IMG/VR virus record: IMGVR_UViG_3300029305_011675
DNA from: a virus
Taxonomy: Duplodnaviria > Heunggongvirae > Uroviricota > Caudoviricetes
DNA: 64,000 nucleotides
Reading direction: 5' to 3' (one strand)
The position numbers were made by a program, and so were the translations under genes. This document shows positions 1 through 64,000 of the stretch, piece by piece. Below the pieces are notes generated by a model. It worked only from the letters and a program-made list of their open reading frames with translations. It was not told where the DNA came from and searched no databases. Positions within the stretch are counted from its first letter, which is position 1. Each line of letters opens with the position of its first letter.

Positions 1-179
1 GAATTGTACCAATGTTAGAAGTTGGAGACACCTTGGTCGGATACAACAACAATGTCACAATAATTTCTATTGAAACCAGACCTGCAATAGATAACTATAA
101 CACTTACAATTTAGGTGTTGCAAATTTCCACAATTACATTGTTAATGGTGTAGTTGTCCACAATGCAGGTTGCAAATAA
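1..179 (+). CDS. Partial CDS (3' end only; reading frame begins at nt 3): C-terminal Hint / bacterial intein-like (BIL) domain
   Basis: Frame ending TAA at 177-179 translates ...TYNLGVANFHNYIVNGVVVHNAGCK*. The HNF-x-x-NG-x-VVHN motif matches intein/Hint C-terminal blocks F/G. The 5' part lies outside the window. Confidence 0.45.
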   Translation, partial: IVPMLEVGDTLVGYNNNVTIISIETRPAIDNYNTYNLGVANFHNYIVNGVVVHNAGCK

Positions 180-185
180 TTTTCC

Positions 186-218
186 AAAAAGGACATCGAT
201 ATCGATGTCCTTTTTATG
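186..218 (+). terminator. Rho-independent terminator
   Basis: aaaaaggacatcgatatcgatgtccttttta: 10-bp perfect stem followed by a T-run. Confidence 0.75.
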
Positions 219-468
219 TTTTCTACTACCCAATAGCACTTCCCAAAAATTCAAACATTTTTGCCTTTTATCCCTATAATATTATCTATCTTCCCACTTC
301 AAAACCCCACAAAAATTAAACTTATGCAATAGACACCATTAAATAACAAAAAACAAAGAAGTAGACGACGGTGAATACAAATCTCCACGAAAAGTTCGTA
401 GAGATTTTTCATTGACAAGAAAAAAATCACGTATAGTAAATATACTATATGTGAAAGGATGATTTCTT

Positions 469-1776
469 ATGAAACTAAATATTAAATCCCGTAAGGGTTT
501 TACTTTAATTGAATTACTCGTAGTTATTGGCATTCTCGCAGTTCTTGCCGCTATCGCAATTCCTTCAGTTGCAGGACTTATTGACAGAGCAAATGTATCT
601 GCTGATAAAACTAATAGCAACGAGATGACAAATGCACTCGAAAGATTTGCTTCGGAGTATGAACTCTACTGTCAGGACATTGCCTCTGGTACATTAGACC
701 CAGATAATTTAGACAGTGCACAGGGTAGAGTTAAAAATGTAATTGATGTGACAACTCGTGCTGGTATTGAAGGAATCGAGTTCGCTCAAAATGCAACAGT
801 TGCTGATGATGTGATTGCAATTTATAGAGACACCAAATATCCTATGAATGCTTACACTATGCAAAAAGTTGTAGAAAACTATACAAAAACTTCCAGTTCC
901 ACCTTTGAACCAAAGCAATCAGATGTGCACTATTGGTATTCACCAGATTGTGGTGTTGTTGTAGTTGCAGAACCGACAAAAACTGCTGCTGAATTAGATA
1001 AGTATGCTATCTCTGGTATGGATGCAAAAGGTAATGATATCACATCAGACAGTGTAAATGCACAGTGGATTGACCTTACACTTGGTGCTACGTTAAGTGG
1101 AGACACTTCTCTTGATATGTCCACCGTTGATTCAACTCTTGCCAATAACGACTGGACAACAATTCAAGCAGTAATTCGTGCAGGAAAAGTTACCGATGCA
1201 GGTTGGAAAACAGGGGATTTGACTCCAAGTTTTACAATCAACGGGAATACAAGACAAGCACGGATTGTTGACATTGATAGTGATAAAGTTACATTTATGC
1301 TTACATCAAACATTGGCAACCACAGAATGACTGCACCAAGTACAGATTATCCTTGGGGCGATAATATCAATGGTTATACAGATACAGAAATGAAGACATG
1401 GTTGGATGGAGAAGTATATAATAATCTCGATGCAAATTTAAGAGCAGTAATTAGTCCTACAACCATTACATGTGCCGATGGTGATAATAATTTGAATAGC
1501 TCAAAGTGTGTAACTTGTTATTTATTCTTACCTTCCATCAAAGAGGTTGGTTTTAATGACGACATGTCTGGTTGGTACGAGTATATAACTGAAATTGAAG
1601 CAGAAGGCGAAACATTTGATTGGTTTGCCGACGACGGTTATGTTGACGATTGGTTCTGGCTTCGTTCGCCTTATTCTCGCTGTTATGAGGATTTCTTCTG
1701 TTATGGTCGTGGCGATGAATACCATGTCAATGCATACGATAGTCGTCCTGTTTACCCTGCCTTCGTCATCAGTTAA
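469..1776 (+). CDS. Large type IV pilin / pseudopilin-like protein (prepilin-type N-terminal cleavage/methylation domain)
   Basis: N-terminus MKLNIKSRKG|FTLIELLVVIGILAVLAAIAIP is a class III signal peptide with the G-F-T-L-I-E cleavage motif. RBS aaagga sits 10 nt upstream. Paralog of 4521..5519. Confidence 0.75.
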   Translation: MKLNIKSRKGFTLIELLVVIGILAVLAAIAIPSVAGLIDRANVSADKTNSNEMTNALERFASEYELYCQDIASGTLDPDNLDSAQGRVKNVIDVTTRAGIEGIEFAQNATVADDVIAIYRDTKYPMNAYTMQKVVENYTKTSSSTFEPKQSDVHYWYSPDCGVVVVAEPTKTAAELDKYAISGMDAKGNDITSDSVNAQWIDLTLGATLSGDTSLDMSTVDSTLANNDWTTIQAVIRAGKVTDAGWKTGDLTPSFTINGNTRQARIVDIDSDKVTFMLTSNIGNHRMTAPSTDYPWGDNINGYTDTEMKTWLDGEVYNNLDANLRAVISPTTITCADGDNNLNSSKCVTCYLFLPSIKEVGFNDDMSGWYEYITEIEAEGETFDWFADDGYVDDWFWLRSPYSRCYEDFFCYGRGDEYHVNAYDSRPVYPAFVIS

Positions 1777-1789
1777 TCATATATAATCT

Positions 1790-1818
1790 GGGGAACGAAA
1801 GTTCCCCGATTTTTTTAT
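1790..1818 (+). terminator. Rho-independent terminator of the pilin-like gene
   Basis: ggggaacgaaagttcccc + gattttttta. Confidence 0.8.
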
Positions 1819-1835
1819 GCATGCTCGTGAAAAAT

Positions 1836-1935
1836 ATCACCTACCCACCCACCCCACCATCCAACCCCATTCCCATAACCCACTAAAATAATTCACATCC
1901 CCTCGCCTATTCCCATAACCCACTAAAATAGTTCA
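1836..1935 (-). repeat. G-rich (minus strand) intergenic repeat; member of a 4-locus family
   Basis: The reverse complement contains ttttagtgggttatgggaatggggttggatggtggggtgggtgggtagg. It is homologous to + strand 33190-33235, and the internal 25-bp unit attcccataacccactaaaata(a/g)ttcac is duplicated. Confidence 0.55.
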
Positions 1936-2107
1936 CCCACCAATCCCTTTGTTCACGACTCATAAAAAAGAAAACTATTAACTACATTCCATTAACCAGC
2001 CTTAAATATACTAATAACGACACAATATTAAATACCCAATACTTCCATAACCCCACAGAACACCCTATAACACATCCAATATATAACCAATAACCGAATA
2101 TCCCCAA

Positions 2108-2161
2108 TAAAAGAAAAACGGTCTTACCCGCCCTAAAAGGCAGATAAGACCGCTATTTTTA
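2108..2161 (-). terminator. Bidirectional rho-independent terminator (ends the minus-strand operon 4027->2168)
   Basis: cggtcttacccgccctaaaaggcagataagaccg hairpin, flanked by an A-run on the 5' side and ctattttta on the 3' side. Confidence 0.7.
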
Positions 2162-2167
2162 TATTCC

Positions 2168-2977
2168 TCACGTATCCGCTTCATGTTTTGTATTGTATCG
2201 CTCAAGATAATACATAGAGTCACGATACCCATAGAGAAAGTCTACTCCCAAAACTGTCTGATAAATACCGCAACTAAATAGGGGATGGCATTCCAAAATT
2301 GCAGTGCCCTTATCAGAAACCGCAACGTCCATAGTATAACTTCTTGGATAATCTTTCTGCATAGAATAGATTAAGTTTGCCTTTTGTATCAAATTAACAT
2401 CGGGAAAAACCGTTGCATCACCATCATAATAAGCAATAGCATATAACTCTCCAGCGATAAAGTAAACTCGATATTCAGAACGAATATTCAAAATATCAGA
2501 AACTTGATACAAATCATCATCCTCAATAGGTCTTTTTTGCGACAGTGCATCGGGTTCATTGTAAATAGCATCTATTCGACCAGTATAAGAAAATGTTTTT
2601 AAGGTAGAAACATTTTTTATAAAATATGCTTTGTCCTTTGGAATATCTTTGCCGTACATTATACTATATTTTCTTTTCAAAAACTCATCCGTCCGTAAGC
2701 ATTTGGGAATCTCTATTGGATTCATTTTCTCTATATTTTTGAAAATATTAAGATATGCAGTAACGAAATTGATAGTGCCGAGCGGAATAGCATCTTTATA
2801 TTCATTTGGAAATTCAGTAGATTTTTTCAATTGTTTATCACCGTTATAAAAATCTGCTAAACGCATTTCAGCATAGTCAAAATGAGAATATTCAAGAAGT
2901 TCCTTTAATATAGCATAATCAACCTGCATCAACTTCATATCGTCTTGCGCTTGTAATATAAAAAACATATCATTCAC
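2168..2977 (-). CDS. Hypothetical protein (possible ATP-grasp-like fold, unverified); GTG start
   Basis: 269-aa ORF of normal complexity. Last gene of a 3-gene minus-strand operon. No confident motif. Confidence 0.5.
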   Translation of the reverse strand: MNDMFFILQAQDDMKLMQVDYAILKELLEYSHFDYAEMRLADFYNGDKQLKKSTEFPNEYKDAIPLGTINFVTAYLNIFKNIEKMNPIEIPKCLRTDEFLKRKYSIMYGKDIPKDKAYFIKNVSTLKTFSYTGRIDAIYNEPDALSQKRPIEDDDLYQVSDILNIRSEYRVYFIAGELYAIAYYDGDATVFPDVNLIQKANLIYSMQKDYPRSYTMDVAVSDKGTAILECHPLFSCGIYQTVLGVDFLYGYRDSMYYLERYNTKHEADT

Positions 2978-3043
2978 CCCACTGTCTTATTTTAGCATAT
3001 ATTATTCAGAATTACATTTTAACCCGAAGTAGATAAGAAGATA

Positions 3044-3415
3044 TTACTCATTATTGCTCTGAATACTCGTAATGGTATCTCCATATTTATCCGAGAAAGA
3101 CACCCACTCATCAACGAACTCTTTGTCAACGACCTGTCGCTCATAGATATTAAGTGGATTATATTTATTGGTAACTACAATAAAGTATTCGCCATCATCT
3201 TCATATACCTTTTCACCATCAAAGGTACAAACAATATTAGAGCCCTCTACGAAGTTATCTCTTGCCCCTTCAATATAGAAGCAAAAACCTCCAACGATAG
3301 AAAAAGCGAGTACGAAACAAAGAATGGATACCCATTTCTTCTTCGTAGAAAAAACAATAAATACCCAAATTAAAGGTGCTGCTAAAACGATAGTAATTGC
3401 CGCCAGTACATTCAT
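3044..3415 (-). CDS. Small membrane protein, hypothetical
   Basis: Hydrophobic N-terminal segments. RBS aaggagg 7 nt upstream of the ATG. 15 nt after the upstream gene. Confidence 0.6.
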   Translation of the reverse strand: MNVLAAITIVLAAPLIWVFIVFSTKKKWVSILCFVLAFSIVGGFCFYIEGARDNFVEGSNIVCTFDGEKVYEDDGEYFIVVTNKYNPLNIYERQVVDKEFVDEWVSFSDKYGDTITSIQSNNE

Positions 3416-3430
3416 ATATAATCCTCCTTA

Positions 3431-4027
3431 TTAAGCATCGGTTACGGTAAAGAAAATATTAGGGTGTTCTGCATCAAACAAATGAGACAACCATGTTTTT
3501 CTTTCATATCTTTCAAGTTTATCAATCAAAACATCGGAAAGCACATAGGTATTACCAAGCAGAGGAGTAAAACCTCTTTCCTTCTTAAAGATAGAACAAA
3601 GAAAAGAATACATTTCATAACTTTTCTGTTTTACCTTACAAATCTCCTTCTTTCGGAAAACCAGCATATCCTTGTTTTCCTTTTTGAGGAAATGAACACT
3701 TTCGTGCTTACCCATAGTATAGGAATCTCTTCCGTCGGTAAAGGTAATCTCTTTTCTCGAAGCGGTTTCAATTCGGGGAAGTTTCTTAAATCCACAAACT
3801 CTTTGGATTTTATCATAGTCATAATCTTGGGTAACTACATTGATGGGAATTCCAAAGTAATGTCTTGTTTCATCCTCTATATAAGAATTATTTCCTATGG
3901 GTTTCATCGTTAGTCCCTCTTTGAGTAATTCCCCATCACTATATGTTACATTAGGGTCTATATCAGGATATTCTCCTTTATAGAATGTTATTAGATATTT
4001 TTGAGTTCCATAATAGTCTGTTGTCAT
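3431..4027 (-). CDS. Hypothetical protein
   Basis: 198-aa ORF. First gene of the operon, driven by the promoter at 4112-4140. Confidence 0.55.
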   Translation of the reverse strand: MTTDYYGTQKYLITFYKGEYPDIDPNVTYSDGELLKEGLTMKPIGNNSYIEDETRHYFGIPINVVTQDYDYDKIQRVCGFKKLPRIETASRKEITFTDGRDSYTMGKHESVHFLKKENKDMLVFRKKEICKVKQKSYEMYSFLCSIFKKERGFTPLLGNTYVLSDVLIDKLERYERKTWLSHLFDAEHPNIFFTVTDA

Positions 4028-4111
4028 ATTTAATACTCTCTTCTTTCTTATAGTGTATTATGGTTATGTAGTGAATTCTTTTACAGGATTGTATTGGGGG
4101 AGTGTGAGTAT

Positions 4112-4140
4112 ATTATACCATAAATAGTTGGCAATGTCAA
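4112..4140 (-). promoter_or_regulatory. Sigma-A promoter (minus strand): TTGACA-17-TGGTATAAT
   Basis: The reverse complement reads ttgacattgccaactatttatggtataat, with an ~85-nt leader to the ATG at 4027. Confidence 0.7.
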
Positions 4141-4199
4141 CATAAAAGTTTCGTTTTGGGAAGATAAAAGAAGTTTCTTTTTTAAGTGGTTTAAGTAAA

Positions 4200-4440
4200 A
4201 TAATTTTTCTTTTTCAAAGGATTTTGTGGAGAACAGTGTCTCTCCCCAAAAGGGTTTTATGGAGAACAGTGTTTCTTTTTTGAGGGGGTTTGGGGAAATA
4301 GTTTTTCTTCCCCAAAGGGGTTTATGGAGAACAGTGTTTCTTTTTAAGAAGTTTAAGGAGAATAATTCTTCTTTTTTTAAGGGGGTTGGGAAAGAGTTTT
4401 TTCTTTTTGAGGGGGTTTTGGGGAGAAGGGTGGGCGGAAA
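4200..4440. repeat. Degenerate ~55-60-bp tandem repeat array (about 4 units), G-rich
   Basis: ggagaacagtgt(c/t)tct recurs 3 times (a 4th variant is ggagaataattct). tttttgaggggg(t)ttgggga occurs twice, and ccccaaa(a)gggtttatggagaacagtg occurs twice. The array is intergenic, between the operon start and the pilin-2 promoter. Confidence 0.7.
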
Positions 4441-4520
4441 AATAATTATTTGTAAATATCTTTGACAAGAAAAAAAAATCATCTATGCTATGTTTAACAT
4501 AAATGAAAGGATGATTTTTT

Positions 4521-5519
4521 ATGAAAATTTTAACTTCCCGAAAAGGTTTTACACTTATCGAGTTACTTGTGGTAATCGGAATTCTTGCTGTGTTGGCGGC
4601 AATTGCTATTCCTTCCGTTGCTGGACTTATCGACAGAGCAAATGTATCTGCGGATAACACCAATGCCAGTGAAATGACGAATGCGATGGAAAGGTTTGTA
4701 AGCGAATACGAATTATATAAGCAGGATATCGCATCTGGTGCAATCAAAGATGGAGACGGTGATGGAGTTCCTGATAATATGGATGCCGCACAAGGCAGAG
4801 TATATAATGTTACCAAAGCAGTAACCCGTGCTGATATTGAAAAACTCGAAAGTTTGGCAGGTTTCAACGGCATTCGCATCGATATTGATAATAAGTATGC
4901 ACAAAACCATGAAACCGCAAAAGCAGTTATGCAGAATTATATGAAGACCAGTTCTTCCACTTTCGAACCAAAGCAAAGCGACATGACTTATTGGTACAAT
5001 ACTGTAACGGGTTATACACTTGTTGCAGAAAAGAATATCGACACTTCCACTTTATCTGATTTATTACCTTCCAATATCAATTATTCACATACAAAAACTT
5101 CTCTAAATGAATGGATTGATTTATCTTCGGATACTAAAATACCAAATATTTCAATTATAGAAAATTCCTATATTGGAAAAGAAAATGGACTTTACTATAC
5201 AAAATATGACATGGTGCTTGTAAAAGAGGAAGGCATAAATGTTGATTTTGACAAAATATATATTATATATCATAGCGAAAATCATGGAGCGCTCAATATC
5301 AATACCGCCGCATCAAAAATCTTATTAAAAGACAGAATTGATGCAGGAGATTTTGCTTCGTTACAGAATCCCGACAAAAAAGTTGTTAACTTCAGCATCA
5401 CATATAGCACATCAAATGAAAATATAAATAAATATTTTAGATTAGTTTATGAATATGAAGAAAATGGTCAAACAAGATATGCCTATACATCAACTGTTGT
5501 AACTCCAATCACCCAATAA
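4521..5519 (+). CDS. Type IV pilin / pseudopilin-like protein, paralog of 469..1776
   Basis: N-terminus MKILTSRKG|FTLIELLVVIGILAVLAAIAIPSVAGLIDRANVSAD... is nearly identical to the first pilin over ~60 aa and similar over ~170 aa (it ends KTSSSTFEPKQSD). The C-terminal half is unrelated. Confidence 0.75.
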   Translation: MKILTSRKGFTLIELLVVIGILAVLAAIAIPSVAGLIDRANVSADNTNASEMTNAMERFVSEYELYKQDIASGAIKDGDGDGVPDNMDAAQGRVYNVTKAVTRADIEKLESLAGFNGIRIDIDNKYAQNHETAKAVMQNYMKTSSSTFEPKQSDMTYWYNTVTGYTLVAEKNIDTSTLSDLLPSNINYSHTKTSLNEWIDLSSDTKIPNISIIENSYIGKENGLYYTKYDMVLVKEEGINVDFDKIYIIYHSENHGALNINTAASKILLKDRIDAGDFASLQNPDKKVVNFSITYSTSNENINKYFRLVYEYEENGQTRYAYTSTVVTPITQ

Positions 5520-5596
5520 AAATGCAAAAAACCAGTTGACAAACCAAATTGTTTATGATATAATAAACGAGAAATCTAAACAAGGAGGTTATACCA

Positions 5597-6043
5597 ATGA
5601 GCATTCAAGAAACTGCAAAGCAGAATATGTATGCCGCTATGAAGGCGCACGACAAGCAGAAGAAAGATGCCTATGCAATGCTTTACGACCAACTTAAGAA
5701 GAAAGAAATCGACCTCCGTCACCCACTTACGGACGACGAGGAGATTGCCGTAGTCACAAAGATGGTCAAGCAGTGCAAGGACAGCATTGATTCTGTGCCA
5801 GAAGGCAAAGGTGGAGAATTCATTGAGAAGGTAAAATTCGAAATGGAAATCTATTCACAATTCCTTCCAACTTTGATGACCGAAGATGAAATCGTCGTTG
5901 TCATCAAGGAAACGATGGCAGAGTGTGGCATCGAAACTCTTGATAACAAGTCTCGTGGTTTGCTTATGAAGAACCTTATGCCAAAGGTTAAGGGCAAAGC
6001 AGATGGCAAACTCGTAGCAGACACCGTTAACAAGATGATGTAA
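5597..6043 (+). CDS. yqeY: GatB/YqeY domain-containing protein
   Basis: 148 aa. The pattern MS..E.....AMKA.DK..........LKKKE....H.LTDDE...V..K.VKQ....D......G matches the YqeY family. RBS aaggagg is present. Confidence 0.7.
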   Translation: MSIQETAKQNMYAAMKAHDKQKKDAYAMLYDQLKKKEIDLRHPLTDDEEIAVVTKMVKQCKDSIDSVPEGKGGEFIEKVKFEMEIYSQFLPTLMTEDEIVVVIKETMAECGIETLDNKSRGLLMKNLMPKVKGKADGKLVADTVNKMM

Positions 6044-6044
6044 T

Positions 6045-6135
6045 TGTAAAATAGAAACTTAAACCGAAACATAGAAACTTATTCTGAAACATAGGAAAGT
6101 TCTCTAAAAGTAGGTTTGAAACTTATTCCGAAACA
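6045..6135 (+). repeat. Tn7R-like end: four contiguous ~20-bp putative TnsB-binding repeats (consensus gaaactta-n4-gaaaca)
   Basis: Sites at 6053-6071, 6073-6091, 6093-6110 (degenerate) and 6117-6135, preceded by a terminal 8 bp tgtaaaat. Confidence 0.75.
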
Positions 6136-6164
6136 AATGTAAATAATCATTTAATCTAAAACAA

Positions 6165-6200
6165 AAAATCCCTCTCGTAATGAGAGGGATTTTATTTTTT
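6165..6200 (+). terminator. Rho-independent terminator just inside the transposon end
   Basis: atccctctcgtaatgagagggat + tttatttttt. Confidence 0.75.
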
Positions 6201-6443
6201 AATTATAAAAAACACATTCAATACTTGACTTTTTCAGAAAAAGTTTATATATTCTATATTATTGTTGAAAATTTTACACAAGGTTGGAGAAAGCACTCCG
6301 CACTTTAAAAGCAAATCTGTCATTCTTATTGTATCAAAAAAACATATAAATCAGTCAAAATTTATATTTTCCAGTATGCTTTTCTATAATATAAAACAAA
6401 TATGTGCAATAATTTATACAAAAATTAAGAAGGTGGTGAATCT

Positions 6444-6737
6444 GTGATGCAAATTAAATGTTTTATAAATGACAATTTTCGAACACTCTCTTATCTTTAT
6501 GATATTAAAGGTGAGGATAATCGTGCCCGTATCACACAACAAGAGGTGGCTGACGCTCTTGGAATTAGTCGCTCTACGCTAAACAAAATTATGAATGAAC
6601 TGAAAAAAGAAGGTTATGTCGAACAAGATGGTAACTATATGGGTCGCTATATTGTTACGAATGCAGCCATTTCAGTTATCGAGACATTTAGAAGTATTGA
6701 TAAAAACGATAGAGGAGGCACTTATGACAGAAATTAA
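6444..6737 (+). CDS. Small HTH transcriptional regulator
   Basis: 97 aa. ITQQEVADALGISRSTLNKIMNELKKEGYV is a classic helix-turn-helix. RBS aaggtgg. Overlaps the start of the next gene by 14 nt. Confidence 0.65.
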   Translation: MMQIKCFINDNFRTLSYLYDIKGEDNRARITQQEVADALGISRSTLNKIMNELKKEGYVEQDGNYMGRYIVTNAAISVIETFRSIDKNDRGGTYDRN

Positions 6738-9384
6738 CATAAACAAACTGAAAAATTTCAAGACGATTACTTGTGATGAATACTTGGAAGTATATAAAGA
6801 AGAGATTATACCTGACAGCGAAAAAATATTTGTTAGAGACTTTTTGTTTGCGATTTTAGGTGAAGACAAAATGCCTATGGTAATTCCACAATATCCCTTT
6901 ATTGATAGTGAGGGAAAATCAAGAAGAATAGATTTCGGTATTATCACACCTGAAGGACATAAAATTGCATTCGAAATCAATGGAGAAACCTACCATAAAG
7001 AAGGCATTATACCATCTGCTCAATTTGACGATAATTTGTTTAGGCAAAATGAAATTTTATTTCACGGTTGGATTTTAAGAAGGTATTCCTATGCACAACT
7101 ATTAGACCCATCTTGGAGAAGCCGTGTTGCGAGCGAAATACGACTAACCCTAAAAGTTTATGCACCAGAACTACTTCCACCAACCAAAATTGAACCAAAT
7201 GCAATTCAAGAAGAAGTTCTGGTTGCATTAAAAAATAAACGTGCATTAGGTTGGGGAAAAGGATTAGTTATAATGCCAACAGGTACAGGTAAAACATATT
7301 TATCGGCATTAGACGCTCTTCAATACAATAACAAAAATCCAGATGCAAAAATATTGTTTGTGGTTCATAGATTAGAAATTCTATCTCAATCCAAGGAAGC
7401 ATATAGAGATGTTTGGGGAGATGTAAAAACGGGTTTTTTGGGTGGTGGTACATCCGAGAATTTGCACGATTGCAAAATTCTCTTTGCATCCAAGGACTCC
7501 CTTTGTAAAGACGAAACCTTGCGACAATTTAACCCAAAATCATTCAATTATATAGTTGTTGATGAAGTTCATCATGGTGAAAGTAAAACATATAAAAAAA
7601 TTATAAATTATTTTACACCAGAATTTTTGCTTGGTATAACCGCAACACCTGATAGGAAAGATAAAAAAGATATATTAGAATTGTTTGATTATCATAAGGT
7701 AAGTGAGTATACCCTAAATGATGCCATTGAAAAAGGTTTTTTGGTAAGTTATGAATATCATGGACTAAAAGATAATATTGACTATACAAATATTCGTTGG
7801 AACGGTGTAAAATACGATAGTAAAGATTTGGAGAATCATTTAATCATTAACGAGAGAAATAAAATGATTCTTAATAAATATATTGAACTGTGCAATGGCA
7901 ACAAAACCATTGGTTTTTGCGTATCAATTAAACATGCTCAAAGAATGGCGGACTTTTTCAATTCTCACGGAATTTCTGCTGTTGCTATTGTTTCTTCAGT
8001 AGAAAATAATAAAGAGTTGATTAAGAAATTTAGAAATAATGAGTTCGCTGTTGCTTTTACGGTAGATATGTTTAATGAAGGTGTTGATATTCCGAATGTG
8101 CAGTCGCTATTATTTTTAAGACCCACCGAATCAAAAACTGTATTCCTACAACAAATTGGTCGTGGTCTTCGCCTATCTTCAAATAAAGATAAAATAGTTA
8201 TTCTCGACTTTATTGGTAATTACAAACGTGCTAATTTTGTTCGTCAGTATTTAGCAAAAAATGTCAAAGAAAAAACAAAGCAAGGGTCAAATGCATTTGA
8301 AAAATTCGAATATGAATACAATCCCAAATGTGTTGTCAAATTTGATGACGAGGTTCAGCAAATTCTCGATTATCAGGATGAACAAAATCACAATATTAAC
8401 GAAGATGACTTAATAGATGCATACTTCGACTTAAAAACTAAAATTGGTCGAAAACCAACAATGGAAGATATTAATACCGATGGTAAATATAAAACCAGCA
8501 AATATGCTTCGGTGTTTGGTAGTTGGTTTCAATTCTTAACAAAAATCGGAGAGATAACAGAAAATGGATATCATTATCCACAAGGATTACATATCGGTCA
8601 TATTATGTACATTTTAAAATCTCTGTACGAAAAAGATACTTCTGGATATATGAATGAAAAATTCATTCGTATGAGAGGCGACTTTAGTGATGACAGTAAT
8701 TTAGCCACATTTCAAAGACAAACAAAATATAAATTACAAGGTATGATGGGAATGGGATTAATAACTGATGACAGAAAAAATGGTTTAGATGTTAAGATGC
8801 CAGAATTAACGGAATTAGGCAAACAATTATTTACTATTCTAAAACCCATCATTGATTGTGCTGATTTGTCATTTAAACTCAAATCAAAGGATTACAGTTG
8901 GGAAATGAATGTTGGAGTTTCTATTTTTGTAGAAAACATTAAAACATATCTCAATGATAATGACGAAGCGAGAAAGCAATATCTTAACATTATATTTAAT
9001 TTTGATGCAATCAGACAACTTTTGTGCTTCTTGTATTTTGATAATCGAAAAATGAATATCACAAAATCTGATTGCTATCAATTTTTCATCGAAAGTCTAT
9101 CTGTTAAAAAATATTGTGAAACACAAGGAATTGAGGTTCCGACGTCAGAAGGTGCCAAGCATCGTGTCCCATTTCTTGTTACTTTATTAGAAACGGCTGA
9201 TATCGTCAAAACCGACAGAAGCAACATTTTCATAAACAAAATATTAATCACAGATTTCATGTTTGAAAATCATATTGATGCTTTTACAAAATTATCAGAA
9301 GGAAATCACACTGAAGAGATTAAAGAAACATTTGGCACAGACTTTTTATCTCACATTGAACATATTAAATTGGAGGTACTATAA
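6724..9384 (+). CDS. DUF559-type PD-(D/E)xK nuclease fused to an SF2 DEAD/DEAH helicase; restriction-subunit-like (HsdR-like domain order)
   Basis: The internal ATG has RBS agaggagg. The N-terminal RIDFGIITPEGHKIAFEINGETYH...NEILFHGWILRRY matches DUF559/Vsr-like nucleases. Helicase motif I is MPTGTGKT, motif II VVDEVHH and motif III GITATP. The C-terminal ~400 aa is unassigned. Confidence 0.7.
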   Translation: MTEININKLKNFKTITCDEYLEVYKEEIIPDSEKIFVRDFLFAILGEDKMPMVIPQYPFIDSEGKSRRIDFGIITPEGHKIAFEINGETYHKEGIIPSAQFDDNLFRQNEILFHGWILRRYSYAQLLDPSWRSRVASEIRLTLKVYAPELLPPTKIEPNAIQEEVLVALKNKRALGWGKGLVIMPTGTGKTYLSALDALQYNNKNPDAKILFVVHRLEILSQSKEAYRDVWGDVKTGFLGGGTSENLHDCKILFASKDSLCKDETLRQFNPKSFNYIVVDEVHHGESKTYKKIINYFTPEFLLGITATPDRKDKKDILELFDYHKVSEYTLNDAIEKGFLVSYEYHGLKDNIDYTNIRWNGVKYDSKDLENHLIINERNKMILNKYIELCNGNKTIGFCVSIKHAQRMADFFNSHGISAVAIVSSVENNKELIKKFRNNEFAVAFTVDMFNEGVDIPNVQSLLFLRPTESKTVFLQQIGRGLRLSSNKDKIVILDFIGNYKRANFVRQYLAKNVKEKTKQGSNAFEKFEYEYNPKCVVKFDDEVQQILDYQDEQNHNINEDDLIDAYFDLKTKIGRKPTMEDINTDGKYKTSKYASVFGSWFQFLTKIGEITENGYHYPQGLHIGHIMYILKSLYEKDTSGYMNEKFIRMRGDFSDDSNLATFQRQTKYKLQGMMGMGLITDDRKNGLDVKMPELTELGKQLFTILKPIIDCADLSFKLKSKDYSWEMNVGVSIFVENIKTYLNDNDEARKQYLNIIFNFDAIRQLLCFLYFDNRKMNITKSDCYQFFIESLSVKKYCETQGIEVPTSEGAKHRVPFLVTLLETADIVKTDRSNIFINKILITDFMFENHIDAFTKLSEGNHTEEIKETFGTDFLSHIEHIKLEVL

Positions 9385-9386
9385 AT

Positions 9387-10337
9387 ATGGCTATACATAA
9401 TAAATCTCACAACAATTCTGCACTTATGTCTTTAAATAAAATGAATAAGGACAACATCAAGCATAAGACATCAAAGGACTTTGAGATGCCCGAAAAAAGC
9501 ATTCAACTATTAATGATTCAAGATTGCTTGACTGCATTAAAAGAACTACCAGATAAATCAATCCAATTAATTTGCATTGACCCTCCTTATAATTTGGATT
9601 TGGCAGATTGGGATACATATGATAATTATATGAGTTGGTGTGCTGAATGGTTAAATGAATGTTGGAGAGTTTTGAAAGACGAAGGCAGTTTAGTTGTTTT
9701 TGGTGGCACTCAATTTAGAGATGAAAGAAGCGGCGATTTAACTGAAATTATCTATCATTGTCGCCACAATACTAAATGGAAGTTAGTCAACACAATTGTT
9801 TGGTATTACAAAAATGGAATGTCTGCCCATAGATATTTTGCAAACCGTCATGAGGAAATTATTTGGTTCGTAAAAACCGATAAATATTACTTTGATTTAG
9901 ATTCTGTTAGAGTAAAATATTCAGAAGAAGATTTAAAAAATGCCTTAAAAGATAAGAGACTGAATCCTGAAAATGTTAAAAAAGGCAAAAATCCAACAAA
10001 TGTATGGGAAATAGGTAGATTAAATGGTAATTCGTTAGAAAGAGTTGGACATCCAACCCAAAAACCTTTAGCAGTCATCAGGAGATTAGTTAAAGCATTA
10101 TCATATCCTGGGTCAACCGTCTTGGATTTCTTTGCAGGTAGCGGAACAACAGGTAGAGTGTGTATTGAAGAAGGTAGACACTGTATTCTTATAGATAAAG
10201 GCGAAACAACTACCGATTATTTTAAAAAACATATTGAAAAAATGGAAAAAACAACACTTGCAAAACCCCACCAGTCTGTTGAAACAATTGAAGAATTTTT
10301 CAATTGTGTCGAAGAAGAAACAAATAAAAACAATTAA
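9387..10337 (+). CDS. Beta-class N6-adenine/N4-cytosine DNA methyltransferase
   Basis: Motif IV LICIDPPYN lies upstream of motif I VLDFFAGSGTTG. RBS ggagg. Starts 2 nt after the upstream stop. Confidence 0.8.
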   Translation: MAIHNKSHNNSALMSLNKMNKDNIKHKTSKDFEMPEKSIQLLMIQDCLTALKELPDKSIQLICIDPPYNLDLADWDTYDNYMSWCAEWLNECWRVLKDEGSLVVFGGTQFRDERSGDLTEIIYHCRHNTKWKLVNTIVWYYKNGMSAHRYFANRHEEIIWFVKTDKYYFDLDSVRVKYSEEDLKNALKDKRLNPENVKKGKNPTNVWEIGRLNGNSLERVGHPTQKPLAVIRRLVKALSYPGSTVLDFFAGSGTTGRVCIEEGRHCILIDKGETTTDYFKKHIEKMEKTTLAKPHQSVETIEEFFNCVEEETNKNN

Positions 10338-10661
10338 CACCTTAACTTATTACTGCGAATTTTAAGTTAAATACAAACAAAAATATGGAGTCCGCAATAT
10401 CGGACTCTAAACCAAATATAAAAAAGAAGCCCGCTACTGCGAATAGCGGACTTCCGTATAACAACACTAAAATTAACATTTGTATGACTACCAATCTAAC
10501 AAAAGTGTTTTTTAATGCTGCTTTCTTATTATAGCATTTTCTTATCTAAATGTCAACTCATTTTTGTTAGAAATTCAGTATTCTTATACTTTTGTTAATT
10601 TTGACTAATCTCGTTCCTGCTCGGAACACAAAAATATTAAAATATGATAGGAGTAGATATT

Positions 10662-12812
10662 ATGGATAATATAATGCTAACCGTTGGTAATGTTATTATA
10701 GATGAGCATAGTGGCAAACAATATCGAGTTGTTGCAGTTGTAAACAATGATATTACTTTATGCGAGATGAATACTACGAAGTTTTTACTCTCGTTAATGA
10801 ATAAACAAACCTTGTTCGCACTTGTGGCAACAGGTGAATTAATAATCAAAGTCGAACCACCCATCGTTTTCAACAAGGATGACTTACCAGAGGGTTTTCA
10901 GAAAAAATTCACAATAAGACAACAGATAATGAATGAGGTCCTCAAGGAATATGGACCATCTTATATTGAACTAAACGGTAAAAAACGAGGCAGGACAGTC
11001 AAGGATATAATGAGTAAATATAACTTGGCAAGATGTTCTTTCTGGAGAATATGTACTCAATATTTTCAAAGTGGTCTTCAAGATTATTCGTTAGTTGATT
11101 CGAGATATTTTGGTGCAAATACTGGCAAGACATATAATTATGAGACCAAAACTGGTCGCCCACCAGAATACTCTATGGCATCGGGAATTATTATCACCGA
11201 TGAAATTATCAAGCATTTTGAAGAAGCATTGAAAGATTATAAGTCTGGAAGACACAAATCCATCAAGGATGCTTTTGACAAAATGAATTTGTTGCATTTT
11301 ACAAAAACAGAAATAATTAACGGTCAACCCAGTATTGTTTTATTGCCCATATCAGAAAGACCAACACTCGACCAATTTAGATACTATTGCAACAAACATC
11401 TTACAAACCAAGAAAAAGACTTAATAAAAACATCTGCACTCGAACAAAAGAATAACAAAAGACTTCTTGTAAGCGATTCACTCAATGGTGTAAATGGACC
11501 TGGTGATTTGGTAGAAATCGATGCTTGCGAAGCAGATATATCGTTGGTTTCTGTTATTGACTCATCAAAAACTATCGGCAGACCGATAGTGTACTTTATG
11601 GTTGATGTATACTCTCGCATTATCTTGGCAGTGTCTGTTGCTTTTGATAATAACTCTATGCTTGGTTTATCAAACTTATTTCTAAACCTTGCAGATGATA
11701 AACAGAAGTATTGTGAGAGATACGGAATTAGTTATGAAAACAAAGATATTTGGCCATCAAACATTATTCCCAATCGTGTTCGTGTTGACAAAGGTGCTGA
11801 ATTTAGAAGCAAAGAGTTTGAGAGAATCTGCAATGAACTTGGTATTGAAAGAAATATCGTATTGCCAGGGTGTGGTTCTCTCAAAGGTATTGTAGAGCAG
11901 TCATTTAGACAATTACATCTCAAACAAAATCATCATCTTGAAAATCATGGTCTCATTACCCAAAGACACGATTCCAAACATCATCAAGAGGCGATGTTGA
12001 ATATTGAAGAATATACTAAAATGGTTATTGGTTTTGTTCTAACTCACAACCAACAATGCTTAACAAATTTCCCACTCACAAAAGATATGATTTTGAAGAA
12101 GGTTCAACCCATTCCTGCTTTGTTGTGGAAATATGGCATAAACAACGGTTTCACACCGAGACCAATCCCTTCGCTGCAACAATATCTATTCAATCTTATG
12201 ACACCTATCAATGCCAAAGTAAGCAGAAAAGGTATCAGTCATAAGGAATTATATTATCTAAACACAGAAGATAAAAAACTTGCTCGTGAGATGTTTGATG
12301 CTGGCAACAAAAGAAAAGATTTTGAAGCAAGAATGGATATGAGAGATGTTGGTTCGATTTATTATATCAGAGATAATAAGTTAATGGTCGCCAGACTTAA
12401 CCCGCTAATTCAAGGGAATGCGGAATATGCTGGTATGACGATGAAGGAATACGAAGATTTCCGCAAGGGTAAAAAAGAACTTCTCGCAGCAGGCAAGGTT
12501 AATAACGAAGAATTGTCTGCATTCAATTATGCGATGAACAATGCTATTGTTGAAGAAGCGACAAAACCAATGTTACCTTCTGCAAAAGATATGAGACCTG
12601 CTCGTGAGATTGAAAAGCAGGCAAAATCTAAATCTAATAAAATCAGCAAAAGATTAGAACAACCTAAACTCGAAGCACCAAAAACGGAAGATGTTTTGGT
12701 AGAAGAGTTTATTGAAAAAATAACCGAATGTCCTCCTGCAGAGGAAGTCCCAGTAAAGAAAAATAAGTTAAACACATATAGCAATTGGGACGAAGCATTG
12801 GAAGATTGGTAA
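10662..12812 (+). CDS. tnsB: Tn7 TnsB-like / Mu-type DDE transposase
   Basis: About 717 aa. The core matches TnsB/TniA integrases, e.g. IVYFMVDVYSRIILAVSVAFDNNS and RVRVDKGAEFRS. RBS taggag. Confidence 0.75.
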   Translation: MDNIMLTVGNVIIDEHSGKQYRVVAVVNNDITLCEMNTTKFLLSLMNKQTLFALVATGELIIKVEPPIVFNKDDLPEGFQKKFTIRQQIMNEVLKEYGPSYIELNGKKRGRTVKDIMSKYNLARCSFWRICTQYFQSGLQDYSLVDSRYFGANTGKTYNYETKTGRPPEYSMASGIIITDEIIKHFEEALKDYKSGRHKSIKDAFDKMNLLHFTKTEIINGQPSIVLLPISERPTLDQFRYYCNKHLTNQEKDLIKTSALEQKNNKRLLVSDSLNGVNGPGDLVEIDACEADISLVSVIDSSKTIGRPIVYFMVDVYSRIILAVSVAFDNNSMLGLSNLFLNLADDKQKYCERYGISYENKDIWPSNIIPNRVRVDKGAEFRSKEFERICNELGIERNIVLPGCGSLKGIVEQSFRQLHLKQNHHLENHGLITQRHDSKHHQEAMLNIEEYTKMVIGFVLTHNQQCLTNFPLTKDMILKKVQPIPALLWKYGINNGFTPRPIPSLQQYLFNLMTPINAKVSRKGISHKELYYLNTEDKKLAREMFDAGNKRKDFEARMDMRDVGSIYYIRDNKLMVARLNPLIQGNAEYAGMTMKEYEDFRKGKKELLAAGKVNNEELSAFNYAMNNAIVEEATKPMLPSAKDMRPAREIEKQAKSKSNKISKRLEQPKLEAPKTEDVLVEEFIEKITECPPAEEVPVKKNKLNTYSNWDEALEDW

Positions 12813-12825
12813 GGAGGTATTCGAT

Positions 12826-14433
12826 ATGGATATAAAATATAATTATTACGAATGTGAAAAATTCGAGACACAATATGAAGATTATGATTTTGAAGAAAAC
12901 AAAATCGTAAATGCCAGATATGTTAAGGCACTTGTTGAATGTGATATCGGTAACCCATACATAGAGGCATTGCCACATCCGAGACACGAAGATGATGTAA
13001 GAGATGCATACACAAAACATCTTTTAACATACGACTACGATAAGGTCAAAAATATGACCAAATTAGAAAAGATGTTGCAAGTTAGCACTTTAAGGCAGAT
13101 AAGATTTCCTCTTACATTCCACAAGAATTTGGAATTTTCATTCTATAATGCTTTAATTACATCTTATAGGTCAAGGAAAATCAAACCCATAAACGATAAA
13201 CCAATTGAATATATTTCAAACGATATAGAGACAGAAACCAACTGTGTTTTATATGGTAATTCTGCCGATTCTACAAATGCAGGATTCTCTCTCATAGGTT
13301 ATTCTGGTTGTGGCAAAAGTTCCGCAATCCAAACATTGCTTTCGCATTATCCACAAACCATTATACATCGTGTAGATGAGTTTACACAATATGTCCAGAT
13401 TGTTTATTTGGTTGTAAACTGTGTACCCAATAGTAATTTCTCTGCATTATATGAAGGCATTGGCGATGCTGTTGATAAGGCGCTCGGCAATACTCAACCT
13501 GTTTATGCAAAAGAGATTGCAAAAACAACCACACTTGGCAGAAAAATGGAGAAGGTTCGTGAGTTAATAGAAAGATTTGGTATCGGAATGATTATCTTTG
13601 ATGAGATACAACTCATAGATTTTGATAGAACAAAAGAAAGTTCTTTTGAATCTTTAATGACTTTATCTAACAGAACAAAAGTCGCTATCGCTGTTGTAGG
13701 TACAGAAGATGCCAGAGACAAAATGTTTAAGGAATTAAGAACCACAAGAAGAATTGGAACAGTAATCAACGGTAATATGTATTGTGAGAACAAAATGTTT
13801 TTTACATTCCTTGTCACTCAACTATTTAACTATCAATGGTTTGATGAACCAATTGATGTAACAGAGGAACTTGTAGATGCCCTCTACGATGTCACCAAAG
13901 GCATTGTGGACCAACTTATAGGAATATACTCCTGTATGCATTACGACTATTTAGAGCGAAAGAAACGCCCCGTAATCGATGCGAAATATGTCTATGATAT
14001 AGCACAAAGATATTACCCAGGAATTCAGAATGTTCTTGCGGATTTGGAATCAATTGAAGCGGCAAGAAAACTTATGGGCATCAGACAAGATGCAGAAGTT
14101 AGAGTCGCTTCTATCATTGATAATGCAAAGCAGGAAAAAGAAGCAGAAGACTTGTTACAAAAACAAAATAAAGCAGTCGATAAAATGCTAATGTTGAAAA
14201 ATATTGTAGCAAATATCACTGCCCTATATGATGAATATTCTCTTTCTCAAATTGAAAAGGCATTTAATTTAGTTATAAAACAGACCAAAGACAATCCTAA
14301 ATCCGAAAGAGAAATGAGTCGTTTGGTTCTTGATAAACTTACTCACAGAAGAAATACCAAATCTGCAGATAAAAAGAAAAAGTCGAGTATCCCAGAAATG
14401 GATACAACGACTATGAGAGATTTTATTGGATAA
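12826..14433 (+). CDS. tnsC: TnsC-like AAA+ ATPase (transposition regulator)
   Basis: Walker A is GYSGCGKSS and Walker B is GMIIFDEIQ. It sits immediately downstream of tnsB, with RBS aaggagg. Confidence 0.75.
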   Translation: MDIKYNYYECEKFETQYEDYDFEENKIVNARYVKALVECDIGNPYIEALPHPRHEDDVRDAYTKHLLTYDYDKVKNMTKLEKMLQVSTLRQIRFPLTFHKNLEFSFYNALITSYRSRKIKPINDKPIEYISNDIETETNCVLYGNSADSTNAGFSLIGYSGCGKSSAIQTLLSHYPQTIIHRVDEFTQYVQIVYLVVNCVPNSNFSALYEGIGDAVDKALGNTQPVYAKEIAKTTTLGRKMEKVRELIERFGIGMIIFDEIQLIDFDRTKESSFESLMTLSNRTKVAIAVVGTEDARDKMFKELRTTRRIGTVINGNMYCENKMFFTFLVTQLFNYQWFDEPIDVTEELVDALYDVTKGIVDQLIGIYSCMHYDYLERKKRPVIDAKYVYDIAQRYYPGIQNVLADLESIEAARKLMGIRQDAEVRVASIIDNAKQEKEAEDLLQKQNKAVDKMLMLKNIVANITALYDEYSLSQIEKAFNLVIKQTKDNPKSEREMSRLVLDKLTHRRNTKSADKKKKSSIPEMDTTTMRDFIG

Positions 14434-14448
14434 TAGGAGGAATAAAGT

Positions 14449-16575
14449 ATGAATAAATTCATTCCTATGATTGTTGCCCCTTACCCAGACGAATTCTTAT
14501 ATTCTTGGGTAATGAGATTAGCAAACGCCAATAAACTTTCCGTTCCTCTGTTTTTTGAAACCTATTTCGGTAAAGAATACTTTAGCAAGTTTTTACTTCC
14601 CATAGATATTAGAAAAGGTTTTGGTTCATTCTATAATTTTCTTAATTGTACAACCCCTGTTTCAGAATTATATTTAAGTTTATCTACTCTACAATTTGAA
14701 TTATTGTCTTATCCACCCAAGATGCAGACAAAGTTCATAAATCCTATTTTCAGAAAAGAAAATAACATATATACCATAAAAGAATATTTAATGACAGATT
14801 TCCGTATGTGTAAAGAATGTATGAAGGAAGATAAGGAATTATTCGGAGAAACTTACATTCATCGTTCTCATCAGTTAAATGGTGTTTGTGTTTGTCATAA
14901 ACATCACACCCCATTATTTATTCAAAAAAGGAATTCGAAATACATTTACAAAGATGAAACTTTGGAACAAATGGAGTTAGCAGACACTTTTGAAAAAGAG
15001 TGCGAATATGCTGATTATACCCATTTTCTGTTAGAAAACAATTTTCAATCTAATTCTAATGATTTAATGAAAATCATAATCGATAAATTAGGGATATTAG
15101 AATCAAATAAAAAGGAATTGGTCATAAAAATAAACGAAATACTCAAAAATGGCAAAACTTATTCCAAAGAAAGTTTGTGGTCTAAAAACGATTGTAACTT
15201 TCCAATAAAAGATTTTATTAAAGTATTGATGTATGCATACCCAAATCCAAAAGACATATTAGTAAAAGCGAAGAAATTTTCTCTAATCATTGAACAAAAA
15301 TGTGATAAGTGCGGTAAGACTTTTTACACAACAGAACAAGCACTTAAAGATGGATGGGGTTGTACATTTTGTGATGATAAACTTAAAGAAATAGATTTGA
15401 TAAAGAGATTGATTAAAATTGGTGGAAACGGAGAATATGTTTTCAAAGGTTTCCTACCAACTAAAACTAAAAACAGCATACGTCTATTCCATAAACCTTG
15501 TGGCGAAGAACACCTTACCAGTTTAAATAACTTCGTTTTTAATCACAAAAGATGCAAGTGTGGTATAAAAATGCAAAGAAAAGAAGCAGAAAAAGAGATG
15601 AAAAAACACCCACAATTCAAGTTGGTTGAATTTAACGGTGCTACATTTCCTGCAAAGTTCCGTCACAATGATTGTGGTAGAGAGTTTGAATATAAATCAT
15701 TCAGATGGTTTTTAAAATGGCCTAAATGTCCTCATTGTCAAGGATTTACAAAAGAAAATCTTGAACAAGAAATAAGGGATGTTGTTGGGGATGAATATAC
15801 GGTTTGTGATATTGGTTCTATTCGTAAAGATAAAGTCACCATTAGGCACAACATTTGTGGATGCGCACACGAATATGTGCCATACAATTTTCTTATTGGT
15901 GCCAGATGTCCCAAATGCTACAATCAAGTGTCGTTAAGGGAATTGAAAATAATGTTAAAAGAATATTCTGATGATAGATATGAAATTGTAGGAAAAAGAA
16001 AAGAAAAATGTATTATATATGACAAGGAAACAGACGAAACCATTGAGTTGACAAATAGACATATATTGCAAGAGATTAAAAGACCAACACCATCTTCCTT
16101 ATTACCTGTAAAAAATCGCAAATCCATTCAAAGTCCTTTGTCAACTTGGGATTTTTGGTATCAACTTTGTATTGAATACAAAAACGAGTTTGGACATCTG
16201 TGTCCAGTGATGAATGAAACATACAAAGGATATAATCTATATAGTTGGTTGATTGTAACCAGACAATATTACAGAAAAGGACAACTTTCACAAGAAAAGA
16301 TACAAGCACTTAAAGATATAGATTTTGTATTCGATACTGCATTTTATAAGTGGGAACAAAGGTTTAATGAATATAAAGTATTTGTTAATGAAACAGGAAA
16401 TTATTTTCCTTCAGTCAAAGAAATACACAATGGAAATAAAGTGGGTCAGTGGTTTTTAAGGCAACGAAAAGCGAAAAACAGAGGTAGTTTAAAACCAAAG
16501 TATGAAAAAATATTATTGGAATATTATTCAGATTTTTTTAAAAAACATCCAAGATACAAAAACAATACCATTTAA
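14449..16575 (+). CDS. tniQ: TniQ/TnsD-like target-selector protein
   Basis: The N-terminus MIVAPYPDEFLYSWVMRLANAN is the TniQ signature. Multiple CxxC/CxxH zinc-finger clusters. 708 aa, closer in size to TnsD. Confidence 0.7.
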   Translation: MNKFIPMIVAPYPDEFLYSWVMRLANANKLSVPLFFETYFGKEYFSKFLLPIDIRKGFGSFYNFLNCTTPVSELYLSLSTLQFELLSYPPKMQTKFINPIFRKENNIYTIKEYLMTDFRMCKECMKEDKELFGETYIHRSHQLNGVCVCHKHHTPLFIQKRNSKYIYKDETLEQMELADTFEKECEYADYTHFLLENNFQSNSNDLMKIIIDKLGILESNKKELVIKINEILKNGKTYSKESLWSKNDCNFPIKDFIKVLMYAYPNPKDILVKAKKFSLIIEQKCDKCGKTFYTTEQALKDGWGCTFCDDKLKEIDLIKRLIKIGGNGEYVFKGFLPTKTKNSIRLFHKPCGEEHLTSLNNFVFNHKRCKCGIKMQRKEAEKEMKKHPQFKLVEFNGATFPAKFRHNDCGREFEYKSFRWFLKWPKCPHCQGFTKENLEQEIRDVVGDEYTVCDIGSIRKDKVTIRHNICGCAHEYVPYNFLIGARCPKCYNQVSLRELKIMLKEYSDDRYEIVGKRKEKCIIYDKETDETIELTNRHILQEIKRPTPSSLLPVKNRKSIQSPLSTWDFWYQLCIEYKNEFGHLCPVMNETYKGYNLYSWLIVTRQYYRKGQLSQEKIQALKDIDFVFDTAFYKWEQRFNEYKVFVNETGNYFPSVKEIHNGNKVGQWFLRQRKAKNRGSLKPKYEKILLEYYSDFFKKHPRYKNNTI

Positions 16576-16658
16576 TTAAGAGTTTGGCGATAAAAAGAAA
16601 CTCGTTATTTTGATAAAAAAACAGGGGTGCCTTTTTTAATTGCTTTAATTCAATTCTA

Positions 16659-16687
16659 TTGACAGAATGGCATATTTATGTTATAAT
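16659..16687 (+). promoter_or_regulatory. Sigma-A promoter TTGACA-17-TGTTATAAT for the cargo ORFs
   Basis: ttgacagaatggcatatttatgttataat, followed by a ~120-nt leader that contains a 15-bp long-range helix (16716-16731 pairing with 16778-16792). Confidence 0.6.
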
Positions 16688-16809
16688 AAAATTAGAATTC
16701 CGCAAGTTTTAACTACTTATTCTTTTGAAGATTAACCTGAAGTAGAGGTTATAACTGGATTTCCACACACACGAATCTCTTCAAAAAATAAGAAACGAGG
16801 TTAAAAAAT

Positions 16810-17247
16810 ATGTTATTTGAATATGATTATTGCGGAATTATGTTTAGAAATCCTTTTGCATATGATAATAAACAAAATTATCATTGCGCGACAATGCTGT
16901 TAAATGCATTGTCATCGTATATTACCACATATCGTCCAAAGGAAGAACACACAAGCGAAAGTATTTACAAATTGCTTGTCGCCAATTCAGAACAAAGACA
17001 CATTGGTGATTCTCCTTTTGCTATCAATGGAAAAGGTAGTCTTTTAGATGCAATTTTTGAAGAACTCCGAATGAAAGTTCCCTGTTGTATCGAATTAGAA
17101 TATTATAAAATATTTAAAGCATTTCCATTGAAACAACAACTTTCAGTTATTGCCACCTTGATGGCAGAAAATTTTGGTTTAAGAGAAAAGGCAATCGAGA
17201 ATTTTCTTAAAAAATCAAAAGACCCGTTTGTAACAAACAAAGAATAA
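16810..17247 (+). CDS. Hypothetical protein (transposon cargo)
   Basis: 145 aa. RBS gaaacgagg. No recognisable motif. Confidence 0.5.
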   Translation: MLFEYDYCGIMFRNPFAYDNKQNYHCATMLLNALSSYITTYRPKEEHTSESIYKLLVANSEQRHIGDSPFAINGKGSLLDAIFEELRMKVPCCIELEYYKIFKAFPLKQQLSVIATLMAENFGLREKAIENFLKKSKDPFVTNKE

Positions 17248-17308
17248 AATTAATGGCATACGATTGGTTGTGTGTGCAATCGTATGCTATTTTTTAGGAG
17301 AATTAGTT

Positions 17309-18241
17309 ATGAGAGAAAATTTAAAACAACTTATAGGCGAAGAAATTAGTGGTGTAGCAAAGTGTGTCAGAAATGGACATCGTTGCCTATTGAGAGATAT
17401 CGTAGTAGACGACTCTTGTTCTTTTGACCCAGACTTATATTTAGCAATAGAACAACACTTGTGGACAGATTCTAATGTTATTGAGAAAAACAATATAAAA
17501 CGATATTCTTATTTTCGTTTCGCTGGCTCTGTATATGAGTATAAAAGAGAAAACGACACAACAGATTATTCTATCGAATTAAAAGAAGTTGAACCGATTG
17601 ATACTTTTAAGTATTTAAAAAGCAGAATTCAGCAATGCTATTGTAGACATGTGTGTTTATTTTTTGAACACTGCTATTATAACTGCTGTGCACCACAATC
17701 AGAAAAAGATAATTTTGTTATTCCTGTATTAGAAAAGATGTTTTTAGAAGAAGCAGTCAACGATTTTGCAGAAGAATATGAATTTTCACCAAAGGATTTT
17801 CTAAAAGAAATCAGGAACAAAACTCTATTTAAAATTAGTGATGCACATATTTATCTTGGTATGAATAAGGCAGATTTTATCAAAAGATATAAGTCCAACA
17901 TTATTGAGGGCAATGAGTTTGGATATAAAATGAAACCTATTGAAGTAGATAAAATCTTCTTAACTCCAGTTATTCATTTTATGAAAAACGGGATGTGCGA
18001 TGCAATTGCATTTGAGACTAATCAAGATAATTTAAATACTGCAATTCAATATATAAATAAAAAGTATAACACAAATGTTACACTTTTTAATCACAAAGAA
18101 TTGATTGACTTATTCAAAGCAGAGATGGAATTTGGAGATATTATTTTTGGTTATTCAAAAGCACAAGAAAATCATCCTGCTTCCATTGTTATGAGTTTGT
18201 CAACACCAATATCGACATATTTCTCGGTTGGCTTACAATAA
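17309..18241 (+). CDS. Hypothetical protein (transposon cargo)
   Basis: The internal ATG has RBS taggag. 310 aa, Cys-containing, no recognisable motif. Confidence 0.5.
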   Translation: MRENLKQLIGEEISGVAKCVRNGHRCLLRDIVVDDSCSFDPDLYLAIEQHLWTDSNVIEKNNIKRYSYFRFAGSVYEYKRENDTTDYSIELKEVEPIDTFKYLKSRIQQCYCRHVCLFFEHCYYNCCAPQSEKDNFVIPVLEKMFLEEAVNDFAEEYEFSPKDFLKEIRNKTLFKISDAHIYLGMNKADFIKRYKSNIIEGNEFGYKMKPIEVDKIFLTPVIHFMKNGMCDAIAFETNQDNLNTAIQYINKKYNTNVTLFNHKELIDLFKAEMEFGDIIFGYSKAQENHPASIVMSLSTPISTYFSVGLQ

Positions 18242-18303
18242 AATATTTTTATATAAACGGAAACTTATAAAAATAAAAAACAATTTATAACACTATTAAG
18301 TTT

Positions 18304-18439
18304 TGTTTCAAAACAAGTTTCACAACATTGTAACTATCAAAGACATTATATTGCTTTGTTTTATAATAAGTTTCTAATAAATCACGAAGAAAACTATGAA
18401 AAAGCATAGTTCTGTTTCAAAATAAGTTTATAATCAACA
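18304..18439 (-). repeat. Tn7L-like end: three spaced inverted copies of the ~20-bp repeat plus the terminal 8 bp
   Basis: tgtttcaaaacaagtttcac (18304-18323), tgttttataataagtttct (18358-18376) and tgtttcaaaataagtttat (18413-18431). Each is the reverse complement of gaaactt...gaaaca. The element ends ...atcaaca at 18439. Confidence 0.75.
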
Positions 18440-18480
18440 GTAATTGTTAAATGACAATTTAATTTGAAACTAAAATTAAG

Positions 18481-18513
18481 AAACCCCGCATAACGATGCG
18501 GGGTTTCTTGTCG
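18481..18513 (+). terminator. Rho-independent terminator (native yqeY terminator displaced by the insertion)
   Basis: aaaccccgcataacgatgcggggtttcttg. Confidence 0.75.
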
Positions 18514-18672
18514 TATTGGCAATATTTTTTTGAAATAAAAAAACATATTTTATATAATCAAATTGTCCATTATTAAGAATATATTAAGGAGGGATTATGT
18601 TTTATCTTCTGCATATTGTAATGGACAAAAATAATCATTTAACTATAAAAATTTTAGGAGGAAACTAAAAAA

Positions 18673-19236
18673 ATGAAGAAAGTTGTATCTTGTATCTTGG
18701 TTGTTGTATGTATTATGTTCCTGTTTACTGCTTGTGACGCTCCCAGCGGTAGCACTGTAGACAAGACAAATACCAAGGAAATCGCAAACAAATTGCAGAC
18801 CAATCAACCTACCCCTACCGACATTGACTATTCCCTTGAGCGCTACAACCTCATTCGTCGTGCTTACTGGGTAAACGGTCAGAGAGATAAGGCAGATGCT
18901 GTTCCTTGTGCAGTAGAAAAGCCTTTGGGTTATATTGTGCTTTTCACTGAAAGTGGTGCAGTTGTCGGCAAGTTTGTTGTAGATGGTAAGGTAAGTAGTC
19001 TCAACAGTTATTTGACACCCGATAGTGAATATTTCGAAATTTCTTCTGGCAGTACCTATAAGAACGAATGGCTCACCGATGTCGATGGTTCTTATGGAGA
19101 AAATGACAGTGGTATTTTCTTCTTTGACACTATGGGCAATTACATTGAATGGACTGGCACTTATCTGTATACCGATATTCCTATGACTATCGAGAATCCT
19201 GTAATCAATTTTGATGTAACTTATGAGGAGGACTAA
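18673..19236 (+). CDS. Lipoprotein, hypothetical
   Basis: The signal peptide ends in the lipobox LFTAC. RBS aggagg. Confidence 0.6.
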   Translation: MKKVVSCILVVVCIMFLFTACDAPSGSTVDKTNTKEIANKLQTNQPTPTDIDYSLERYNLIRRAYWVNGQRDKADAVPCAVEKPLGYIVLFTESGAVVGKFVVDGKVSSLNSYLTPDSEYFEISSGSTYKNEWLTDVDGSYGENDSGIFFFDTMGNYIEWTGTYLYTDIPMTIENPVINFDVTYEED

Positions 19237-19239
19237 AAA

Positions 19240-19629
19240 ATGAATAAGACTTTAACTGTGATTATTTCCGTCGTTGTTGCTCTCGTCCTGTTTTGTGCCA
19301 TTTTCTTTGGCGCTACTCCCGCAGGCAGAGAAGTGTGGAATGGTTGGTTCAATAAGGTTCAGAAGGCCGATGATAATACCAACTATGAAACCATCAAGAA
19401 GGTAGAAGATACCTGCCGTGCTATGATTGCAAATTATGAAGCAGACAAACTGACCTACGAACAGTATAAGGACAGTGATGATGAAGAAAAGCAGTCTTGG
19501 GCGGAACAGGCAAAAATGCGTGCAAATAAAACCGCATCTTCTTACAACAATTACATCTTGCAGAACAGTCACGTATGGAAAGACAATGTCCCTGCTGACA
19601 TTTTATCCAAACTTCCGTACATCGAATAA
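19240..19629 (+). CDS. Membrane-anchored hypothetical protein
   Basis: N-terminal TM helix. RBS gaggagg. 3 nt after the previous stop. Confidence 0.55.
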   Translation: MNKTLTVIISVVVALVLFCAIFFGATPAGREVWNGWFNKVQKADDNTNYETIKKVEDTCRAMIANYEADKLTYEQYKDSDDEEKQSWAEQAKMRANKTASSYNNYILQNSHVWKDNVPADILSKLPYIE

Positions 19630-19643
19630 AGTGACAATTTGGT

Positions 19644-19675
19644 GAGGGCATCTTTGATGCCCTCATCTTTTTATG
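19644..19675 (+). terminator. Rho-independent terminator
   Basis: gagggcatctttgatgccctc + atcttttta. Confidence 0.75.
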
Positions 19676-19731
19676 CGACCAAAGCAATAAAAAAGTAAGC
19701 GCATTATGTGCTTACTTTTTTGCTTTGTATG

Positions 19732-19760
19732 TTGACATTGGGTATGTTTTATGGTATAAT
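19732..19760 (+). promoter_or_regulatory. Sigma-A promoter ttgacattgggtatgttttatggtataat
   Basis: Perfect -35, 17-bp spacer and an extended -10. A terminator hairpin sits at 19694-19726. Confidence 0.7.
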
Positions 19761-19791
19761 AAGATAAAGAACTAATAGGAGGCATATATAA

Positions 19792-20478
19792 ATGGATATT
19801 GTTATTTCTATATATAAACAATGGTCTCAAATGATTTTGAGCGGAGAAAAACCCATTGAATTTAGAACAAAATTACCCAATGATTTTAAGAGTGGCGACA
19901 AGATTTATATCTACGAAACCGCAAGATATGGTGGTGCTCGTGCTATTGTAGGCGAATGTGTTGTGGATTACATCATTCCTGTATTAAGTTCTATTAAGAA
20001 TAATAAATGGCCTATTTATGGTGCATATCCTTTCATTGACTATTATTTCGAACACATCAAGGGCGATAAGGATATCGCAGAACATTACCGTAAACTCAAG
20101 AAGGAATTCGACACATACAAAAATTATCGCTATGGTTTTATTCTTAATTATGCTTTCTGCGAAGAAGAACTCGAAAGTCTTCGCACAACTGGAAGTTTAA
20201 TTGATACTTTTAAGATTTTTGATTACGACCTCGTAAAAAAGATTATCGACAAAAACGACATTGGTAATGCAAGAATTGAGGAATGCGATAAGTGGTTGTC
20301 CAAAATCGGTTATTACAACGAATTTGACGAAACTTACTACCAATATGGTATCGTCTTGAAAGATGTTATCAAATATGATACCCCCACTCCAACCTGTGAA
20401 TTTTTAGATAGGAACGGAAATCCAATTCAAAGAGCACCTCAATCTTGGATGTACACAAAAGGAAGAAAGGAGAACTAA
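19792..20478 (+). CDS. ASCH (PUA-like) domain protein with an unknown C-terminal domain
   Basis: The N-terminus MDIVISIYKQWSQMILSGEKPIEFRT resembles the ASCH-domain N-terminal strand region. 228 aa. Confidence 0.5.
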   Translation: MDIVISIYKQWSQMILSGEKPIEFRTKLPNDFKSGDKIYIYETARYGGARAIVGECVVDYIIPVLSSIKNNKWPIYGAYPFIDYYFEHIKGDKDIAEHYRKLKKEFDTYKNYRYGFILNYAFCEEELESLRTTGSLIDTFKIFDYDLVKKIIDKNDIGNARIEECDKWLSKIGYYNEFDETYYQYGIVLKDVIKYDTPTPTCEFLDRNGNPIQRAPQSWMYTKGRKEN

Positions 20479-20479
20479 T

Positions 20480-21370
20480 ATGGGTTGCGATATTCATACA
20501 ATTGTTGAAATAAAGAAAAATGGAAAGTGGGAATATGTCCCTGACTTACCCGTTGTTTTTGACAGCAGAAGTTACGGTGTTTTTTCCATCTTAAACAGAA
20601 ATGTCCGTAACAGTTACGGACGAGATGGTTTTGAGCAAAAAGGTCTACCCCACGATGTTAGTGGTCGCCGTTTTAGATTTACTTCTCACCGAGAAGAACT
20701 CGAAAGAGCATATAACCACAAGGAGACTTTTGTCTGTTATATTGGCGGAGAAGACAAAAAATATGTTCAAGTTTATGACGAAAGTCTGAAAACCGAAATT
20801 GATTTCGAATTTTACGAAGAACTTAAGAGCGGAATGACACACGAACAGTCGCTTCGCTATTATTCTCCCACTCAAACCGCTTACCCTCAAAAGTATTTTG
20901 TACAGGATGCACAAAAAGTTGGTGGGCAATTTATGGAAATTCCCTATCGTTTCCTATATTCTGACATCAAGGAATTCAATAAAGCATATTATAATTATCC
21001 TTGGTATGATGAAGAGCAAGACTTTGGATACTATGATGTCGATTTTGACAGCGACCTCCACAGTCATTCTTATCTTTCTCTGGCAGAACTCAAAACCAAG
21101 GTAATGACTAAATCTTCCGAAAAAGAATTTTTGGTTAATAAAGAGTTTTTGGTATGTCTTAAAGAAGAATTAGGTGGCGATTTTCCCGAAACAATGATTA
21201 TTGGTGACGAAGTGGATGGCAATAACAAAGTTTCCTTTGTAGTTGACCCTTATGAAACCTGTTGCCAAGAAAATTACAATGAAGGTGTTGAAGAACTATG
21301 CAAGATTAAAGAAAAGTACAATATAGTAAACGACGAAGATATTCGTATCGTTTTTGCTTTCGATTCTTAA
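20480..21370 (+). CDS. Hypothetical protein, 'MGCDIH...IRIVFAFD' family (paralog A)
   Basis: Shares with 22736..23683 the N-terminus MGCDIH.I.EI.KNGKW, FDSR.YG.FS.L, KGLP.D.S, SYLSL.EL and the C-terminus DIRIVFAFD. Starts 2 nt after the ASCH gene. Confidence 0.6.
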   Translation: MGCDIHTIVEIKKNGKWEYVPDLPVVFDSRSYGVFSILNRNVRNSYGRDGFEQKGLPHDVSGRRFRFTSHREELERAYNHKETFVCYIGGEDKKYVQVYDESLKTEIDFEFYEELKSGMTHEQSLRYYSPTQTAYPQKYFVQDAQKVGGQFMEIPYRFLYSDIKEFNKAYYNYPWYDEEQDFGYYDVDFDSDLHSHSYLSLAELKTKVMTKSSEKEFLVNKEFLVCLKEELGGDFPETMIIGDEVDGNNKVSFVVDPYETCCQENYNEGVEELCKIKEKYNIVNDEDIRIVFAFDS

Positions 21371-21387
21371 CAAAAAGGAGTGATTTT

Positions 21388-21957
21388 GTGATTTTATGGA
21401 CTGTACAACCAGTTGAAGTTTATGAGAAAATTTTAGAAACAGGTAAATATGTTTGTGATGGTAGGCGAACCGATAAATTTTTTCGAGACAGATATAAATG
21501 GTTGTGCGAAGAAATGAAAATCAAAATCGGCAAACCTCCTAAAAATGTAACATACCCTGTTTGGGCATGGCATACAAGGGACTTCAAAAGAAAGAAACCA
21601 GACCTTCGCTCTTCATCCGAACACGGACGCCGTGGCGACAAAATGGTTTGTATGGAAATTGAAGTACCAGATAAAGATGTTCTCCTGACAGACTTCGATG
21701 CTTGGCACTTTGTTCTCAATAAATGGTATTTAAACACCAATTGTTGGGATGAAGAAACCTTTGACAAAGACCATGAATGGTTAGATAGTCTTTCGAAAGA
21801 AGAAAGAGAACATGTCATTGAAGAATCTTGGCAAGGAATTTATAATATTGAACCCAAAGAAACGGACTGGTGTGCTCGTGGGAAATGGGTACAAGCAACC
21901 TTTTGGGAACTCAAAAAAGAATATATCAAAAAAGTACAGTTTTTTACTGTTAGATAA
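21388..21957 (+). CDS. DUF3841-like protein (tentative); GTG start
   Basis: MILWTVQPVEVYEKILETGKY resembles the DUF3841 N-terminus. RBS aaaggag. Confidence 0.4.
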   Translation: MILWTVQPVEVYEKILETGKYVCDGRRTDKFFRDRYKWLCEEMKIKIGKPPKNVTYPVWAWHTRDFKRKKPDLRSSSEHGRRGDKMVCMEIEVPDKDVLLTDFDAWHFVLNKWYLNTNCWDEETFDKDHEWLDSLSKEEREHVIEESWQGIYNIEPKETDWCARGKWVQATFWELKKEYIKKVQFFTVR

Positions 21958-21960
21958 CAC

Positions 21961-21994
21961 AAAAAGCAACTTCTTTTCGAAGTTGCTTTTTTAG
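21961..21994 (+). terminator. Rho-independent terminator
   Basis: aaaaagcaacttcttttcgaagttgctttttt. Confidence 0.8.
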
Positions 21995-22026
21995 TACCCA
22001 AATCAGATACTTTTCATAAAAACAGG

Positions 22027-22055
22027 TTGACATTGAGAATACTTTGTGGTATAAT
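22027..22055 (+). promoter_or_regulatory. Sigma-A promoter ttgacattgagaatactttgtggtataat
   Basis: Consensus -35 and an extended -10. Confidence 0.7.
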
Positions 22056-22089
22056 AATATTAAAGAAAATACACAAAGGAGAATGAATT

Positions 22090-22722
22090 ATGAAGTTATA
22101 TATCTTTTCTTCTGTAAACGGTAAGATTTCTCGTGAGGAAAAGGAAGTTATTGAAAAGAACAAGATTTTTGTTGAGAAAGTTGGCATTTCTGAACGACAT
22201 TATGCAAAGAGTATGCTTGATGTTCCAGAGACCACTATTTCTTCTGTTTCTATGATTTCTTTAAATGGTCGTATTGACCACTTTGCGCAGGAAGTCTTAA
22301 AGGCGCAAAAGAATGAAATCGACAAACTTGAGAGAAAGCTCGCAGAAAAGAAAAATACACTAATTCGCTTTAAGATGAATTATGCTGGTGTATTGGAGTG
22401 TCGTGTTGAAAACGGCATTTATAATGCAGTTTCTACTCTTGAATTTAAGTACAATGGCGATATGGTCTCTGCCACCAAAGAATCTGTTGAAAATAAAACT
22501 CCCGTTCAGATTCCCCTACATCACATTGTGGACGGTGAGTTATTCTTTGAGATGATGGAAGAACACCCTTTCCTTTCCGTCTATAATATTTTTGTAAACG
22601 GAAATGCTACCAACCTTGCATTAGAAGGTTACGAAAACGGTAAGGAAAACGAATGTGTAATTTCTATGGAAAAGTTAAAGAAAATGCACGAAAAAACCAA
22701 GTTAGAAATTGATTGCGAATAA
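22090..22722 (+). CDS. Hypothetical protein
   Basis: 210 aa. RBS aaaggag. Confidence 0.55.
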   Translation: MKLYIFSSVNGKISREEKEVIEKNKIFVEKVGISERHYAKSMLDVPETTISSVSMISLNGRIDHFAQEVLKAQKNEIDKLERKLAEKKNTLIRFKMNYAGVLECRVENGIYNAVSTLEFKYNGDMVSATKESVENKTPVQIPLHHIVDGELFFEMMEEHPFLSVYNIFVNGNATNLALEGYENGKENECVISMEKLKKMHEKTKLEIDCE

Positions 22723-22735
22723 GGAGGAAATTTAA

Positions 22736-23683
22736 ATGGGTTGCGATATTCATATTATCACAGAAATCAGAAAAAATGGCAAATGGCAATGGGTAAAAGA
22801 AATCCCAGAATCATTTGACAGCAGAAATTATGGTCTTTTTTCAGTTCTTGCAGGTGTAAGAAACTCTTTCAACATCAAGGGCTTTGAAGCGAAGGGTCTC
22901 CCCGAAGACATCAGTGCAATGAAATTTGACTTCGAAACTTACACAAACAGAGCAAAAGAAAGATTTTATGACGACAATGATGGTCAAATCCTCTTTGTTG
23001 ACAAAGACGGTAATTACCACGAACCTTCTGCTGTTGAGAAAACTCATCTCACAAAAGAGGAATATGAGACACTCAATGTAAAACAAAGAACAGAAGTTGA
23101 TACATTTGATAAGCAGTATAATTCTCTCGGTTATACTCAAAGCGGAAATCAGACACCCGATTATTATGTTCGAGATGCTTATGCAAATGGTGGTCGCTTT
23201 GAACGGATTCCTCACTATAAGTATTACCCCAATATTGAAGCATTTCTAAAAGATTACTACGAAGACGACTGGGATGAAGAAATGCAAGATTATGGTCGCT
23301 GGAGAGTAAACTTCGAATACTGCGGTCCTCACGGCGATTACCACACCCCAAGTTTCCTTTCTCTCCACGAACTCATCACTGCTGATTTGAAGGACTATTA
23401 TTCTGACAAATACAAGATGGATGTTGCTTTTTATGAAGCATTCAAGAGAATGGGCGGAACTCTTCCCGAAGGTATGACCGTTCAGGAATTCACTCCTGAA
23501 ACTTTGCAGGATGTTTTTCAGTCTGCACTTTGCCCAGTTATTTTGGTAGTCTGGGAAAAGGACGAAGAGGCAAAGAAAGAAACTGCACTTTACTGTGGTA
23601 TCGAAGAAATGAAAGAAATCGCAAAGAAGTACGGCATCGACGACCCTAACGACATTCGTATTGTATTTGCATTCGATAATTAA
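22736..23683 (+). CDS. Hypothetical protein, 'MGCDIH...IRIVFAFD' family (paralog B)
   Basis: Same terminal and internal motifs as 20480..21370. RBS aaggagg. Confidence 0.6.
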   Translation: MGCDIHIITEIRKNGKWQWVKEIPESFDSRNYGLFSVLAGVRNSFNIKGFEAKGLPEDISAMKFDFETYTNRAKERFYDDNDGQILFVDKDGNYHEPSAVEKTHLTKEEYETLNVKQRTEVDTFDKQYNSLGYTQSGNQTPDYYVRDAYANGGRFERIPHYKYYPNIEAFLKDYYEDDWDEEMQDYGRWRVNFEYCGPHGDYHTPSFLSLHELITADLKDYYSDKYKMDVAFYEAFKRMGGTLPEGMTVQEFTPETLQDVFQSALCPVILVVWEKDEEAKKETALYCGIEEMKEIAKKYGIDDPNDIRIVFAFDN

Positions 23684-23708
23684 ATGTGTTAATACTATGT
23701 CTTATTAC

Positions 23709-23749
23709 AGAACCACTTTCTTTGAAAGTGGTTCTTTTGTATGTTTTTT
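23709..23749 (+). terminator. Rho-independent terminator
   Basis: gaaccactttctttgaaagtggttc + ttttgtatgtttttt. Confidence 0.8.
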
Positions 23750-23760
23750 GTATTTTCTGG

Positions 23761-23789
23761 TTGACATTCGCAGTGTTTTATGGTATAAT
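23761..23789 (+). promoter_or_regulatory. Sigma-A promoter ttgacattcgcagtgttttatggtataat
   Basis: Consensus -35 and an extended -10. Confidence 0.7.
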
Positions 23790-23816
23790 TATATTAAAGA
23801 AAAAGGAGGAATTGAT

Positions 23817-26195
23817 ATGAAAAAAGCACATTTTGAAGCACTTTTGGAGGTAAATAATTTACCCACCAAACTTATCACTAAAATGATTGGAAAGAATATT
23901 TTCTTCCCGATTTTTAAGACTTCGCAAAAAACAATTATTGTCCCTAATGGCAAAAAAGAGAAGAAAACCGATTGCATTTGTTCCAACTGCAGTCATAGGT
24001 TCTCTATCTCTGGCGAAGTATCTACTCTCGTCTGCCCAGAATGTGGAAGCAATGATACCTATTACTCTCCGAGAGCAATTAGCGACCTAAAGGAAGACTT
24101 TACTTTTTCAAAAGATGTAGATATTTATATTTGCACCGAAGAAGATAGCAAGAGTTTCTTCCATGCAGACTTCCAGTATGGAAATTCCGACAGTCGTTAT
24201 CGTAATTCCCATGCTACTTTCGTATTAGACAAAGCAGTTGTCGAAGATGAAACCTATTATATTCTTCACGAATACAAAGGATTTTTCAATTTTGACGAAA
24301 CAACTGGTCAGAGAAATCTTATGTTCCTTGATGAAGGAAATATGATTATCTTTAGCAAGTCGGAAATTGCAAATGTTCGTTCTTACAGACGGTCAACCGC
24401 ATCCTTTTATAATTCCTATACAACAACCTATGACCGTAAGAAAATTATTTTGGCAGAGGATGCTTTATTCAATGAGTTTTTCGCAATGACTACTGGTTAT
24501 AATGCGAACAACATCAAAGAACTGTTAAGCAAAACCAAAACCAATGGTTTTTACAGTATCGACCTTGCAAAATTAGATAATGTTCGTTATATGATTAAAG
24601 AGAATAGACCTGTCAGCAAGTCTGCAAATAAGCGAGAGATGTTAGTAAAGTCCATTTACGAAACTCTCCCGAAACCCACTCCTTTCACTGTCAAAAACGA
24701 CCATATTTATTACACCATTACGGAGATTGATGAAATCGCAAACTCACAGACCATTAAATATATTTGTCCCGACTGTGGCGGTATTAATTCTGTTGTAATT
24801 AACAGATACCAAAGTGCTGCCGAAAGAGAGACTATGGAGTTCTCTTGCGACCATTGCGGTGTAGTCATTCCTTTCAATAGGATGAAGGATTTGACAACCA
24901 CAAACAATATCAAACATTCGGTCAATGTTGTTTGCGACTATAATAACGGTATTATTATTTTTGATGCCCTTTACCGTTGTTTGGCAGAAAACGGAAGAAA
25001 TTTATTTATCCCGATTACCGAAAATCATTATCCCAAAACTATTATTGTAATTGATAAAGAGTTTGACAAGGATAACATTATGGCAAACACCACAATTCTT
25101 CGTGGCAATGGTTATGGTTTATCTTATTCTATGGCAAAAACTTTCAAAATCAACTACAATTCATCTATCCCTTATATTCACAATATGGCAACCAATTTCA
25201 ATATGCAATGGTCTGCCATTGATAGAATTAACGAGCAAAGTAGATATCGTGATTCTGCAAGTACAGACACAGTTGCTGCATTTGCACTGCTTTACAGAAA
25301 ATATCCCGTGCTCGAAAAATTCATAAAAGAAGGACAAACATCTATCCTTTCTAACATTTTGGAAAAATTTGATTGGATTACACTTTCTCCAGAAGTAAAG
25401 TTTGACCTTGAAAAGAATGATGTTGCATCTGCTTTGAGAATTTCTAAAAGTTGTGTAAAAATTCTTAACTCGCTTTCTCCCGATAGACGAGTTGATGCAC
25501 ACAACTCTCTGCAATTACTCTATAACCTTGATAACAACATCACTGCTGAAAATTATCAGTATATTACAAACAACTACATTTCTGTATATAAAGTAGCAGA
25601 TATTTGTAGAAAATTTGGTCTTTCCATTCATCAAATTTGTGAATATATTGAACGAGTTCGTCTTACACAATGTGTAAATCCCCAAACAGCAACTTCTGAA
25701 TGGGCAGACTATTTGGATGCCTGTGAAGTTATTGGTTCTGACCTAAATGACAGACGAGTGAAATACCCCGCTGCTCTTCGTACCGAACACGATAAGGTTG
25801 TTTACAAAAAGAAAATTATTGAAGACGAACAGAGCGAAGAAAAATTCCAAAAAACTACCGAAGAATACGGCAAAAAGTATTCCCACAAAGGTCAGAAGTA
25901 TATGATTACCTATCCGAAAACACTGAAAGATTTGTTTGAGGAAGGTAGATTGCTCAACCACTGTGTTGGTTCTTATGGAGATGCCATCAAGCGAGGGGAT
26001 AGTGTCATTCTCTTTGTAAGAAAAGTTGACGAACCTGACACTCCTTACTTCACTCTTGAAGTAAAACCCGCTTACAATGCAATCACCCAGTTTTATGGAC
26101 ATTCTGACCATCCCCCTCACAGAGTAAGGGATAAAGAACTTATTGAATATATCAGTAAGTGGGCAAAAAATAACGATATTCGTTATTCCAAGTAA
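23817..26195 (+). CDS. PcfJ-like domain protein with zinc-ribbon motifs
   Basis: Internal ATG with RBS aaaggagg. CxxC...CxxC pairs (CSNCSH..CPECGS; CPDCGG..CDHCG). The C-terminus LKDLFEEGRLLNHCVGSYGDAIKRGDSVILFVR resembles the PcfJ domain. Confidence 0.5.
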   Translation: MKKAHFEALLEVNNLPTKLITKMIGKNIFFPIFKTSQKTIIVPNGKKEKKTDCICSNCSHRFSISGEVSTLVCPECGSNDTYYSPRAISDLKEDFTFSKDVDIYICTEEDSKSFFHADFQYGNSDSRYRNSHATFVLDKAVVEDETYYILHEYKGFFNFDETTGQRNLMFLDEGNMIIFSKSEIANVRSYRRSTASFYNSYTTTYDRKKIILAEDALFNEFFAMTTGYNANNIKELLSKTKTNGFYSIDLAKLDNVRYMIKENRPVSKSANKREMLVKSIYETLPKPTPFTVKNDHIYYTITEIDEIANSQTIKYICPDCGGINSVVINRYQSAAERETMEFSCDHCGVVIPFNRMKDLTTTNNIKHSVNVVCDYNNGIIIFDALYRCLAENGRNLFIPITENHYPKTIIVIDKEFDKDNIMANTTILRGNGYGLSYSMAKTFKINYNSSIPYIHNMATNFNMQWSAIDRINEQSRYRDSASTDTVAAFALLYRKYPVLEKFIKEGQTSILSNILEKFDWITLSPEVKFDLEKNDVASALRISKSCVKILNSLSPDRRVDAHNSLQLLYNLDNNITAENYQYITNNYISVYKVADICRKFGLSIHQICEYIERVRLTQCVNPQTATSEWADYLDACEVIGSDLNDRRVKYPAALRTEHDKVVYKKKIIEDEQSEEKFQKTTEEYGKKYSHKGQKYMITYPKTLKDLFEEGRLLNHCVGSYGDAIKRGDSVILFVRKVDEPDTPYFTLEVKPAYNAITQFYGHSDHPPHRVRDKELIEYISKWAKNNDIRYSK

Positions 26196-26252
26196 AATCA
26201 AATAGGGGCGAGAAATCGCCCCTATACAAAATCTTGTAAGAAGGTGAGAAAT

Positions 26253-26954
26253 ATGACAGAGAAAATACTATATATTGTAGAAGTATTAAGAGACTTCAAT
26301 ATTTGGTCTGTAATCGTAAGACTGCTTTTGGCAACAATTTTGAGTGGTATCATTGGTGTTGAACGAGAAAAAGTTGGTCGTGCAGCAGGTTTAAGAACCC
26401 ACATACTTGTTTGTCTTGGTGCAACAATTGCCTCGATGGTTGGTCTACATATCAATGCGACCTATGGAACTGGCGATGTAACGAGAATTGCCGCACAGGT
26501 TGTATCTGGTATCGGTTTCCTTGGGGCAGGAACAATATTGGTTAAAAACAAATCTGTCGTAACAGGCCTCACCACAGCCGCTTGTGTCTGGACAACTGGT
26601 GCTGTTGGTATTGCGGTTGGTTATGGTTTCTATGAAGCAGCAATTGTCGGTGCATTATTAGTATTTTTCATCACTGGAAAACTTGGCAGTGTAGATAAAA
26701 AGTTGTATAGAAACACAACCCGTGTTAGTGTTTTCGTGGAATTCGAAGATGCAAAATTTCTAAATGCGAGTTTGAAGAATATTGAAGCAAAAGATATCAC
26801 CATAAACCAGATTAGTCTTACCAAAGCAAAGACAGAAAATCCCAAAGCAGTTGGTGCAGAAATGTTCCTAAAGTTGGGCAAAAAAGCAGATGTCGATAAA
26901 ATTATGGATGAAATTAATGACTTACCAAATGTTAATTTCGCAATTATCATTTAA
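26253..26954 (+). CDS. mgtC: MgtC/SapB family membrane protein
   Basis: GVEREKVGRAAGLRTHILVCLGA is the MgtC signature. Confidence 0.8.
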   Translation: MTEKILYIVEVLRDFNIWSVIVRLLLATILSGIIGVEREKVGRAAGLRTHILVCLGATIASMVGLHINATYGTGDVTRIAAQVVSGIGFLGAGTILVKNKSVVTGLTTAACVWTTGAVGIAVGYGFYEAAIVGALLVFFITGKLGSVDKKLYRNTTRVSVFVEFEDAKFLNASLKNIEAKDITINQISLTKAKTENPKAVGAEMFLKLGKKADVDKIMDEINDLPNVNFAIII

Positions 26955-26994
26955 AAAACAACAATCCGAGACCAGTGGTCTCGGATTTTTTCAT
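26955..26994 (+). terminator. Rho-independent terminator
   Basis: aatccgagaccagtggtctcggatt + ttttc. Confidence 0.8.
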
Positions 26995-27065
26995 AAGTTT
27001 GTTAATTGATTTTTCTGTAAAAATGCTTTATAATTTCTTCATATATATTTGAAGGAGGCAACCAT

Positions 27066-27731
27066 ATGCAAACATATTATGTTGATGAGCAGAGAAAAGC
27101 AGAATTCATAAAAGAATGCAAAAGAACCTTAATCAGAAAGAAAATAGTTGCATATATATTTGCGCTATTCTTTTTCTCGTTGCCAATCATAATTCCAATT
27201 ATCTTATTTATAATTTTTCCAGTACCAGAACTAATTGTTTTTCTGTTCCTCGAAGCATTTCTAATCGCTATAATGGCCGTTCCGTTTGGTTTAGTGTGCT
27301 ACAACAGTATTTTTAAGAATTATATTTGGGATTTTAGAAAAAGAACAAATGAAAGTATTGCCTTGCAAAAAGATTATTTAGAACATACATATGAATTCAA
27401 AGGCGAAAGATTTACTTTTACTATCGAGTATAATACTATTTTAGATATAGTGAAAGACACCGATTTTCCAATCTTTAAAGTTGATTCTCCATTTTTTATA
27501 AGAAAAACAGAGTATGCTACTAAACACTTCAAGGGCGATGTAAGAAATTCCAGTTATATAAATTGCAAACATGAATTGCCCCTTTATTTCAAGGATATAG
27601 ATACTATCAAAGGTATCGTCGAAAATTGTTGCCAAGAAAACAAAAGAAATAATCGCACGAGAACCGAAATTTTAATTGAAAAAGATGTATTCACAAAAGA
27701 AGAACTCTTGGAAATGGAAAGCGAAATCTGA
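27066..27731 (+). CDS. Membrane protein, hypothetical (YcxB-like?)
   Basis: Two TM helices followed by a soluble domain. RBS gaaggagg. Confidence 0.55.
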   Translation: MQTYYVDEQRKAEFIKECKRTLIRKKIVAYIFALFFFSLPIIIPIILFIIFPVPELIVFLFLEAFLIAIMAVPFGLVCYNSIFKNYIWDFRKRTNESIALQKDYLEHTYEFKGERFTFTIEYNTILDIVKDTDFPIFKVDSPFFIRKTEYATKHFKGDVRNSSYINCKHELPLYFKDIDTIKGIVENCCQENKRNNRTRTEILIEKDVFTKEELLEMESEI

Positions 27732-27744
27732 TTAACACATATAC

Positions 27745-27787
27745 AAAAAAGGACTTGGTTATTGCAACCAAGTCCTTATCTTTTATT
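27745..27787. terminator. Bidirectional terminator
   Basis: aaaaaaggacttggttattgcaaccaagtccttatctttta. Confidence 0.8.
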
Positions 27788-28430
27788 CGCAACAAGTGGG
27801 ACAATGAAAATCAATTTGTTTAATAATTTTTGCTGCATATTCAGTTACTTTGTCGTCGTTGACCGTTGTTTCATTTTTTGTACTCAATGTAGTCAAGAAT
27901 TCAACTCGACAATTTTTACAACCATAATCCACATAAATGAAATACACATCATTTTCGTCAGATGCAGGTTCAGTTCGTCTAATTGCTGTATAAGAAATTT
28001 TCTTTTCTCCATTTATATTTGACCCAGAAGCAATTGTTTCTCCATATTCAGATTGAGTATCTGCTTCGCCTTTATTTGTAATTCCACAGGGTAATCGCTT
28101 CTTTTCGGAAACTTTCAGCGAATATCCGCTTCGACTATCCTTATCTTCCACAAAACAATATTCACTTTTTTCAACTTCTTTTACCAATACCTTACATTCT
28201 GGAGCAACATCGCTTTTCGTACCGCCCAAGTAGATATATTGACTTTCTTCCTTTGGTGCAGTATCGGTTGGTGTTGTCGCATTTTCGGAGTTATCTGCTT
28301 CAACAGACCCCTCGGTTTGAGTAATAGATTCAGTTGGGGTGTCTGTTGGTGCGGAAACATCTTTTGCCCCGCAAGAGATAAGAAGCACACATAAAAGAAC
28401 CGCCATAACAACTGGTAGCATAATGCGCAT
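27783..28430 (-). CDS. Lipoprotein, hypothetical, Cys-rich C-terminus
   Basis: Starts at MRIMLPVV (RBS ggagg 9 nt upstream). Lipobox LLISCG. Confidence 0.6.
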   Translation of the reverse strand: MRIMLPVVMAVLLCVLLISCGAKDVSAPTDTPTESITQTEGSVEADNSENATTPTDTAPKEESQYIYLGGTKSDVAPECKVLVKEVEKSEYCFVEDKDSRSGYSLKVSEKKRLPCGITNKGEADTQSEYGETIASGSNINGEKKISYTAIRRTEPASDENDVYFIYVDYGCKNCRVEFLTTLSTKNETTVNDDKVTEYAAKIIKQIDFHCPTCCE

Positions 28431-28572
28431 AAAGAAAACCTCCATATGATTTTTTATACACCCAATATATCACATTTTTTGGCAATTGTCAACTTATTTT
28501 TAACAATATGCAAAATGATTATTTAAAAATTAAAGGGGTCGATTTCGACCCCTTTGCAAATGTACATAATTT

Positions 28573-28980
28573 TTAATATGTTACAATGCCGTGCTTTTTC
28601 AGTGCATTATACATCTTCTGAAAGCATCGTCTTGCATTTTCATCCTTACTTGTCTTCGCTTTTGCGAGTGCTGCTTCAACAGTCTGCATATCGAAAACAT
28701 AGTTTTTCGGTCTCACACTGTGACCGACAGCCTCTTTACTTGTGTTATTGGAAGAAGTTGCAGGGTTGTACTTGTAAACACCCTTTCTCGGTCTCTCGAC
28801 GAATTCGAGTTCGTAAAGAAGTCTAACGGTTCTACCAGGGTCTCTCAATTCTTCGCCAGTCTCAACCATATATGCTTCTCGAATTTTCTCTTCTGCATAT
28901 GCAATTTCAACTTCTTCGTTAGGGTGTCCCTTGAAAAATTCTGCTGCGATGTCTTCTGCTCTTGTCTTTGTGTAGTCCAT
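28573..28980 (-). CDS. Hypothetical protein
   Basis: 135 aa of normal complexity. Consensus promoter at ~29005-29035 on the minus strand. The + strand ORF 28591..29028 is treated as an antisense artefact. Confidence 0.55.
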   Translation of the reverse strand: MDYTKTRAEDIAAEFFKGHPNEEVEIAYAEEKIREAYMVETGEELRDPGRTVRLLYELEFVERPRKGVYKYNPATSSNNTSKEAVGHSVRPKNYVFDMQTVEAALAKAKTSKDENARRCFQKMYNALKKHGIVTY

Positions 28981-29286
28981 TTTCGGAATACCGCCTTTCT
29001 TTATTTTGTTGAACTTATTATATCATAATCCAATGGCAATGTCAACCTTTTTATGTAAAAACAATTGTGTCTTTTTTATGAACAGTGAATCAATAGTCGC
29101 ACCTTGCGACAAGCAACAGACTGCATAAGAACAACGCCTCTCCCACCGCCCTTCAAAATCCCCTAAAACAGCAAATACTTTCTAACCATACACGAACCCT
29201 ATCCACTCCACAAAACCTCCCAAATCGCCATTAAATCGCCCCAGAAACGACAATAGACGGTCTGTTAACCCAGACCGTCTATTTTA

Positions 29287-29676
29287 TCAAAGAATATCCC
29301 GCAAAAGTTTTTGTTTCTTTATAAGTTCTTCCCTAATATCCTTAATTTCCTCTGCAATTTTCTCCTGCAGTTTACTCCGATACTTTTCTACATCATCGGA
29401 ATAACTCCACATGCCATATTTACCAACTCTGGCAAATGGACTATCTACCCGCACAATTTCGTATTCGCTATTAAGAGTTGGTCGCAACGAAAAAACATCG
29501 TCAATTAACTTCATGATTTCCTGTTTCTCTTTACATTCATATAAACGAGAACTTAACGACAGATAAATAGCATCTTTCCAATCTGGAATCTCGATTTCAA
29601 TTTCTTTTCTCTGAATTTCGTTGTTTTCGACCCAAAAAAGATAAACCTTCTTGTAAGTATAAGTGTATTTTGCCAT
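29287..29676 (-). CDS. Hypothetical protein
   Basis: Start MAKYTYTYKK with RBS agagagga. Terminator hairpin tagacggtctg..cagaccgtcta at ~29255-29285. Confidence 0.55.
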   Translation of the reverse strand: MAKYTYTYKKVYLFWVENNEIQRKEIEIEIPDWKDAIYLSLSSRLYECKEKQEIMKLIDDVFSLRPTLNSEYEIVRVDSPFARVGKYGMWSYSDDVEKYRSKLQEKIAEEIKDIREELIKKQKLLRDIL

Positions 29677-30059
29677 AATGTTTTCCTCTCTTTCTTTTGT
29701 TATCATAATTATATCACATTATGTCTAATGTGTCAACCTTTTCTGTTTTGATACAAACTGATACTACTTTGTATCAGAATGAAAAATAGAATACACCCAA
29801 TGAGTGCATTCCACCCATCCCACCTTCACGACCCATCAAAAAAGAACACTCCGCTAATCCCATTACTCCACAAAAAAGTTAAAACACAAAATTATTTCAT
29901 TAAGACTTCCATTATTTCATCAGTAATGAAACAATGCAAACCCGATGAAACAATAGTAGCATATCGGCAGTAAACACCTTCTATTGCCGAAATGCTACTT
30001 TTATATATCAATTATAAACATATATTTAAAACAAAAAGAGAAGGGAAAACCTTCTCTTT

Positions 30060-30812
30060 TTATGTACGACCCCAATTTGGATGAATCGGTTTGCTATTGT
30101 CAGCATACCTCCATTTATATCCACATGCATTATGACTTTCTACTCTTGCAGAATCGCTAATCTTACTAACAGTCCCTTTAAGTTCTTTTGTATTTGAAAG
30201 TCCTCGTCTCCTCATCTCCCTACCAGCATCGCTTATAGTGCAAAAACGCTCCAGAACTTCGCCAGTTTCAATATCACACATTAGAATCTCGCGCCCACGA
30301 TTTGATGTGCAATTTGCTCGTGTATCATATCCATATTCTTGCAACTTTAATCGTACTGTATCTTTATCGTAATTATACATTGCAGCAATTTCCTTTACTT
30401 CATAACCCTCTTCGTATAATTGAGCAAACAATTTACCATCCACTTTCTCGCCGCCTTCGCCACCACTCGTTGAATTATATCCGTTACGAAAAGTATCATG
30501 ATATTGAATAAGTTCTTTTTCTCTTGCTGGTCCTTGTCCTTTTGGAACAAATTCCAAAATAACAAAATCAAAACTTTCAATCCCGTTTTTTCTTATCTCA
30601 TTATAGAACTTGCTGTTTTGACCAATTCCATTGCGTGCATTTTTGATATGTTGCTTTAATCTCGTCTCGAATTGCTTATTTGACCAACCTATGTAAACCA
30701 TACCAGTAATCTTACTGATGAAAGCATATTCGACATCTTGTTTTCTTGTATCGTGTTTTATAAGTTGATTTTTTCTCGATTCTTGTTCCGCACTTAATGT
30801 AAATTTATGCAT
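30060..30812 (-). CDS. GIY-YIG nuclease family protein with a C-terminal NUMOD-like DNA-binding region (homing-endonuclease-like)
   Basis: GMVYIGWSNKQFETRLKQH...NSKFYNEI...GYN matches the GIY-YIG motifs. The C-terminus contains G.KWRY. Confidence 0.65.
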   Translation of the reverse strand: MHKFTLSAEQESRKNQLIKHDTRKQDVEYAFISKITGMVYIGWSNKQFETRLKQHIKNARNGIGQNSKFYNEIRKNGIESFDFVILEFVPKGQGPAREKELIQYHDTFRNGYNSTSGGEGGEKVDGKLFAQLYEEGYEVKEIAAMYNYDKDTVRLKLQEYGYDTRANCTSNRGREILMCDIETGEVLERFCTISDAGREMRRRGLSNTKELKGTVSKISDSARVESHNACGYKWRYADNSKPIHPNWGRT

Positions 30813-31273
30813 ATTTTATTTATTACTCCTTACTATATATTGTGTTTGGATTTGTGCTGAACACATTATATCATACTTTTTTAACAATGTCAACCCATTT
30901 ATTCTGACATAAAACTTGCATTTATTCATCTTTTTTGCATGTTCTGCATAAAACGGAACTACGTTCCACTAAAATACACATAATACACACAATGCACTCA
31001 AAGTTGAATATCTATTCACAAAAATATTCATAAAATTTTTTTATTTTCACCCTCCACCCAACCTTATTCCTGTATTCGATAAAATAGCAAAATACACATA
31101 GTATATATAAAGATAAACATATATAGACTATTAAAATACACATATAGATTAAAACACCAAAGAAAAAACAATTACATATCCAATATATAAAAAAGAACTA
31201 TCACCACAGTGATAATCAATAATGCAAAAAAAGAGAGAAGACTACAAAAGCAATCTTCTCTCATAAATATCTA

Positions 31274-32143
31274 TTAAGCAACTTGAAAAATAGCAGGTGT
31301 CTTTACTTTATTTCTATCCTTTGCAACTTCCTTATAAAAACTATCATAAGGAACTGGTTGAGGATTAATAAGCAAACTAATGAGATTGTGTCTCACCTCA
31401 TTCTTGTCATAAAGAAACCAACCGAAACAATCGTCTTTCTTTTTATAATAATCAAATGGCATAAGAATATTAAAACCGTTATTCTTTTCAGGGGAAAGAC
31501 GAGGATTACCGTCAAAATCAACAATACGATTACTGGTTCTTTCGATACCAGGTTTCGTTACCTGATAAGACCAAACTCGCACCGTCTGATTATCAAACCT
31601 AAATAGAACATCTGCCTTGCCTTCCACGTCGTCATTAGCGGTACTATCAAGCAAACAGTATTGTACCTTTCTTACACGAGAAATAGTCGTCAGAAACTCG
31701 TGTAGGACTTCCTGCAAGTCAATTTCACGAATAAAACTCGCAAAGGAGCGAAGTCCACGGCAAACAGTCTTTGCATAATAGTCCATATCATATTTACCGT
31801 CTTTATTATAAGCATCCAATGTACGAACTACATGATAAACAAAGTTAGAAGGCATAAGTTCGTTCTTATCTCTTAAATCACGGAAGATTTTTGTGAAGAT
31901 AACAGGATTGCTGTCTTTTTCAGCGCTGGTTTTCTTTGTAACATCATTATAGATGCATTCGGTAATAAAACCATTCTGCTTATACTCTGCAAGAGTTTTC
32001 CCCTTTAATTTGTATTTATTATCCTCTCTAATCATAACGGGATTATAAAGGATTTTATCGGGAATTTGAGGTCCGTAAGCATTATATGTAAAATCATATT
32101 TTGCCCACTCTTCCACAAGAACTCTTATCTTTTCGCTTAACAT
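31274..32143 (-). CDS. Hypothetical protein, paralog family with 55875..56729
   Basis: Internal ATG with RBS aaggagg, 11 nt after the CDF stop. Shared motifs are RGLR.FASFIRE, (V/I)LFR(F/Y)DNQ..R.WSYQ.TK.GI..TS.R, GWFLYD and the C-terminus IPAIF.V. Confidence 0.6.
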   Translation of the reverse strand: MLSEKIRVLVEEWAKYDFTYNAYGPQIPDKILYNPVMIREDNKYKLKGKTLAEYKQNGFITECIYNDVTKKTSAEKDSNPVIFTKIFRDLRDKNELMPSNFVYHVVRTLDAYNKDGKYDMDYYAKTVCRGLRSFASFIREIDLQEVLHEFLTTISRVRKVQYCLLDSTANDDVEGKADVLFRFDNQTVRVWSYQVTKPGIERTSNRIVDFDGNPRLSPEKNNGFNILMPFDYYKKKDDCFGWFLYDKNEVRHNLISLLINPQPVPYDSFYKEVAKDRNKVKTPAIFQVA

Positions 32144-32154
32144 AGTTTTCCTCC

Positions 32155-33042
32155 TTAATGGTGATGATGACCGTGATGATGACTGTGGGTATTTACATGA
32201 CAATGTTTGTCATCACAGTGCTCATCTTTACTTTCAATCTCAATTGTTGCATGAGCAATATTATGCTCGTGCAATTTTTCTTTTACTGCTTTCTTAATAT
32301 CCTTCGAATTATCATCGACTACAACATGCATTGTGGCATAGTTGCTGTTTCCATCCATACTCCAAATGTGAATATGGTGAACATCCAAAACACCTTCAAT
32401 TTCTTTCAGATGATGTTTAATTTCGTCAACATCAATTCTTTTCGGGATTTTAACAAGAAACAAGTCTATGGCTTCTTTAAGGTGTTGAAATGCATGAATG
32501 AAAATATAAACAGCAACACAAATAGACAAAATCGGGTCAATAAGTTTGAAGTTGGTGAATTTTATAACAACAGCACCAATTAAAACGACTATCCACCCAA
32601 GAACATCTTCTATCATATGAAGATTAACTGCTTTTTGATTTAGACTATCTCCGTGCCGTGTAAAAAATGCTGCAAAAAAATTAACAACAACACCAATAAC
32701 GGCAAAAATAATCATTCCATTGATATTGATTTCTTGTGGATTTATGATGCGATTTACAGAATTAATAATCACCAAGATAGAACCGACAAGAAGTATCAAA
32801 ACAGTAATAATACTTCCCATTACGGAATATCGTGAATATCCATAAGTATATATTTCATCTGGTTGCTTTTTGCTTTTCTTTTCCAAAATATACGAAATTC
32901 CAATGCTCATTGCATCGCCTATATCGTGAATAGAATCTGACATAATTGCAATACTGTTCGTAAAGATGCCACCGATGAATTCAAAGATGGAAAAAGCAAG
33001 ATTTAAGATGAATGCAATCAGAATATTTTTTTCACTTTTCAT
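32155..33042 (-). CDS. Cation diffusion facilitator (CDF) family transporter with a His-rich C-terminus
   Basis: Six TM helices, the SDSIHDIGDA motif, a C-terminal cytoplasmic domain and an HHHGHHHH tail. Confidence 0.9.
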   Translation of the reverse strand: MKSEKNILIAFILNLAFSIFEFIGGIFTNSIAIMSDSIHDIGDAMSIGISYILEKKSKKQPDEIYTYGYSRYSVMGSIITVLILLVGSILVIINSVNRIINPQEININGMIIFAVIGVVVNFFAAFFTRHGDSLNQKAVNLHMIEDVLGWIVVLIGAVVIKFTNFKLIDPILSICVAVYIFIHAFQHLKEAIDLFLVKIPKRIDVDEIKHHLKEIEGVLDVHHIHIWSMDGNSNYATMHVVVDDNSKDIKKAVKEKLHEHNIAHATIEIESKDEHCDDKHCHVNTHSHHHGHHHH

Positions 33043-33189
33043 ACGGATTCTCCTTATATTTTTCTATACTTATTATATCATATTTAGAGGGTAGTGTCAA
33101 CTGCTTTTTAGGAAATTAGTCGAAAACATAAAGGAAAGATAAAATGTGAAAGGGTTAAGTATAAAAGGTTTTTTAGAGAAGAGTGTGCT

Positions 33190-33240
33190 TTTTTATTTTT
33201 TATTGGGTTATGGATGGAAGGTGGGTGGGAGTATCTTCAA
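33190..33240 (+). repeat. G-rich intergenic repeat (same family as 1836-1935, 29795-29835 and 31040-31080)
   Basis: tttattgggttatggatggaaggtgggtgggagtatc. Confidence 0.5.
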
Positions 33241-33341
33241 TATTTTTACAAAAAAATAACACTCAAATAACTTTGAGTGTCGTATTTTTCCATTTAAAAG
33301 AAAAGAAAGAGAGCTGGCGGGGCTCTCTTCTTCTTATGTGC

Positions 33342-33641
33342 TTATTTACCAGTAATAGCACCGTAAAGCATCACGAGGGGTCTGAAAAGGCCAACGATGA
33401 ACACGGATGCGAAACCAGCAACAGCACAGATGCCTACAACATTTACCCACATTTCGAGAGGGGTAAACCAGCAAGCACCATAAATACCTCCTGCGAGGAA
33501 GAGGATAACAAGGTCGGAAATCAGTGCTGTCCACAGACAGTAATTACGAATTCCGTCCTGATTTGCCATAAACTTATCGACAAGTCTATGGAGCATTCTA
33601 TCGAATGCATTGAGTTTTTTAGCAGTATTAGTAGTTTTCAT
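33342..33641 (-). CDS. Small membrane protein, hypothetical
   Basis: 99 aa with two TM helices. Terminator at ~33296-33326. Confidence 0.5.
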   Translation of the reverse strand: MKTTNTAKKLNAFDRMLHRLVDKFMANQDGIRNYCLWTALISDLVILFLAGGIYGACWFTPLEMWVNVVGICAVAGFASVFIVGLFRPLVMLYGAITGK

Positions 33642-33869
33642 ATTATGTCCTCCTTAAAGACAAATCTTTATAGTGTAAGTATCGTTCAAAGAAAGTCTTA
33701 AATTCCGCCAATATATAAGAACAATCCTAAACATGGTTATTTTATCTTTTATCTATTTAAAAATCAAAAAAATATTTTGCAAATACTTGACAAATAAAAA
33801 AAAATATTTTATATTTATTACAGTTAACTGTAAACAGTACACCGAACTGTAAAAAAAGGAGCGATTTTT

Positions 33870-34673
33870 ATGAATTATACAGCAGAATCTCTTGTGAATA
33901 AATTAAGAGAAGAAGAAGGTGTATCAATTTCTGTCAGAACATTAAATTATTATGCTTATGACAAAAAAATGTTTCCCGATTTAGGAAAAGGTAAATGCGC
34001 TTTTACTGATAAAGAATATGAAATGCTCAAGAGAATTACTTATCTCAAAGATAAAACTTCTATGTCTTTGGATGAAATCAGAGATTGCATTGCCAATGAC
34101 AAAGAATATGATAAACAAGTAGACAATGTTATCACTGATGCAGTAAGCAGAAGCAAAACATATTCTGTTTCTGCGAGCGAAACCTATTCTGCCGCAACTA
34201 CTGATACACCTATGACAATAAGTATGAGAAGTGCGAAACAATCGAAAACCGCTTTTATCAACTCTGTAACTTCAGAGTTACCAGAAAACAATTTTAACAA
34301 ACCAAGAAATTTCAATGATTTTATGGATAATTGTTTTTCGCAATCGGTTTCTTCTTGCTCGTCAAATACTGAAAGTAATTCCGTAGCATATTCTGATGAT
34401 AGTTGCAATTTCTCAAATAGTCAAACATCTGTTTGCGATGGATTATGTGCATCTACAACTGCATATAACGGATATGATAACTCTTGTACAAGTGCAAAAG
34501 ATATTATCCCACAAACATTTATTGTCCCAACTGCAATGGTTGCGGAAACAACCAAACCATATAGAGAACAAGAAACAACAGTTCGCATTAATAAAGATGT
34601 TACAATTACAGTATCATCCGATGTATCGCGCGAACGCTTAATCGAAATTATTAACTTTATTAATTCAAAATAA
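33870..34673 (+). CDS. MerR-like HTH N-terminus followed by a Ser/Thr/Cys-rich low-complexity region
   Basis: SISVRTLNYYAYDKKMFPD...FTDKEYEMLKRITYLKD is the MerR helix-turn-helix pattern. Confidence 0.5.
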   Translation: MNYTAESLVNKLREEEGVSISVRTLNYYAYDKKMFPDLGKGKCAFTDKEYEMLKRITYLKDKTSMSLDEIRDCIANDKEYDKQVDNVITDAVSRSKTYSVSASETYSAATTDTPMTISMRSAKQSKTAFINSVTSELPENNFNKPRNFNDFMDNCFSQSVSSCSSNTESNSVAYSDDSCNFSNSQTSVCDGLCASTTAYNGYDNSCTSAKDIIPQTFIVPTAMVAETTKPYREQETTVRINKDVTITVSSDVSRERLIEIINFINSK

Positions 34674-34690
34674 GAAAGGGTCGAAAAATT

Positions 34691-36049
34691 ATGAAAGTAA
34701 ATTTAAGTTTTGCATCAGATAATATTTTTAGCGGAAATTTGAAAAATTTCCTCAAACTCACTATTGATGTGAGTGAAGACAAAAAGAAACACATTAAGAA
34801 AAGCACAAAACCTGTTTTTCTAATCCCAGTTATTGACCGCAGTGGTTCTATGAGTTCTCCTGCCTCTCGCCAGAGAATCCAAGACTCACCTGTATTATTT
34901 AATGATTCTGTGGTAACTTGCAATTCAATCAGCTCAGCATCCTCCTTTACTTATACCAATAGTCTCAGTGGCAGTTACCATGTATCGAAGTTGGATTGTG
35001 CTTTAAGTGCAACTTGTGAATTACTCGATTTACTTAATGAAGGCGACAAATTTGCTGTCGTATCGTTTGATGATGGAATTAGAGTAGAACAGCAACCAAT
35101 CACTGTTAGCAATAAAAATCGAAACGAAGTAAAGTCAAATATCAACAGAATTCGAACTGGTGGTTGTACGAATATTTCTGGTGCTCTCGAAACTGCAGCG
35201 GATTTATTCACTTCTGCAGATACGGAAAAATACAATTGCAAAATCGTTCTTTTATCTGACGGTTGTGCAAATGTTGGACTCGACACAGAAAAACAGTTTA
35301 TAGAATTTATGCCAAAAATCTTAAATCGTAGCATTTCTACATCTTCCATTGGTCTTGGTGATGATTATGACCTTGGAATTATGGAAGCAATTTCTGGTAA
35401 CTGTGCTGGTTCTTTCAATCACATCTCCGATGCACTTGCAATTAAAGACATTTTTGCAACAGAGTTGAAGTCGGCACAAGCAATTGTGTGTAAAGATGCT
35501 ATTGTAAACATAAAACTACCAGATATGGTGGCATTCAAACCTAATTACAATAATTACAACGAAGAAATCCAAAAGGATAATATTTGCATCAAACTTGGCA
35601 ATCTTTATTCCAATAAAACAATCTACTATGAATTTTCTGTATTGGTTGAAGAGTTAAAAGAAGTTGAAATTGCAGTTAGTGTAACTTATGAAACACCTGA
35701 CGGTGGCAAAAATACCGCAACAATGTCTCGAAAACTGCCTATTGTCGCAAAAAAAGAAGACCTTGTCGAAAACAAAGATGTTATTGATGAGATTATGGCA
35801 ACAGTAAAAGACAGATATGTTTATAATGCTTCAAAAGCATATTCCACTGCTGATTACGAAGGCGCTTCTTTGTCCTTTGCAGAATCTGCCGCTACAATCA
35901 ATTCCATGACCGCTTGCTATAGTTGTTGTGCCTCAACCGCAATGGACGAAATCACTGCAACACAGGCATCTCTTACTTCATCTTCAACGTCACAAGATTG
36001 TTTGAGAAAAGCATTCGATAATTCTTCTAAAAAACTTCGAAATTCCTAA
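34691..36049 (+). CDS. von Willebrand factor A (vWA) domain protein
   Basis: The MIDAS motif VIDRSGSMSS lies in an alpha/beta domain. Confidence 0.75.
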   Translation: MKVNLSFASDNIFSGNLKNFLKLTIDVSEDKKKHIKKSTKPVFLIPVIDRSGSMSSPASRQRIQDSPVLFNDSVVTCNSISSASSFTYTNSLSGSYHVSKLDCALSATCELLDLLNEGDKFAVVSFDDGIRVEQQPITVSNKNRNEVKSNINRIRTGGCTNISGALETAADLFTSADTEKYNCKIVLLSDGCANVGLDTEKQFIEFMPKILNRSISTSSIGLGDDYDLGIMEAISGNCAGSFNHISDALAIKDIFATELKSAQAIVCKDAIVNIKLPDMVAFKPNYNNYNEEIQKDNICIKLGNLYSNKTIYYEFSVLVEELKEVEIAVSVTYETPDGGKNTATMSRKLPIVAKKEDLVENKDVIDEIMATVKDRYVYNASKAYSTADYEGASLSFAESAATINSMTACYSCCASTAMDEITATQASLTSSSTSQDCLRKAFDNSSKKLRNS

Positions 36050-36167
36050 TACTTTCTACACAACGGTTCTTTAAAAGAACCGTTGTTTTTTTCTATCATA
36101 ATCTTGACATTAGGATGGAAATGTTATACTATATACAAATAAGAGACTTATAGGAGAGGTGAAATAA

Positions 36168-37841
36168 ATGGGATTACTCCTAATAAATAAAGCAATTTCT
36201 AATACTGACGATTATCCGATGTATTTTTCTAATATGCCAGATAAAACTTTATTTAAAAAGGCAAATATTTATAATAAAAAAGCAACCTCCGCTCCTCAAT
36301 ATATAAACATCAGCAACAACCAAGGTGTTTTTATTCTCGAAAACGGAAAGTTTTCAGATTTTTGTTTTTCAGAAGGAGTATATTATATTGAAGAATGCTC
36401 TTCGCCAGCATTCATCTTTGGCAGATGCGACAGACAAACTGTTGATATGGATTTTTTCACTAATTCTGACTTTTCTTTTTTGGGAAAAGATAGACAATGT
36501 GTTTTCGTAAACTTCAAACCAATTAACAATATAAGCATCTTCCCTCCAGCGCCAATAGAATACAGATATAATAATAAAGATTTTTTAATTGATTTTAGCG
36601 GAGTGTTTTCTGTTAAGATTTCAGACCCCTTTACACTATTTCAAAGAATAGTAACAAATGATGACGGTGAATATTGTATTACTGATAGTTTTGTAACAAA
36701 AATTTCACAAGACCTATTATCTTGTGTGTTAGATGAATTAAAACAATACTCAATGCAAAATGTAAATCCAGAAGAATTAGAACATTTAAGAAATGATATC
36801 ATAAACAATGCGGCCAACCGAGTTACATTTGCAAAAGTGTTAGGACTGAATTTAACAGAAGCAAGGATTGACGATATTGGTTTTGTCCCTGCCGAAGAAG
36901 ACATTGTTGAAGAACCAGAACCAGATATGAAACGATTTTCACAATTTTCTGTTCAACCAATAATGCCAATCGAAATGCCACAAGAATATATTGAAGAAAA
37001 TGTAAAAGAACAGAAAATTGAAATACCAGAAGATTTTGATTTTAATGTTGAAACGATGGAAATTGGTACCGTCGAAGAAAATACTGAAAACGCTGGTATG
37101 ACACAAGATGTACAAGAAGTTAGTTTTGACTTCACCGCATACGAAGAAAAATTTGATGATTTGCAAAATAGTCAAACAGATGTATTCGTACAACAACCTC
37201 CAAAACAAGGTTTCCAACAATATGTACAACTTCCAGTTGAAACAGTTGATGATTGTGACACAAAAGAGAATAATGACAATAACTTCTCTATAGAAATGTC
37301 ACAACGCACACAACATACACAACAGACGACACCTTTCTTCCCATTAACTCAAAATGTACCACCAAATACTTTTGAGAACACGGTTCAATCAATGCAAATT
37401 CAACCAAAAAGGGAAGAACCAAAGCATATTGATGTAGGAATCGAAGGTCTTAACCTTTCAATGTCTGATATGTCTGTTCAAAAACCCGTTAACAAACCAC
37501 AAAATGCAACTATTTTTTCACCATTTGGCGAAGACAATGAATGGTTGTGCCCAAATTGCTTAAATGAAGCAATAGGTGATTTTTGCGGTTTTTGTGGTCA
37601 AAGAAGAGCAACACCTTTTAAGGTAATGCTTAGCCCTACTGACAATTCACAATGGATGTGCAGAAATTGCGGTACACAAAACTATCTCAAATTCTGCAGT
37701 AATTGCGGTCAACCCAAACCAGTAGAAAACACACAACAGGTAGTGCAACAACCACCAAGGTTCTGCCCCTCCTGTGGATATAATTTTACCAATTTTCAAA
37801 GCGTGCCCAAATTCTGCCCAGAATGCGGACTAAAATTTTAA
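36168..37841 (+). CDS. SPFH-like (COG4260/YdjI-like) protein with 3-4 C-terminal zinc ribbons
   Basis: The C-terminus has CPNCL..CGFCG, CRNCG..CSNCG and CPSCG..CPECG pairs. The N-terminal assignment is tentative. Confidence 0.45.
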   Translation: MGLLLINKAISNTDDYPMYFSNMPDKTLFKKANIYNKKATSAPQYINISNNQGVFILENGKFSDFCFSEGVYYIEECSSPAFIFGRCDRQTVDMDFFTNSDFSFLGKDRQCVFVNFKPINNISIFPPAPIEYRYNNKDFLIDFSGVFSVKISDPFTLFQRIVTNDDGEYCITDSFVTKISQDLLSCVLDELKQYSMQNVNPEELEHLRNDIINNAANRVTFAKVLGLNLTEARIDDIGFVPAEEDIVEEPEPDMKRFSQFSVQPIMPIEMPQEYIEENVKEQKIEIPEDFDFNVETMEIGTVEENTENAGMTQDVQEVSFDFTAYEEKFDDLQNSQTDVFVQQPPKQGFQQYVQLPVETVDDCDTKENNDNNFSIEMSQRTQHTQQTTPFFPLTQNVPPNTFENTVQSMQIQPKREEPKHIDVGIEGLNLSMSDMSVQKPVNKPQNATIFSPFGEDNEWLCPNCLNEAIGDFCGFCGQRRATPFKVMLSPTDNSQWMCRNCGTQNYLKFCSNCGQPKPVENTQQVVQQPPRFCPSCGYNFTNFQSVPKFCPECGLKF

Positions 37842-37845
37842 AGGA

Positions 37846-38277
37846 GTGAAAATGATGAAAAAAATTATTCTTTTATTACTCGTAGGCATTTTGGCAATTT
37901 CGTGTTTTGCAGGTTGTTCTAAAAATAACGAACCAACAGAGAACACACAGTCCCAAGAAGAAGTTGTAATCAACATTGTTTCTGTCCCCGATGCAAGTGC
38001 ATATATTATGGTGGACGGAACGATGTTAAGAACTGGCGATAAATTTCCAGAAAATCCTACTGAAGGCGACATCTTCCAGTGCGAAAATTACAGATATGGT
38101 TATAAAAAGATTTTCAATGCTGAAAAGAATTCATGGATTCCAATAGAAGAAGATGCTTGGACTGTTCATATTATCGGCGAAGAAACAACTTCTTATGATG
38201 ATTGTTTCAAAAAGATAAACGGCAAAAATGTAATCGTTCCAAGTACAACCATAAGCGAAGAAACAACAAAGGCATAA
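37846..38277 (+). CDS. Lipoprotein, hypothetical
   Basis: The signal peptide ends in the lipobox FAGC. Confidence 0.6.
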   Translation: MKMMKKIILLLLVGILAISCFAGCSKNNEPTENTQSQEEVVINIVSVPDASAYIMVDGTMLRTGDKFPENPTEGDIFQCENYRYGYKKIFNAEKNSWIPIEEDAWTVHIIGEETTSYDDCFKKINGKNVIVPSTTISEETTKA

Positions 38278-38280
38278 TAA

Positions 38281-38318
38281 AAACTTCTGCACAAATTTTG
38301 TGCAGAAGTTTCTTTTTC
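38281..38318. terminator. Bidirectional terminator
   Basis: aaacttctgcacaaattttgtgcagaagtttcttttt. Confidence 0.8.
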
Positions 38319-39081
38319 AATATTCAAATTTAGGGATAGGTCTTTCCTTAAAAAGATTCTTGCGGTGTTTTTCATCGATAAGTTCTTTCACCTTAACATC
38401 TTCGCACTTACCAGTACGAATGTATTTATCCAATACTGCATAAGTGAAACCGAGATTATCTTCGTCGGTCTTACCACACAAGTCATCCGTAGGAACTCTG
38501 TCTACAAGATGCTTTGGAAGCAGATGTGCAAGTTCGTAACCAATCTGTTTTAGTTCCGTAACAGTAAAACTCTTCAAAGGGGCAAAATCACCGACGCTAT
38601 CGCCCCATCTTGTAGAATAACCCACCCAATCTTCAGAAAGATTACAGGTGTTTACTACGCGACCATTACAGGACTGGGATACCGCATAAAGAGTAGACAT
38701 ACGAATTCTCGGAGCGAGATTGATGGCAGTCTGTTCACTCACATCCTTATTCATTGCATTCTCAATGCAGTGAATAAGAGAACAATACGGTGCATTGATA
38801 GGTACGGTATAGCATACAATACCAAGACTCTTAACAACATCGTTTACCGCATTCATAGTCTGATTAAGTGCATCCTCGGTTACTTGAACCGTATTTGGCA
38901 TCGTAACACCAATCACCCTATCTTTACCCAATGCTTCTACACACAAGGCGGCGGCGATGGAACTATCCTTACCACCAGAAATACCAATAATGGCATTACA
39001 ACCCTTTCCGTTCTCTTCGAACCACTGACGAATCCACTCAACAATATCATTTTTAACCTTCAAAGCATTAAATTTTTCCAT
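38317..39081 (-). CDS. nadE: NH3-dependent NAD+ synthetase
   Basis: IIGISGGKDSS is the SGGxDS PP-loop. 254 aa, typical for NadE. Confidence 0.85.
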   Translation of the reverse strand: MEKFNALKVKNDIVEWIRQWFEENGKGCNAIIGISGGKDSSIAAALCVEALGKDRVIGVTMPNTVQVTEDALNQTMNAVNDVVKSLGIVCYTVPINAPYCSLIHCIENAMNKDVSEQTAINLAPRIRMSTLYAVSQSCNGRVVNTCNLSEDWVGYSTRWGDSVGDFAPLKSFTVTELKQIGYELAHLLPKHLVDRVPTDDLCGKTDEDNLGFTYAVLDKYIRTGKCEDVKVKELIDEKHRKNLFKERPIPKFEY

Positions 39082-39140
39082 ATAGTTACCTCTTTCCTTA
39101 TTTTATGTAGGTGCTCCCAGATTAACTGGGAGCATTTTTG

Positions 39141-40937
39141 TTAGAAATTGCCATTATTCAAACGAGCACGAATTTCTGCAAGAGAATATTCCTTAACCAT
39201 CACACCATCTTCGAAAATGGTTTCAAGCATATTATCTGCATATTCTTCGCTTTCCATGTCTTCGAAAGTTAAGCAATCCTTGTAAAGAATATCGCCACTT
39301 TCGTCTTCGTAAACATAGCACATTCCCTTCTGGGACTTTTTGAAGTTATTGCCAGCAGAATGGTCGGTCTTGGGGTCCTTGTAAATCTGGGTTTCCTTGC
39401 CATCGATGATAGCATTGGTTGCCTTCAATGCCTGACCGAGAGAGTCACGAGTTACACACTGATAGGTATAAGAACCAATACCAAGAGTTACACAAGTAAC
39501 TGCATACTGCTTATCCATCAATCTCTGATAGATTTCAACTGCTCGCTCATAGGTGATAGCATCACCATAGATAGCACCGATATGCTCATCAAGAACCTTA
39601 AATCCCTTTGCATTGATATAACCACCGAAAATTTCAAACAGAATTTCAACCGTTCCCTTCATTTCGGGAGTAATATAGGTTTTCTTATAATCAACGAATT
39701 CAACAGTTTCACCGTAGCATCCGCCTTCACCGTCATCGGTTTCGGCAATCCATTCGTGTTCGCAAGTAACCTCATAAAGATAATCGCCAATACGAACACG
39801 ATACCAAGTTTCAGAAGTACCATTCCAAGGATATTCGTCTTCTGCCTTCTTCTTAAAGTATGCCTTAATACCGTCTTCGGTAAGACCATCGACTACCATA
39901 TAGTCTTTTGCCTTCAAAGTACCGCAGATAATATCGACAGGGTCGCCAGAGTCGCCACGAATAATAATCTTGCCGTTACGATTCATAATGCTTGCCTTAA
40001 GACGAGGCAAATAGTTGGTGAGCACATTCCAATAATCATAGGTGTCAGATACCATGCTTAAAGGACCAGCAGGAAATACATCTTCAATCAAGTGACGGTA
40101 ACATTCAAACTCGCCCTCACGACCATAAGAGCTCATAACGCTGTGTTCGGTAGAAGGACAACCACGACCAACGACTTCCTTGGTACAATCACAGTTATAG
40201 TACTCTTCCAACCAAGGAATTGCACTAATGGTTGCGGTGTTCACGAAAGAAAGCAGGTGAGCAGCAGAACTCTTGGCAGCACCTTCGATACTGGTCATGC
40301 CTCTCATGGAGAAATCACCACAAGCAGTATTTTCCTTATCATTAAGGCAATCTGCATTCATTGCAGTTTTCATATCGCCATCGACACGAGCAACAGCAGT
40401 CTTGGAAACACTCTTCTCAAATGCATCATTGACAACCTTACGGTATCTCCAAGCAACAGTAGCAGAGTTGATAGGATGCCAAACATTAACAGAGAGATAG
40501 GTTTCCAGATAATTTACAAGCCAACCATAACCAGCAACGGTGTTCTTGAACTCATAAATAGGAGTACGGATGTTTGCAACAGTGCCTTCGGGAAGTGCCT
40601 TAATACGAATAGGCAGATACCCCAAAGAATGCAATGCTTCGAGAATTGTAGTGTCTGCTGCCTGAACACTCATAGTATTCGCAATATAGCGGATGTACTC
40701 TTCCTTAATCTCTTCGATAGGACGCTTAAAGAAATGCTCATTAAAGTACTCAATGAGATACTTCTTTGCAGTACCCTGCAGACCGAAAACAACTGCCTTA
40801 TTGCAATCTTCATATCTGCTCTTTCGAGGTGTCCAGTAACTTACCAGATATTCCAACTTGGGAACATAGGCAAGGTGATGGATGGTCTTATAAAAATCGG
40901 TTAACAACATGGGAATAAGTCTTTCAAATTTACTCAT
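39141..40937 (-). CDS. Nicotinamide phosphoribosyltransferase (NAMPT/NadV-like) with a ~100-aa insertion
   Basis: LTDFYKTIHH corresponds to TDSYKVTHY, IKALPEG to IKAVPEG, DFSMRGMTS to DFGYRGVSS, MVSDTYDYW to VVSDSYD and IIRGDSGDPVD to IIRPDSGNPLD. RBS aaaggag. Confidence 0.8.
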   Translation of the reverse strand: MSKFERLIPMLLTDFYKTIHHLAYVPKLEYLVSYWTPRKSRYEDCNKAVVFGLQGTAKKYLIEYFNEHFFKRPIEEIKEEYIRYIANTMSVQAADTTILEALHSLGYLPIRIKALPEGTVANIRTPIYEFKNTVAGYGWLVNYLETYLSVNVWHPINSATVAWRYRKVVNDAFEKSVSKTAVARVDGDMKTAMNADCLNDKENTACGDFSMRGMTSIEGAAKSSAAHLLSFVNTATISAIPWLEEYYNCDCTKEVVGRGCPSTEHSVMSSYGREGEFECYRHLIEDVFPAGPLSMVSDTYDYWNVLTNYLPRLKASIMNRNGKIIIRGDSGDPVDIICGTLKAKDYMVVDGLTEDGIKAYFKKKAEDEYPWNGTSETWYRVRIGDYLYEVTCEHEWIAETDDGEGGCYGETVEFVDYKKTYITPEMKGTVEILFEIFGGYINAKGFKVLDEHIGAIYGDAITYERAVEIYQRLMDKQYAVTCVTLGIGSYTYQCVTRDSLGQALKATNAIIDGKETQIYKDPKTDHSAGNNFKKSQKGMCYVYEDESGDILYKDCLTFEDMESEEYADNMLETIFEDGVMVKEYSLAEIRARLNNGNF

Positions 40938-41003
40938 AACAATATCTCCTTTTATTTTGGTTTTGTGATATTTTTTACTTAATATCACTTTGATGTTAAG
41001 TAG

Positions 41004-41032
41004 ATTATAGCACAAGATTTTCGATTTGTCAA
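41004..41032 (-). promoter_or_regulatory. Sigma-A promoter, copy 1 of a duplicated ~50-bp promoter region (40986-41036)
   Basis: The reverse complement reads ttgacaaatcgaaaatcttgtgctataat. The second copy is at 46372-46420, upstream of the NADAR-nicotinamidase operon. Confidence 0.7.
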
Positions 41033-41095
41033 GACCTTTTCGATAAAAAAATAAAAAAAAGATGCGATTCTTTTTTAGAACCGCATCATAGTAGA

Positions 41096-41413
41096 TTATT
41101 TTTTGGGAATATCCGCTTCCGCAACCTCTGTTACACTATAAACATCCCAGAACTTCCAATTGTGTTCGAGAGCAATTTCATAGTATTTATTTTCATCTGT
41201 GTCGCAATAATATTTACTAAATTGCTCACCCCTGCATACAAACTCCTTATCGCCAACAACCGCTTGATGTTGAAAAAATACAGGAACAAACATAATTAAA
41301 ATTCCAATTACAAGTGTTAAAGCAGCGAACTGCAACCAATTTAGTTTGCTAAATAGAACAAACCCCGCAAGAATAAGGGTAATTACAATAAATGCAACTA
41401 TGAGAGAAATCAT
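41096..41413 (-). CDS. Membrane protein, hypothetical
   Basis: 105 aa with two TM helices. Confidence 0.5.
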   Translation of the reverse strand: MISLIVAFIVITLILAGFVLFSKLNWLQFAALTLVIGILIMFVPVFFQHQAVVGDKEFVCRGEQFSKYYCDTDENKYYEIALEHNWKFWDVYSVTEVAEADIPKK

Positions 41414-41558
41414 TTCTTCTAACCTCCATATATTTTATAATATAATTATATCACAAAAACTCGGCAATGTCAACTATGCAAATATTTTTTGATAAAAATT
41501 TTCGTATATATTATAATGAATCTGTTAGAAAATTTATATATTCGAAGGAGGATATGTT

Positions 41559-41723
41559 ATGAACAATTTTGCACAGACTAGAAGAGGAGCAAAATTCTTT
41601 GATTGCGATTTCCCTGCAATGGTAAAGGCTGCAAATCGCCTTGCTGAAGCAATCGAAGAATCCAATCGCCTCAAAAAAGAAGAGTTGGAAATGCAAAAAC
41701 AAAAAGACACAAAGCAAGACTAA
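41559..41723 (+). CDS. Small ORF (54 aa) absent from the ORF track
   Basis: RBS gaaggagg 6 nt upstream of the ATG. Translates MNNFAQTRRGAKFFDCDFPAMVKAANRLAEAIEESNRLKKEELEMQKQKDTKQD. A terminator follows directly. Confidence 0.45.
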   Translation: MNNFAQTRRGAKFFDCDFPAMVKAANRLAEAIEESNRLKKEELEMQKQKDTKQD

Positions 41724-41726
41724 TTA

Positions 41727-41756
41727 GAAAACCCGCTTCGGCGGGTTTTTCTATTT
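41727..41756 (+). terminator. Rho-independent terminator
   Basis: aaaacccgcttcggcgggttttt. Confidence 0.8.
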
Positions 41757-41811
41757 GCTTTTTTCATTTCTTTCATATATAATTAAGAAATAACTCAATA
41801 GGAGGGTGTTT

Positions 41812-42522
41812 ATGGGAAATATTTTAGTTTTAGGTGATTGTTTGGAAAATATGAAAAAGATGCAGTCTAAAACAGTCGATTGTGTCATAACGGATATTCC
41901 ATATTTTCAAGTTGTTGATGACGATTGGGATAATCAATGGAAAAATAGCGAAGAATATTTGGAATTTATACATAATTGCATTAAAGAATTCGATAGAATT
42001 ACGAAAGATGATGCTTCAATTATTATGTTTACAGGAAGACAATACAACCGTCACATTGCATTGCTTTTAGATAAATATTTTGAAGAAAGAAGAATAATTA
42101 TCTGGAGCAGAAAAAGAGCATTTAATAATACTCGTGGCAAAGCACTTGCTTCTGGTTATGAACCAATTTGCTATTACACAAAGGGCAATCCTGTTTTTAA
42201 CAACATAAAAATCCAATCCGAATCCAAAAGAAAAGAGTACACAGAGGGAACACTGAAAGATGGTGTCTCTCTTTCGGATGTGTGGAGCGATATCCCAGCA
42301 TTACCGCATAACTCAAAAGAAAAAGTAAAACACTCGTCCCAAAAACCAATTGCTTTAATGGAAAGATGTGTTTTACTTTGCAGTAAAGAAAATGATACGG
42401 TTTTAGACCCTTTTATGGGTAGTGGTTCTACTGGTGTTGCTTGTAAAAACTTAAATAGAACATTTATTGGCATTGAAGCAAACAAAGAACATTTTGAGTT
42501 AGCAAAACACAGAATCCACTAA
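41812..42522 (+). CDS. Orphan beta-class N6A/N4C DNA methyltransferase
   Basis: Motif IV CVITDIPYF, then motif I LDPFMGSGSTGVAC. RBS aggagggtg. Confidence 0.8.
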   Translation: MGNILVLGDCLENMKKMQSKTVDCVITDIPYFQVVDDDWDNQWKNSEEYLEFIHNCIKEFDRITKDDASIIMFTGRQYNRHIALLLDKYFEERRIIIWSRKRAFNNTRGKALASGYEPICYYTKGNPVFNNIKIQSESKRKEYTEGTLKDGVSLSDVWSDIPALPHNSKEKVKHSSQKPIALMERCVLLCSKENDTVLDPFMGSGSTGVACKNLNRTFIGIEANKEHFELAKHRIH

Positions 42523-42995
42523 AAACTATCTATTATTCGCTTCATGTTAAAACCAATAACAATACCAGAAACAACAAGAAAAACAAAAGTTATAAACAAT
42601 ATAAAAACCGAATTATTGCTATAATCGGCAGCGAGAAGGACATCATATGTTCCTCTTGTTGCCGTATTTTTTTCGAAAAAATTCATTATCAGACCCAACA
42701 ACGAATTCATAAAAGTAGAAATCGTAAATGCACAACAAAAAATTTGAACATATAGTTGTTTTATAAACACCAAAATACAAGATATGGTTAGCGGAACAAA
42801 AATACTACTTAATGCAACGAGAGGAATGTATTTTACATCAACATAACCAGACACAAAACTTTCTGTGCCAAAACCTCCATCAACAAAATTGCCATTGCAA
42901 ATATTCAAAAACAAGAAGTGCGAACCCTCGTGAATAAAAAGATTTAACACTAATCCTGAAACTAAACAAAATATACTAATTAAGACTTTTTTCAC
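42519..42995 (-). CDS. Membrane protein with HExxH (putative zincin-like metalloprotease, DUF3267-like)
   Basis: LFIHEGSHFLF lies within the hydrophobic segments. Confidence 0.4.
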   Translation of the reverse strand: MKKVLISIFCLVSGLVLNLFIHEGSHFLFLNICNGNFVDGGFGTESFVSGYVDVKYIPLVALSSIFVPLTISCILVFIKQLYVQIFCCAFTISTFMNSLLGLIMNFFEKNTATRGTYDVLLAADYSNNSVFILFITFVFLVVSGIVIGFNMKRIIDSF

Positions 42996-43113
42996 ATTTT
43001 ATACCTCCTCTTTTAAAACAATTATATCAAAAAACAAACACTTTGTCAATCTAAAATGTTGACAACGGTCTCTCAATATGTTATAATAAAGAAAAAAACA
43101 GGAGGAAAGCACT

Positions 43114-43548
43114 GTGAAATTTAGAACAGGTTTTGTAACAAATAGTTCCAGTTCGTCTTTTGTAATCGCATACAAAAAAGAAGATTATTCCGAAGAAGAA
43201 CTGAAAAAATATCCAATTCTTAAAATGTATGACCATATTGTAGACCACATTGCAACCATTAAAGGCGAAGACTGGTACGATTCGGAGGGTCGAGTTTTCC
43301 GAACCATTGAAGAACTCAATGAACATTATGCTAATTCTTGGTGGAATGAAGACGATGTTGAAAACTTCAACCCAGAAACTCTTCCACCTTATGAACTCGA
43401 AGAATATCAAATGATTAAGAAAGCACTTGAAGAAGGAAAACATGTTGTTGTGAAAGATGTAAAATATCACGACGAAGTTGCCAATGAATTTATCCAAGAG
43501 ATTCTCAAAGACCATCACTTTGAACTTCTCAAAGAATGCGAAGGATAA
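43114..43548 (+). CDS. Hypothetical protein; GTG start
   Basis: RBS aggagg. 144 aa, acidic. Confidence 0.5.
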   Translation: MKFRTGFVTNSSSSSFVIAYKKEDYSEEELKKYPILKMYDHIVDHIATIKGEDWYDSEGRVFRTIEELNEHYANSWWNEDDVENFNPETLPPYELEEYQMIKKALEEGKHVVVKDVKYHDEVANEFIQEILKDHHFELLKECEG

Positions 43549-43660
43549 TGATATTATTCACAATCTCAAACAATGCCATTGGATTAATACATTGTGTGGG
43601 CAAAAAAATTCATCATTCACTTTGTTATATAATATATTTTAAAATAATGGAGGTGTTATT

Positions 43661-43930
43661 GTGAAAGAAAAAGAGATTTTTATCATAGAGCATTTATTTG
43701 ACTTGCAAGGTTGCGGTCGTGTTGAATTTGGAGTAGAAGAAATCGGTTATTTTGAAAACGAAGACGATGCGAAATCATATGTAGAAAAGTATTCCTGTTG
43801 CAAAGTATATGATAAGACAATGCGATATGGAAAGTTGAGATATAGACGAGAAAGTATCCCCACAAAACTAACTCTCAACACCCCACCTGATTTCAAGGGG
43901 ATGGGTTTTAAAGAACAAAAAGAAGGTTGA
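43661..43930 (+). CDS. Hypothetical protein; GTG start
   Basis: RBS ggagg. A terminator follows at 43921-43952. Confidence 0.45.
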   Translation: MKEKEIFIIEHLFDLQGCGRVEFGVEEIGYFENEDDAKSYVEKYSCCKVYDKTMRYGKLRYRRESIPTKLTLNTPPDFKGMGFKEQKEG

Positions 43931-43961
43931 TTTTCATCAACCTTCTTTTTCTATGCCCAAA

Positions 43962-44801
43962 TTACAAATCGACTTTAGTAATTAACGGATGTTCTTCTGT
44001 AAAAATACTATTAGTTGTATAGATATTTTCGACCAAATCAGACTTAATCAAGTCGCCAGTGAGAATTGTGTTTTCGCAATGAGTGATGTAAAGACCGATA
44101 TTGGTCGCCCCACACTCTCGGAGTGCCTTTGCAGAATAATAGAATGTTCCACCCTTGGAACAGATATCATCGACAATAAGAACTCTCTTGCCATCAAGTA
44201 ACTCTTTTCCGACAACCTCAAGACCAAGGATTTTAGCAGTGCTCCAATCACGGTTTTTATTTGCATAAGCAACAGGATAAGCATGCTTATTTTTCGTACT
44301 TCTGCCGTGCATTGCTTTGCCGTTGATGATATCTGCATATCTCTTACAACTTCCTTCATCGGGGAAGAAAATCACATCAGGATTATACATCTCAATAGCA
44401 TTATTGATATATTTACCAACATCAAGTTGCACAACACGGTCAATAAGTGCCAAAGAAACACTGGAATGTGCATCAAGAACAAAAACTTTTTCAAAGTTCA
44501 TCATGTTGATTAACTGGCAGAAATACTTTAAAGTAAAAACTTCAGATATTTCCTTCGTTCTATCCATTCTTGCATTAGGAATATAATACATATATAGATA
44601 AAACTTTGCATCTCTCGGAGCATGCTCTCTCAAATGCATTACAACATTAAAAAGAAGCATAGTTTCGTCGTTATTTTCATAATACCATTCAAATGCAAAT
44701 TCGTTTTCGTTTACGATTTCAGCAAAAAATTCATTCTTAATTGCCATGGTGCCATCTGGGAATCTACCCATTTCAACAATATTTTCATTAAGTTTAATCA
44801 T
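43962..44801 (-). CDS. Divergent ribose-phosphate pyrophosphokinase (Prs)-like phosphoribosyltransferase-fold protein
   Basis: RFPDGT corresponds to Prs FsDGE, VIFFPDEGSCKRYA is also Prs-like, and VLIVDDICSKGGT is the PRPP-binding loop. The canonical Prs N-terminal motif is absent. RBS aaggagtg. Confidence 0.6.
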   Translation of the reverse strand: MIKLNENIVEMGRFPDGTMAIKNEFFAEIVNENEFAFEWYYENNDETMLLFNVVMHLREHAPRDAKFYLYMYYIPNARMDRTKEISEVFTLKYFCQLINMMNFEKVFVLDAHSSVSLALIDRVVQLDVGKYINNAIEMYNPDVIFFPDEGSCKRYADIINGKAMHGRSTKNKHAYPVAYANKNRDWSTAKILGLEVVGKELLDGKRVLIVDDICSKGGTFYYSAKALRECGATNIGLYITHCENTILTGDLIKSDLVENIYTTNSIFTEEHPLITKVDL

Positions 44802-44802
44802 C

Positions 44803-45027
44803 TTAATCGCACTCCTTATCAAAGTTTTCTTCGAAAAATTGTGTCATCAAATTAGTCTTAAACTCTTCAATAACACAACGAATATGGTCTGTGTCAGCAG
44901 AACAACTAATGTCTCCCTGTTGCTTATATACATATTCCTTTCCCCTAAACACAAGGACAAAAGTATATGTCTCCCAGTCAACAGACTTGCAAAGGACATC
45001 TTTATATTCCAGATTATAACTATCCAT
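44803..45027 (-). CDS. Small hypothetical protein
   Basis: 74 aa. Ends 2 nt before the Prs-like start. Confidence 0.4.
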   Translation of the reverse strand: MDSYNLEYKDVLCKSVDWETYTFVLVFRGKEYVYKQQGDISCSADTDHIRCVIEEFKTNLMTQFFEENFDKECD

Positions 45028-45032
45028 TTTCT

Positions 45033-45362
45033 TTACCTCGCAACAGTTGTATTTTTCAAAAAATCACGAAATACATTTTCGAATTTTTCTGCAGTTTGAA
45101 ACAAAAACTTAATTGCTTCGTCATATCCTTCCTTACAATTTATATATGTTTCGGTAGCGATTGGAAACCCATTATGGGTACACCAAGCAACATATATTTT
45201 AGACTGACCATTTATGAATATTAAATTTTCGTTTCTCATTTCAAACAATAGGTATAGGTTTTCTGTCATGTGAACTTTGAATTCCAACCCCTTATATTCC
45301 CTATTATTATTCATTGAACAAAATTGGTCATAAGAAGGGATTGTGATTTTTAAATTATTCAC
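45033..45362 (-). CDS. Hypothetical protein
   Basis: 109 aa. Tightly packed within the operon. Confidence 0.45.
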   Translation of the reverse strand: MNNLKITIPSYDQFCSMNNNREYKGLEFKVHMTENLYLLFEMRNENLIFINGQSKIYVAWCTHNGFPIATETYINCKEGYDEAIKFLFQTAEKFENVFRDFLKNTTVAR

Positions 45363-46344
45363 AGTTAGCCACCTTAACCTGACAGGATTTCATAGTTTCG
45401 ATTGCTGCATTATGCTTTTCAGGAGTTACACCCGCACAACAGTTTTCATAAACCACAACCTCTACCTCTGGCAGAAATGCTTTAACAAGCATAACATTGG
45501 ATACAACACAGATGTCAGTGCAAACACCGACAAACTTAACAACCAACTTCTTACCAATTGCAGCGAGTTCCTTCTCTTTCGTTACCAAATAGTTTGCGAG
45601 TTCAACACTACCAAAAGTAGGTTTCTTAATGCAAATGGCATTAGCGACATAAGGACGAAGTTCATCTACAATTTCCCATCCCTTTTCACCATCAAAACAG
45701 TGAGGAACAGGAAGATTACGACCTTCCTGACTATCCATATAGGTGTCTGCATAGTGAGTATCGTAAGTGAAGATAACTTTGCCACCATTTGCACGATGCT
45801 CTTTAATGCACTTTGCGACAGTAGGAATAACATTCTTCGTTTCCTCGTTACCAAGGACACCTTTGGTGAAGTCATTTTGCATATCGACAACAACAAGAAT
45901 TTCTTCTGCATTGTCAACGATTTCTTTTCTCACCTTACAAAGCAGATAACCGAGAGTATTCTTGCCCTTAATATTTGCACATTTAAAACAAGAACAATCG
46001 CCCCAATAATTATCGTGCCAAGCGTTGCCTTCAACCAACCACTCATTACCAGTGTGAATAAGGCGCTCCCTCAATTCGGGAATAGCGAACTTTGCACGAA
46101 GACAGGTAAGCATAACCTCATCTTTAACATTCTCCCAGTCAGCACGAAGTTTTACAGAACGACCTGCTCGTTTAGCAAGAGAAGGAGTTGTAAGGTTAGC
46201 AATATTTTGTCTCTCGTTTACATCAAGAGTTTTTGCTGCTTGGAAGGCATGTTCCACAGTAGGATAAACAATGCCCTCAAACTCAATCTTACTCTCATAG
46301 AAATTGCTCAAAAAATCATATAAACCGTCAAACTTTTCAATCAT
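45355..46344 (-). CDS. NADAR (YbiA/DUF1768) domain fused to a nicotinamidase/isochorismatase-family (PncA-like) domain
   Basis: The N-terminus FLSNFYESKIEFEGIVYPTVEHAFQAAK is the NADAR signature. The C-terminus has ILVVVDMQNDF and the catalytic Cys in GVCTDICV. Starts at the second ATG (RBS aaaggag). Confidence 0.75.
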   Translation of the reverse strand: MIEKFDGLYDFLSNFYESKIEFEGIVYPTVEHAFQAAKTLDVNERQNIANLTTPSLAKRAGRSVKLRADWENVKDEVMLTCLRAKFAIPELRERLIHTGNEWLVEGNAWHDNYWGDCSCFKCANIKGKNTLGYLLCKVRKEIVDNAEEILVVVDMQNDFTKGVLGNEETKNVIPTVAKCIKEHRANGGKVIFTYDTHYADTYMDSQEGRNLPVPHCFDGEKGWEIVDELRPYVANAICIKKPTFGSVELANYLVTKEKELAAIGKKLVVKFVGVCTDICVVSNVMLVKAFLPEVEVVVYENCCAGVTPEKHNAAIETMKSCQVKVANCE

Positions 46345-46388
46345 AATGTACATCTCCTTTTACTTATTATCATTTTGATGTTAAGTAG

Positions 46389-46417
46389 ATTATAGCACAA
46401 GTTTTTTGATTTGTCAA
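46389..46417 (-). promoter_or_regulatory. Sigma-A promoter, copy 2 of the duplicated promoter region (46372-46420)
   Basis: The reverse complement reads ttgacaaatcaaaaaacttgtgctataat, near-identical to 40986-41036. Confidence 0.7.
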
Positions 46418-46539
46418 GAGTTTTAAGACAAAAAATAAAAATTATTTTCAATTTGATATTAAGTCCATTTTTGTGTTGACATTAGCACTTGTTTATGATA
46501 TAATATATGTAGAAATATAACCACAAAGGAGAATATATT

Positions 46540-47067
46540 ATGTCAAAGATTGAGATTAACAGAGTTTGGTGTATGCCGAACAAAAATACATTCGATATTA
46601 AACCAGTAAAAGAACTTATTGAAAAATATATTGGGAAACTACCCCCAAACCCAACCATTGTAGACCCTTTTGCCAACAAAAATAAAATTGCAACCATTAC
46701 AAATGATTTAGACCCTCAATACGGAACAGATTATAATATGGATGCAACTGACTTTTTAAAAATTTTGGACGACAATTGTGCAGACATGATACTATACGAC
46801 GCACCGTACAGCCCTCGCCAAGTATCAGAAGTATACAAAAAATTTAATATGAGTGTAAATATGGAAACTACACAAGCTTCTTATTGGTCGAAACAAAAAG
46901 AACAAATTAGTCGCCTTGTAAAAAAAGGAGGGTATGTAATAACTTGTTCTTGGAATAGTGGTGGTATTGGTAAAAAATATGGTTTCGAAATCGTGGAAAT
47001 TTTGATGGTGCCTCACGGCGGTTGGCACAATGACACAATTATTACAGTAGAAAGGAAGATTAAGTAA
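46540..47067 (+). CDS. Small putative adenine-specific methyltransferase-like protein
   Basis: Motif-I-like IVDPFANKNKIA is followed by motif-IV-like ILYDAPYSP. 175 aa. Tentative. Confidence 0.35.
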   Translation: MSKIEINRVWCMPNKNTFDIKPVKELIEKYIGKLPPNPTIVDPFANKNKIATITNDLDPQYGTDYNMDATDFLKILDDNCADMILYDAPYSPRQVSEVYKKFNMSVNMETTQASYWSKQKEQISRLVKKGGYVITCSWNSGGIGKKYGFEIVEILMVPHGGWHNDTIITVERKIK

Positions 47068-47825
47068 TGGATGTTTATGTTGTAAAAAAAGGAAAATATG
47101 AAGGTTTCTTTTTTGATGAAGACAATATGAAACTTGCCATTGCAGACTATCCAACACCAGAATACAAAAAGTGCAATGATGTTGTTGAGGCAATCAACTA
47201 TTATGACAAGATTTTAGGAAAGGTTTATCCTGTTTCCAATGGTAGAATTATTGGTATTTTCACTAATTGGCCAGATTGTCAAGCACAAACAAATGGTTTC
47301 CCTTCTGCAAAGTTTATGAGTACTTATATTTTTGATGATGCAGTTTCCACAATTACATCTTATCAAAATAAAAGTACAAACCCAAAACCGACATTTGATA
47401 CCCCAAAAACAGGATGTGTTGCTTATGTTGATGGCAGTTTCAATCTTGAAAAGTTCACTTATGGATGGGGCGCTGTCATTTTCTTTGACGGAGAACAAGT
47501 AAATCTATCTGGTTGCGGTAACGATTTGGAAGATGCACAATTAAGAAATGTTGCTGGCGAAATCATTGCCTCAAAATGTGCCATAAAAGAGGCAATTGCT
47601 CGTGGTTATGATAAAATCGATATTTATTACGACTATGAAGGTATTGAAAAGTGGGCAACTGGTGAGTGGAAAAGAAAGAAAAAACAGACCATCGCATACT
47701 ATAACTTCATTCAAAATGTTTCCGACAAAATCAAAGTTAACTTTTTTAAAGTAAAATCCCATACTGGTGTTGAATTAAACGAATTAGTTGATAAGCTCGC
47801 CAAAGATGCTTGTGGTATTAAATAA
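47067..47825 (+). CDS. rnhA: RNase HI with an N-terminal Cauli_VI (viroplasmin-like) domain
   Basis: The N-terminus VYVVKKGKYEGFFFD is followed by the RNase H core (CVAYVDGSF, GWGAVI, E...D...H..ELNELVDKLAK). Confidence 0.75.
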   Translation: MDVYVVKKGKYEGFFFDEDNMKLAIADYPTPEYKKCNDVVEAINYYDKILGKVYPVSNGRIIGIFTNWPDCQAQTNGFPSAKFMSTYIFDDAVSTITSYQNKSTNPKPTFDTPKTGCVAYVDGSFNLEKFTYGWGAVIFFDGEQVNLSGCGNDLEDAQLRNVAGEIIASKCAIKEAIARGYDKIDIYYDYEGIEKWATGEWKRKKKQTIAYYNFIQNVSDKIKVNFFKVKSHTGVELNELVDKLAKDACGIK

Positions 47826-47827
47826 TG

Positions 47828-47870
47828 AAAAAAGACACATCGAATTGAATTCGATGTGTCTTATTTTTTC
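47828..47870. terminator. Bidirectional terminator
   Basis: aaaaaagacacatcgaattgaattcgatgtgtcttatttttt. Confidence 0.85.
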
Positions 47871-47872
47871 TA

Positions 47873-48307
47873 TTATTCGAGTGCATCTGGGATTCCATCA
47901 CCATCGGTATCTCCGCAAATATGGTCAACATCGTCAGCACTTACCATGCCAGAACCAACCATTTCACGACCCGCCACTCCACGTTCTCTTCTACGCTTTT
48001 CAACTAATTCGCTAATAAAGTGATGGACATCTTTCGGTTTTTTAATATTTTTAAGTTCCAATACTCTATCTGTTTGGTCTGCAGAATACAATGTAACTGT
48101 TCCTACTCCAAAAATTTTCTGCCAAAAAGTTCTTTTTGTTTTGATATCCAAAATTCTGTATAAAAGAATTTCGTCAGAATTTGTTGTGAAGAAACCCTTA
48201 TCTAAATAAAGTCTCTCTTCGTCAACTGCATACTTTGTAAAAGAAATTGGCATCCCCATGTGTCTCTTTCTGTCTTTCCATAAAATTGATTTTTCACATT
48301 TGCTCAT
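47873..48307 (-). CDS. Bacterial PH (bPH_2/YdbT-like) domain protein
   Basis: DEILLYRILDIKTKRTFWQKIFGVGTV fits the bPH_2 pattern. Overlaps the 3' end of the C5-MTase gene by 14 nt. Confidence 0.45.
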   Translation of the reverse strand: MSKCEKSILWKDRKRHMGMPISFTKYAVDEERLYLDKGFFTTNSDEILLYRILDIKTKRTFWQKIFGVGTVTLYSADQTDRVLELKNIKKPKDVHHFISELVEKRRRERGVAGREMVGSGMVSADDVDHICGDTDGDGIPDALE

Positions 48308-49502
48308 TATTATCTGCTCCTTTTAATTTTATTTTTAGCAATTGTTCTGCTATATAAACAATGACATCAACATTGGCACTGTTACCAAGTTGCTTATATG
48401 CCATGTGTTCATTTTTGTTTAATATGTAATTTTCTGGGAAAGATTGCAATCTTGCCGCTTCTCTTGGAGTAATTCTCCTCAAATATTTTCCGACAATAGA
48501 TGTTTGCACTATGGCAACGAGAGCAGGAAAAGTGCTTGTTCTTTTACACCTTATTCCCGATTGTCTCAATTGTATAAGTGTTTCATAAACACTATCTGCG
48601 GTGTCTCCCGCTTGCCATTCAAGTTTCCTATCTCTCTTTTTGAATTTATTAACTTCAAAAAGTTGCATCCAAGCGTCTAAATATTCTTTGTTGTTTAAAT
48701 AAAATTCTCTATTTTTTTGACAATAGTCCTGTTTCCACTTTGGCAAATTTGTATAATCATAATCTTGACCAAATTCGTCAATCAAAATTGGTGAGATTAC
48801 TTTTTTATTATGCTTCCTAAAGTGTTTAATTAAAGCATCCCATGCTCTTAATACATCTCCTTCATATTCACTTATTGCATATTCGGAATAATTATCTATA
48901 TGTCTGTCCAAAACGGAAAATACACTTGTGCTAGGATAATTTTCTTTATTTGGAACATCGATTTCGATATATTCTCCTTCATAATAATCTCGATGAATAC
49001 CAACAATAAAAATACGTTCTCTATTTTGTGGTACTCCTATATGATGAGGAGAAACGATTAGTGGGTCTTTTGTTAAAACATAACCAAGGTCACTTAAATG
49101 CTCTTTAATTACCCTAAATGTATTTCCATCATCGTGATTTACAAGGTGCTTTACGTTTTCTAAAATAATATACTTTGTTTTGTGATATTTTAAAATTCTT
49201 TCAATCTCAAAAAACAAAGTTCCTCTTGTATCAACAAAACCCTTCTTATGTCCAGCATTTGAAAATGGCTGACAAGGAAAACCTGCACACAAAATATCAT
49301 GTTTGGGAATATCTTCTGCTTTCACATCGAATATGTTGCAGTCAGAACTCATGTTGAAATTTTCTTCATAAGTTTCGATTGCATATTTATCTATTTCTGA
49401 TGCAAAAACACATTTGCCTCCAAGTTTTTCAAGTGCTAAATGAAAAGCGCCAATACCAGCAAACAGGTCGATAAAAGTAAAAGAATTATTCAATTTTATC
49501 AC
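48294..49502 (-). CDS. dcm: DNA (cytosine-5)-methyltransferase
   Basis: Motif I is FIDLFAGIGAF, motif IV CAGFPCQPFS and motif VI ENV. Confidence 0.9.
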   Translation of the reverse strand: MIKLNNSFTFIDLFAGIGAFHLALEKLGGKCVFASEIDKYAIETYEENFNMSSDCNIFDVKAEDIPKHDILCAGFPCQPFSNAGHKKGFVDTRGTLFFEIERILKYHKTKYIILENVKHLVNHDDGNTFRVIKEHLSDLGYVLTKDPLIVSPHHIGVPQNRERIFIVGIHRDYYEGEYIEIDVPNKENYPSTSVFSVLDRHIDNYSEYAISEYEGDVLRAWDALIKHFRKHNKKVISPILIDEFGQDYDYTNLPKWKQDYCQKNREFYLNNKEYLDAWMQLFEVNKFKKRDRKLEWQAGDTADSVYETLIQLRQSGIRCKRTSTFPALVAIVQTSIVGKYLRRITPREAARLQSFPENYILNKNEHMAYKQLGNSANVDVIVYIAEQLLKIKLKGADNNEQM

Positions 49503-49602
49503 CTCTTTACTATATTATGACAGCCCATTTATAAAAAGTCAATAAAGATTACTGCAAATAGAAAGTGCCCAAAAGTCATCGACCTTTGAGCACTGTTATT
49601 AA

Positions 49603-52395
49603 TTATTCAAATGAAAATTCGCTAAAATCCATTCCCATACATTCAGTCCAAAAATCATACGACGTTCCGTGATATGTTTGTACAAGGAAGAATAAATTAA
49701 ACCAACTTCCTGTATCTTCTGATGTTTGCCCAGTTTCAGATGACACAGATTCAATCATGGTAGTTCTTGCTTCTTCTGCGAAGTTTTTAACAATTTTCAT
49801 AATCCATTTTGGCATTCTCGAATATTCAACTTTTATATCAAATTTAATATCGAGATATTCATTGTCTGGTATCTGATTATCTCCAACAATAACATCCATC
49901 ATATATTGTGTTAGTTTTTCAGAAATTTGAGCATCAGTCATTGTTTGTTCAAGACTGTTATCTTCTTCGTAAATAAGAATTGGACTTCCAAATAAACTTC
50001 CAATTGGAGACCATACGATTAAGAAATCTTTTTCTACTGTATCATCCTTAAATGCATGACCCTCAACAGACATATTTTGAATTTGCTTTGTTGGCATTTC
50101 ACCAATACCAAGTTCTCCAAAAATATCGCCAATAACAATCAATTGTTCATCTGTATACCCAAGTTTTCTTGCTGCTTTTTCGACATTACTTCTTACATCG
50201 AGGAAATTAGACCAGTCATCGTATCCGTAAAACATAGACTGATACCAAATCTTTGCTACATCCTCATTTGTAAAACCTCTTTGAGTCATTCTAAATGCGG
50301 CACGACTCAATAATATACCGTTAATGTGGCAATCATCGTTGCTCCAATTTTCTCCGAGATAAGTATCTGGATATTTTGTGCCCCAAAGTTCATTACCAGA
50401 AGCACCAGTTGCATCTCTTAATGGTTCTCCCAACCATTCAGCCATTTGCCAATCATTATCAATTAGGCACCCAAAAATATCGGCATATGCCTCATTGATG
50501 GAAGAAAAATTCATTGAACTACCGTCCGCCGTAATCGCATCGAAAACACCGTGAGTATACTCGTGTCCAATTACATCCACACCTGCACAAAGTGCATACT
50601 TAAATGCTGGTGCATCTCCACAGATGAAAAATCTAAAATCTCCGCCAAGATATGAGGCATTATTTTTAGCAGCAGGAGAATTTACAACACATTTTATTTC
50701 TTTACCTTTTCCATCAAAAGAAGTTCTTCCAAGAGTATCTTTATACCAGTCATATGTCGTGATAAAATTCTTATATGCAGAAACACCCTGACCAGCATCT
50801 TTGAAAGTGTTTTTTGTACTCGAAATTGGTAAACCAAACTGCTTTTTTAAAACGACTATCATCATTGGTGCATCATCACCCCAAAAGATTTCATCACCGA
50901 TATCAGTAATATTGTGTGAACCATCAATGATTTTGATATTTCTTCCCGTATCTTCAAGGAAATACAAAGCCGCTTTATTTGCTTTAAACACTTGGTCTTC
51001 ACCGAACACATCCTCGCCATAAGCGGTTGTCATAGACCCCAAACCAGTCGAAATTTCAACATCTGCTACTACTTTTTTGGAGTCAATGTCTAAATAAACA
51101 GTTTTGATAACAATTTTATCATTTTCTTGTCCTAAAGCAGTACACTTATATACAAGATGTGCTTTTTCTTCTGACACGAAAATACCTTTTGTGTGTTCTG
51201 TGATTTTGATTGTAATGCCATAATGAGAAGACAATACAGAATTAATTTCATCTTCGGTCATTTCACCGTTAGTGCCGACATTGATATTTCTAACAATATT
51301 TAAGTTAATTGAATCCAAATGATTAGAAGCGTTAGTTGTCATTGTAACAGTTCTACCAAAGACAGGCAAATCGTTGTAGTATTGTTCAACCATAAAACAT
51401 TTACCTTCTAGTGCCGTCTGAACATCACAAACTTTAAATTCTACTTCATCACCTATATTCATAAGTTGTCTATACTTATTAAGTACTTTTATAGCATCAT
51501 CAGCAGAAGAAACGATTGTAGAATTGAAATTACCATCAATACTATCGATAATATCATCCTCGTTGTAAGTGATAACCATATTGTTGTTTCCGATGCCTTT
51601 TTCAATATCTTCGGGTGTTAACACAAAGATATCTTCATCATCAATTACGTCTGTCTTTATAACGGTAATATAATAATCTTTTTTACCAGTTCCTAAACCG
51701 TGTTTTACTTCTGCCGTTAATTTAACAACAGCATTTGCATTACTCGGTCTATTTACCTCTCCTATTGTATTAAGCACATTAGGATTATCACTTGACCATT
51801 GGATTTTTTCCACATCGCCCTCGCCGACTTCAATTTCTTGCGGAATTACAATGTTGTCAGTTACATAATCACAATAGTTTGTATCGACATATTCAAAAGG
51901 TTGGTCGCTCAAAATATTTTGTAGATATTCTGTTGCTACATTATTTTGCCACTTAAATAAACCAAAGATACCTGCACCAATTAAGATTAAAGATAAGAAA
52001 ATCCATAAACCAATGTGCTTTTTCTTTTTCTTTCCTTTAACCTTTTTATCCTTCTTTGTCTTTTTAGGTTGTTCAGGCGTCATAGGAGGAGTTTGTGGTG
52101 TTGGCGGTACTGGTGGTACTGGTGGAATAGGAATTTGTGTGGGCGGTTGCAGCGGTGCGATAGGTTGTTGTTGCATATACTGCGGATTATTGTATTGCCC
52201 ATAAACCCCACCATTTTGTGTTGGTTGAGTTGGAGGATTTGGATTTCGATATCCATTATTTTGTCCACCAATTACAAATTGAGGATTTGTGTTTTGTGTA
52301 TTTTGCATAGGGACATTATTCATGTTTTGTGGCATAGGTCTTCCCTGATAATTATTATCAGTCGGAATCCCGTTACCAAATTGATTGTTGTCCAT
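49603..52395 (-). CDS. Membrane-anchored M4 (thermolysin-like) zinc metallopeptidase with a Pro/Gln/Asn-rich N-terminal tail
   Basis: VIGHEYTHGVFD is the HExxH motif, followed by INEAYADIFG (the third zinc-ligand Glu). One TM helix. RBS aaaaggag. Confidence 0.8.
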   Translation of the reverse strand: MDNNQFGNGIPTDNNYQGRPMPQNMNNVPMQNTQNTNPQFVIGGQNNGYRNPNPPTQPTQNGGVYGQYNNPQYMQQQPIAPLQPPTQIPIPPVPPVPPTPQTPPMTPEQPKKTKKDKKVKGKKKKKHIGLWIFLSLILIGAGIFGLFKWQNNVATEYLQNILSDQPFEYVDTNYCDYVTDNIVIPQEIEVGEGDVEKIQWSSDNPNVLNTIGEVNRPSNANAVVKLTAEVKHGLGTGKKDYYITVIKTDVIDDEDIFVLTPEDIEKGIGNNNMVITYNEDDIIDSIDGNFNSTIVSSADDAIKVLNKYRQLMNIGDEVEFKVCDVQTALEGKCFMVEQYYNDLPVFGRTVTMTTNASNHLDSINLNIVRNINVGTNGEMTEDEINSVLSSHYGITIKITEHTKGIFVSEEKAHLVYKCTALGQENDKIVIKTVYLDIDSKKVVADVEISTGLGSMTTAYGEDVFGEDQVFKANKAALYFLEDTGRNIKIIDGSHNITDIGDEIFWGDDAPMMIVVLKKQFGLPISSTKNTFKDAGQGVSAYKNFITTYDWYKDTLGRTSFDGKGKEIKCVVNSPAAKNNASYLGGDFRFFICGDAPAFKYALCAGVDVIGHEYTHGVFDAITADGSSMNFSSINEAYADIFGCLIDNDWQMAEWLGEPLRDATGASGNELWGTKYPDTYLGENWSNDDCHINGILLSRAAFRMTQRGFTNEDVAKIWYQSMFYGYDDWSNFLDVRSNVEKAARKLGYTDEQLIVIGDIFGELGIGEMPTKQIQNMSVEGHAFKDDTVEKDFLIVWSPIGSLFGSPILIYEEDNSLEQTMTDAQISEKLTQYMMDVIVGDNQIPDNEYLDIKFDIKVEYSRMPKWIMKIVKNFAEEARTTMIESVSSETGQTSEDTGSWFNLFFLVQTYHGTSYDFWTECMGMDFSEFSFE

Positions 52396-52560
52396 AACGA
52401 TATCTCCTTTTTTATGTAATTTCATATATTATACAATATTTTTGCAACTTTGTCAACAAAATAGAAACTGAACAAATATTAGAAAAAGTTGCATTATTTT
52501 TTGATTTTTTATGTAAACCGATATATTATATAATAAAATATTCCTTTTGGTGGTGTTTTT

Positions 52561-52884
52561 ATGACGTTTTTAACTAAAAAAATTCTATCTCATAACAAAA
52601 CATTATATGAATGTCCCGATAAAAATCGGGTCATAGATTTCGTGCTCGTACACAACACTGATGTTCTTTCAGATTGCTTTGTGTACGACATTACTGTGTA
52701 TTGGCAAAAACAAAACACAAAAAGATGTTTTAGACAGGCAAGACACAAAGAAAATTTGCTTAATGACCCAACAAAATTAGCAGAATTATTCAATGAAAAC
52801 AAAAAGTGTTTTCCACTTAATGCCGAACTTGGTTGGAAAGATTCGGAACTCGACACAAAAGACATAAAAATTTTAGGAGAGTGA
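52561..52884 (+). CDS. Hypothetical protein
   Basis: 107 aa. Immediately upstream of galE. Confidence 0.4.
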   Translation: MTFLTKKILSHNKTLYECPDKNRVIDFVLVHNTDVLSDCFVYDITVYWQKQNTKRCFRQARHKENLLNDPTKLAELFNENKKCFPLNAELGWKDSELDTKDIKILGE

Positions 52885-52888
52885 TACT

Positions 52889-53875
52889 ATGGTTTTAGTA
52901 ACTGGCGGAACTGGTTATATTGGTTCACATACAGCAGTTGAATTACTTAATGAGGGAAAAGAAGTTTTGATTGTTGACAACCTTTCTAATTCCTCGAAAA
53001 GTGTAATAGACGACATTGAAGCAATTACCAATAAAAGGCCTTATTTTATCGAAATGGATATAAGAAATGAAAAAGAGATGAAGGAACTGTTTAAATTTTT
53101 TAATTTTGAATCAGTTGTACACTTTGCGGGACTAAAAGCAGTAGGAGAATCTGTTGAAAAACCGTTAGATTATTACGATAACAATGTCGGTGGCACAATC
53201 AACCTTCTTAAAACAATGAGTGAAAACAACTGTAATAAAATCGTTTTTTCCTCAAGTGCAACAGTATATGGAAATCCAGACATTGTCCCAATCGACGAAA
53301 ATGCACTTTTAAGAACAACAAATCCATACGGAACAACAAAGTTACATATCGAAACAATGCTAAAAGATATTTGTGCAGCAAATCCGCAATTCTCCGCAAC
53401 ACTATTGAGATATTTCAACCCCGTTGGCGCACATGCAAGCAGATTGCTTGGAGAAAACCCCAATGGCATTCCTAATAACTTAATGCCAAGAATTATCGAT
53501 GTAGCACTTGGAAAAGCTGACAAAATCACAGTTTTTGGCACAGACTATCCAACAATAGACGGAACTGGTGTTAGAGATTATATTCATGTAGTTGATTTAG
53601 CAAAAGGTCATATAAAAGCACTTGATAGAATGGGAAATCTCAAAGTATATAATTTGGGAACAGGAACTGGTTATTCTGTTTTAGATATCATCAACACATT
53701 TAACAGGGTAAATCATCTAAATGTAGAAAAGGTTATCTGTGACCGTCGCCCAGGAGACATTGCACAGTGTTATGCAGACCCAATGAAAGCACAAAAAGAA
53801 CTTGGATGGAAAACAGAATTATCTATTGAAGAAATGTGCAAAAGTGCTTGGGAATATGCAAAAAATAGAAACTAA
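52889..53875 (+). CDS. galE: UDP-glucose 4-epimerase
   Basis: VLVTGGTGYIGSH is the Rossmann motif, with YxxxK in an SDR-family context. 328 aa. Confidence 0.9.
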   Translation: MVLVTGGTGYIGSHTAVELLNEGKEVLIVDNLSNSSKSVIDDIEAITNKRPYFIEMDIRNEKEMKELFKFFNFESVVHFAGLKAVGESVEKPLDYYDNNVGGTINLLKTMSENNCNKIVFSSSATVYGNPDIVPIDENALLRTTNPYGTTKLHIETMLKDICAANPQFSATLLRYFNPVGAHASRLLGENPNGIPNNLMPRIIDVALGKADKITVFGTDYPTIDGTGVRDYIHVVDLAKGHIKALDRMGNLKVYNLGTGTGYSVLDIINTFNRVNHLNVEKVICDRRPGDIAQCYADPMKAQKELGWKTELSIEEMCKSAWEYAKNRN

Positions 53876-53883
53876 AGAAAACA

Positions 53884-53922
53884 AGGAGTTGAACATATTC
53901 GTTCAACTCCTTTTTTATTTTA
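53884..53922. terminator. Bidirectional terminator
   Basis: aaggagttgaacatattcgttcaactcctt + ttttttattt. Confidence 0.8.
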
Positions 53923-54277
53923 ACGAATGGATATCTCGTCTAACAACCTCACCTGTACTATCCATAACCCACGAATACAATTGTGCAGTTACAACATCGC
54001 CCTTTTCGACACCCCAATGTTGCGGAGCGAACATGCCTCCGCCTTCGGAAGTTATCGTTTTTTCTAATCCATACTCTTCGCTTTTAACGGTTATCTCAAT
54101 GATGTAATGATGTGTCGTAGCAAACCAATGTTTCCTGTTGACATTGGTAACAACAACATCAATATCTTTCCAGTACAAATGTGGTTGTTCTGGCCGTTCC
54201 ACGGGTTCTAAATCACACCCAACAAGAGAAAAGACAATCAATACTCCGAGCAGAATGCAAACAAACCGTTTAATCAT
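53915..54277 (-). CDS. Lipoprotein, hypothetical
   Basis: Starts at MIKRFVCILLGVLIVFSLVGC (lipobox). Last gene of the Nudix operon. Confidence 0.55.
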   Translation of the reverse strand: MIKRFVCILLGVLIVFSLVGCDLEPVERPEQPHLYWKDIDVVVTNVNRKHWFATTHHYIIEITVKSEEYGLEKTITSEGGGMFAPQHWGVEKGDVVTAQLYSWVMDSTGEVVRRDIHSLK

Positions 54278-54986
54278 CGAGTTTCTTCTTTCGATAAACT
54301 TTTGCAGGACGATATGCCATACCATAGACAGTCTTATCGGTTTCTTCAATACGACTGTCCATAGTGCGCTTAAAGTTACTGATAGGTTTATTTAAAATGG
54401 TCTCAAAAGTTCCCTGTAAAGAACCAACAGTAAACTCCTCTTCTTCAAACTCGAAACCGATATCAGAATAAAACAACTTACCACGAACTCTTTCAAGCGC
54501 CTTTGTGATAATTTTCCCGTGGTCAAAAGCAAGGTCGTCAAAAGTTAAAGTACGAAGTGTATCAATACCAATCAAGGTGTTATCATCAAGAATCTCAAAC
54601 CACTCACCAGCATGAGTTCCATACTGCTTTGTAAAAGTATGAGGTTTCATAATTCCAACATATGCCGTAGAAATAACACGCCAACGACTATCACGGTCAA
54701 TACCATCGAAGGTGTAAAGTTGCTCAAGGTAATACTGGTCATAGCCAGTCTTTTCAAAAACCTTTCTGCGAGCAACTTCCTCAATAGTTTCGTCAATGCC
54801 GACGAAACCACCAGGAAGAGACCACTTACCCTCATAAGGTTCTGTATCTCTTCGAATCAAGAGAACACGAAGACTTTTCTTGCTCTTCTGTCTTTTGTCA
54901 ATGATTTTATCGTGAACCTTAAACATAACGACGTCTGCCGTTACCGAAGGTCTCTCATAACTCATAAAATTTTTATTATCGCTCAT
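54270..54986 (-). CDS. NUDIX hydrolase (ADP-ribose pyrophosphatase-like) with a C-terminal extension
   Basis: The Nudix box is GKWSLPGGFVGIDETIEEVARRKVFEKTG. Confidence 0.8.
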   Translation of the reverse strand: MSDNKNFMSYERPSVTADVVMFKVHDKIIDKRQKSKKSLRVLLIRRDTEPYEGKWSLPGGFVGIDETIEEVARRKVFEKTGYDQYYLEQLYTFDGIDRDSRWRVISTAYVGIMKPHTFTKQYGTHAGEWFEILDDNTLIGIDTLRTLTFDDLAFDHGKIITKALERVRGKLFYSDIGFEFEEEEFTVGSLQGTFETILNKPISNFKRTMDSRIEETDKTVYGMAYRPAKVYRKKKLDD

Positions 54987-54996
54987 TTTTCTTACC

Positions 54997-55431
54997 TCAC
55001 TTTTGGACTATTTCTGCCAATCTTCCTTCTTTTTCTGGCAGAATTCCTTTTCTCAAATCATCAAGTGTAATTACATGACTGCATCCATTCATCATCATCA
55101 AAGAATAATCGCAATCATCCCCGCAACAAACTTGGTAAACCTTTTTGCCTTTTCCAAAGGCATATCCTGCTTCCCAAGCAGTTCCGCTGTCGGAATACAT
55201 TCCGAAATTAAGCACAAATACATATTCACTTTCGCAAAGTGCTTTTCTATCAAGCGCGAAGACCTTTTCTGCCCAAACATGGTTTTCGATTTCTGTGCCG
55301 TTTTCTATTTCGTGTTCCATTGGAACATATACTTCTGTGTCCTTCAATGCCCGCAAAAGTTCGATTACTTCTTTATAGACAACCAATTCTTTTTCAGAGA
55401 AAAAAGGACTTGCTAAATACACTTTTCTCAT
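54997..55431 (-). CDS. Nucleoside 2-deoxyribosyltransferase-like protein
   Basis: VYLASPFF is followed by SDSGTAWEAGYAFGKGKKV. Confidence 0.7.
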   Translation of the reverse strand: MRKVYLASPFFSEKELVVYKEVIELLRALKDTEVYVPMEHEIENGTEIENHVWAEKVFALDRKALCESEYVFVLNFGMYSDSGTAWEAGYAFGKGKKVYQVCCGDDCDYSLMMMNGCSHVITLDDLRKGILPEKEGRLAEIVQK

Positions 55432-55760
55432 AGTGTTTCACCACTATCTTCGAAAACAACAGAGGATTTCGCCTGTTCTTCGGTTACTGTAATAATTTCT
55501 CCTTTGATGTTATAAATAACATAAGAACCTACAGGCGGATACATACGACAGGCAGAATTCGGTTTTACATAACCAATCTTTTCTTGGTCACCGCAAATAC
55601 CATTGCAAGAGCAATATCCGCTGTTTTGATATTCACAATCGCAATTTCGACCACGCTTGCACATCACATCAAAACCATCGTAATCTTCCTCGCTATTGAT
55701 TCTGAATGCCTTTGCTGGCATAATGACCTTACAGTTTACACTTTTTCTATTTTCAAACAT
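55428..55760 (-). CDS. Cys-rich hypothetical protein
   Basis: 110 aa with 10 Cys. First gene of the operon, driven by the promoter at ~55790-55820. Confidence 0.45.
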   Translation of the reverse strand: MFENRKSVNCKVIMPAKAFRINSEEDYDGFDVMCKRGRNCDCEYQNSGYCSCNGICGDQEKIGYVKPNSACRMYPPVGSYVIYNIKGEIITVTEEQAKSSVVFEDSGETL

Positions 55761-55874
55761 ATTATAACAATCCTTTCCTGTTTTATTGTACTTACATTAT
55801 ATCATATTGATATTAAGTTGTCAACCCCTTTTTGCAAAAATAACACCACTTTTTTCAGAAGTGGTGTTATGTAT

Positions 55875-56729
55875 TCACTCTACTACGAAAATAGCAGGTA
55901 TCTTAATTATGTTGTTGTCTTGCATCACTTTCTCACAATATTCCCAATGCTCCATTGGAATCTCTGCATTATTTGTGATTAGTTTTGTAATTGTGTTTTC
56001 CGTAATCTTTTCATCATACAAGAACCAACCAGCAACATTGTTCTTTTCCCACATGTTAAATGGGAACAGAATATTATAACCGCGCCCATTCGCATTAAGA
56101 ACTCGTCTGCTCGTTTTTGGAATTCCGTTTTTCGTAGTCTGATAAGACCAAGCACGATACAGTTGATTATCGTAACGGAAGAGAATATCGGTCTTATATT
56201 TCATGTCTTGTGTTACGGAGGCACGATACATTTCGAATTGTACACCGTATTGAAGAGCATATTTTAGCAGATAATCTTCTATAATTTCCGCCAAACTATA
56301 TTCACGAATATAACTTGCCAAAGCACGAAGACCACGAGCGATTGTTCCTATATAAAAATCTTCAGTGTGAATTATTTCATTTCGTTCTGCATCTTCATCC
56401 TCATAAGCATCGAGAGCATCTATAATATTCACGATGTAATTTGATGGACACATCTTCTCCTCTTGCATCAAACGATGAAAAATTGGAGAAAACGAAACAA
56501 TTTCCCAAATCTCCCACGGAGCCTCTGTTTCTGCAGGAACAATGTAATCCATGCTCCAACCATCTTGTTTCAGTTCAGACAGATTGGCATAATACACTTT
56601 TCTACCGTCCTTGTCATATTCTCTAATAAGTTTTTCGGAGAATAGATATGTACTTGGAATTGATTTACCGTATGGATTGCGCGAATAGAATAGTGTTGAC
56701 CATTGCTTAATATAATCTCGAATTTTCAT
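55875..56729 (-). CDS. Hypothetical protein, paralog of 31274..32143
   Basis: Shared motifs RGLRALASYIRE, ILFRYDNQLYRAWSYQTTKNGIPKTSRR, GWFLYDE and the C-terminus IPAIFVV. Confidence 0.6.
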   Translation of the reverse strand: MKIRDYIKQWSTLFYSRNPYGKSIPSTYLFSEKLIREYDKDGRKVYYANLSELKQDGWSMDYIVPAETEAPWEIWEIVSFSPIFHRLMQEEKMCPSNYIVNIIDALDAYEDEDAERNEIIHTEDFYIGTIARGLRALASYIREYSLAEIIEDYLLKYALQYGVQFEMYRASVTQDMKYKTDILFRYDNQLYRAWSYQTTKNGIPKTSRRVLNANGRGYNILFPFNMWEKNNVAGWFLYDEKITENTITKLITNNAEIPMEHWEYCEKVMQDNNIIKIPAIFVVE

Positions 56730-56860
56730 GAAAACAACTCCTTTCTGTGTATATTTATTGTATCATATTTCATTAGCAATGTCAACATTTTTTTGTTTTT
56801 AAAAATATAAAATGTTAATATGGCATTGTTATATTTTACATATTGGAAGGAGTCTTTATC

Positions 56861-57406
56861 ATGGTAGAAAAAATCTTTAATCTTTTGAACGAGGAAACAG
56901 TTAATCATTCCCGTAGAACTGCTTTAATTTCCAGTATTCTTGCAGAACAGGCTAATTTGCCAAGCGACATTGCTTACGAATGTGGTTTGTGGCATGATGC
57001 AGGTAAAATTCGCATTTTAGACATCATTTCTAAAAATGGGAAATTGACAGATGAAGAGAGAGCATCTGTTAACATGCATCCTGTTTACGGCATAAACTAC
57101 ATAGAAGAGTTTTATGTTGGCGAACACAAGAAGGAAGTTATGGAAGCAGCGATGTATCACCACAGAAAGTCTGACGGTTCTGGTTATCCGCAAACCACCG
57201 CTAAAACAGATTTGCCTTTGATGGTGCAATTAGTGGGCATTGCCGATTGCTTCGAAGCACTGACCGCAAAACGTGCTTATAAAGACGGAATGCCTTTTGA
57301 TGTTGCCAAAAACAAGATTTTCGATGGCGAATGTGGATATTTCACCACAGAAGTGAAATACACCCTTGAAGTCTGTTTTGACAAAATCTGTTCTTCCCTC
57401 AAGTAA
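56861..57406 (+). CDS. Stand-alone HD-GYP domain phosphohydrolase
   Basis: HD is in WHDAGK and the GYP-type motif is HHRKSDGSGYP. Confidence 0.7.
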   Translation: MVEKIFNLLNEETVNHSRRTALISSILAEQANLPSDIAYECGLWHDAGKIRILDIISKNGKLTDEERASVNMHPVYGINYIEEFYVGEHKKEVMEAAMYHHRKSDGSGYPQTTAKTDLPLMVQLVGIADCFEALTAKRAYKDGMPFDVAKNKIFDGECGYFTTEVKYTLEVCFDKICSSLK

Positions 57407-57408
57407 AG

Positions 57409-57445
57409 CAAACACCCCAAGTCTTTCGACTTGGGGTGTCTTGTT
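57409..57445. terminator. Bidirectional terminator
   Basis: aacaccccaagtctttcgacttggggtgtcttgtt. Confidence 0.8.
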
Positions 57446-57456
57446 ATATATAGCGA

Positions 57457-59109
57457 TTATACTTCGCCGTCAGTTTTCTTTGAACCCTTATGGAACTTCT
57501 TGGAAGTCTTTTCCTCTACCACAGGAGCAGGAAGGGACTTATCTTCACCAGTAGTGTTAACAAGCATACCCTTCATAGGGTTCGCTACACTACCAACAAG
57601 ACCCTCTACTTCCTCGTTAAAGGAACGACCATTGAGTGCCTCGTTCTGGACATTCAAACTCTTCATAAGAGTAGGAATGCCAGCAAGAGTGTCGAGAAGT
57701 ACATTGCCACTACCGCCACCGATAGCACCAGGACCCTGTGCCATACCACCGATATTAACAAACTCGGCATTCTGACCAAGGTTTGCCATAATCTGTGCAG
57801 TCTGGGTTGCAATCTGAATCTGTGCATCGCACTTAATCTTGAGACTTTCAATCTCGAAGTTAACCTTTTCGTTAGATGCACGAGCATCAGCAAGTGCTCT
57901 TTCACCATCTGCCTGTGCCATCAACTTTGCACGCTCTGCCTCTGCTTCGGCAAGACCCTTTTCCTTAACGACCTGTGCTTCTGCAAGACCTCTCTGCTTG
58001 GTAACTTCTGCCTCTGCAATACCCTTCTGACGAGCAACATCAGCGACAGCCTGACCTTCCTTACGGGTCTTCTCTGCAATAGCATCCGCAGAAATCTTGG
58101 TTGCATTTGCATCCTTTTCAGCAACCTGAACACGAGTTTCAGCAGCAATGCGGTTAACATTTGCCTCTGCCTCGGCAGCGATACGCTGACGCTCTTTTTC
58201 TGCTTCTGCCTTGGTAGCGATAACTGCCTTTTCCTTTTCGGCAGCAAGGTTTGCCTGTTCCTGTCTTACGACCTCAACACGACCCTGCTGTTCAGCAACT
58301 TCCTGCTGACGAACGGTTCTCTGAAGTTCACCAGCAATTTCTGCATCGGCATTAGCACGGTCAGTTTCTGCCTTGAATCCTGCCTTCTTAATGTCGTTGT
58401 CTCTCTGCTTTTCAGCAATAGCGAGACGAGCATCAAGTTCGTTCTGGGAAGCATCCTTCTCTGCCTCTGCCTTCTTCTTACGAACATCACGGTCAATATC
58501 TGCTCGCTTGTTCTCTGCTGCAAGACGCTTATCTTCCATATCAAGAGCAGCGATATTGTCGTAGTAATGATTGTTGTCGGAAATGTCCTGAATATTCAAG
58601 GAAACAAGTTCCATACCCATATTGCGCATTTCGTCCTGAACAGTATCACGGACATTTTCAGCAAACTTTGCCTTATCCTTCAAAACTGCTTCAGGTGTCA
58701 TAGATGCCACGATATCACGAACAGCACCAGTAAGTGTCAACTTAACATCCTGAATAATACCATCAGAACCGCGCTCCTTAAAGGACATAATTGCCTTCTT
58801 CAAGTTATCAGGATTATTTACATCGGGACGAATCTGTGCAGTCCAGTCAGTAACAATAGGTACAGATGTAATGGTACGAATTTCGTCTCTATCTGCCTTA
58901 ACAGTAAGCATACACAAGTCGAAATACTGTGCCTTGCGGAAAATCGGAATTACGAAACTACCGCCAGATACCTTGATGATAGGTTCCTTACCACCAGTGA
59001 TGATGAGTGCCTTATCGATGTCTGCGACCTTATAAATAGAGCAAAGGAAAATGATAAGTACCACAAGTGCTCCAACTGCGATACCTACGGGAATAAGAAT
59101 TGATTCCAT
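57457..59109 (-). CDS. Flotillin / SPFH family protein (FloT/YuaG-like)
   Basis: N-terminal TM helix, SPFH domain and a long EA-rich coiled coil. Confidence 0.8.
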   Translation of the reverse strand: MESILIPVGIAVGALVVLIIFLCSIYKVADIDKALIITGGKEPIIKVSGGSFVIPIFRKAQYFDLCMLTVKADRDEIRTITSVPIVTDWTAQIRPDVNNPDNLKKAIMSFKERGSDGIIQDVKLTLTGAVRDIVASMTPEAVLKDKAKFAENVRDTVQDEMRNMGMELVSLNIQDISDNNHYYDNIAALDMEDKRLAAENKRADIDRDVRKKKAEAEKDASQNELDARLAIAEKQRDNDIKKAGFKAETDRANADAEIAGELQRTVRQQEVAEQQGRVEVVRQEQANLAAEKEKAVIATKAEAEKERQRIAAEAEANVNRIAAETRVQVAEKDANATKISADAIAEKTRKEGQAVADVARQKGIAEAEVTKQRGLAEAQVVKEKGLAEAEAERAKLMAQADGERALADARASNEKVNFEIESLKIKCDAQIQIATQTAQIMANLGQNAEFVNIGGMAQGPGAIGGGSGNVLLDTLAGIPTLMKSLNVQNEALNGRSFNEEVEGLVGSVANPMKGMLVNTTGEDKSLPAPVVEEKTSKKFHKGSKKTDGEV

Positions 59110-59177
59110 AGTTCAAAACCTCCTGAATATATTTTATTTTTTATTTTTTTTGGCACGGTTTCCCTAACCGTGTTTTT

Positions 59178-59206
59178 ATTATATCACAAACTTTTCCCAA
59201 TGTCAA
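59178..59206 (-). promoter_or_regulatory. Sigma-A promoter for the flotillin gene
   Basis: The reverse complement reads ttgacattgggaaaagtttgtgatataat. Confidence 0.65.
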
Positions 59207-59394
59207 CCCTTAATTTCAAAAAATTTTTTGATTAATTTTTTAATATATTTTATATTATAGTTGTTCTAATTATTCCATTTTTATTTGGAGAAATTTTAAT
59301 TAGATAAGATAATTGGTTTCACCTAATCCGATTATCTGTTTGCTATCCCCGTGGCAAATTGAAAAACAAATTATTGAGAGAGTAGTTTGTAAAA

Positions 59395-59545
59395 TAGGTG
59401 TTTAATATATCGTGTGTTCCTCCCATTCCTTGGCACACGAATTCGTTCAGATGCAAACAGCAACGAAAAAATTACAAGGATTAAAGGGTCTTCTCTCAAC
59501 CCTATACATAAGAAAACACGACCTTCGGGTCGTGTTTTCGTTCTT
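59395..59545 (+). ncRNA. Candidate small RNA (three hairpins ending in an intrinsic terminator)
   Basis: A possible promoter ttgaga..taatat precedes it. The hairpins are cgtgtg-ttcctcccattccttgg-cacacg, then agggtcttctctcaaccct, then aaaacacgaccttcgggtcgtgtttt + cgttcttt. This is structure-only evidence. Confidence 0.25.
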
Positions 59546-59970
59546 TAGTCTTTGTTTTCGTGCGAATAGAAATCAATCATTTCTTTTAGAATTTTATTAA
59601 CTGCCTCCTCAAAAGTGCAGTTATTTTGCTCTTTATATATATTAATGTAGTTAATGGTTTCTTTTTCGAGTTCAAAAGACATCATTTCATAACCTTTTTC
59701 GATTTTTGCTTTTTCGCAAGCAATTACTTTTTCAACAAAGGTTAATTCTTGTTTAGAATAGAATTCTTTATCTTCATCTGTCAGATAGAAAGCATTTGGT
59801 TCCATAAAAGCATCTTTCAATACATCTTCAAATGTATGTTGATGAAAAGAGGTTTCGCTTTCGGAAAAGAACTTCCGTCCTAAAAGTTTAGAATGGTCGA
59901 TATGAAAAGGAAATACAAGATTATAACGAGTGTTTTCTTCCATCTGTTCCATAAACAATATTTTGTCCAT
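59545..59970 (-). CDS. Hypothetical protein
   Basis: 141 aa. Confidence 0.5.
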   Translation of the reverse strand: MDKILFMEQMEENTRYNLVFPFHIDHSKLLGRKFFSESETSFHQHTFEDVLKDAFMEPNAFYLTDEDKEFYSKQELTFVEKVIACEKAKIEKGYEMMSFELEKETINYINIYKEQNNCTFEEAVNKILKEMIDFYSHENKD

Positions 59971-60119
59971 AATTATACCTCCATATATTTCTTTCCTTTA
60001 TTATATAATAAAATCGAAACACTGTCAATACCCATTTTTTGTCTTTTTAGTGTTGACTTATGCTCTTATCTGTGCTATAATATTTAAAATAACACTTTTT
60101 CAGAAAAGAGGGACTTCAT

Positions 60120-61175
60120 ATGATTTTTACAAGCGAACAGGTTTCCAATGGACACCCAGATAAAATTTGCGACCAAATCAGTGATGCAATCTTAACTTAT
60201 CTTTTACAGAACGACAAACAAAGTCGTGTTGCTGTTGAGACAATGATTAAAGATAATGATATTTATATTGTAGGCGAAGTTACATCAAAAGCAACTTTAG
60301 ACGATGCAACCATTACCAGAATTGTTTGTGGTGTTTTATCTAATATTGACCTTGATGTAAGGAATTTCAAAATTCAAACCAATATTTCAAAACAAAGTGC
60401 CGACATTGCAATGGGTGTTGACAAAGGTGGTGCTGGCGACCAAGGAATGATGTTTGGTTATGCAACCAACGAAACTCCCGAAATGTTACCAATCCCCTTT
60501 GCAGTTGCCACACATGCACTGCAAATTTTAGACAAAGAAAGAAACCCAATGCTTGGCAGAGATGCAAAAAGTCAGGTATCGTTTGATTATGACAATCACA
60601 GAATCACAACTTTTCTGATTTCCACTTCTCACAAAAAAGAATATGAAACAGATGATTTCAAAAGTTATATTGAAGATGTAATGTATAGAAGTGCAAAGCA
60701 TTATGGTCTCAATACAGATTTTGAAATTCTAATCAACCCAACTGGAAGATTTGTTGTTTCTGGTTCTTTCGGCGATAGCGGTTTAACAGGCAGAAAAATC
60801 ATTGCAGATACTTATGGCGGTATGTGTCGCCATGGTGGAGGGTGTTTCAGCGGCAAAGATGCCTCGAAAGTTGACCGTTCTGGTGCTTATATTGCACGTA
60901 AAATTGCAAAAGACCTCGTAAGAAAAGAATTTTGTGACAAGTGTGAAATTCAAATTGCATATGCTATTGGTGTAAAAGACCCCGTTTCTATTTGTGTAAC
61001 TGCAGAAGGCATCGAAGAAGATTACACAATTGAGGATTTGGAAAATTACATCAAAAATAATTATGACTTAACTCCACAAGGAATCATTAAGTCATTAGAC
61101 TTACTCAATGTAGATTATAATAAAGTAAGTTCCTACGGACATTTTGGGAACAAGGATGTATCTTGGGAAAAATAA
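60120..61175 (+). CDS. metK: S-adenosylmethionine synthetase
   Basis: FTSEQVSNGHPDKICDQISDA, GAGDQGMMFGYA, DAKSQV and GGGCFSGKDASKVDRSGAY match MetK motifs. At 351 aa it is shorter than the typical ~390 aa. Confidence 0.8.
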   Translation: MIFTSEQVSNGHPDKICDQISDAILTYLLQNDKQSRVAVETMIKDNDIYIVGEVTSKATLDDATITRIVCGVLSNIDLDVRNFKIQTNISKQSADIAMGVDKGGAGDQGMMFGYATNETPEMLPIPFAVATHALQILDKERNPMLGRDAKSQVSFDYDNHRITTFLISTSHKKEYETDDFKSYIEDVMYRSAKHYGLNTDFEILINPTGRFVVSGSFGDSGLTGRKIIADTYGGMCRHGGGCFSGKDASKVDRSGAYIARKIAKDLVRKEFCDKCEIQIAYAIGVKDPVSICVTAEGIEEDYTIEDLENYIKNNYDLTPQGIIKSLDLLNVDYNKVSSYGHFGNKDVSWEK

Positions 61176-61196
61176 TTTAGAAAGAGAGGTATGCAG

Positions 61197-62042
61197 ATGC
61201 AAAACAAATCAAATAAAGAAAAGCATCTGCATACTTTTTTAAGTAAGATGCTTTCTTTTCTTAAATATATAAAGGGAAAAGTTCTCGCTGGTTTTAGCTT
61301 TATTAAGAAAAAATGCGAAACTTTATATGATTTACTCGCTGGGAGAGTTAATGTTGATATTGTGAGGGATGCTAAAATTCTTGTTTTCACTCTGCTGTTA
61401 ATTGTTGTTGGTGTTTTAATCATTCATATCATAAACATATCGTACAATTCTATCACAAACAAGATGTTTGAAAATAAAAAAGTCGAATTATCTCAAATGG
61501 AAGTGGATAAGACTGTCATTCCAACACTCCCGCTTGAAGATATGGACAAACTATCTCCAGTAAGCGATACATCGTCTATTTATCATAATCAAATTTTCTA
61601 TATGTTTGAATTAAAAAAACCAATTAAAAGTACGGGCGAAAATACAGAAGATTATTCCGTATCTGTTTACATCCATAAACCTAATAATGTATTGGAATTT
61701 TTTATGAAAGATTGGTATGGCAATATCATCACAGATAAATATTTAATCAATGTCTCTTTAAGAGAATCGCAAACAGAACACAATTTAGATGTTTTGCAAC
61801 TTAATAAAAAAGACGAAATTGAAAGATTAGAAAACTATATCATTAGCGATATAGAGTTCGAAAGTTACAAAGTAACTTCCCGTAATGTAACAAAATATTT
61901 TCTTTTATCAGAATTAAGTGAAAATATTTGTTTAGTATATTCGATTTCACAAAATAAGGCAGCAGACATTCCAAATTTCAATTATTTATCCCATATAGTT
62001 CCAGCAGAATACAGAAATCTCATAGAGCAACCTTCGAAATAA
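61197..62042 (+). CDS. Membrane-anchored hypothetical protein
   Basis: A single TM helix after a basic N-terminus. Terminator at ~62030-62070. Confidence 0.5.
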   Translation: MQNKSNKEKHLHTFLSKMLSFLKYIKGKVLAGFSFIKKKCETLYDLLAGRVNVDIVRDAKILVFTLLLIVVGVLIIHIINISYNSITNKMFENKKVELSQMEVDKTVIPTLPLEDMDKLSPVSDTSSIYHNQIFYMFELKKPIKSTGENTEDYSVSVYIHKPNNVLEFFMKDWYGNIITDKYLINVSLRESQTEHNLDVLQLNKKDEIERLENYIISDIEFESYKVTSRNVTKYFLLSELSENICLVYSISQNKAADIPNFNYLSHIVPAEYRNLIEQPSK

Positions 62043-62224
62043 GCGAAGGTTGTTTTTATTTTTTGAAATTTCTTTTTTTCTTTATTATAATATTTATATC
62101 AGATTTTTGTTATATTTGCAGGAGAACATCTAAATAACTTTAATCTTTGACATATACACACTAACTAATATTTTGATTTGACAATTTTCTCCAATTGTCG
62201 CTGTCTTTAAGGAGGACATTACTT

Positions 62225-62941
62225 ATGAAAACTTTTGAAACTTCCCCTCGCATGCATTATGCAACCGCTTGTTCTATGATTCACGAACTTGCAAAGACCT
62301 TGGCTGTTCCCTATATTAAGTTGTCAATGGACAACATCGTTATTCCCAGTATGAAGAGATATGGTTTTGCTTCTGCACAGGTCACTTGTGTAAGAAGTAA
62401 GGAAAATCCTGAAGGTCAGATTTACAAAGATGGCCATATGGTCGTTCGTGCCATTGATGGTCACCTCATTGAAGAGACCTTTGAAGATGCTTCCTCTTCT
62501 GGTGTTATCGATGGCAATAACACTTACGATGCTTATGCTTGGACAGAAAAGAAGGTTTCTCGTGCCATCGAAGCTGGCGATACCAAACCCATTGGTCGCT
62601 TTTCGCCCGAAGGACTGGCAAACTTTGCTCGCATCTATAACTCGCTCAAGACCGAAAGAGACAGAGACCTGTTTTGCGACAGTTTTATGCCTTATGGCAT
62701 CGACCTTCTGCTCATTCATACTGATGCAGAAGATAAGATGTGCATTGAAGTCACACAGGAATTGTGGGATGCTGGTTTGAGATATTGGGCAGACGATTGG
62801 CGCAACAATTCTATGGATGAAAACGGCATGGTCGATACCACTGCTTTGAAGGTTGGCGACTTGCTCGTTATTTCTCCCGAAGGTGCTTATGTTTGTGCAG
62901 CAAGTGTTGCTCGCCAGACATATCGCAAAGTAACTGAATAA
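62225..62941 (+). CDS. Hypothetical protein
   Basis: RBS aaggagg. 238 aa. Confidence 0.5.
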   Translation: MKTFETSPRMHYATACSMIHELAKTLAVPYIKLSMDNIVIPSMKRYGFASAQVTCVRSKENPEGQIYKDGHMVVRAIDGHLIEETFEDASSSGVIDGNNTYDAYAWTEKKVSRAIEAGDTKPIGRFSPEGLANFARIYNSLKTERDRDLFCDSFMPYGIDLLLIHTDAEDKMCIEVTQELWDAGLRYWADDWRNNSMDENGMVDTTALKVGDLLVISPEGAYVCAASVARQTYRKVTE

Positions 62942-62947
62942 GTTAAC

Positions 62948-62985
62948 AGATATTGCTCTCACGAAAGTGAGAGCAATATTTGTTT
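62948..62985 (+). terminator. Rho-independent terminator
   Basis: atattgctctcacgaaagtgagagcaatat + ttgtttttt. Confidence 0.8.
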
Positions 62986-62991
62986 TTTATG

Positions 62992-63020
62992 TTGACATTG
63001 CGAATAATTTGTGGTATAAT
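62992..63020 (+). promoter_or_regulatory. Sigma-A promoter ttgacattgcgaataatttgtggtataat
   Basis: Consensus -35 and an extended -10. Confidence 0.7.
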
Positions 63021-63051
63021 AATAACAAATAAGGATGAAGGAGTTGTAAAT

Positions 63052-63519
63052 ATGTATAAAGTAATTAACTTAAATGACCTTTCTACTGAAAAATTTCAAA
63101 CAGAAAAAGAAGCACTAATTTTCATCAATGGATTAGCAACCGCACTATCTTTCGTTGGTTATAGAATCCCCAGCATGCCTATGTCTTGTGGTATTTCTTA
63201 TGATACCCCGCAATTTTTAAAAGCAATCAAGACTGGCAGCGATGATAATGACTGTGAAGAAATCATTATGTTCGCACTAATGTCTTATGATAGAAACGAA
63301 TGTATTATCGTAACAAAAGAAAGTGTGAGCGATACTTGGGGTGCTAATACAGAAAGCGACTTTAATGTTCGCAGGACATCTGAAAAAATTGAACAAGTTG
63401 AAAAAGGTCTTAAAGACCTTGGTTATACTTCAATGAGAACCCAAAACACGCCTCATTGTTATATTCAGAAAACAGATATGGTTACATCTGAAATTTATAT
63501 TTTGAAGGATGGTGAGTAA
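63052..63519 (+). CDS. Hypothetical protein
   Basis: 155 aa. RBS aaggagt. Confidence 0.5.
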   Translation: MYKVINLNDLSTEKFQTEKEALIFINGLATALSFVGYRIPSMPMSCGISYDTPQFLKAIKTGSDDNDCEEIIMFALMSYDRNECIIVTKESVSDTWGANTESDFNVRRTSEKIEQVEKGLKDLGYTSMRTQNTPHCYIQKTDMVTSEIYILKDGE

Positions 63520-63520
63520 A

Positions 63521-64000
63521 ATGGCAAAAGAAACGAGAGCAATTTATGCAGGAAGTTTTGACCCCTTTACAAACGGTCATTTATCTGTTGTAGAAGAAGC
63601 AAGCAAGTTGTTTGATAAAGTTTTTGTTTGTATAGCAAATAATCCAAGCAAAAATCGAAAGACCGATGTTCGAGAGATGGCACTCGCTATTGGTAGAGTA
63701 CTTGGTCGTAAGGGATTAAATAATGTACAAGTTGTAATCACGAAAGGTCTCGTAGCAGAATTCTGCGAAATCAATGACATCGAATATCTTGTTCGTGGTT
63801 TAAGAAACACCTCCGATTATATGTACGAAGAAAATATTGCAAAAATCAATCACGAAATCAATCCAGAGTTAAAAACAATTTATTTTCGCGCCAAAAACGA
63901 TGTTATTTCTTCTTCAATGGTAAGAGAATTACATTCGTTTGGTAAAGACATTTCTCAATATTTACCTTCAGAGGTGCACGAAATTTTCGTTAAAAACTAA
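63521..64000 (+). CDS. coaD: Phosphopantetheine adenylyltransferase
   Basis: AIYAGSFDPFTNGHL is the HxGH-family nucleotidyltransferase motif and the C-terminus has ISSSMVREL. It ends with TAA at the window edge. Confidence 0.85.
   Translation: MAKETRAIYAGSFDPFTNGHLSVVEEASKLFDKVFVCIANNPSKNRKTDVREMALAIGRVLGRKGLNNVQVVITKGLVAEFCEINDIEYLVRGLRNTSDYMYEENIAKINHEINPELKTIYFRAKNDVISSSMVRELHSFGKDISQYLPSEVHEIFVKN

Follow-up and report, generated by a model that had tools for sequence, protein, structure and literature searches.

A candidate ADP-ribose-inducible, deamidated variant of the NARP1 pathway in three apparently co-regulated operons of a large phage or other mobile element from gut Clostridia

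We analysed 64,000 nucleotides (the window) of a 215-kb mobile element or large phage from gut Clostridia, and somewhat favour the reading that three apparently co-regulated operons in it encode an ADP-ribose-inducible, deamidated variant of the NARP1 pathway. The operon at 43962-46344 has four co-directional genes on the minus strand, and a separate round of gene calling on the source contig gave the same four. Positions 38000-47000 had no match to GenBank phages in a DNA similarity search. It runs from a NADAR-PncA fusion (gene start at 46344) through two small ORFs to a Prs-like gene (gene start at 44801). The NAMPT-like gene and NadE lie where a sequence-only reading of this DNA had placed them (Table 1); they form their own operon, separate from that of NADAR-PncA and Adps. 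That reading had also proposed NARP1-like use of ADP-ribose and nicotinamide instead of plain PRPP salvage. Sequence comparison, signature residues and context speak for this proposal, but it missed the turn towards nicotinic acid and was wrong in its details of the promoter, the Nudix gene and the Prs truncation.

Enzymes of the module and the Namat pocket

By sequence, the Prs-like protein is a member of the Adps family. It matched phrog_619 at 4e-70 and was 34.7% identical to the biochemically characterised SPbetaL1 Adps over 97% of its length. The earlier suspicion that it is nearer Adps than Prs was borne out by scores of 147 bits (SPbetaL1 Adps) vs 50 bits (E. coli Prs), and the same held for 83/83 Prs-like proteins found adjoining Namats of the Ala/Ser type described below; the best match among Prs structures in the PDB was just 1.6e-8. 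Residue K182 and the acceptor residues R78/R81, H112, D148 and D211-D212 were invariant in the alignment with the SPbetaL1 and Phass-1 proteins. The catalytic Lys on the beta-hairpin is K182 in the window protein, K162 in SPbetaL1 and K185 in ICP1, where the numbering was mapped by motif and spacing only. The claim that the canonical Prs N-terminus is lacking has to be turned around, as the N-terminal half is divergent yet alignable with Prs and what is missing is the C-terminal module of Prs: against the 317-aa B. subtilis Prs, the alignment ran as far as Prs residue 285 and left 7 query residues over. The Adps family is marked by having lost this C-terminal module, alpha11-alpha12 of PRPS (PMC13586617).

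The NAMPT-like protein is a Namat homologue with an altered pocket. It was 47% identical to the crystallised SPbetaL1 Namat, and its PDB matches were 1.8e-128 for 9w5x/9w5w, 3.6e-105 for 9ke8 and ~1e-50 for NAMPTs. The catalytic core is kept, with F209, R212, H265, R327 and D329 at the positions of the reference Phe189, Arg192, catalytic His, Arg306 and Asp308, and SCL Arg41 is present. The SCH has the expected length, an aromatic residue at position 3 and TRD, but Cys instead of an aromatic residue at position 7. Most relatives with the altered pocket carry an insertion of 9-40 aa within SCH; given this and the Cys, the enzyme need not prefer ADPR-PP to PRPP. The ~78-aa insertion, previously called atypical, turned out to be common to many relatives.

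In the pyridine pocket, Asp215 of the reference is Ala235 and Ala242 is Ser262, so the window protein should not be filed as a nicotinamide-specific Namat. Asp215 of the SPbetaL1 Namat hydrogen-bonds nicotinamide, and NAD+ synthesis was down 8.1-fold in its D215A mutant (PMC12774641); as activity was weakened and not abolished, an Ala-type enzyme might still use nicotinamide. The equivalent Asp219 sets the substrate specificity of human NAMPT (PMC7096376), for which D219S is listed as a substrate-affinity switch and D219A as an activity loss (PMC4919578).

This change goes together with the neighbouring genes. Across ~220 viral and bacterial loci, Asp215/Ala242 changes occurred only with PncA and/or NadE adjacent (for which compare the 28/29 of the unbiased bacterial set). 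Adps, PncA and NadE were found together at 55/59 viral loci of the Ala/Ser type (Ala or Ser at position 215), and PncA or NadE lay within 10 kb at 0/77 viral loci of the Asp/Glu type; over all Asp/Glu-type Namats, the count of those beside PncA/NadE was 0/128. When unbiased Namat-seeded sets of unique sequences only were considered, the association was 6/6 for the Ala/Ser type vs 0/70 for the Asp/Glu type in viruses (p=4.6e-9) and 28/29 vs 0/51 in bacteria (p=1e-20). Position 242 followed the same division, with Ser in 45/45 Ala/Ser-type and 0/74 Asp/Glu-type sequences. Gene order in the module varies among lineages. Neighbour-joining placed the Ala and Ser types in one group, so the covariation may stem from one ancient lineage and not from repeated independent events.

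As had been read from the sequence, the first gene of the four-gene operon fuses NADAR to a cysteine hydrolase, since Pfam found PF08719 (3e-24) and PF00857 (1e-31) in one 329-aa protein. The NADAR domain scored 86.5 bits vs a cutoff of 35.1 and matched E. coli YbiA (2b3w) at 3e-23; its WLVEG aligns with LVEH, with Glu in the last strand, which is the criterion for the YbiA subfamily (PMC11125620). The best solved relative of the PncA domain was the P. horikoshii nicotinamidase (1ilw, 1.8e-12). This domain has an isochorismatase fold, and D154/K241/C279 (the Asp-Lys-Cys triad) and D195/H197/H215 (the Asp-His-His metal site) were invariant in our alignment (A4). The fusion is present in ~20 protein clusters, and several lineages have a standalone NADAR within the module. 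The viral loci that were seeded with NADAR (L009-L034) all held standalone NADARs with no NAD module nearby, and are therefore uninformative on the fusion. We set aside 450-aa proteins with tandem double PncA domains (P0018 type), which are encoded on a bacterial chromosome and are unrelated to the module. Every NADAR tested to date frees ADP-ribose from guanine (PMC11125620); no DarT-like partner was seen among the genes examined.

Neither small ORF matched Pfam or PHROGs. The 109-aa protein represents a genuine small family, with 28 homologues of similar length at identities down to 27%, and one homologue (P0145) is fused to a domain of the 74-aa type. The 74-aa protein is 50% identical to the N-terminus of a 181-aa protein at the same position in a related locus (L195). 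The match is limited to the 74-aa part, which speaks against the idea that the 181-aa protein has been divided into the two ORFs. A structural model of the 74-aa protein (pLDDT 85) gave no meaningful fold match in PDB or BFVD.

NadE consists of an NAD_synthase domain without a glutaminase domain. Other viral contigs carry PncA-[PncB+NadD]-NadE, and in related ones the full classical set stands under NrtR. In the window, Adps and the Namat variant occupy the slot of PncB and NadD, the two enzymes that lead from nicotinic acid to NaAD.

Table 1. Features of the three operons and their control regions in the window
Feature	Position	Strand	Details and basis
Terminator-like hairpin after NadE	38281-38311
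NadE, NH3-dependent NAD+ synthetase	38317..39081	-	254 aa; SGGKDS P-loop at residue 35; PF02540 5e-47; phrog_11189 9e-59
Namat-like ADPR transferase (predicted)	39141..40937	-	598 aa; Ala235, Ser262; SCH GSYTYQCVTRD 488-498; ~78-aa insertion 347-424; SPbetaL1 Namat, PDB
Operator O3, downstream of P2 -10	40977..41001	.	ACTTAATATCA-CTT-TGATGTTAAGT
Promoter P2, Namat-NadE	41004..41032	-	12/12 consensus
Terminator-like hairpin before P2	41061-41087
Terminator-like hairpin closing operon 1	43917..43950	-	after last stop codon
Adps-family ADP-ribose pyrophosphokinase (predicted)	43962..44801	-	279 aa; K182; DDIC 211-214; phrog_619, SPbetaL1 Adps alignment
74-aa protein	44803..45027	-	invariant motif ISCSADTDHIRCVIEE; 12 homologues
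109-aa protein	45033..45362	-	28 homologues
NADAR (YbiA-type) + PncA-type nicotinamidase fusion	45355..46344	-	329 aa; Glu105; Pfam, PDB matches, alignment
Operator O1, just downstream of P1 -10	46362..46386	.	25-bp palindrome ACTTATTATCA-TTT-TGATGTTAAGT; pattern search; kept in ~95% identical relatives
Promoter P1, NADAR-PncA operon	46389..46417	-	TTGACA-17-TATAAT with TG; 12/12 consensus; near-identical to P2
Operator O2, upstream of P1 -35	46440..46464	.	second copy, 2 mismatches
NrtR-type regulator, last gene of P3 operon	54270..54986	-	PF00293 6e-13 + PF21906 9e-10
Nucleoside 2-deoxyribosyltransferase-like gene, P3 operon	54997-55431
110-aa ORF, P3 operon	55428-55760
Promoter P3 (55824-55796), overlapped by operator O4 (55794-55818)	55794..55824	-

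Promoters, operators and the NrtR-type regulator

The window has three perfect sigma-70 promoters (P1, P2 and P3), all bearing the same 25-bp palindrome, and the 4 operator sites observed compare with 0.06 expected by chance. P1 and P2 are near-identical copies with the same operator. The Namat start lies 3 kb (seven genes) from Adps, inside the distance of about 10 genes used as a criterion for Adps, and the type of promoter and operator is common to both. The NAMPT-like gene is not under the same promoter as the four-gene operon, as had been assumed, because between the groups there are three genes on the opposite strand, two terminator-like hairpins and a perfect promoter of its own (41032-41004). 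The gene at 54270-54986, earlier called Nudix ADPR-pyrophosphatase-like, is an NrtR-type regulator, with a Nudix fold, a PF21906 winged helix and a degenerate Nudix box (GGFVGIDETIEEVARRKVFEKTGY; RE to RK and EE to EK).

ADP-ribose frees NrtR from DNA in vitro, and most NrtR sites have a GT-N7-AC core and are usually 21 bp (PMC2330246). The core of the 25-bp palindrome is TATCA-N3-TGAT, without GT-N7-AC. In the related locus L195, NrtR, the fusion, Adps, Namat and NadE are all on one strand, the NrtR homologue is directly upstream of the fusion gene, and a duplicated promoter-operator of its own precedes both NrtR and Namat; the operator pattern of the window is absent from this locus.

Proposed pathway and competing readings

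The combination of a nicotinamidase, a changed Namat pocket and NadE suggests a deamidated route through nicotinic acid. The pocket change and its obligatory PncA/NadE neighbours argue for four steps instead of the two enzymes of NARP1. We infer every enzymatic step that follows, as well as the NrtR effector and a role against NAD+-depleting defences. Cleavage of NAD+ would give ADP-ribose and nicotinamide, and the ADP-ribose would bind NrtR and so free the 25-bp operators on the three promoters. The PncA domain would convert nicotinamide into nicotinic acid, while Adps would make ADPR-PP from ADP-ribose and ATP, with AMP as the other product. The Namat variant, with its amide-binding Asp changed to Ala and an adjacent pocket Ala to Ser, would then join nicotinic acid and ADPR-PP directly into deamido-NAD (NaAD), which NadE would amidate to NAD+. 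The NADAR fused to PncA would probably add ADP-ribose by cleaving N-glycosidic ADP-ribose adducts. We put forward only tentatively, and regard as rather doubtful, the wider proposal of a self-contained, ADP-ribose-sensing NAD+ rebuilding circuit with two undescribed activities. One would be a nicotinate ADP-ribose transferase that couples nicotinic acid with ADPR-PP to deamido-NAD in a single step and so bypasses NaMN and NadD. The other would be an N-glycosidase activity of NADAR by which ADP-ribose is recovered from N-linked adducts, for instance from ADP-ribosylated DNA bases or from immune signals that contain N-glycosidic ADP-ribose. If that proposal is true, damage or signals of host defence are turned back into cofactor.

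We weighed this pathway against other readings of the same genes. Adps and Namat could rebuild NAD+ directly from ADP-ribose and nicotinamide as in canonical NARP1, with PncA and NadE reinforcing the Preiss-Handler route of the host through host PncB and NadD. The intact catalytic core and mostly intact adenine clamp of Namat, the residual activity of SPbetaL1 D215A and the occurrence of phage PncA and NadE in classical Preiss-Handler operons are all consistent with such a helper arrangement. We nevertheless consider it unlikely, because it leaves unexplained why PncA/NadE are restricted to Namats with altered pockets (none beside an Asp/Glu-type enzyme), PncA would compete with Namat for nicotinamide, and the operons are without PncB and NadD. 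Very unlikely, in our view, is PRPP salvage, in which the Prs-like protein makes PRPP, the NAMPT-like protein is a phosphoribosyltransferase that turns nicotinate or nicotinamide into NaMN or NMN, and host NadD and the NadE of the element finish the route. It would fit the Pfam domain names (Pribosyltran, NAPRTase), the acceptance of PRPP by Namat in vitro if ADPR-PP is absent, and the imperfect clamp with Cys at SCH position 7. Yet the Prs-like protein is far nearer Adps and has no Prs C-terminal module, no PRPP-synthetase product was obtained with SPbetaL1 Adps in vitro, Namat is a far better match than NAMPT for the NAMPT-like protein, and ADP-ribose as input is indicated both by the ADP-ribose-sensing type of the regulator and by the ADP-ribose-releasing NADAR. 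NARP3 (PnuC and NadR) was rejected, as neither gene type is involved.

A further reading keeps the chemistry but changes its purpose: a large plasmid-like element would recycle ADP-ribose and nicotinamide from ordinary NAD+-consuming enzymes, and counter-defence would play no part. No phage hallmark gene was found within the 64 kb, and PHROG scans of ~30 further ORFs in this window returned no capsid, portal, terminase or tail genes. The NrtR-Adps-PncA-Namat-NadE operon is chromosomal in several Clostridium species. The missing hallmarks and this chromosomal operon make housekeeping recycling conceivable, and NrtR regulons are classical circuits of NAD homeostasis. However, many IMG/VR viral contigs and phage Phass-1 carry related modules, counter-defence is proven for canonical NARP1, and its known accessories (Macro phosphatase, RyDEP) are directed against defence systems, so that we judge pure housekeeping to be doubtful. 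Loci of the variant type were seen on gut and rumen viral contigs and on several Clostridium chromosomes.

Depletion of NAD+ ranks among the most frequent ways in which bacteria resist viruses, and the principal viral response known is NARP1. In the literature searched, we found no paper that links NARP1, Namat or Adps with nicotinate, NadE, PncA or NaAD. Should the deamidated pathway hold, it would bring a new reaction (nicotinic acid and ADPR-PP to NaAD) and show that NARP1 has a second form, which is widespread. The distinction between Asp215/Ala242 and Ala-or-Ser215/Ser242 would then be a simple annotation rule for hundreds of genes called 'NAMPT', the NrtR operators would suggest that such modules are induced by a product of the host attack itself, and NADAR would be added to Macro and RyR among the accessories that recur in operons for NAD+ rebuilding.

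Comparison with known systems

The module shares its first enzyme (PncA), its last enzyme (NadE) and the presumed intermediate NaAD with Preiss-Handler salvage (PncA-PncB-NadD-NadE), but has Adps and the Namat variant in place of PncB and NadD. With these two replaced, the ribose-phosphate-AMP part would derive from ADP-ribose and not from PRPP and ATP. The regulatory layout resembles the NrtR regulons described by Rodionov et al. 2008 (PMC2330246), among them nrtR-prs-nadV, in having a Nudix-like repressor with a winged helix and palindromic operators that overlap promoters of NAD genes; in both, autoregulation is probable and Prs-like and NadV-like genes form a target pair. The predicted regulon in the window differs in being on a mobile element and in having the NADAR-PncA fusion and a deoxyribosyltransferase-like gene among its targets. 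With those NADARs of phages and bacteria that undo the ADP-ribosylation of guanine (PMC11543638, PMC11125620, PMC11257639), the window domain has in common the YbiA fold, the conserved Glu and free ADP-ribose as the expected product; unlike them, it is fused to a nicotinamidase and sits in an NAD+ rebuilding operon.

Other close systems are NARP1 and its extensions. As in NARP1-AP with the Macro phosphatase Adpp (10.64898/2026.01.28.702374) and in RyDEP (10.64898/2026.05.28.727677), an accessory embedded in the operon would act on an ADP-ribose derivative and feed Adps, but here it is a predicted N-glycosidase, a YbiA-type NADAR fused to PncA, and not a Macro or RyR domain. NARP1 itself (Osterman et al. 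2024, bioRxiv 10.1101/2024.02.11.579819) likewise has linked genes of the Adps and Namat families and ADP-ribose as the presumed input, and its adenine-clamp motif is largely retained in the window Namat. In published NARP1 two enzymes suffice to make NAD+ from ADPR, nicotinamide and ATP. In the window, by contrast, the pocket has changed from Asp215 to Ala and from Ala242 to Ser, a nicotinamidase and NadE come in as obligatory partners, two operons share the genes, and the predicted product of Namat is NaAD, not NAD+.

The NAD+ module and its proposed regulon

The best description of the module is a new variant of NARP1 that is deamidated, controlled by NrtR and equipped with a NADAR accessory, with both the chemistry and the counter-defence role inferred. 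In NARP1, a phage NAD+ reconstitution pathway, Adps converts ADP-ribose into ADPR-PP and Namat joins this to nicotinamide. The NARP1-like interpretation in the sequence-only reading was supported, since the enzymes matched the Adps and Namat families rather than Prs and NAMPT. The layout read earlier was also largely right, as the source contig (ENA ERZ27248351 k141_1860850; 214,927 bp) gave an identical four-gene set. The single promoter proposed for this operon and the NAMPT-like gene did not hold, because three opposite-strand genes stand between them and the NAMPT-like gene forms with NadE a predicted second transcription unit, with its own perfect promoter at 41032-41004. Six perfect 12/12 TTGACA-17-TGnTATAAT promoters, an unusually uniform set, lie inside 5.5 kb (41004-46504), with divergent pairs at ~43021-43087 and 46389-46504.

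Features of the module and its carrier (window coordinates)
Feature	Position	Strand	Remarks
Four-gene operon	43962-46344	minus	head-to-tail order
Gene 1, NADAR + isochorismatase-fold fusion		minus	329 aa
Genes 2 and 3, small ORFs		minus	109 aa, then 74 aa
Gene 4, Prs-like		minus	279 aa
Fusion-operon promoter	46417-46389	minus	TTGACA-17-TATAAT, perfect extended -10
Terminator-like hairpin	43950-43917		3' of four-gene operon
NAMPT-like gene	39141-40937		598 aa from real ATG
NadE gene	38317-39081
Terminator-like hairpins	41087-41061; 38281-38311		before; after Namat-NadE unit
Palindrome copies 1 and 2			at fusion-operon promoter
Palindrome copy 3			immediately downstream of -10, Namat-NadE promoter
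Palindrome copy 4			overlaps promoter of operon ending in NrtR
DNA methyltransferases, at least four	9387-10337; 41806-42522; 46540-47067; 48294-49502
Mu/Tn7-like transposition genes	10644-14433
Pilin-like proteins, two	469-1776; 4521-5519
SAM synthetase	60120-61175
GalE	52889-53875
M4 peptidase	49603-52425
VWA protein	34691-36049
SPFH protein	57457-59109
Cation efflux protein	32155-33042

The gene at 54270-54986, previously taken for a Nudix ADPR-pyrophosphatase-like gene, encodes a regulator of the NrtR type, in which a degenerate Nudix box is combined with the NrtR winged helix. A 25-bp palindrome (ACWTWWTATCA-N3-TGATRTTAAGT) occurred four times in 64 kb, against 0.06 copies expected by chance. 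The fusion and Namat-NadE promoter regions are near-identical copies, and ~95% identical relatives retained both palindromes upstream of the fusion. In the related element L195 (fusion 54% and Namat 71% identical), one strand carries NrtR, the fusion, a 181-aa protein, Adps, an SPFH protein, an Ala-type Namat and NadE, with its own duplicated promoter-operator before NrtR and before Namat. ADP-ribose frees NrtR proteins from DNA in vitro (PMC2330246), and by analogy it would induce the window module. The NrtR operon also holds a nucleoside 2-deoxyribosyltransferase-like gene (PF05014) and a 110-aa ORF (54997-55760), which share its operator and thus fall in the same regulon; both are absent from L195.

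The 64-kb window yielded no virion genes, and the carrier could be either a very large phage or a plasmid-like element; its nearest genomic relatives were Oscillospiraceae and Ruminococcus metagenome-assembled genomes. L195 has a PARG-like gene (PF10021, 1-531) upstream and an SPFH/Band 7 gene (12495-13439) within its NAD operon, which alongside the SPFH and VWA proteins of the window hints that a larger set of genes is conserved.

Adps, Namat and NADAR proteins

As anticipated, the Prs-like protein was nearer to phage Adps than to Prs, with 147 bits to SPbetaL1 Adps (34.7% identity, 97% of length) versus 50 bits to E. coli Prs; it matched phrog_619 at 4e-70, and its best e-value to any solved Prs was 1.6e-8. 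The catalytic Lys and acceptor residues are retained. The missing Prs module is the C-terminal one and not, as had been stated, the N-terminus; the Adps structure paper regards this loss as a defining signature of the family (PMC13586617). SPbetaL1 Adps was demonstrated to make ADPR-PP from ADP-ribose and ATP, and a PRPP-synthetase assay yielded nothing (10.1101/2024.02.11.579819).

The NAMPT-like protein was 47% identical to SPbetaL1 Namat and matched Namat crystal structures at 1.8e-128 versus ~1e-50 for NAMPTs. Its Namat clamp motif, GSYTYQCVTRD, deviates at position 7, which is Cys instead of the usual aromatic residue. The ~78-aa insertion after the catalytic RxDSGD strand (window 39870-40100, residues ~347-424) is present but hardly atypical, as many relatives share it, both of the Asp type (L005, L115-L121) and of the Ala type (L195); it had no domain match. 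The structure of SPbetaL1 Namat shows Asp215 hydrogen-bonded to the nicotinamide amide and Ala242 lining the same pocket, and D215A lowered NAD+ synthesis 8.1-fold (PMC12774641). The equivalent Asp219 of human NAMPT sets substrate specificity (PMC7096376), and D219S is listed as a substrate-affinity switch (PMC4919578). The window Namat has Ala and Ser, respectively, at the Asp215 and Ala242 positions. Phage Phass-1 likewise has Ala at the former, and a nicotinamidase adjoins its Prs-like and NAMPT-like genes. Among other relatives, ~0.8 kb of sequence interrupts the L007 Namat gene (3151-5444) and could represent an intron, an intein or a homing element. Given an in-frame stop close to the end of the L006 Namat (9986-11500) and the use of genetic code 15 by Phass-1, some module carriers may recode stops.

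The proposed NADAR-PncA fusion was borne out by a YbiA-type NADAR domain with the conserved Glu and an isochorismatase domain with the nicotinamidase triad and metal site, whose closest solved structure is P. horikoshii nicotinamidase. Such fusions span ~20 protein clusters, with identity as low as 44%. In several Ser- and Ala-type lineages a standalone NADAR gene separates Namat from NadE, and a few Asp-type modules also have one alongside. Every NADAR tested to date removes ADP-ribose from guanine in DNA (PMC11125620), which makes NADAR, by analogy, a plausible ADP-ribose supplier to the module. A short Cys-rich NADAR insertion, GDCSCFKCANIKG (window 45970-46010, fusion residues ~112-125; GDGGHGKG in E. 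coli YbiA), may form a small metal-binding loop. Each of the two small ORFs (window 44803-45362) is part of a small family. The 12 homologues of the 74-aa ORF share an invariant Cys/His/Asp motif, and this ORF matches the N-terminal part of the 181-aa protein in L195. The 109-aa ORF has 28 homologues, and in one homologue of 168 aa (P0145) an N-terminus of the 74-aa type is joined to a C-terminus of the 109-aa type. Members of the 74-aa family are also found apart from NAD genes (L283).

Pocket residue and gene neighbourhood

We gathered viral loci by similarity to Namat, PncA or NADAR and typed each Namat by its residue at the Asp215 position. PncA or NadE lay within 10 kb of none of the 57 Asp-type and 20 Glu-type viral loci, and Adps, PncA and NadE were all present at 55 of the 59 Ala- or Ser-type ones. 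The same trend was observed in the unbiased, Namat-seeded viral set of unique sequences (6/6 Ala/Ser-type versus 0/70 Asp/Glu-type, p=4.6e-9) and in 80 independent bacterial genome loci (28/29 versus 0/51, p=1e-20). Ser at the Ala242 position separated the groups perfectly (45/45 versus 0/74 sequences), and His187, Gly213, Ser239 and Ile240 also switched. Gene order varied between lineages. Because the Ala and Ser types grouped together in a neighbour-joining tree, where the window Namat is a deep branch, the association may go back to a single ancient divergence in function rather than to repeated independent events.

A proposed nicotinic-acid route and known NAD+ pathways

In the proposed route, PncA would convert nicotinamide to nicotinic acid, the variant Namat would, on the simplest reading, join this with ADPR-PP into NaAD, and NadE would amidate NaAD. 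No Namat hit was obtained at 33 of 80 PncA-seeded IMG/VR loci, most of which have NadE. Two of these that we inspected, L047 (9217-13074) and L088 (9989-13640), carry a complete classical Preiss-Handler operon, ordered NrtR-PncA-NadD-PncB-NadE (NrtR in front at L047) or PncA-PncB-NadD-NadE. Because NadD and PncB stand there instead, Adps and the variant Namat fill the slot of the two enzymes turning nicotinic acid into NaAD.

In our literature search, no paper found linked NARP1, Namat or Adps to nicotinate, NadE or PncA, or described a viral Preiss-Handler operon as a phage NAD+ pathway. Operons of prs-nadV under NrtR were noted in 2008 (PMC2330246); in bacterial genomes (among L201-L280), NrtR adjoins 33 of the 51 Adps-Namat loci of the Asp/Glu type, and these then puzzling operons are probably chromosomal NARP1. 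Accessories known for NARP1 comprise a Macro phosphatase and RyDEP, and NARP3 consists of PnuC and NadR.
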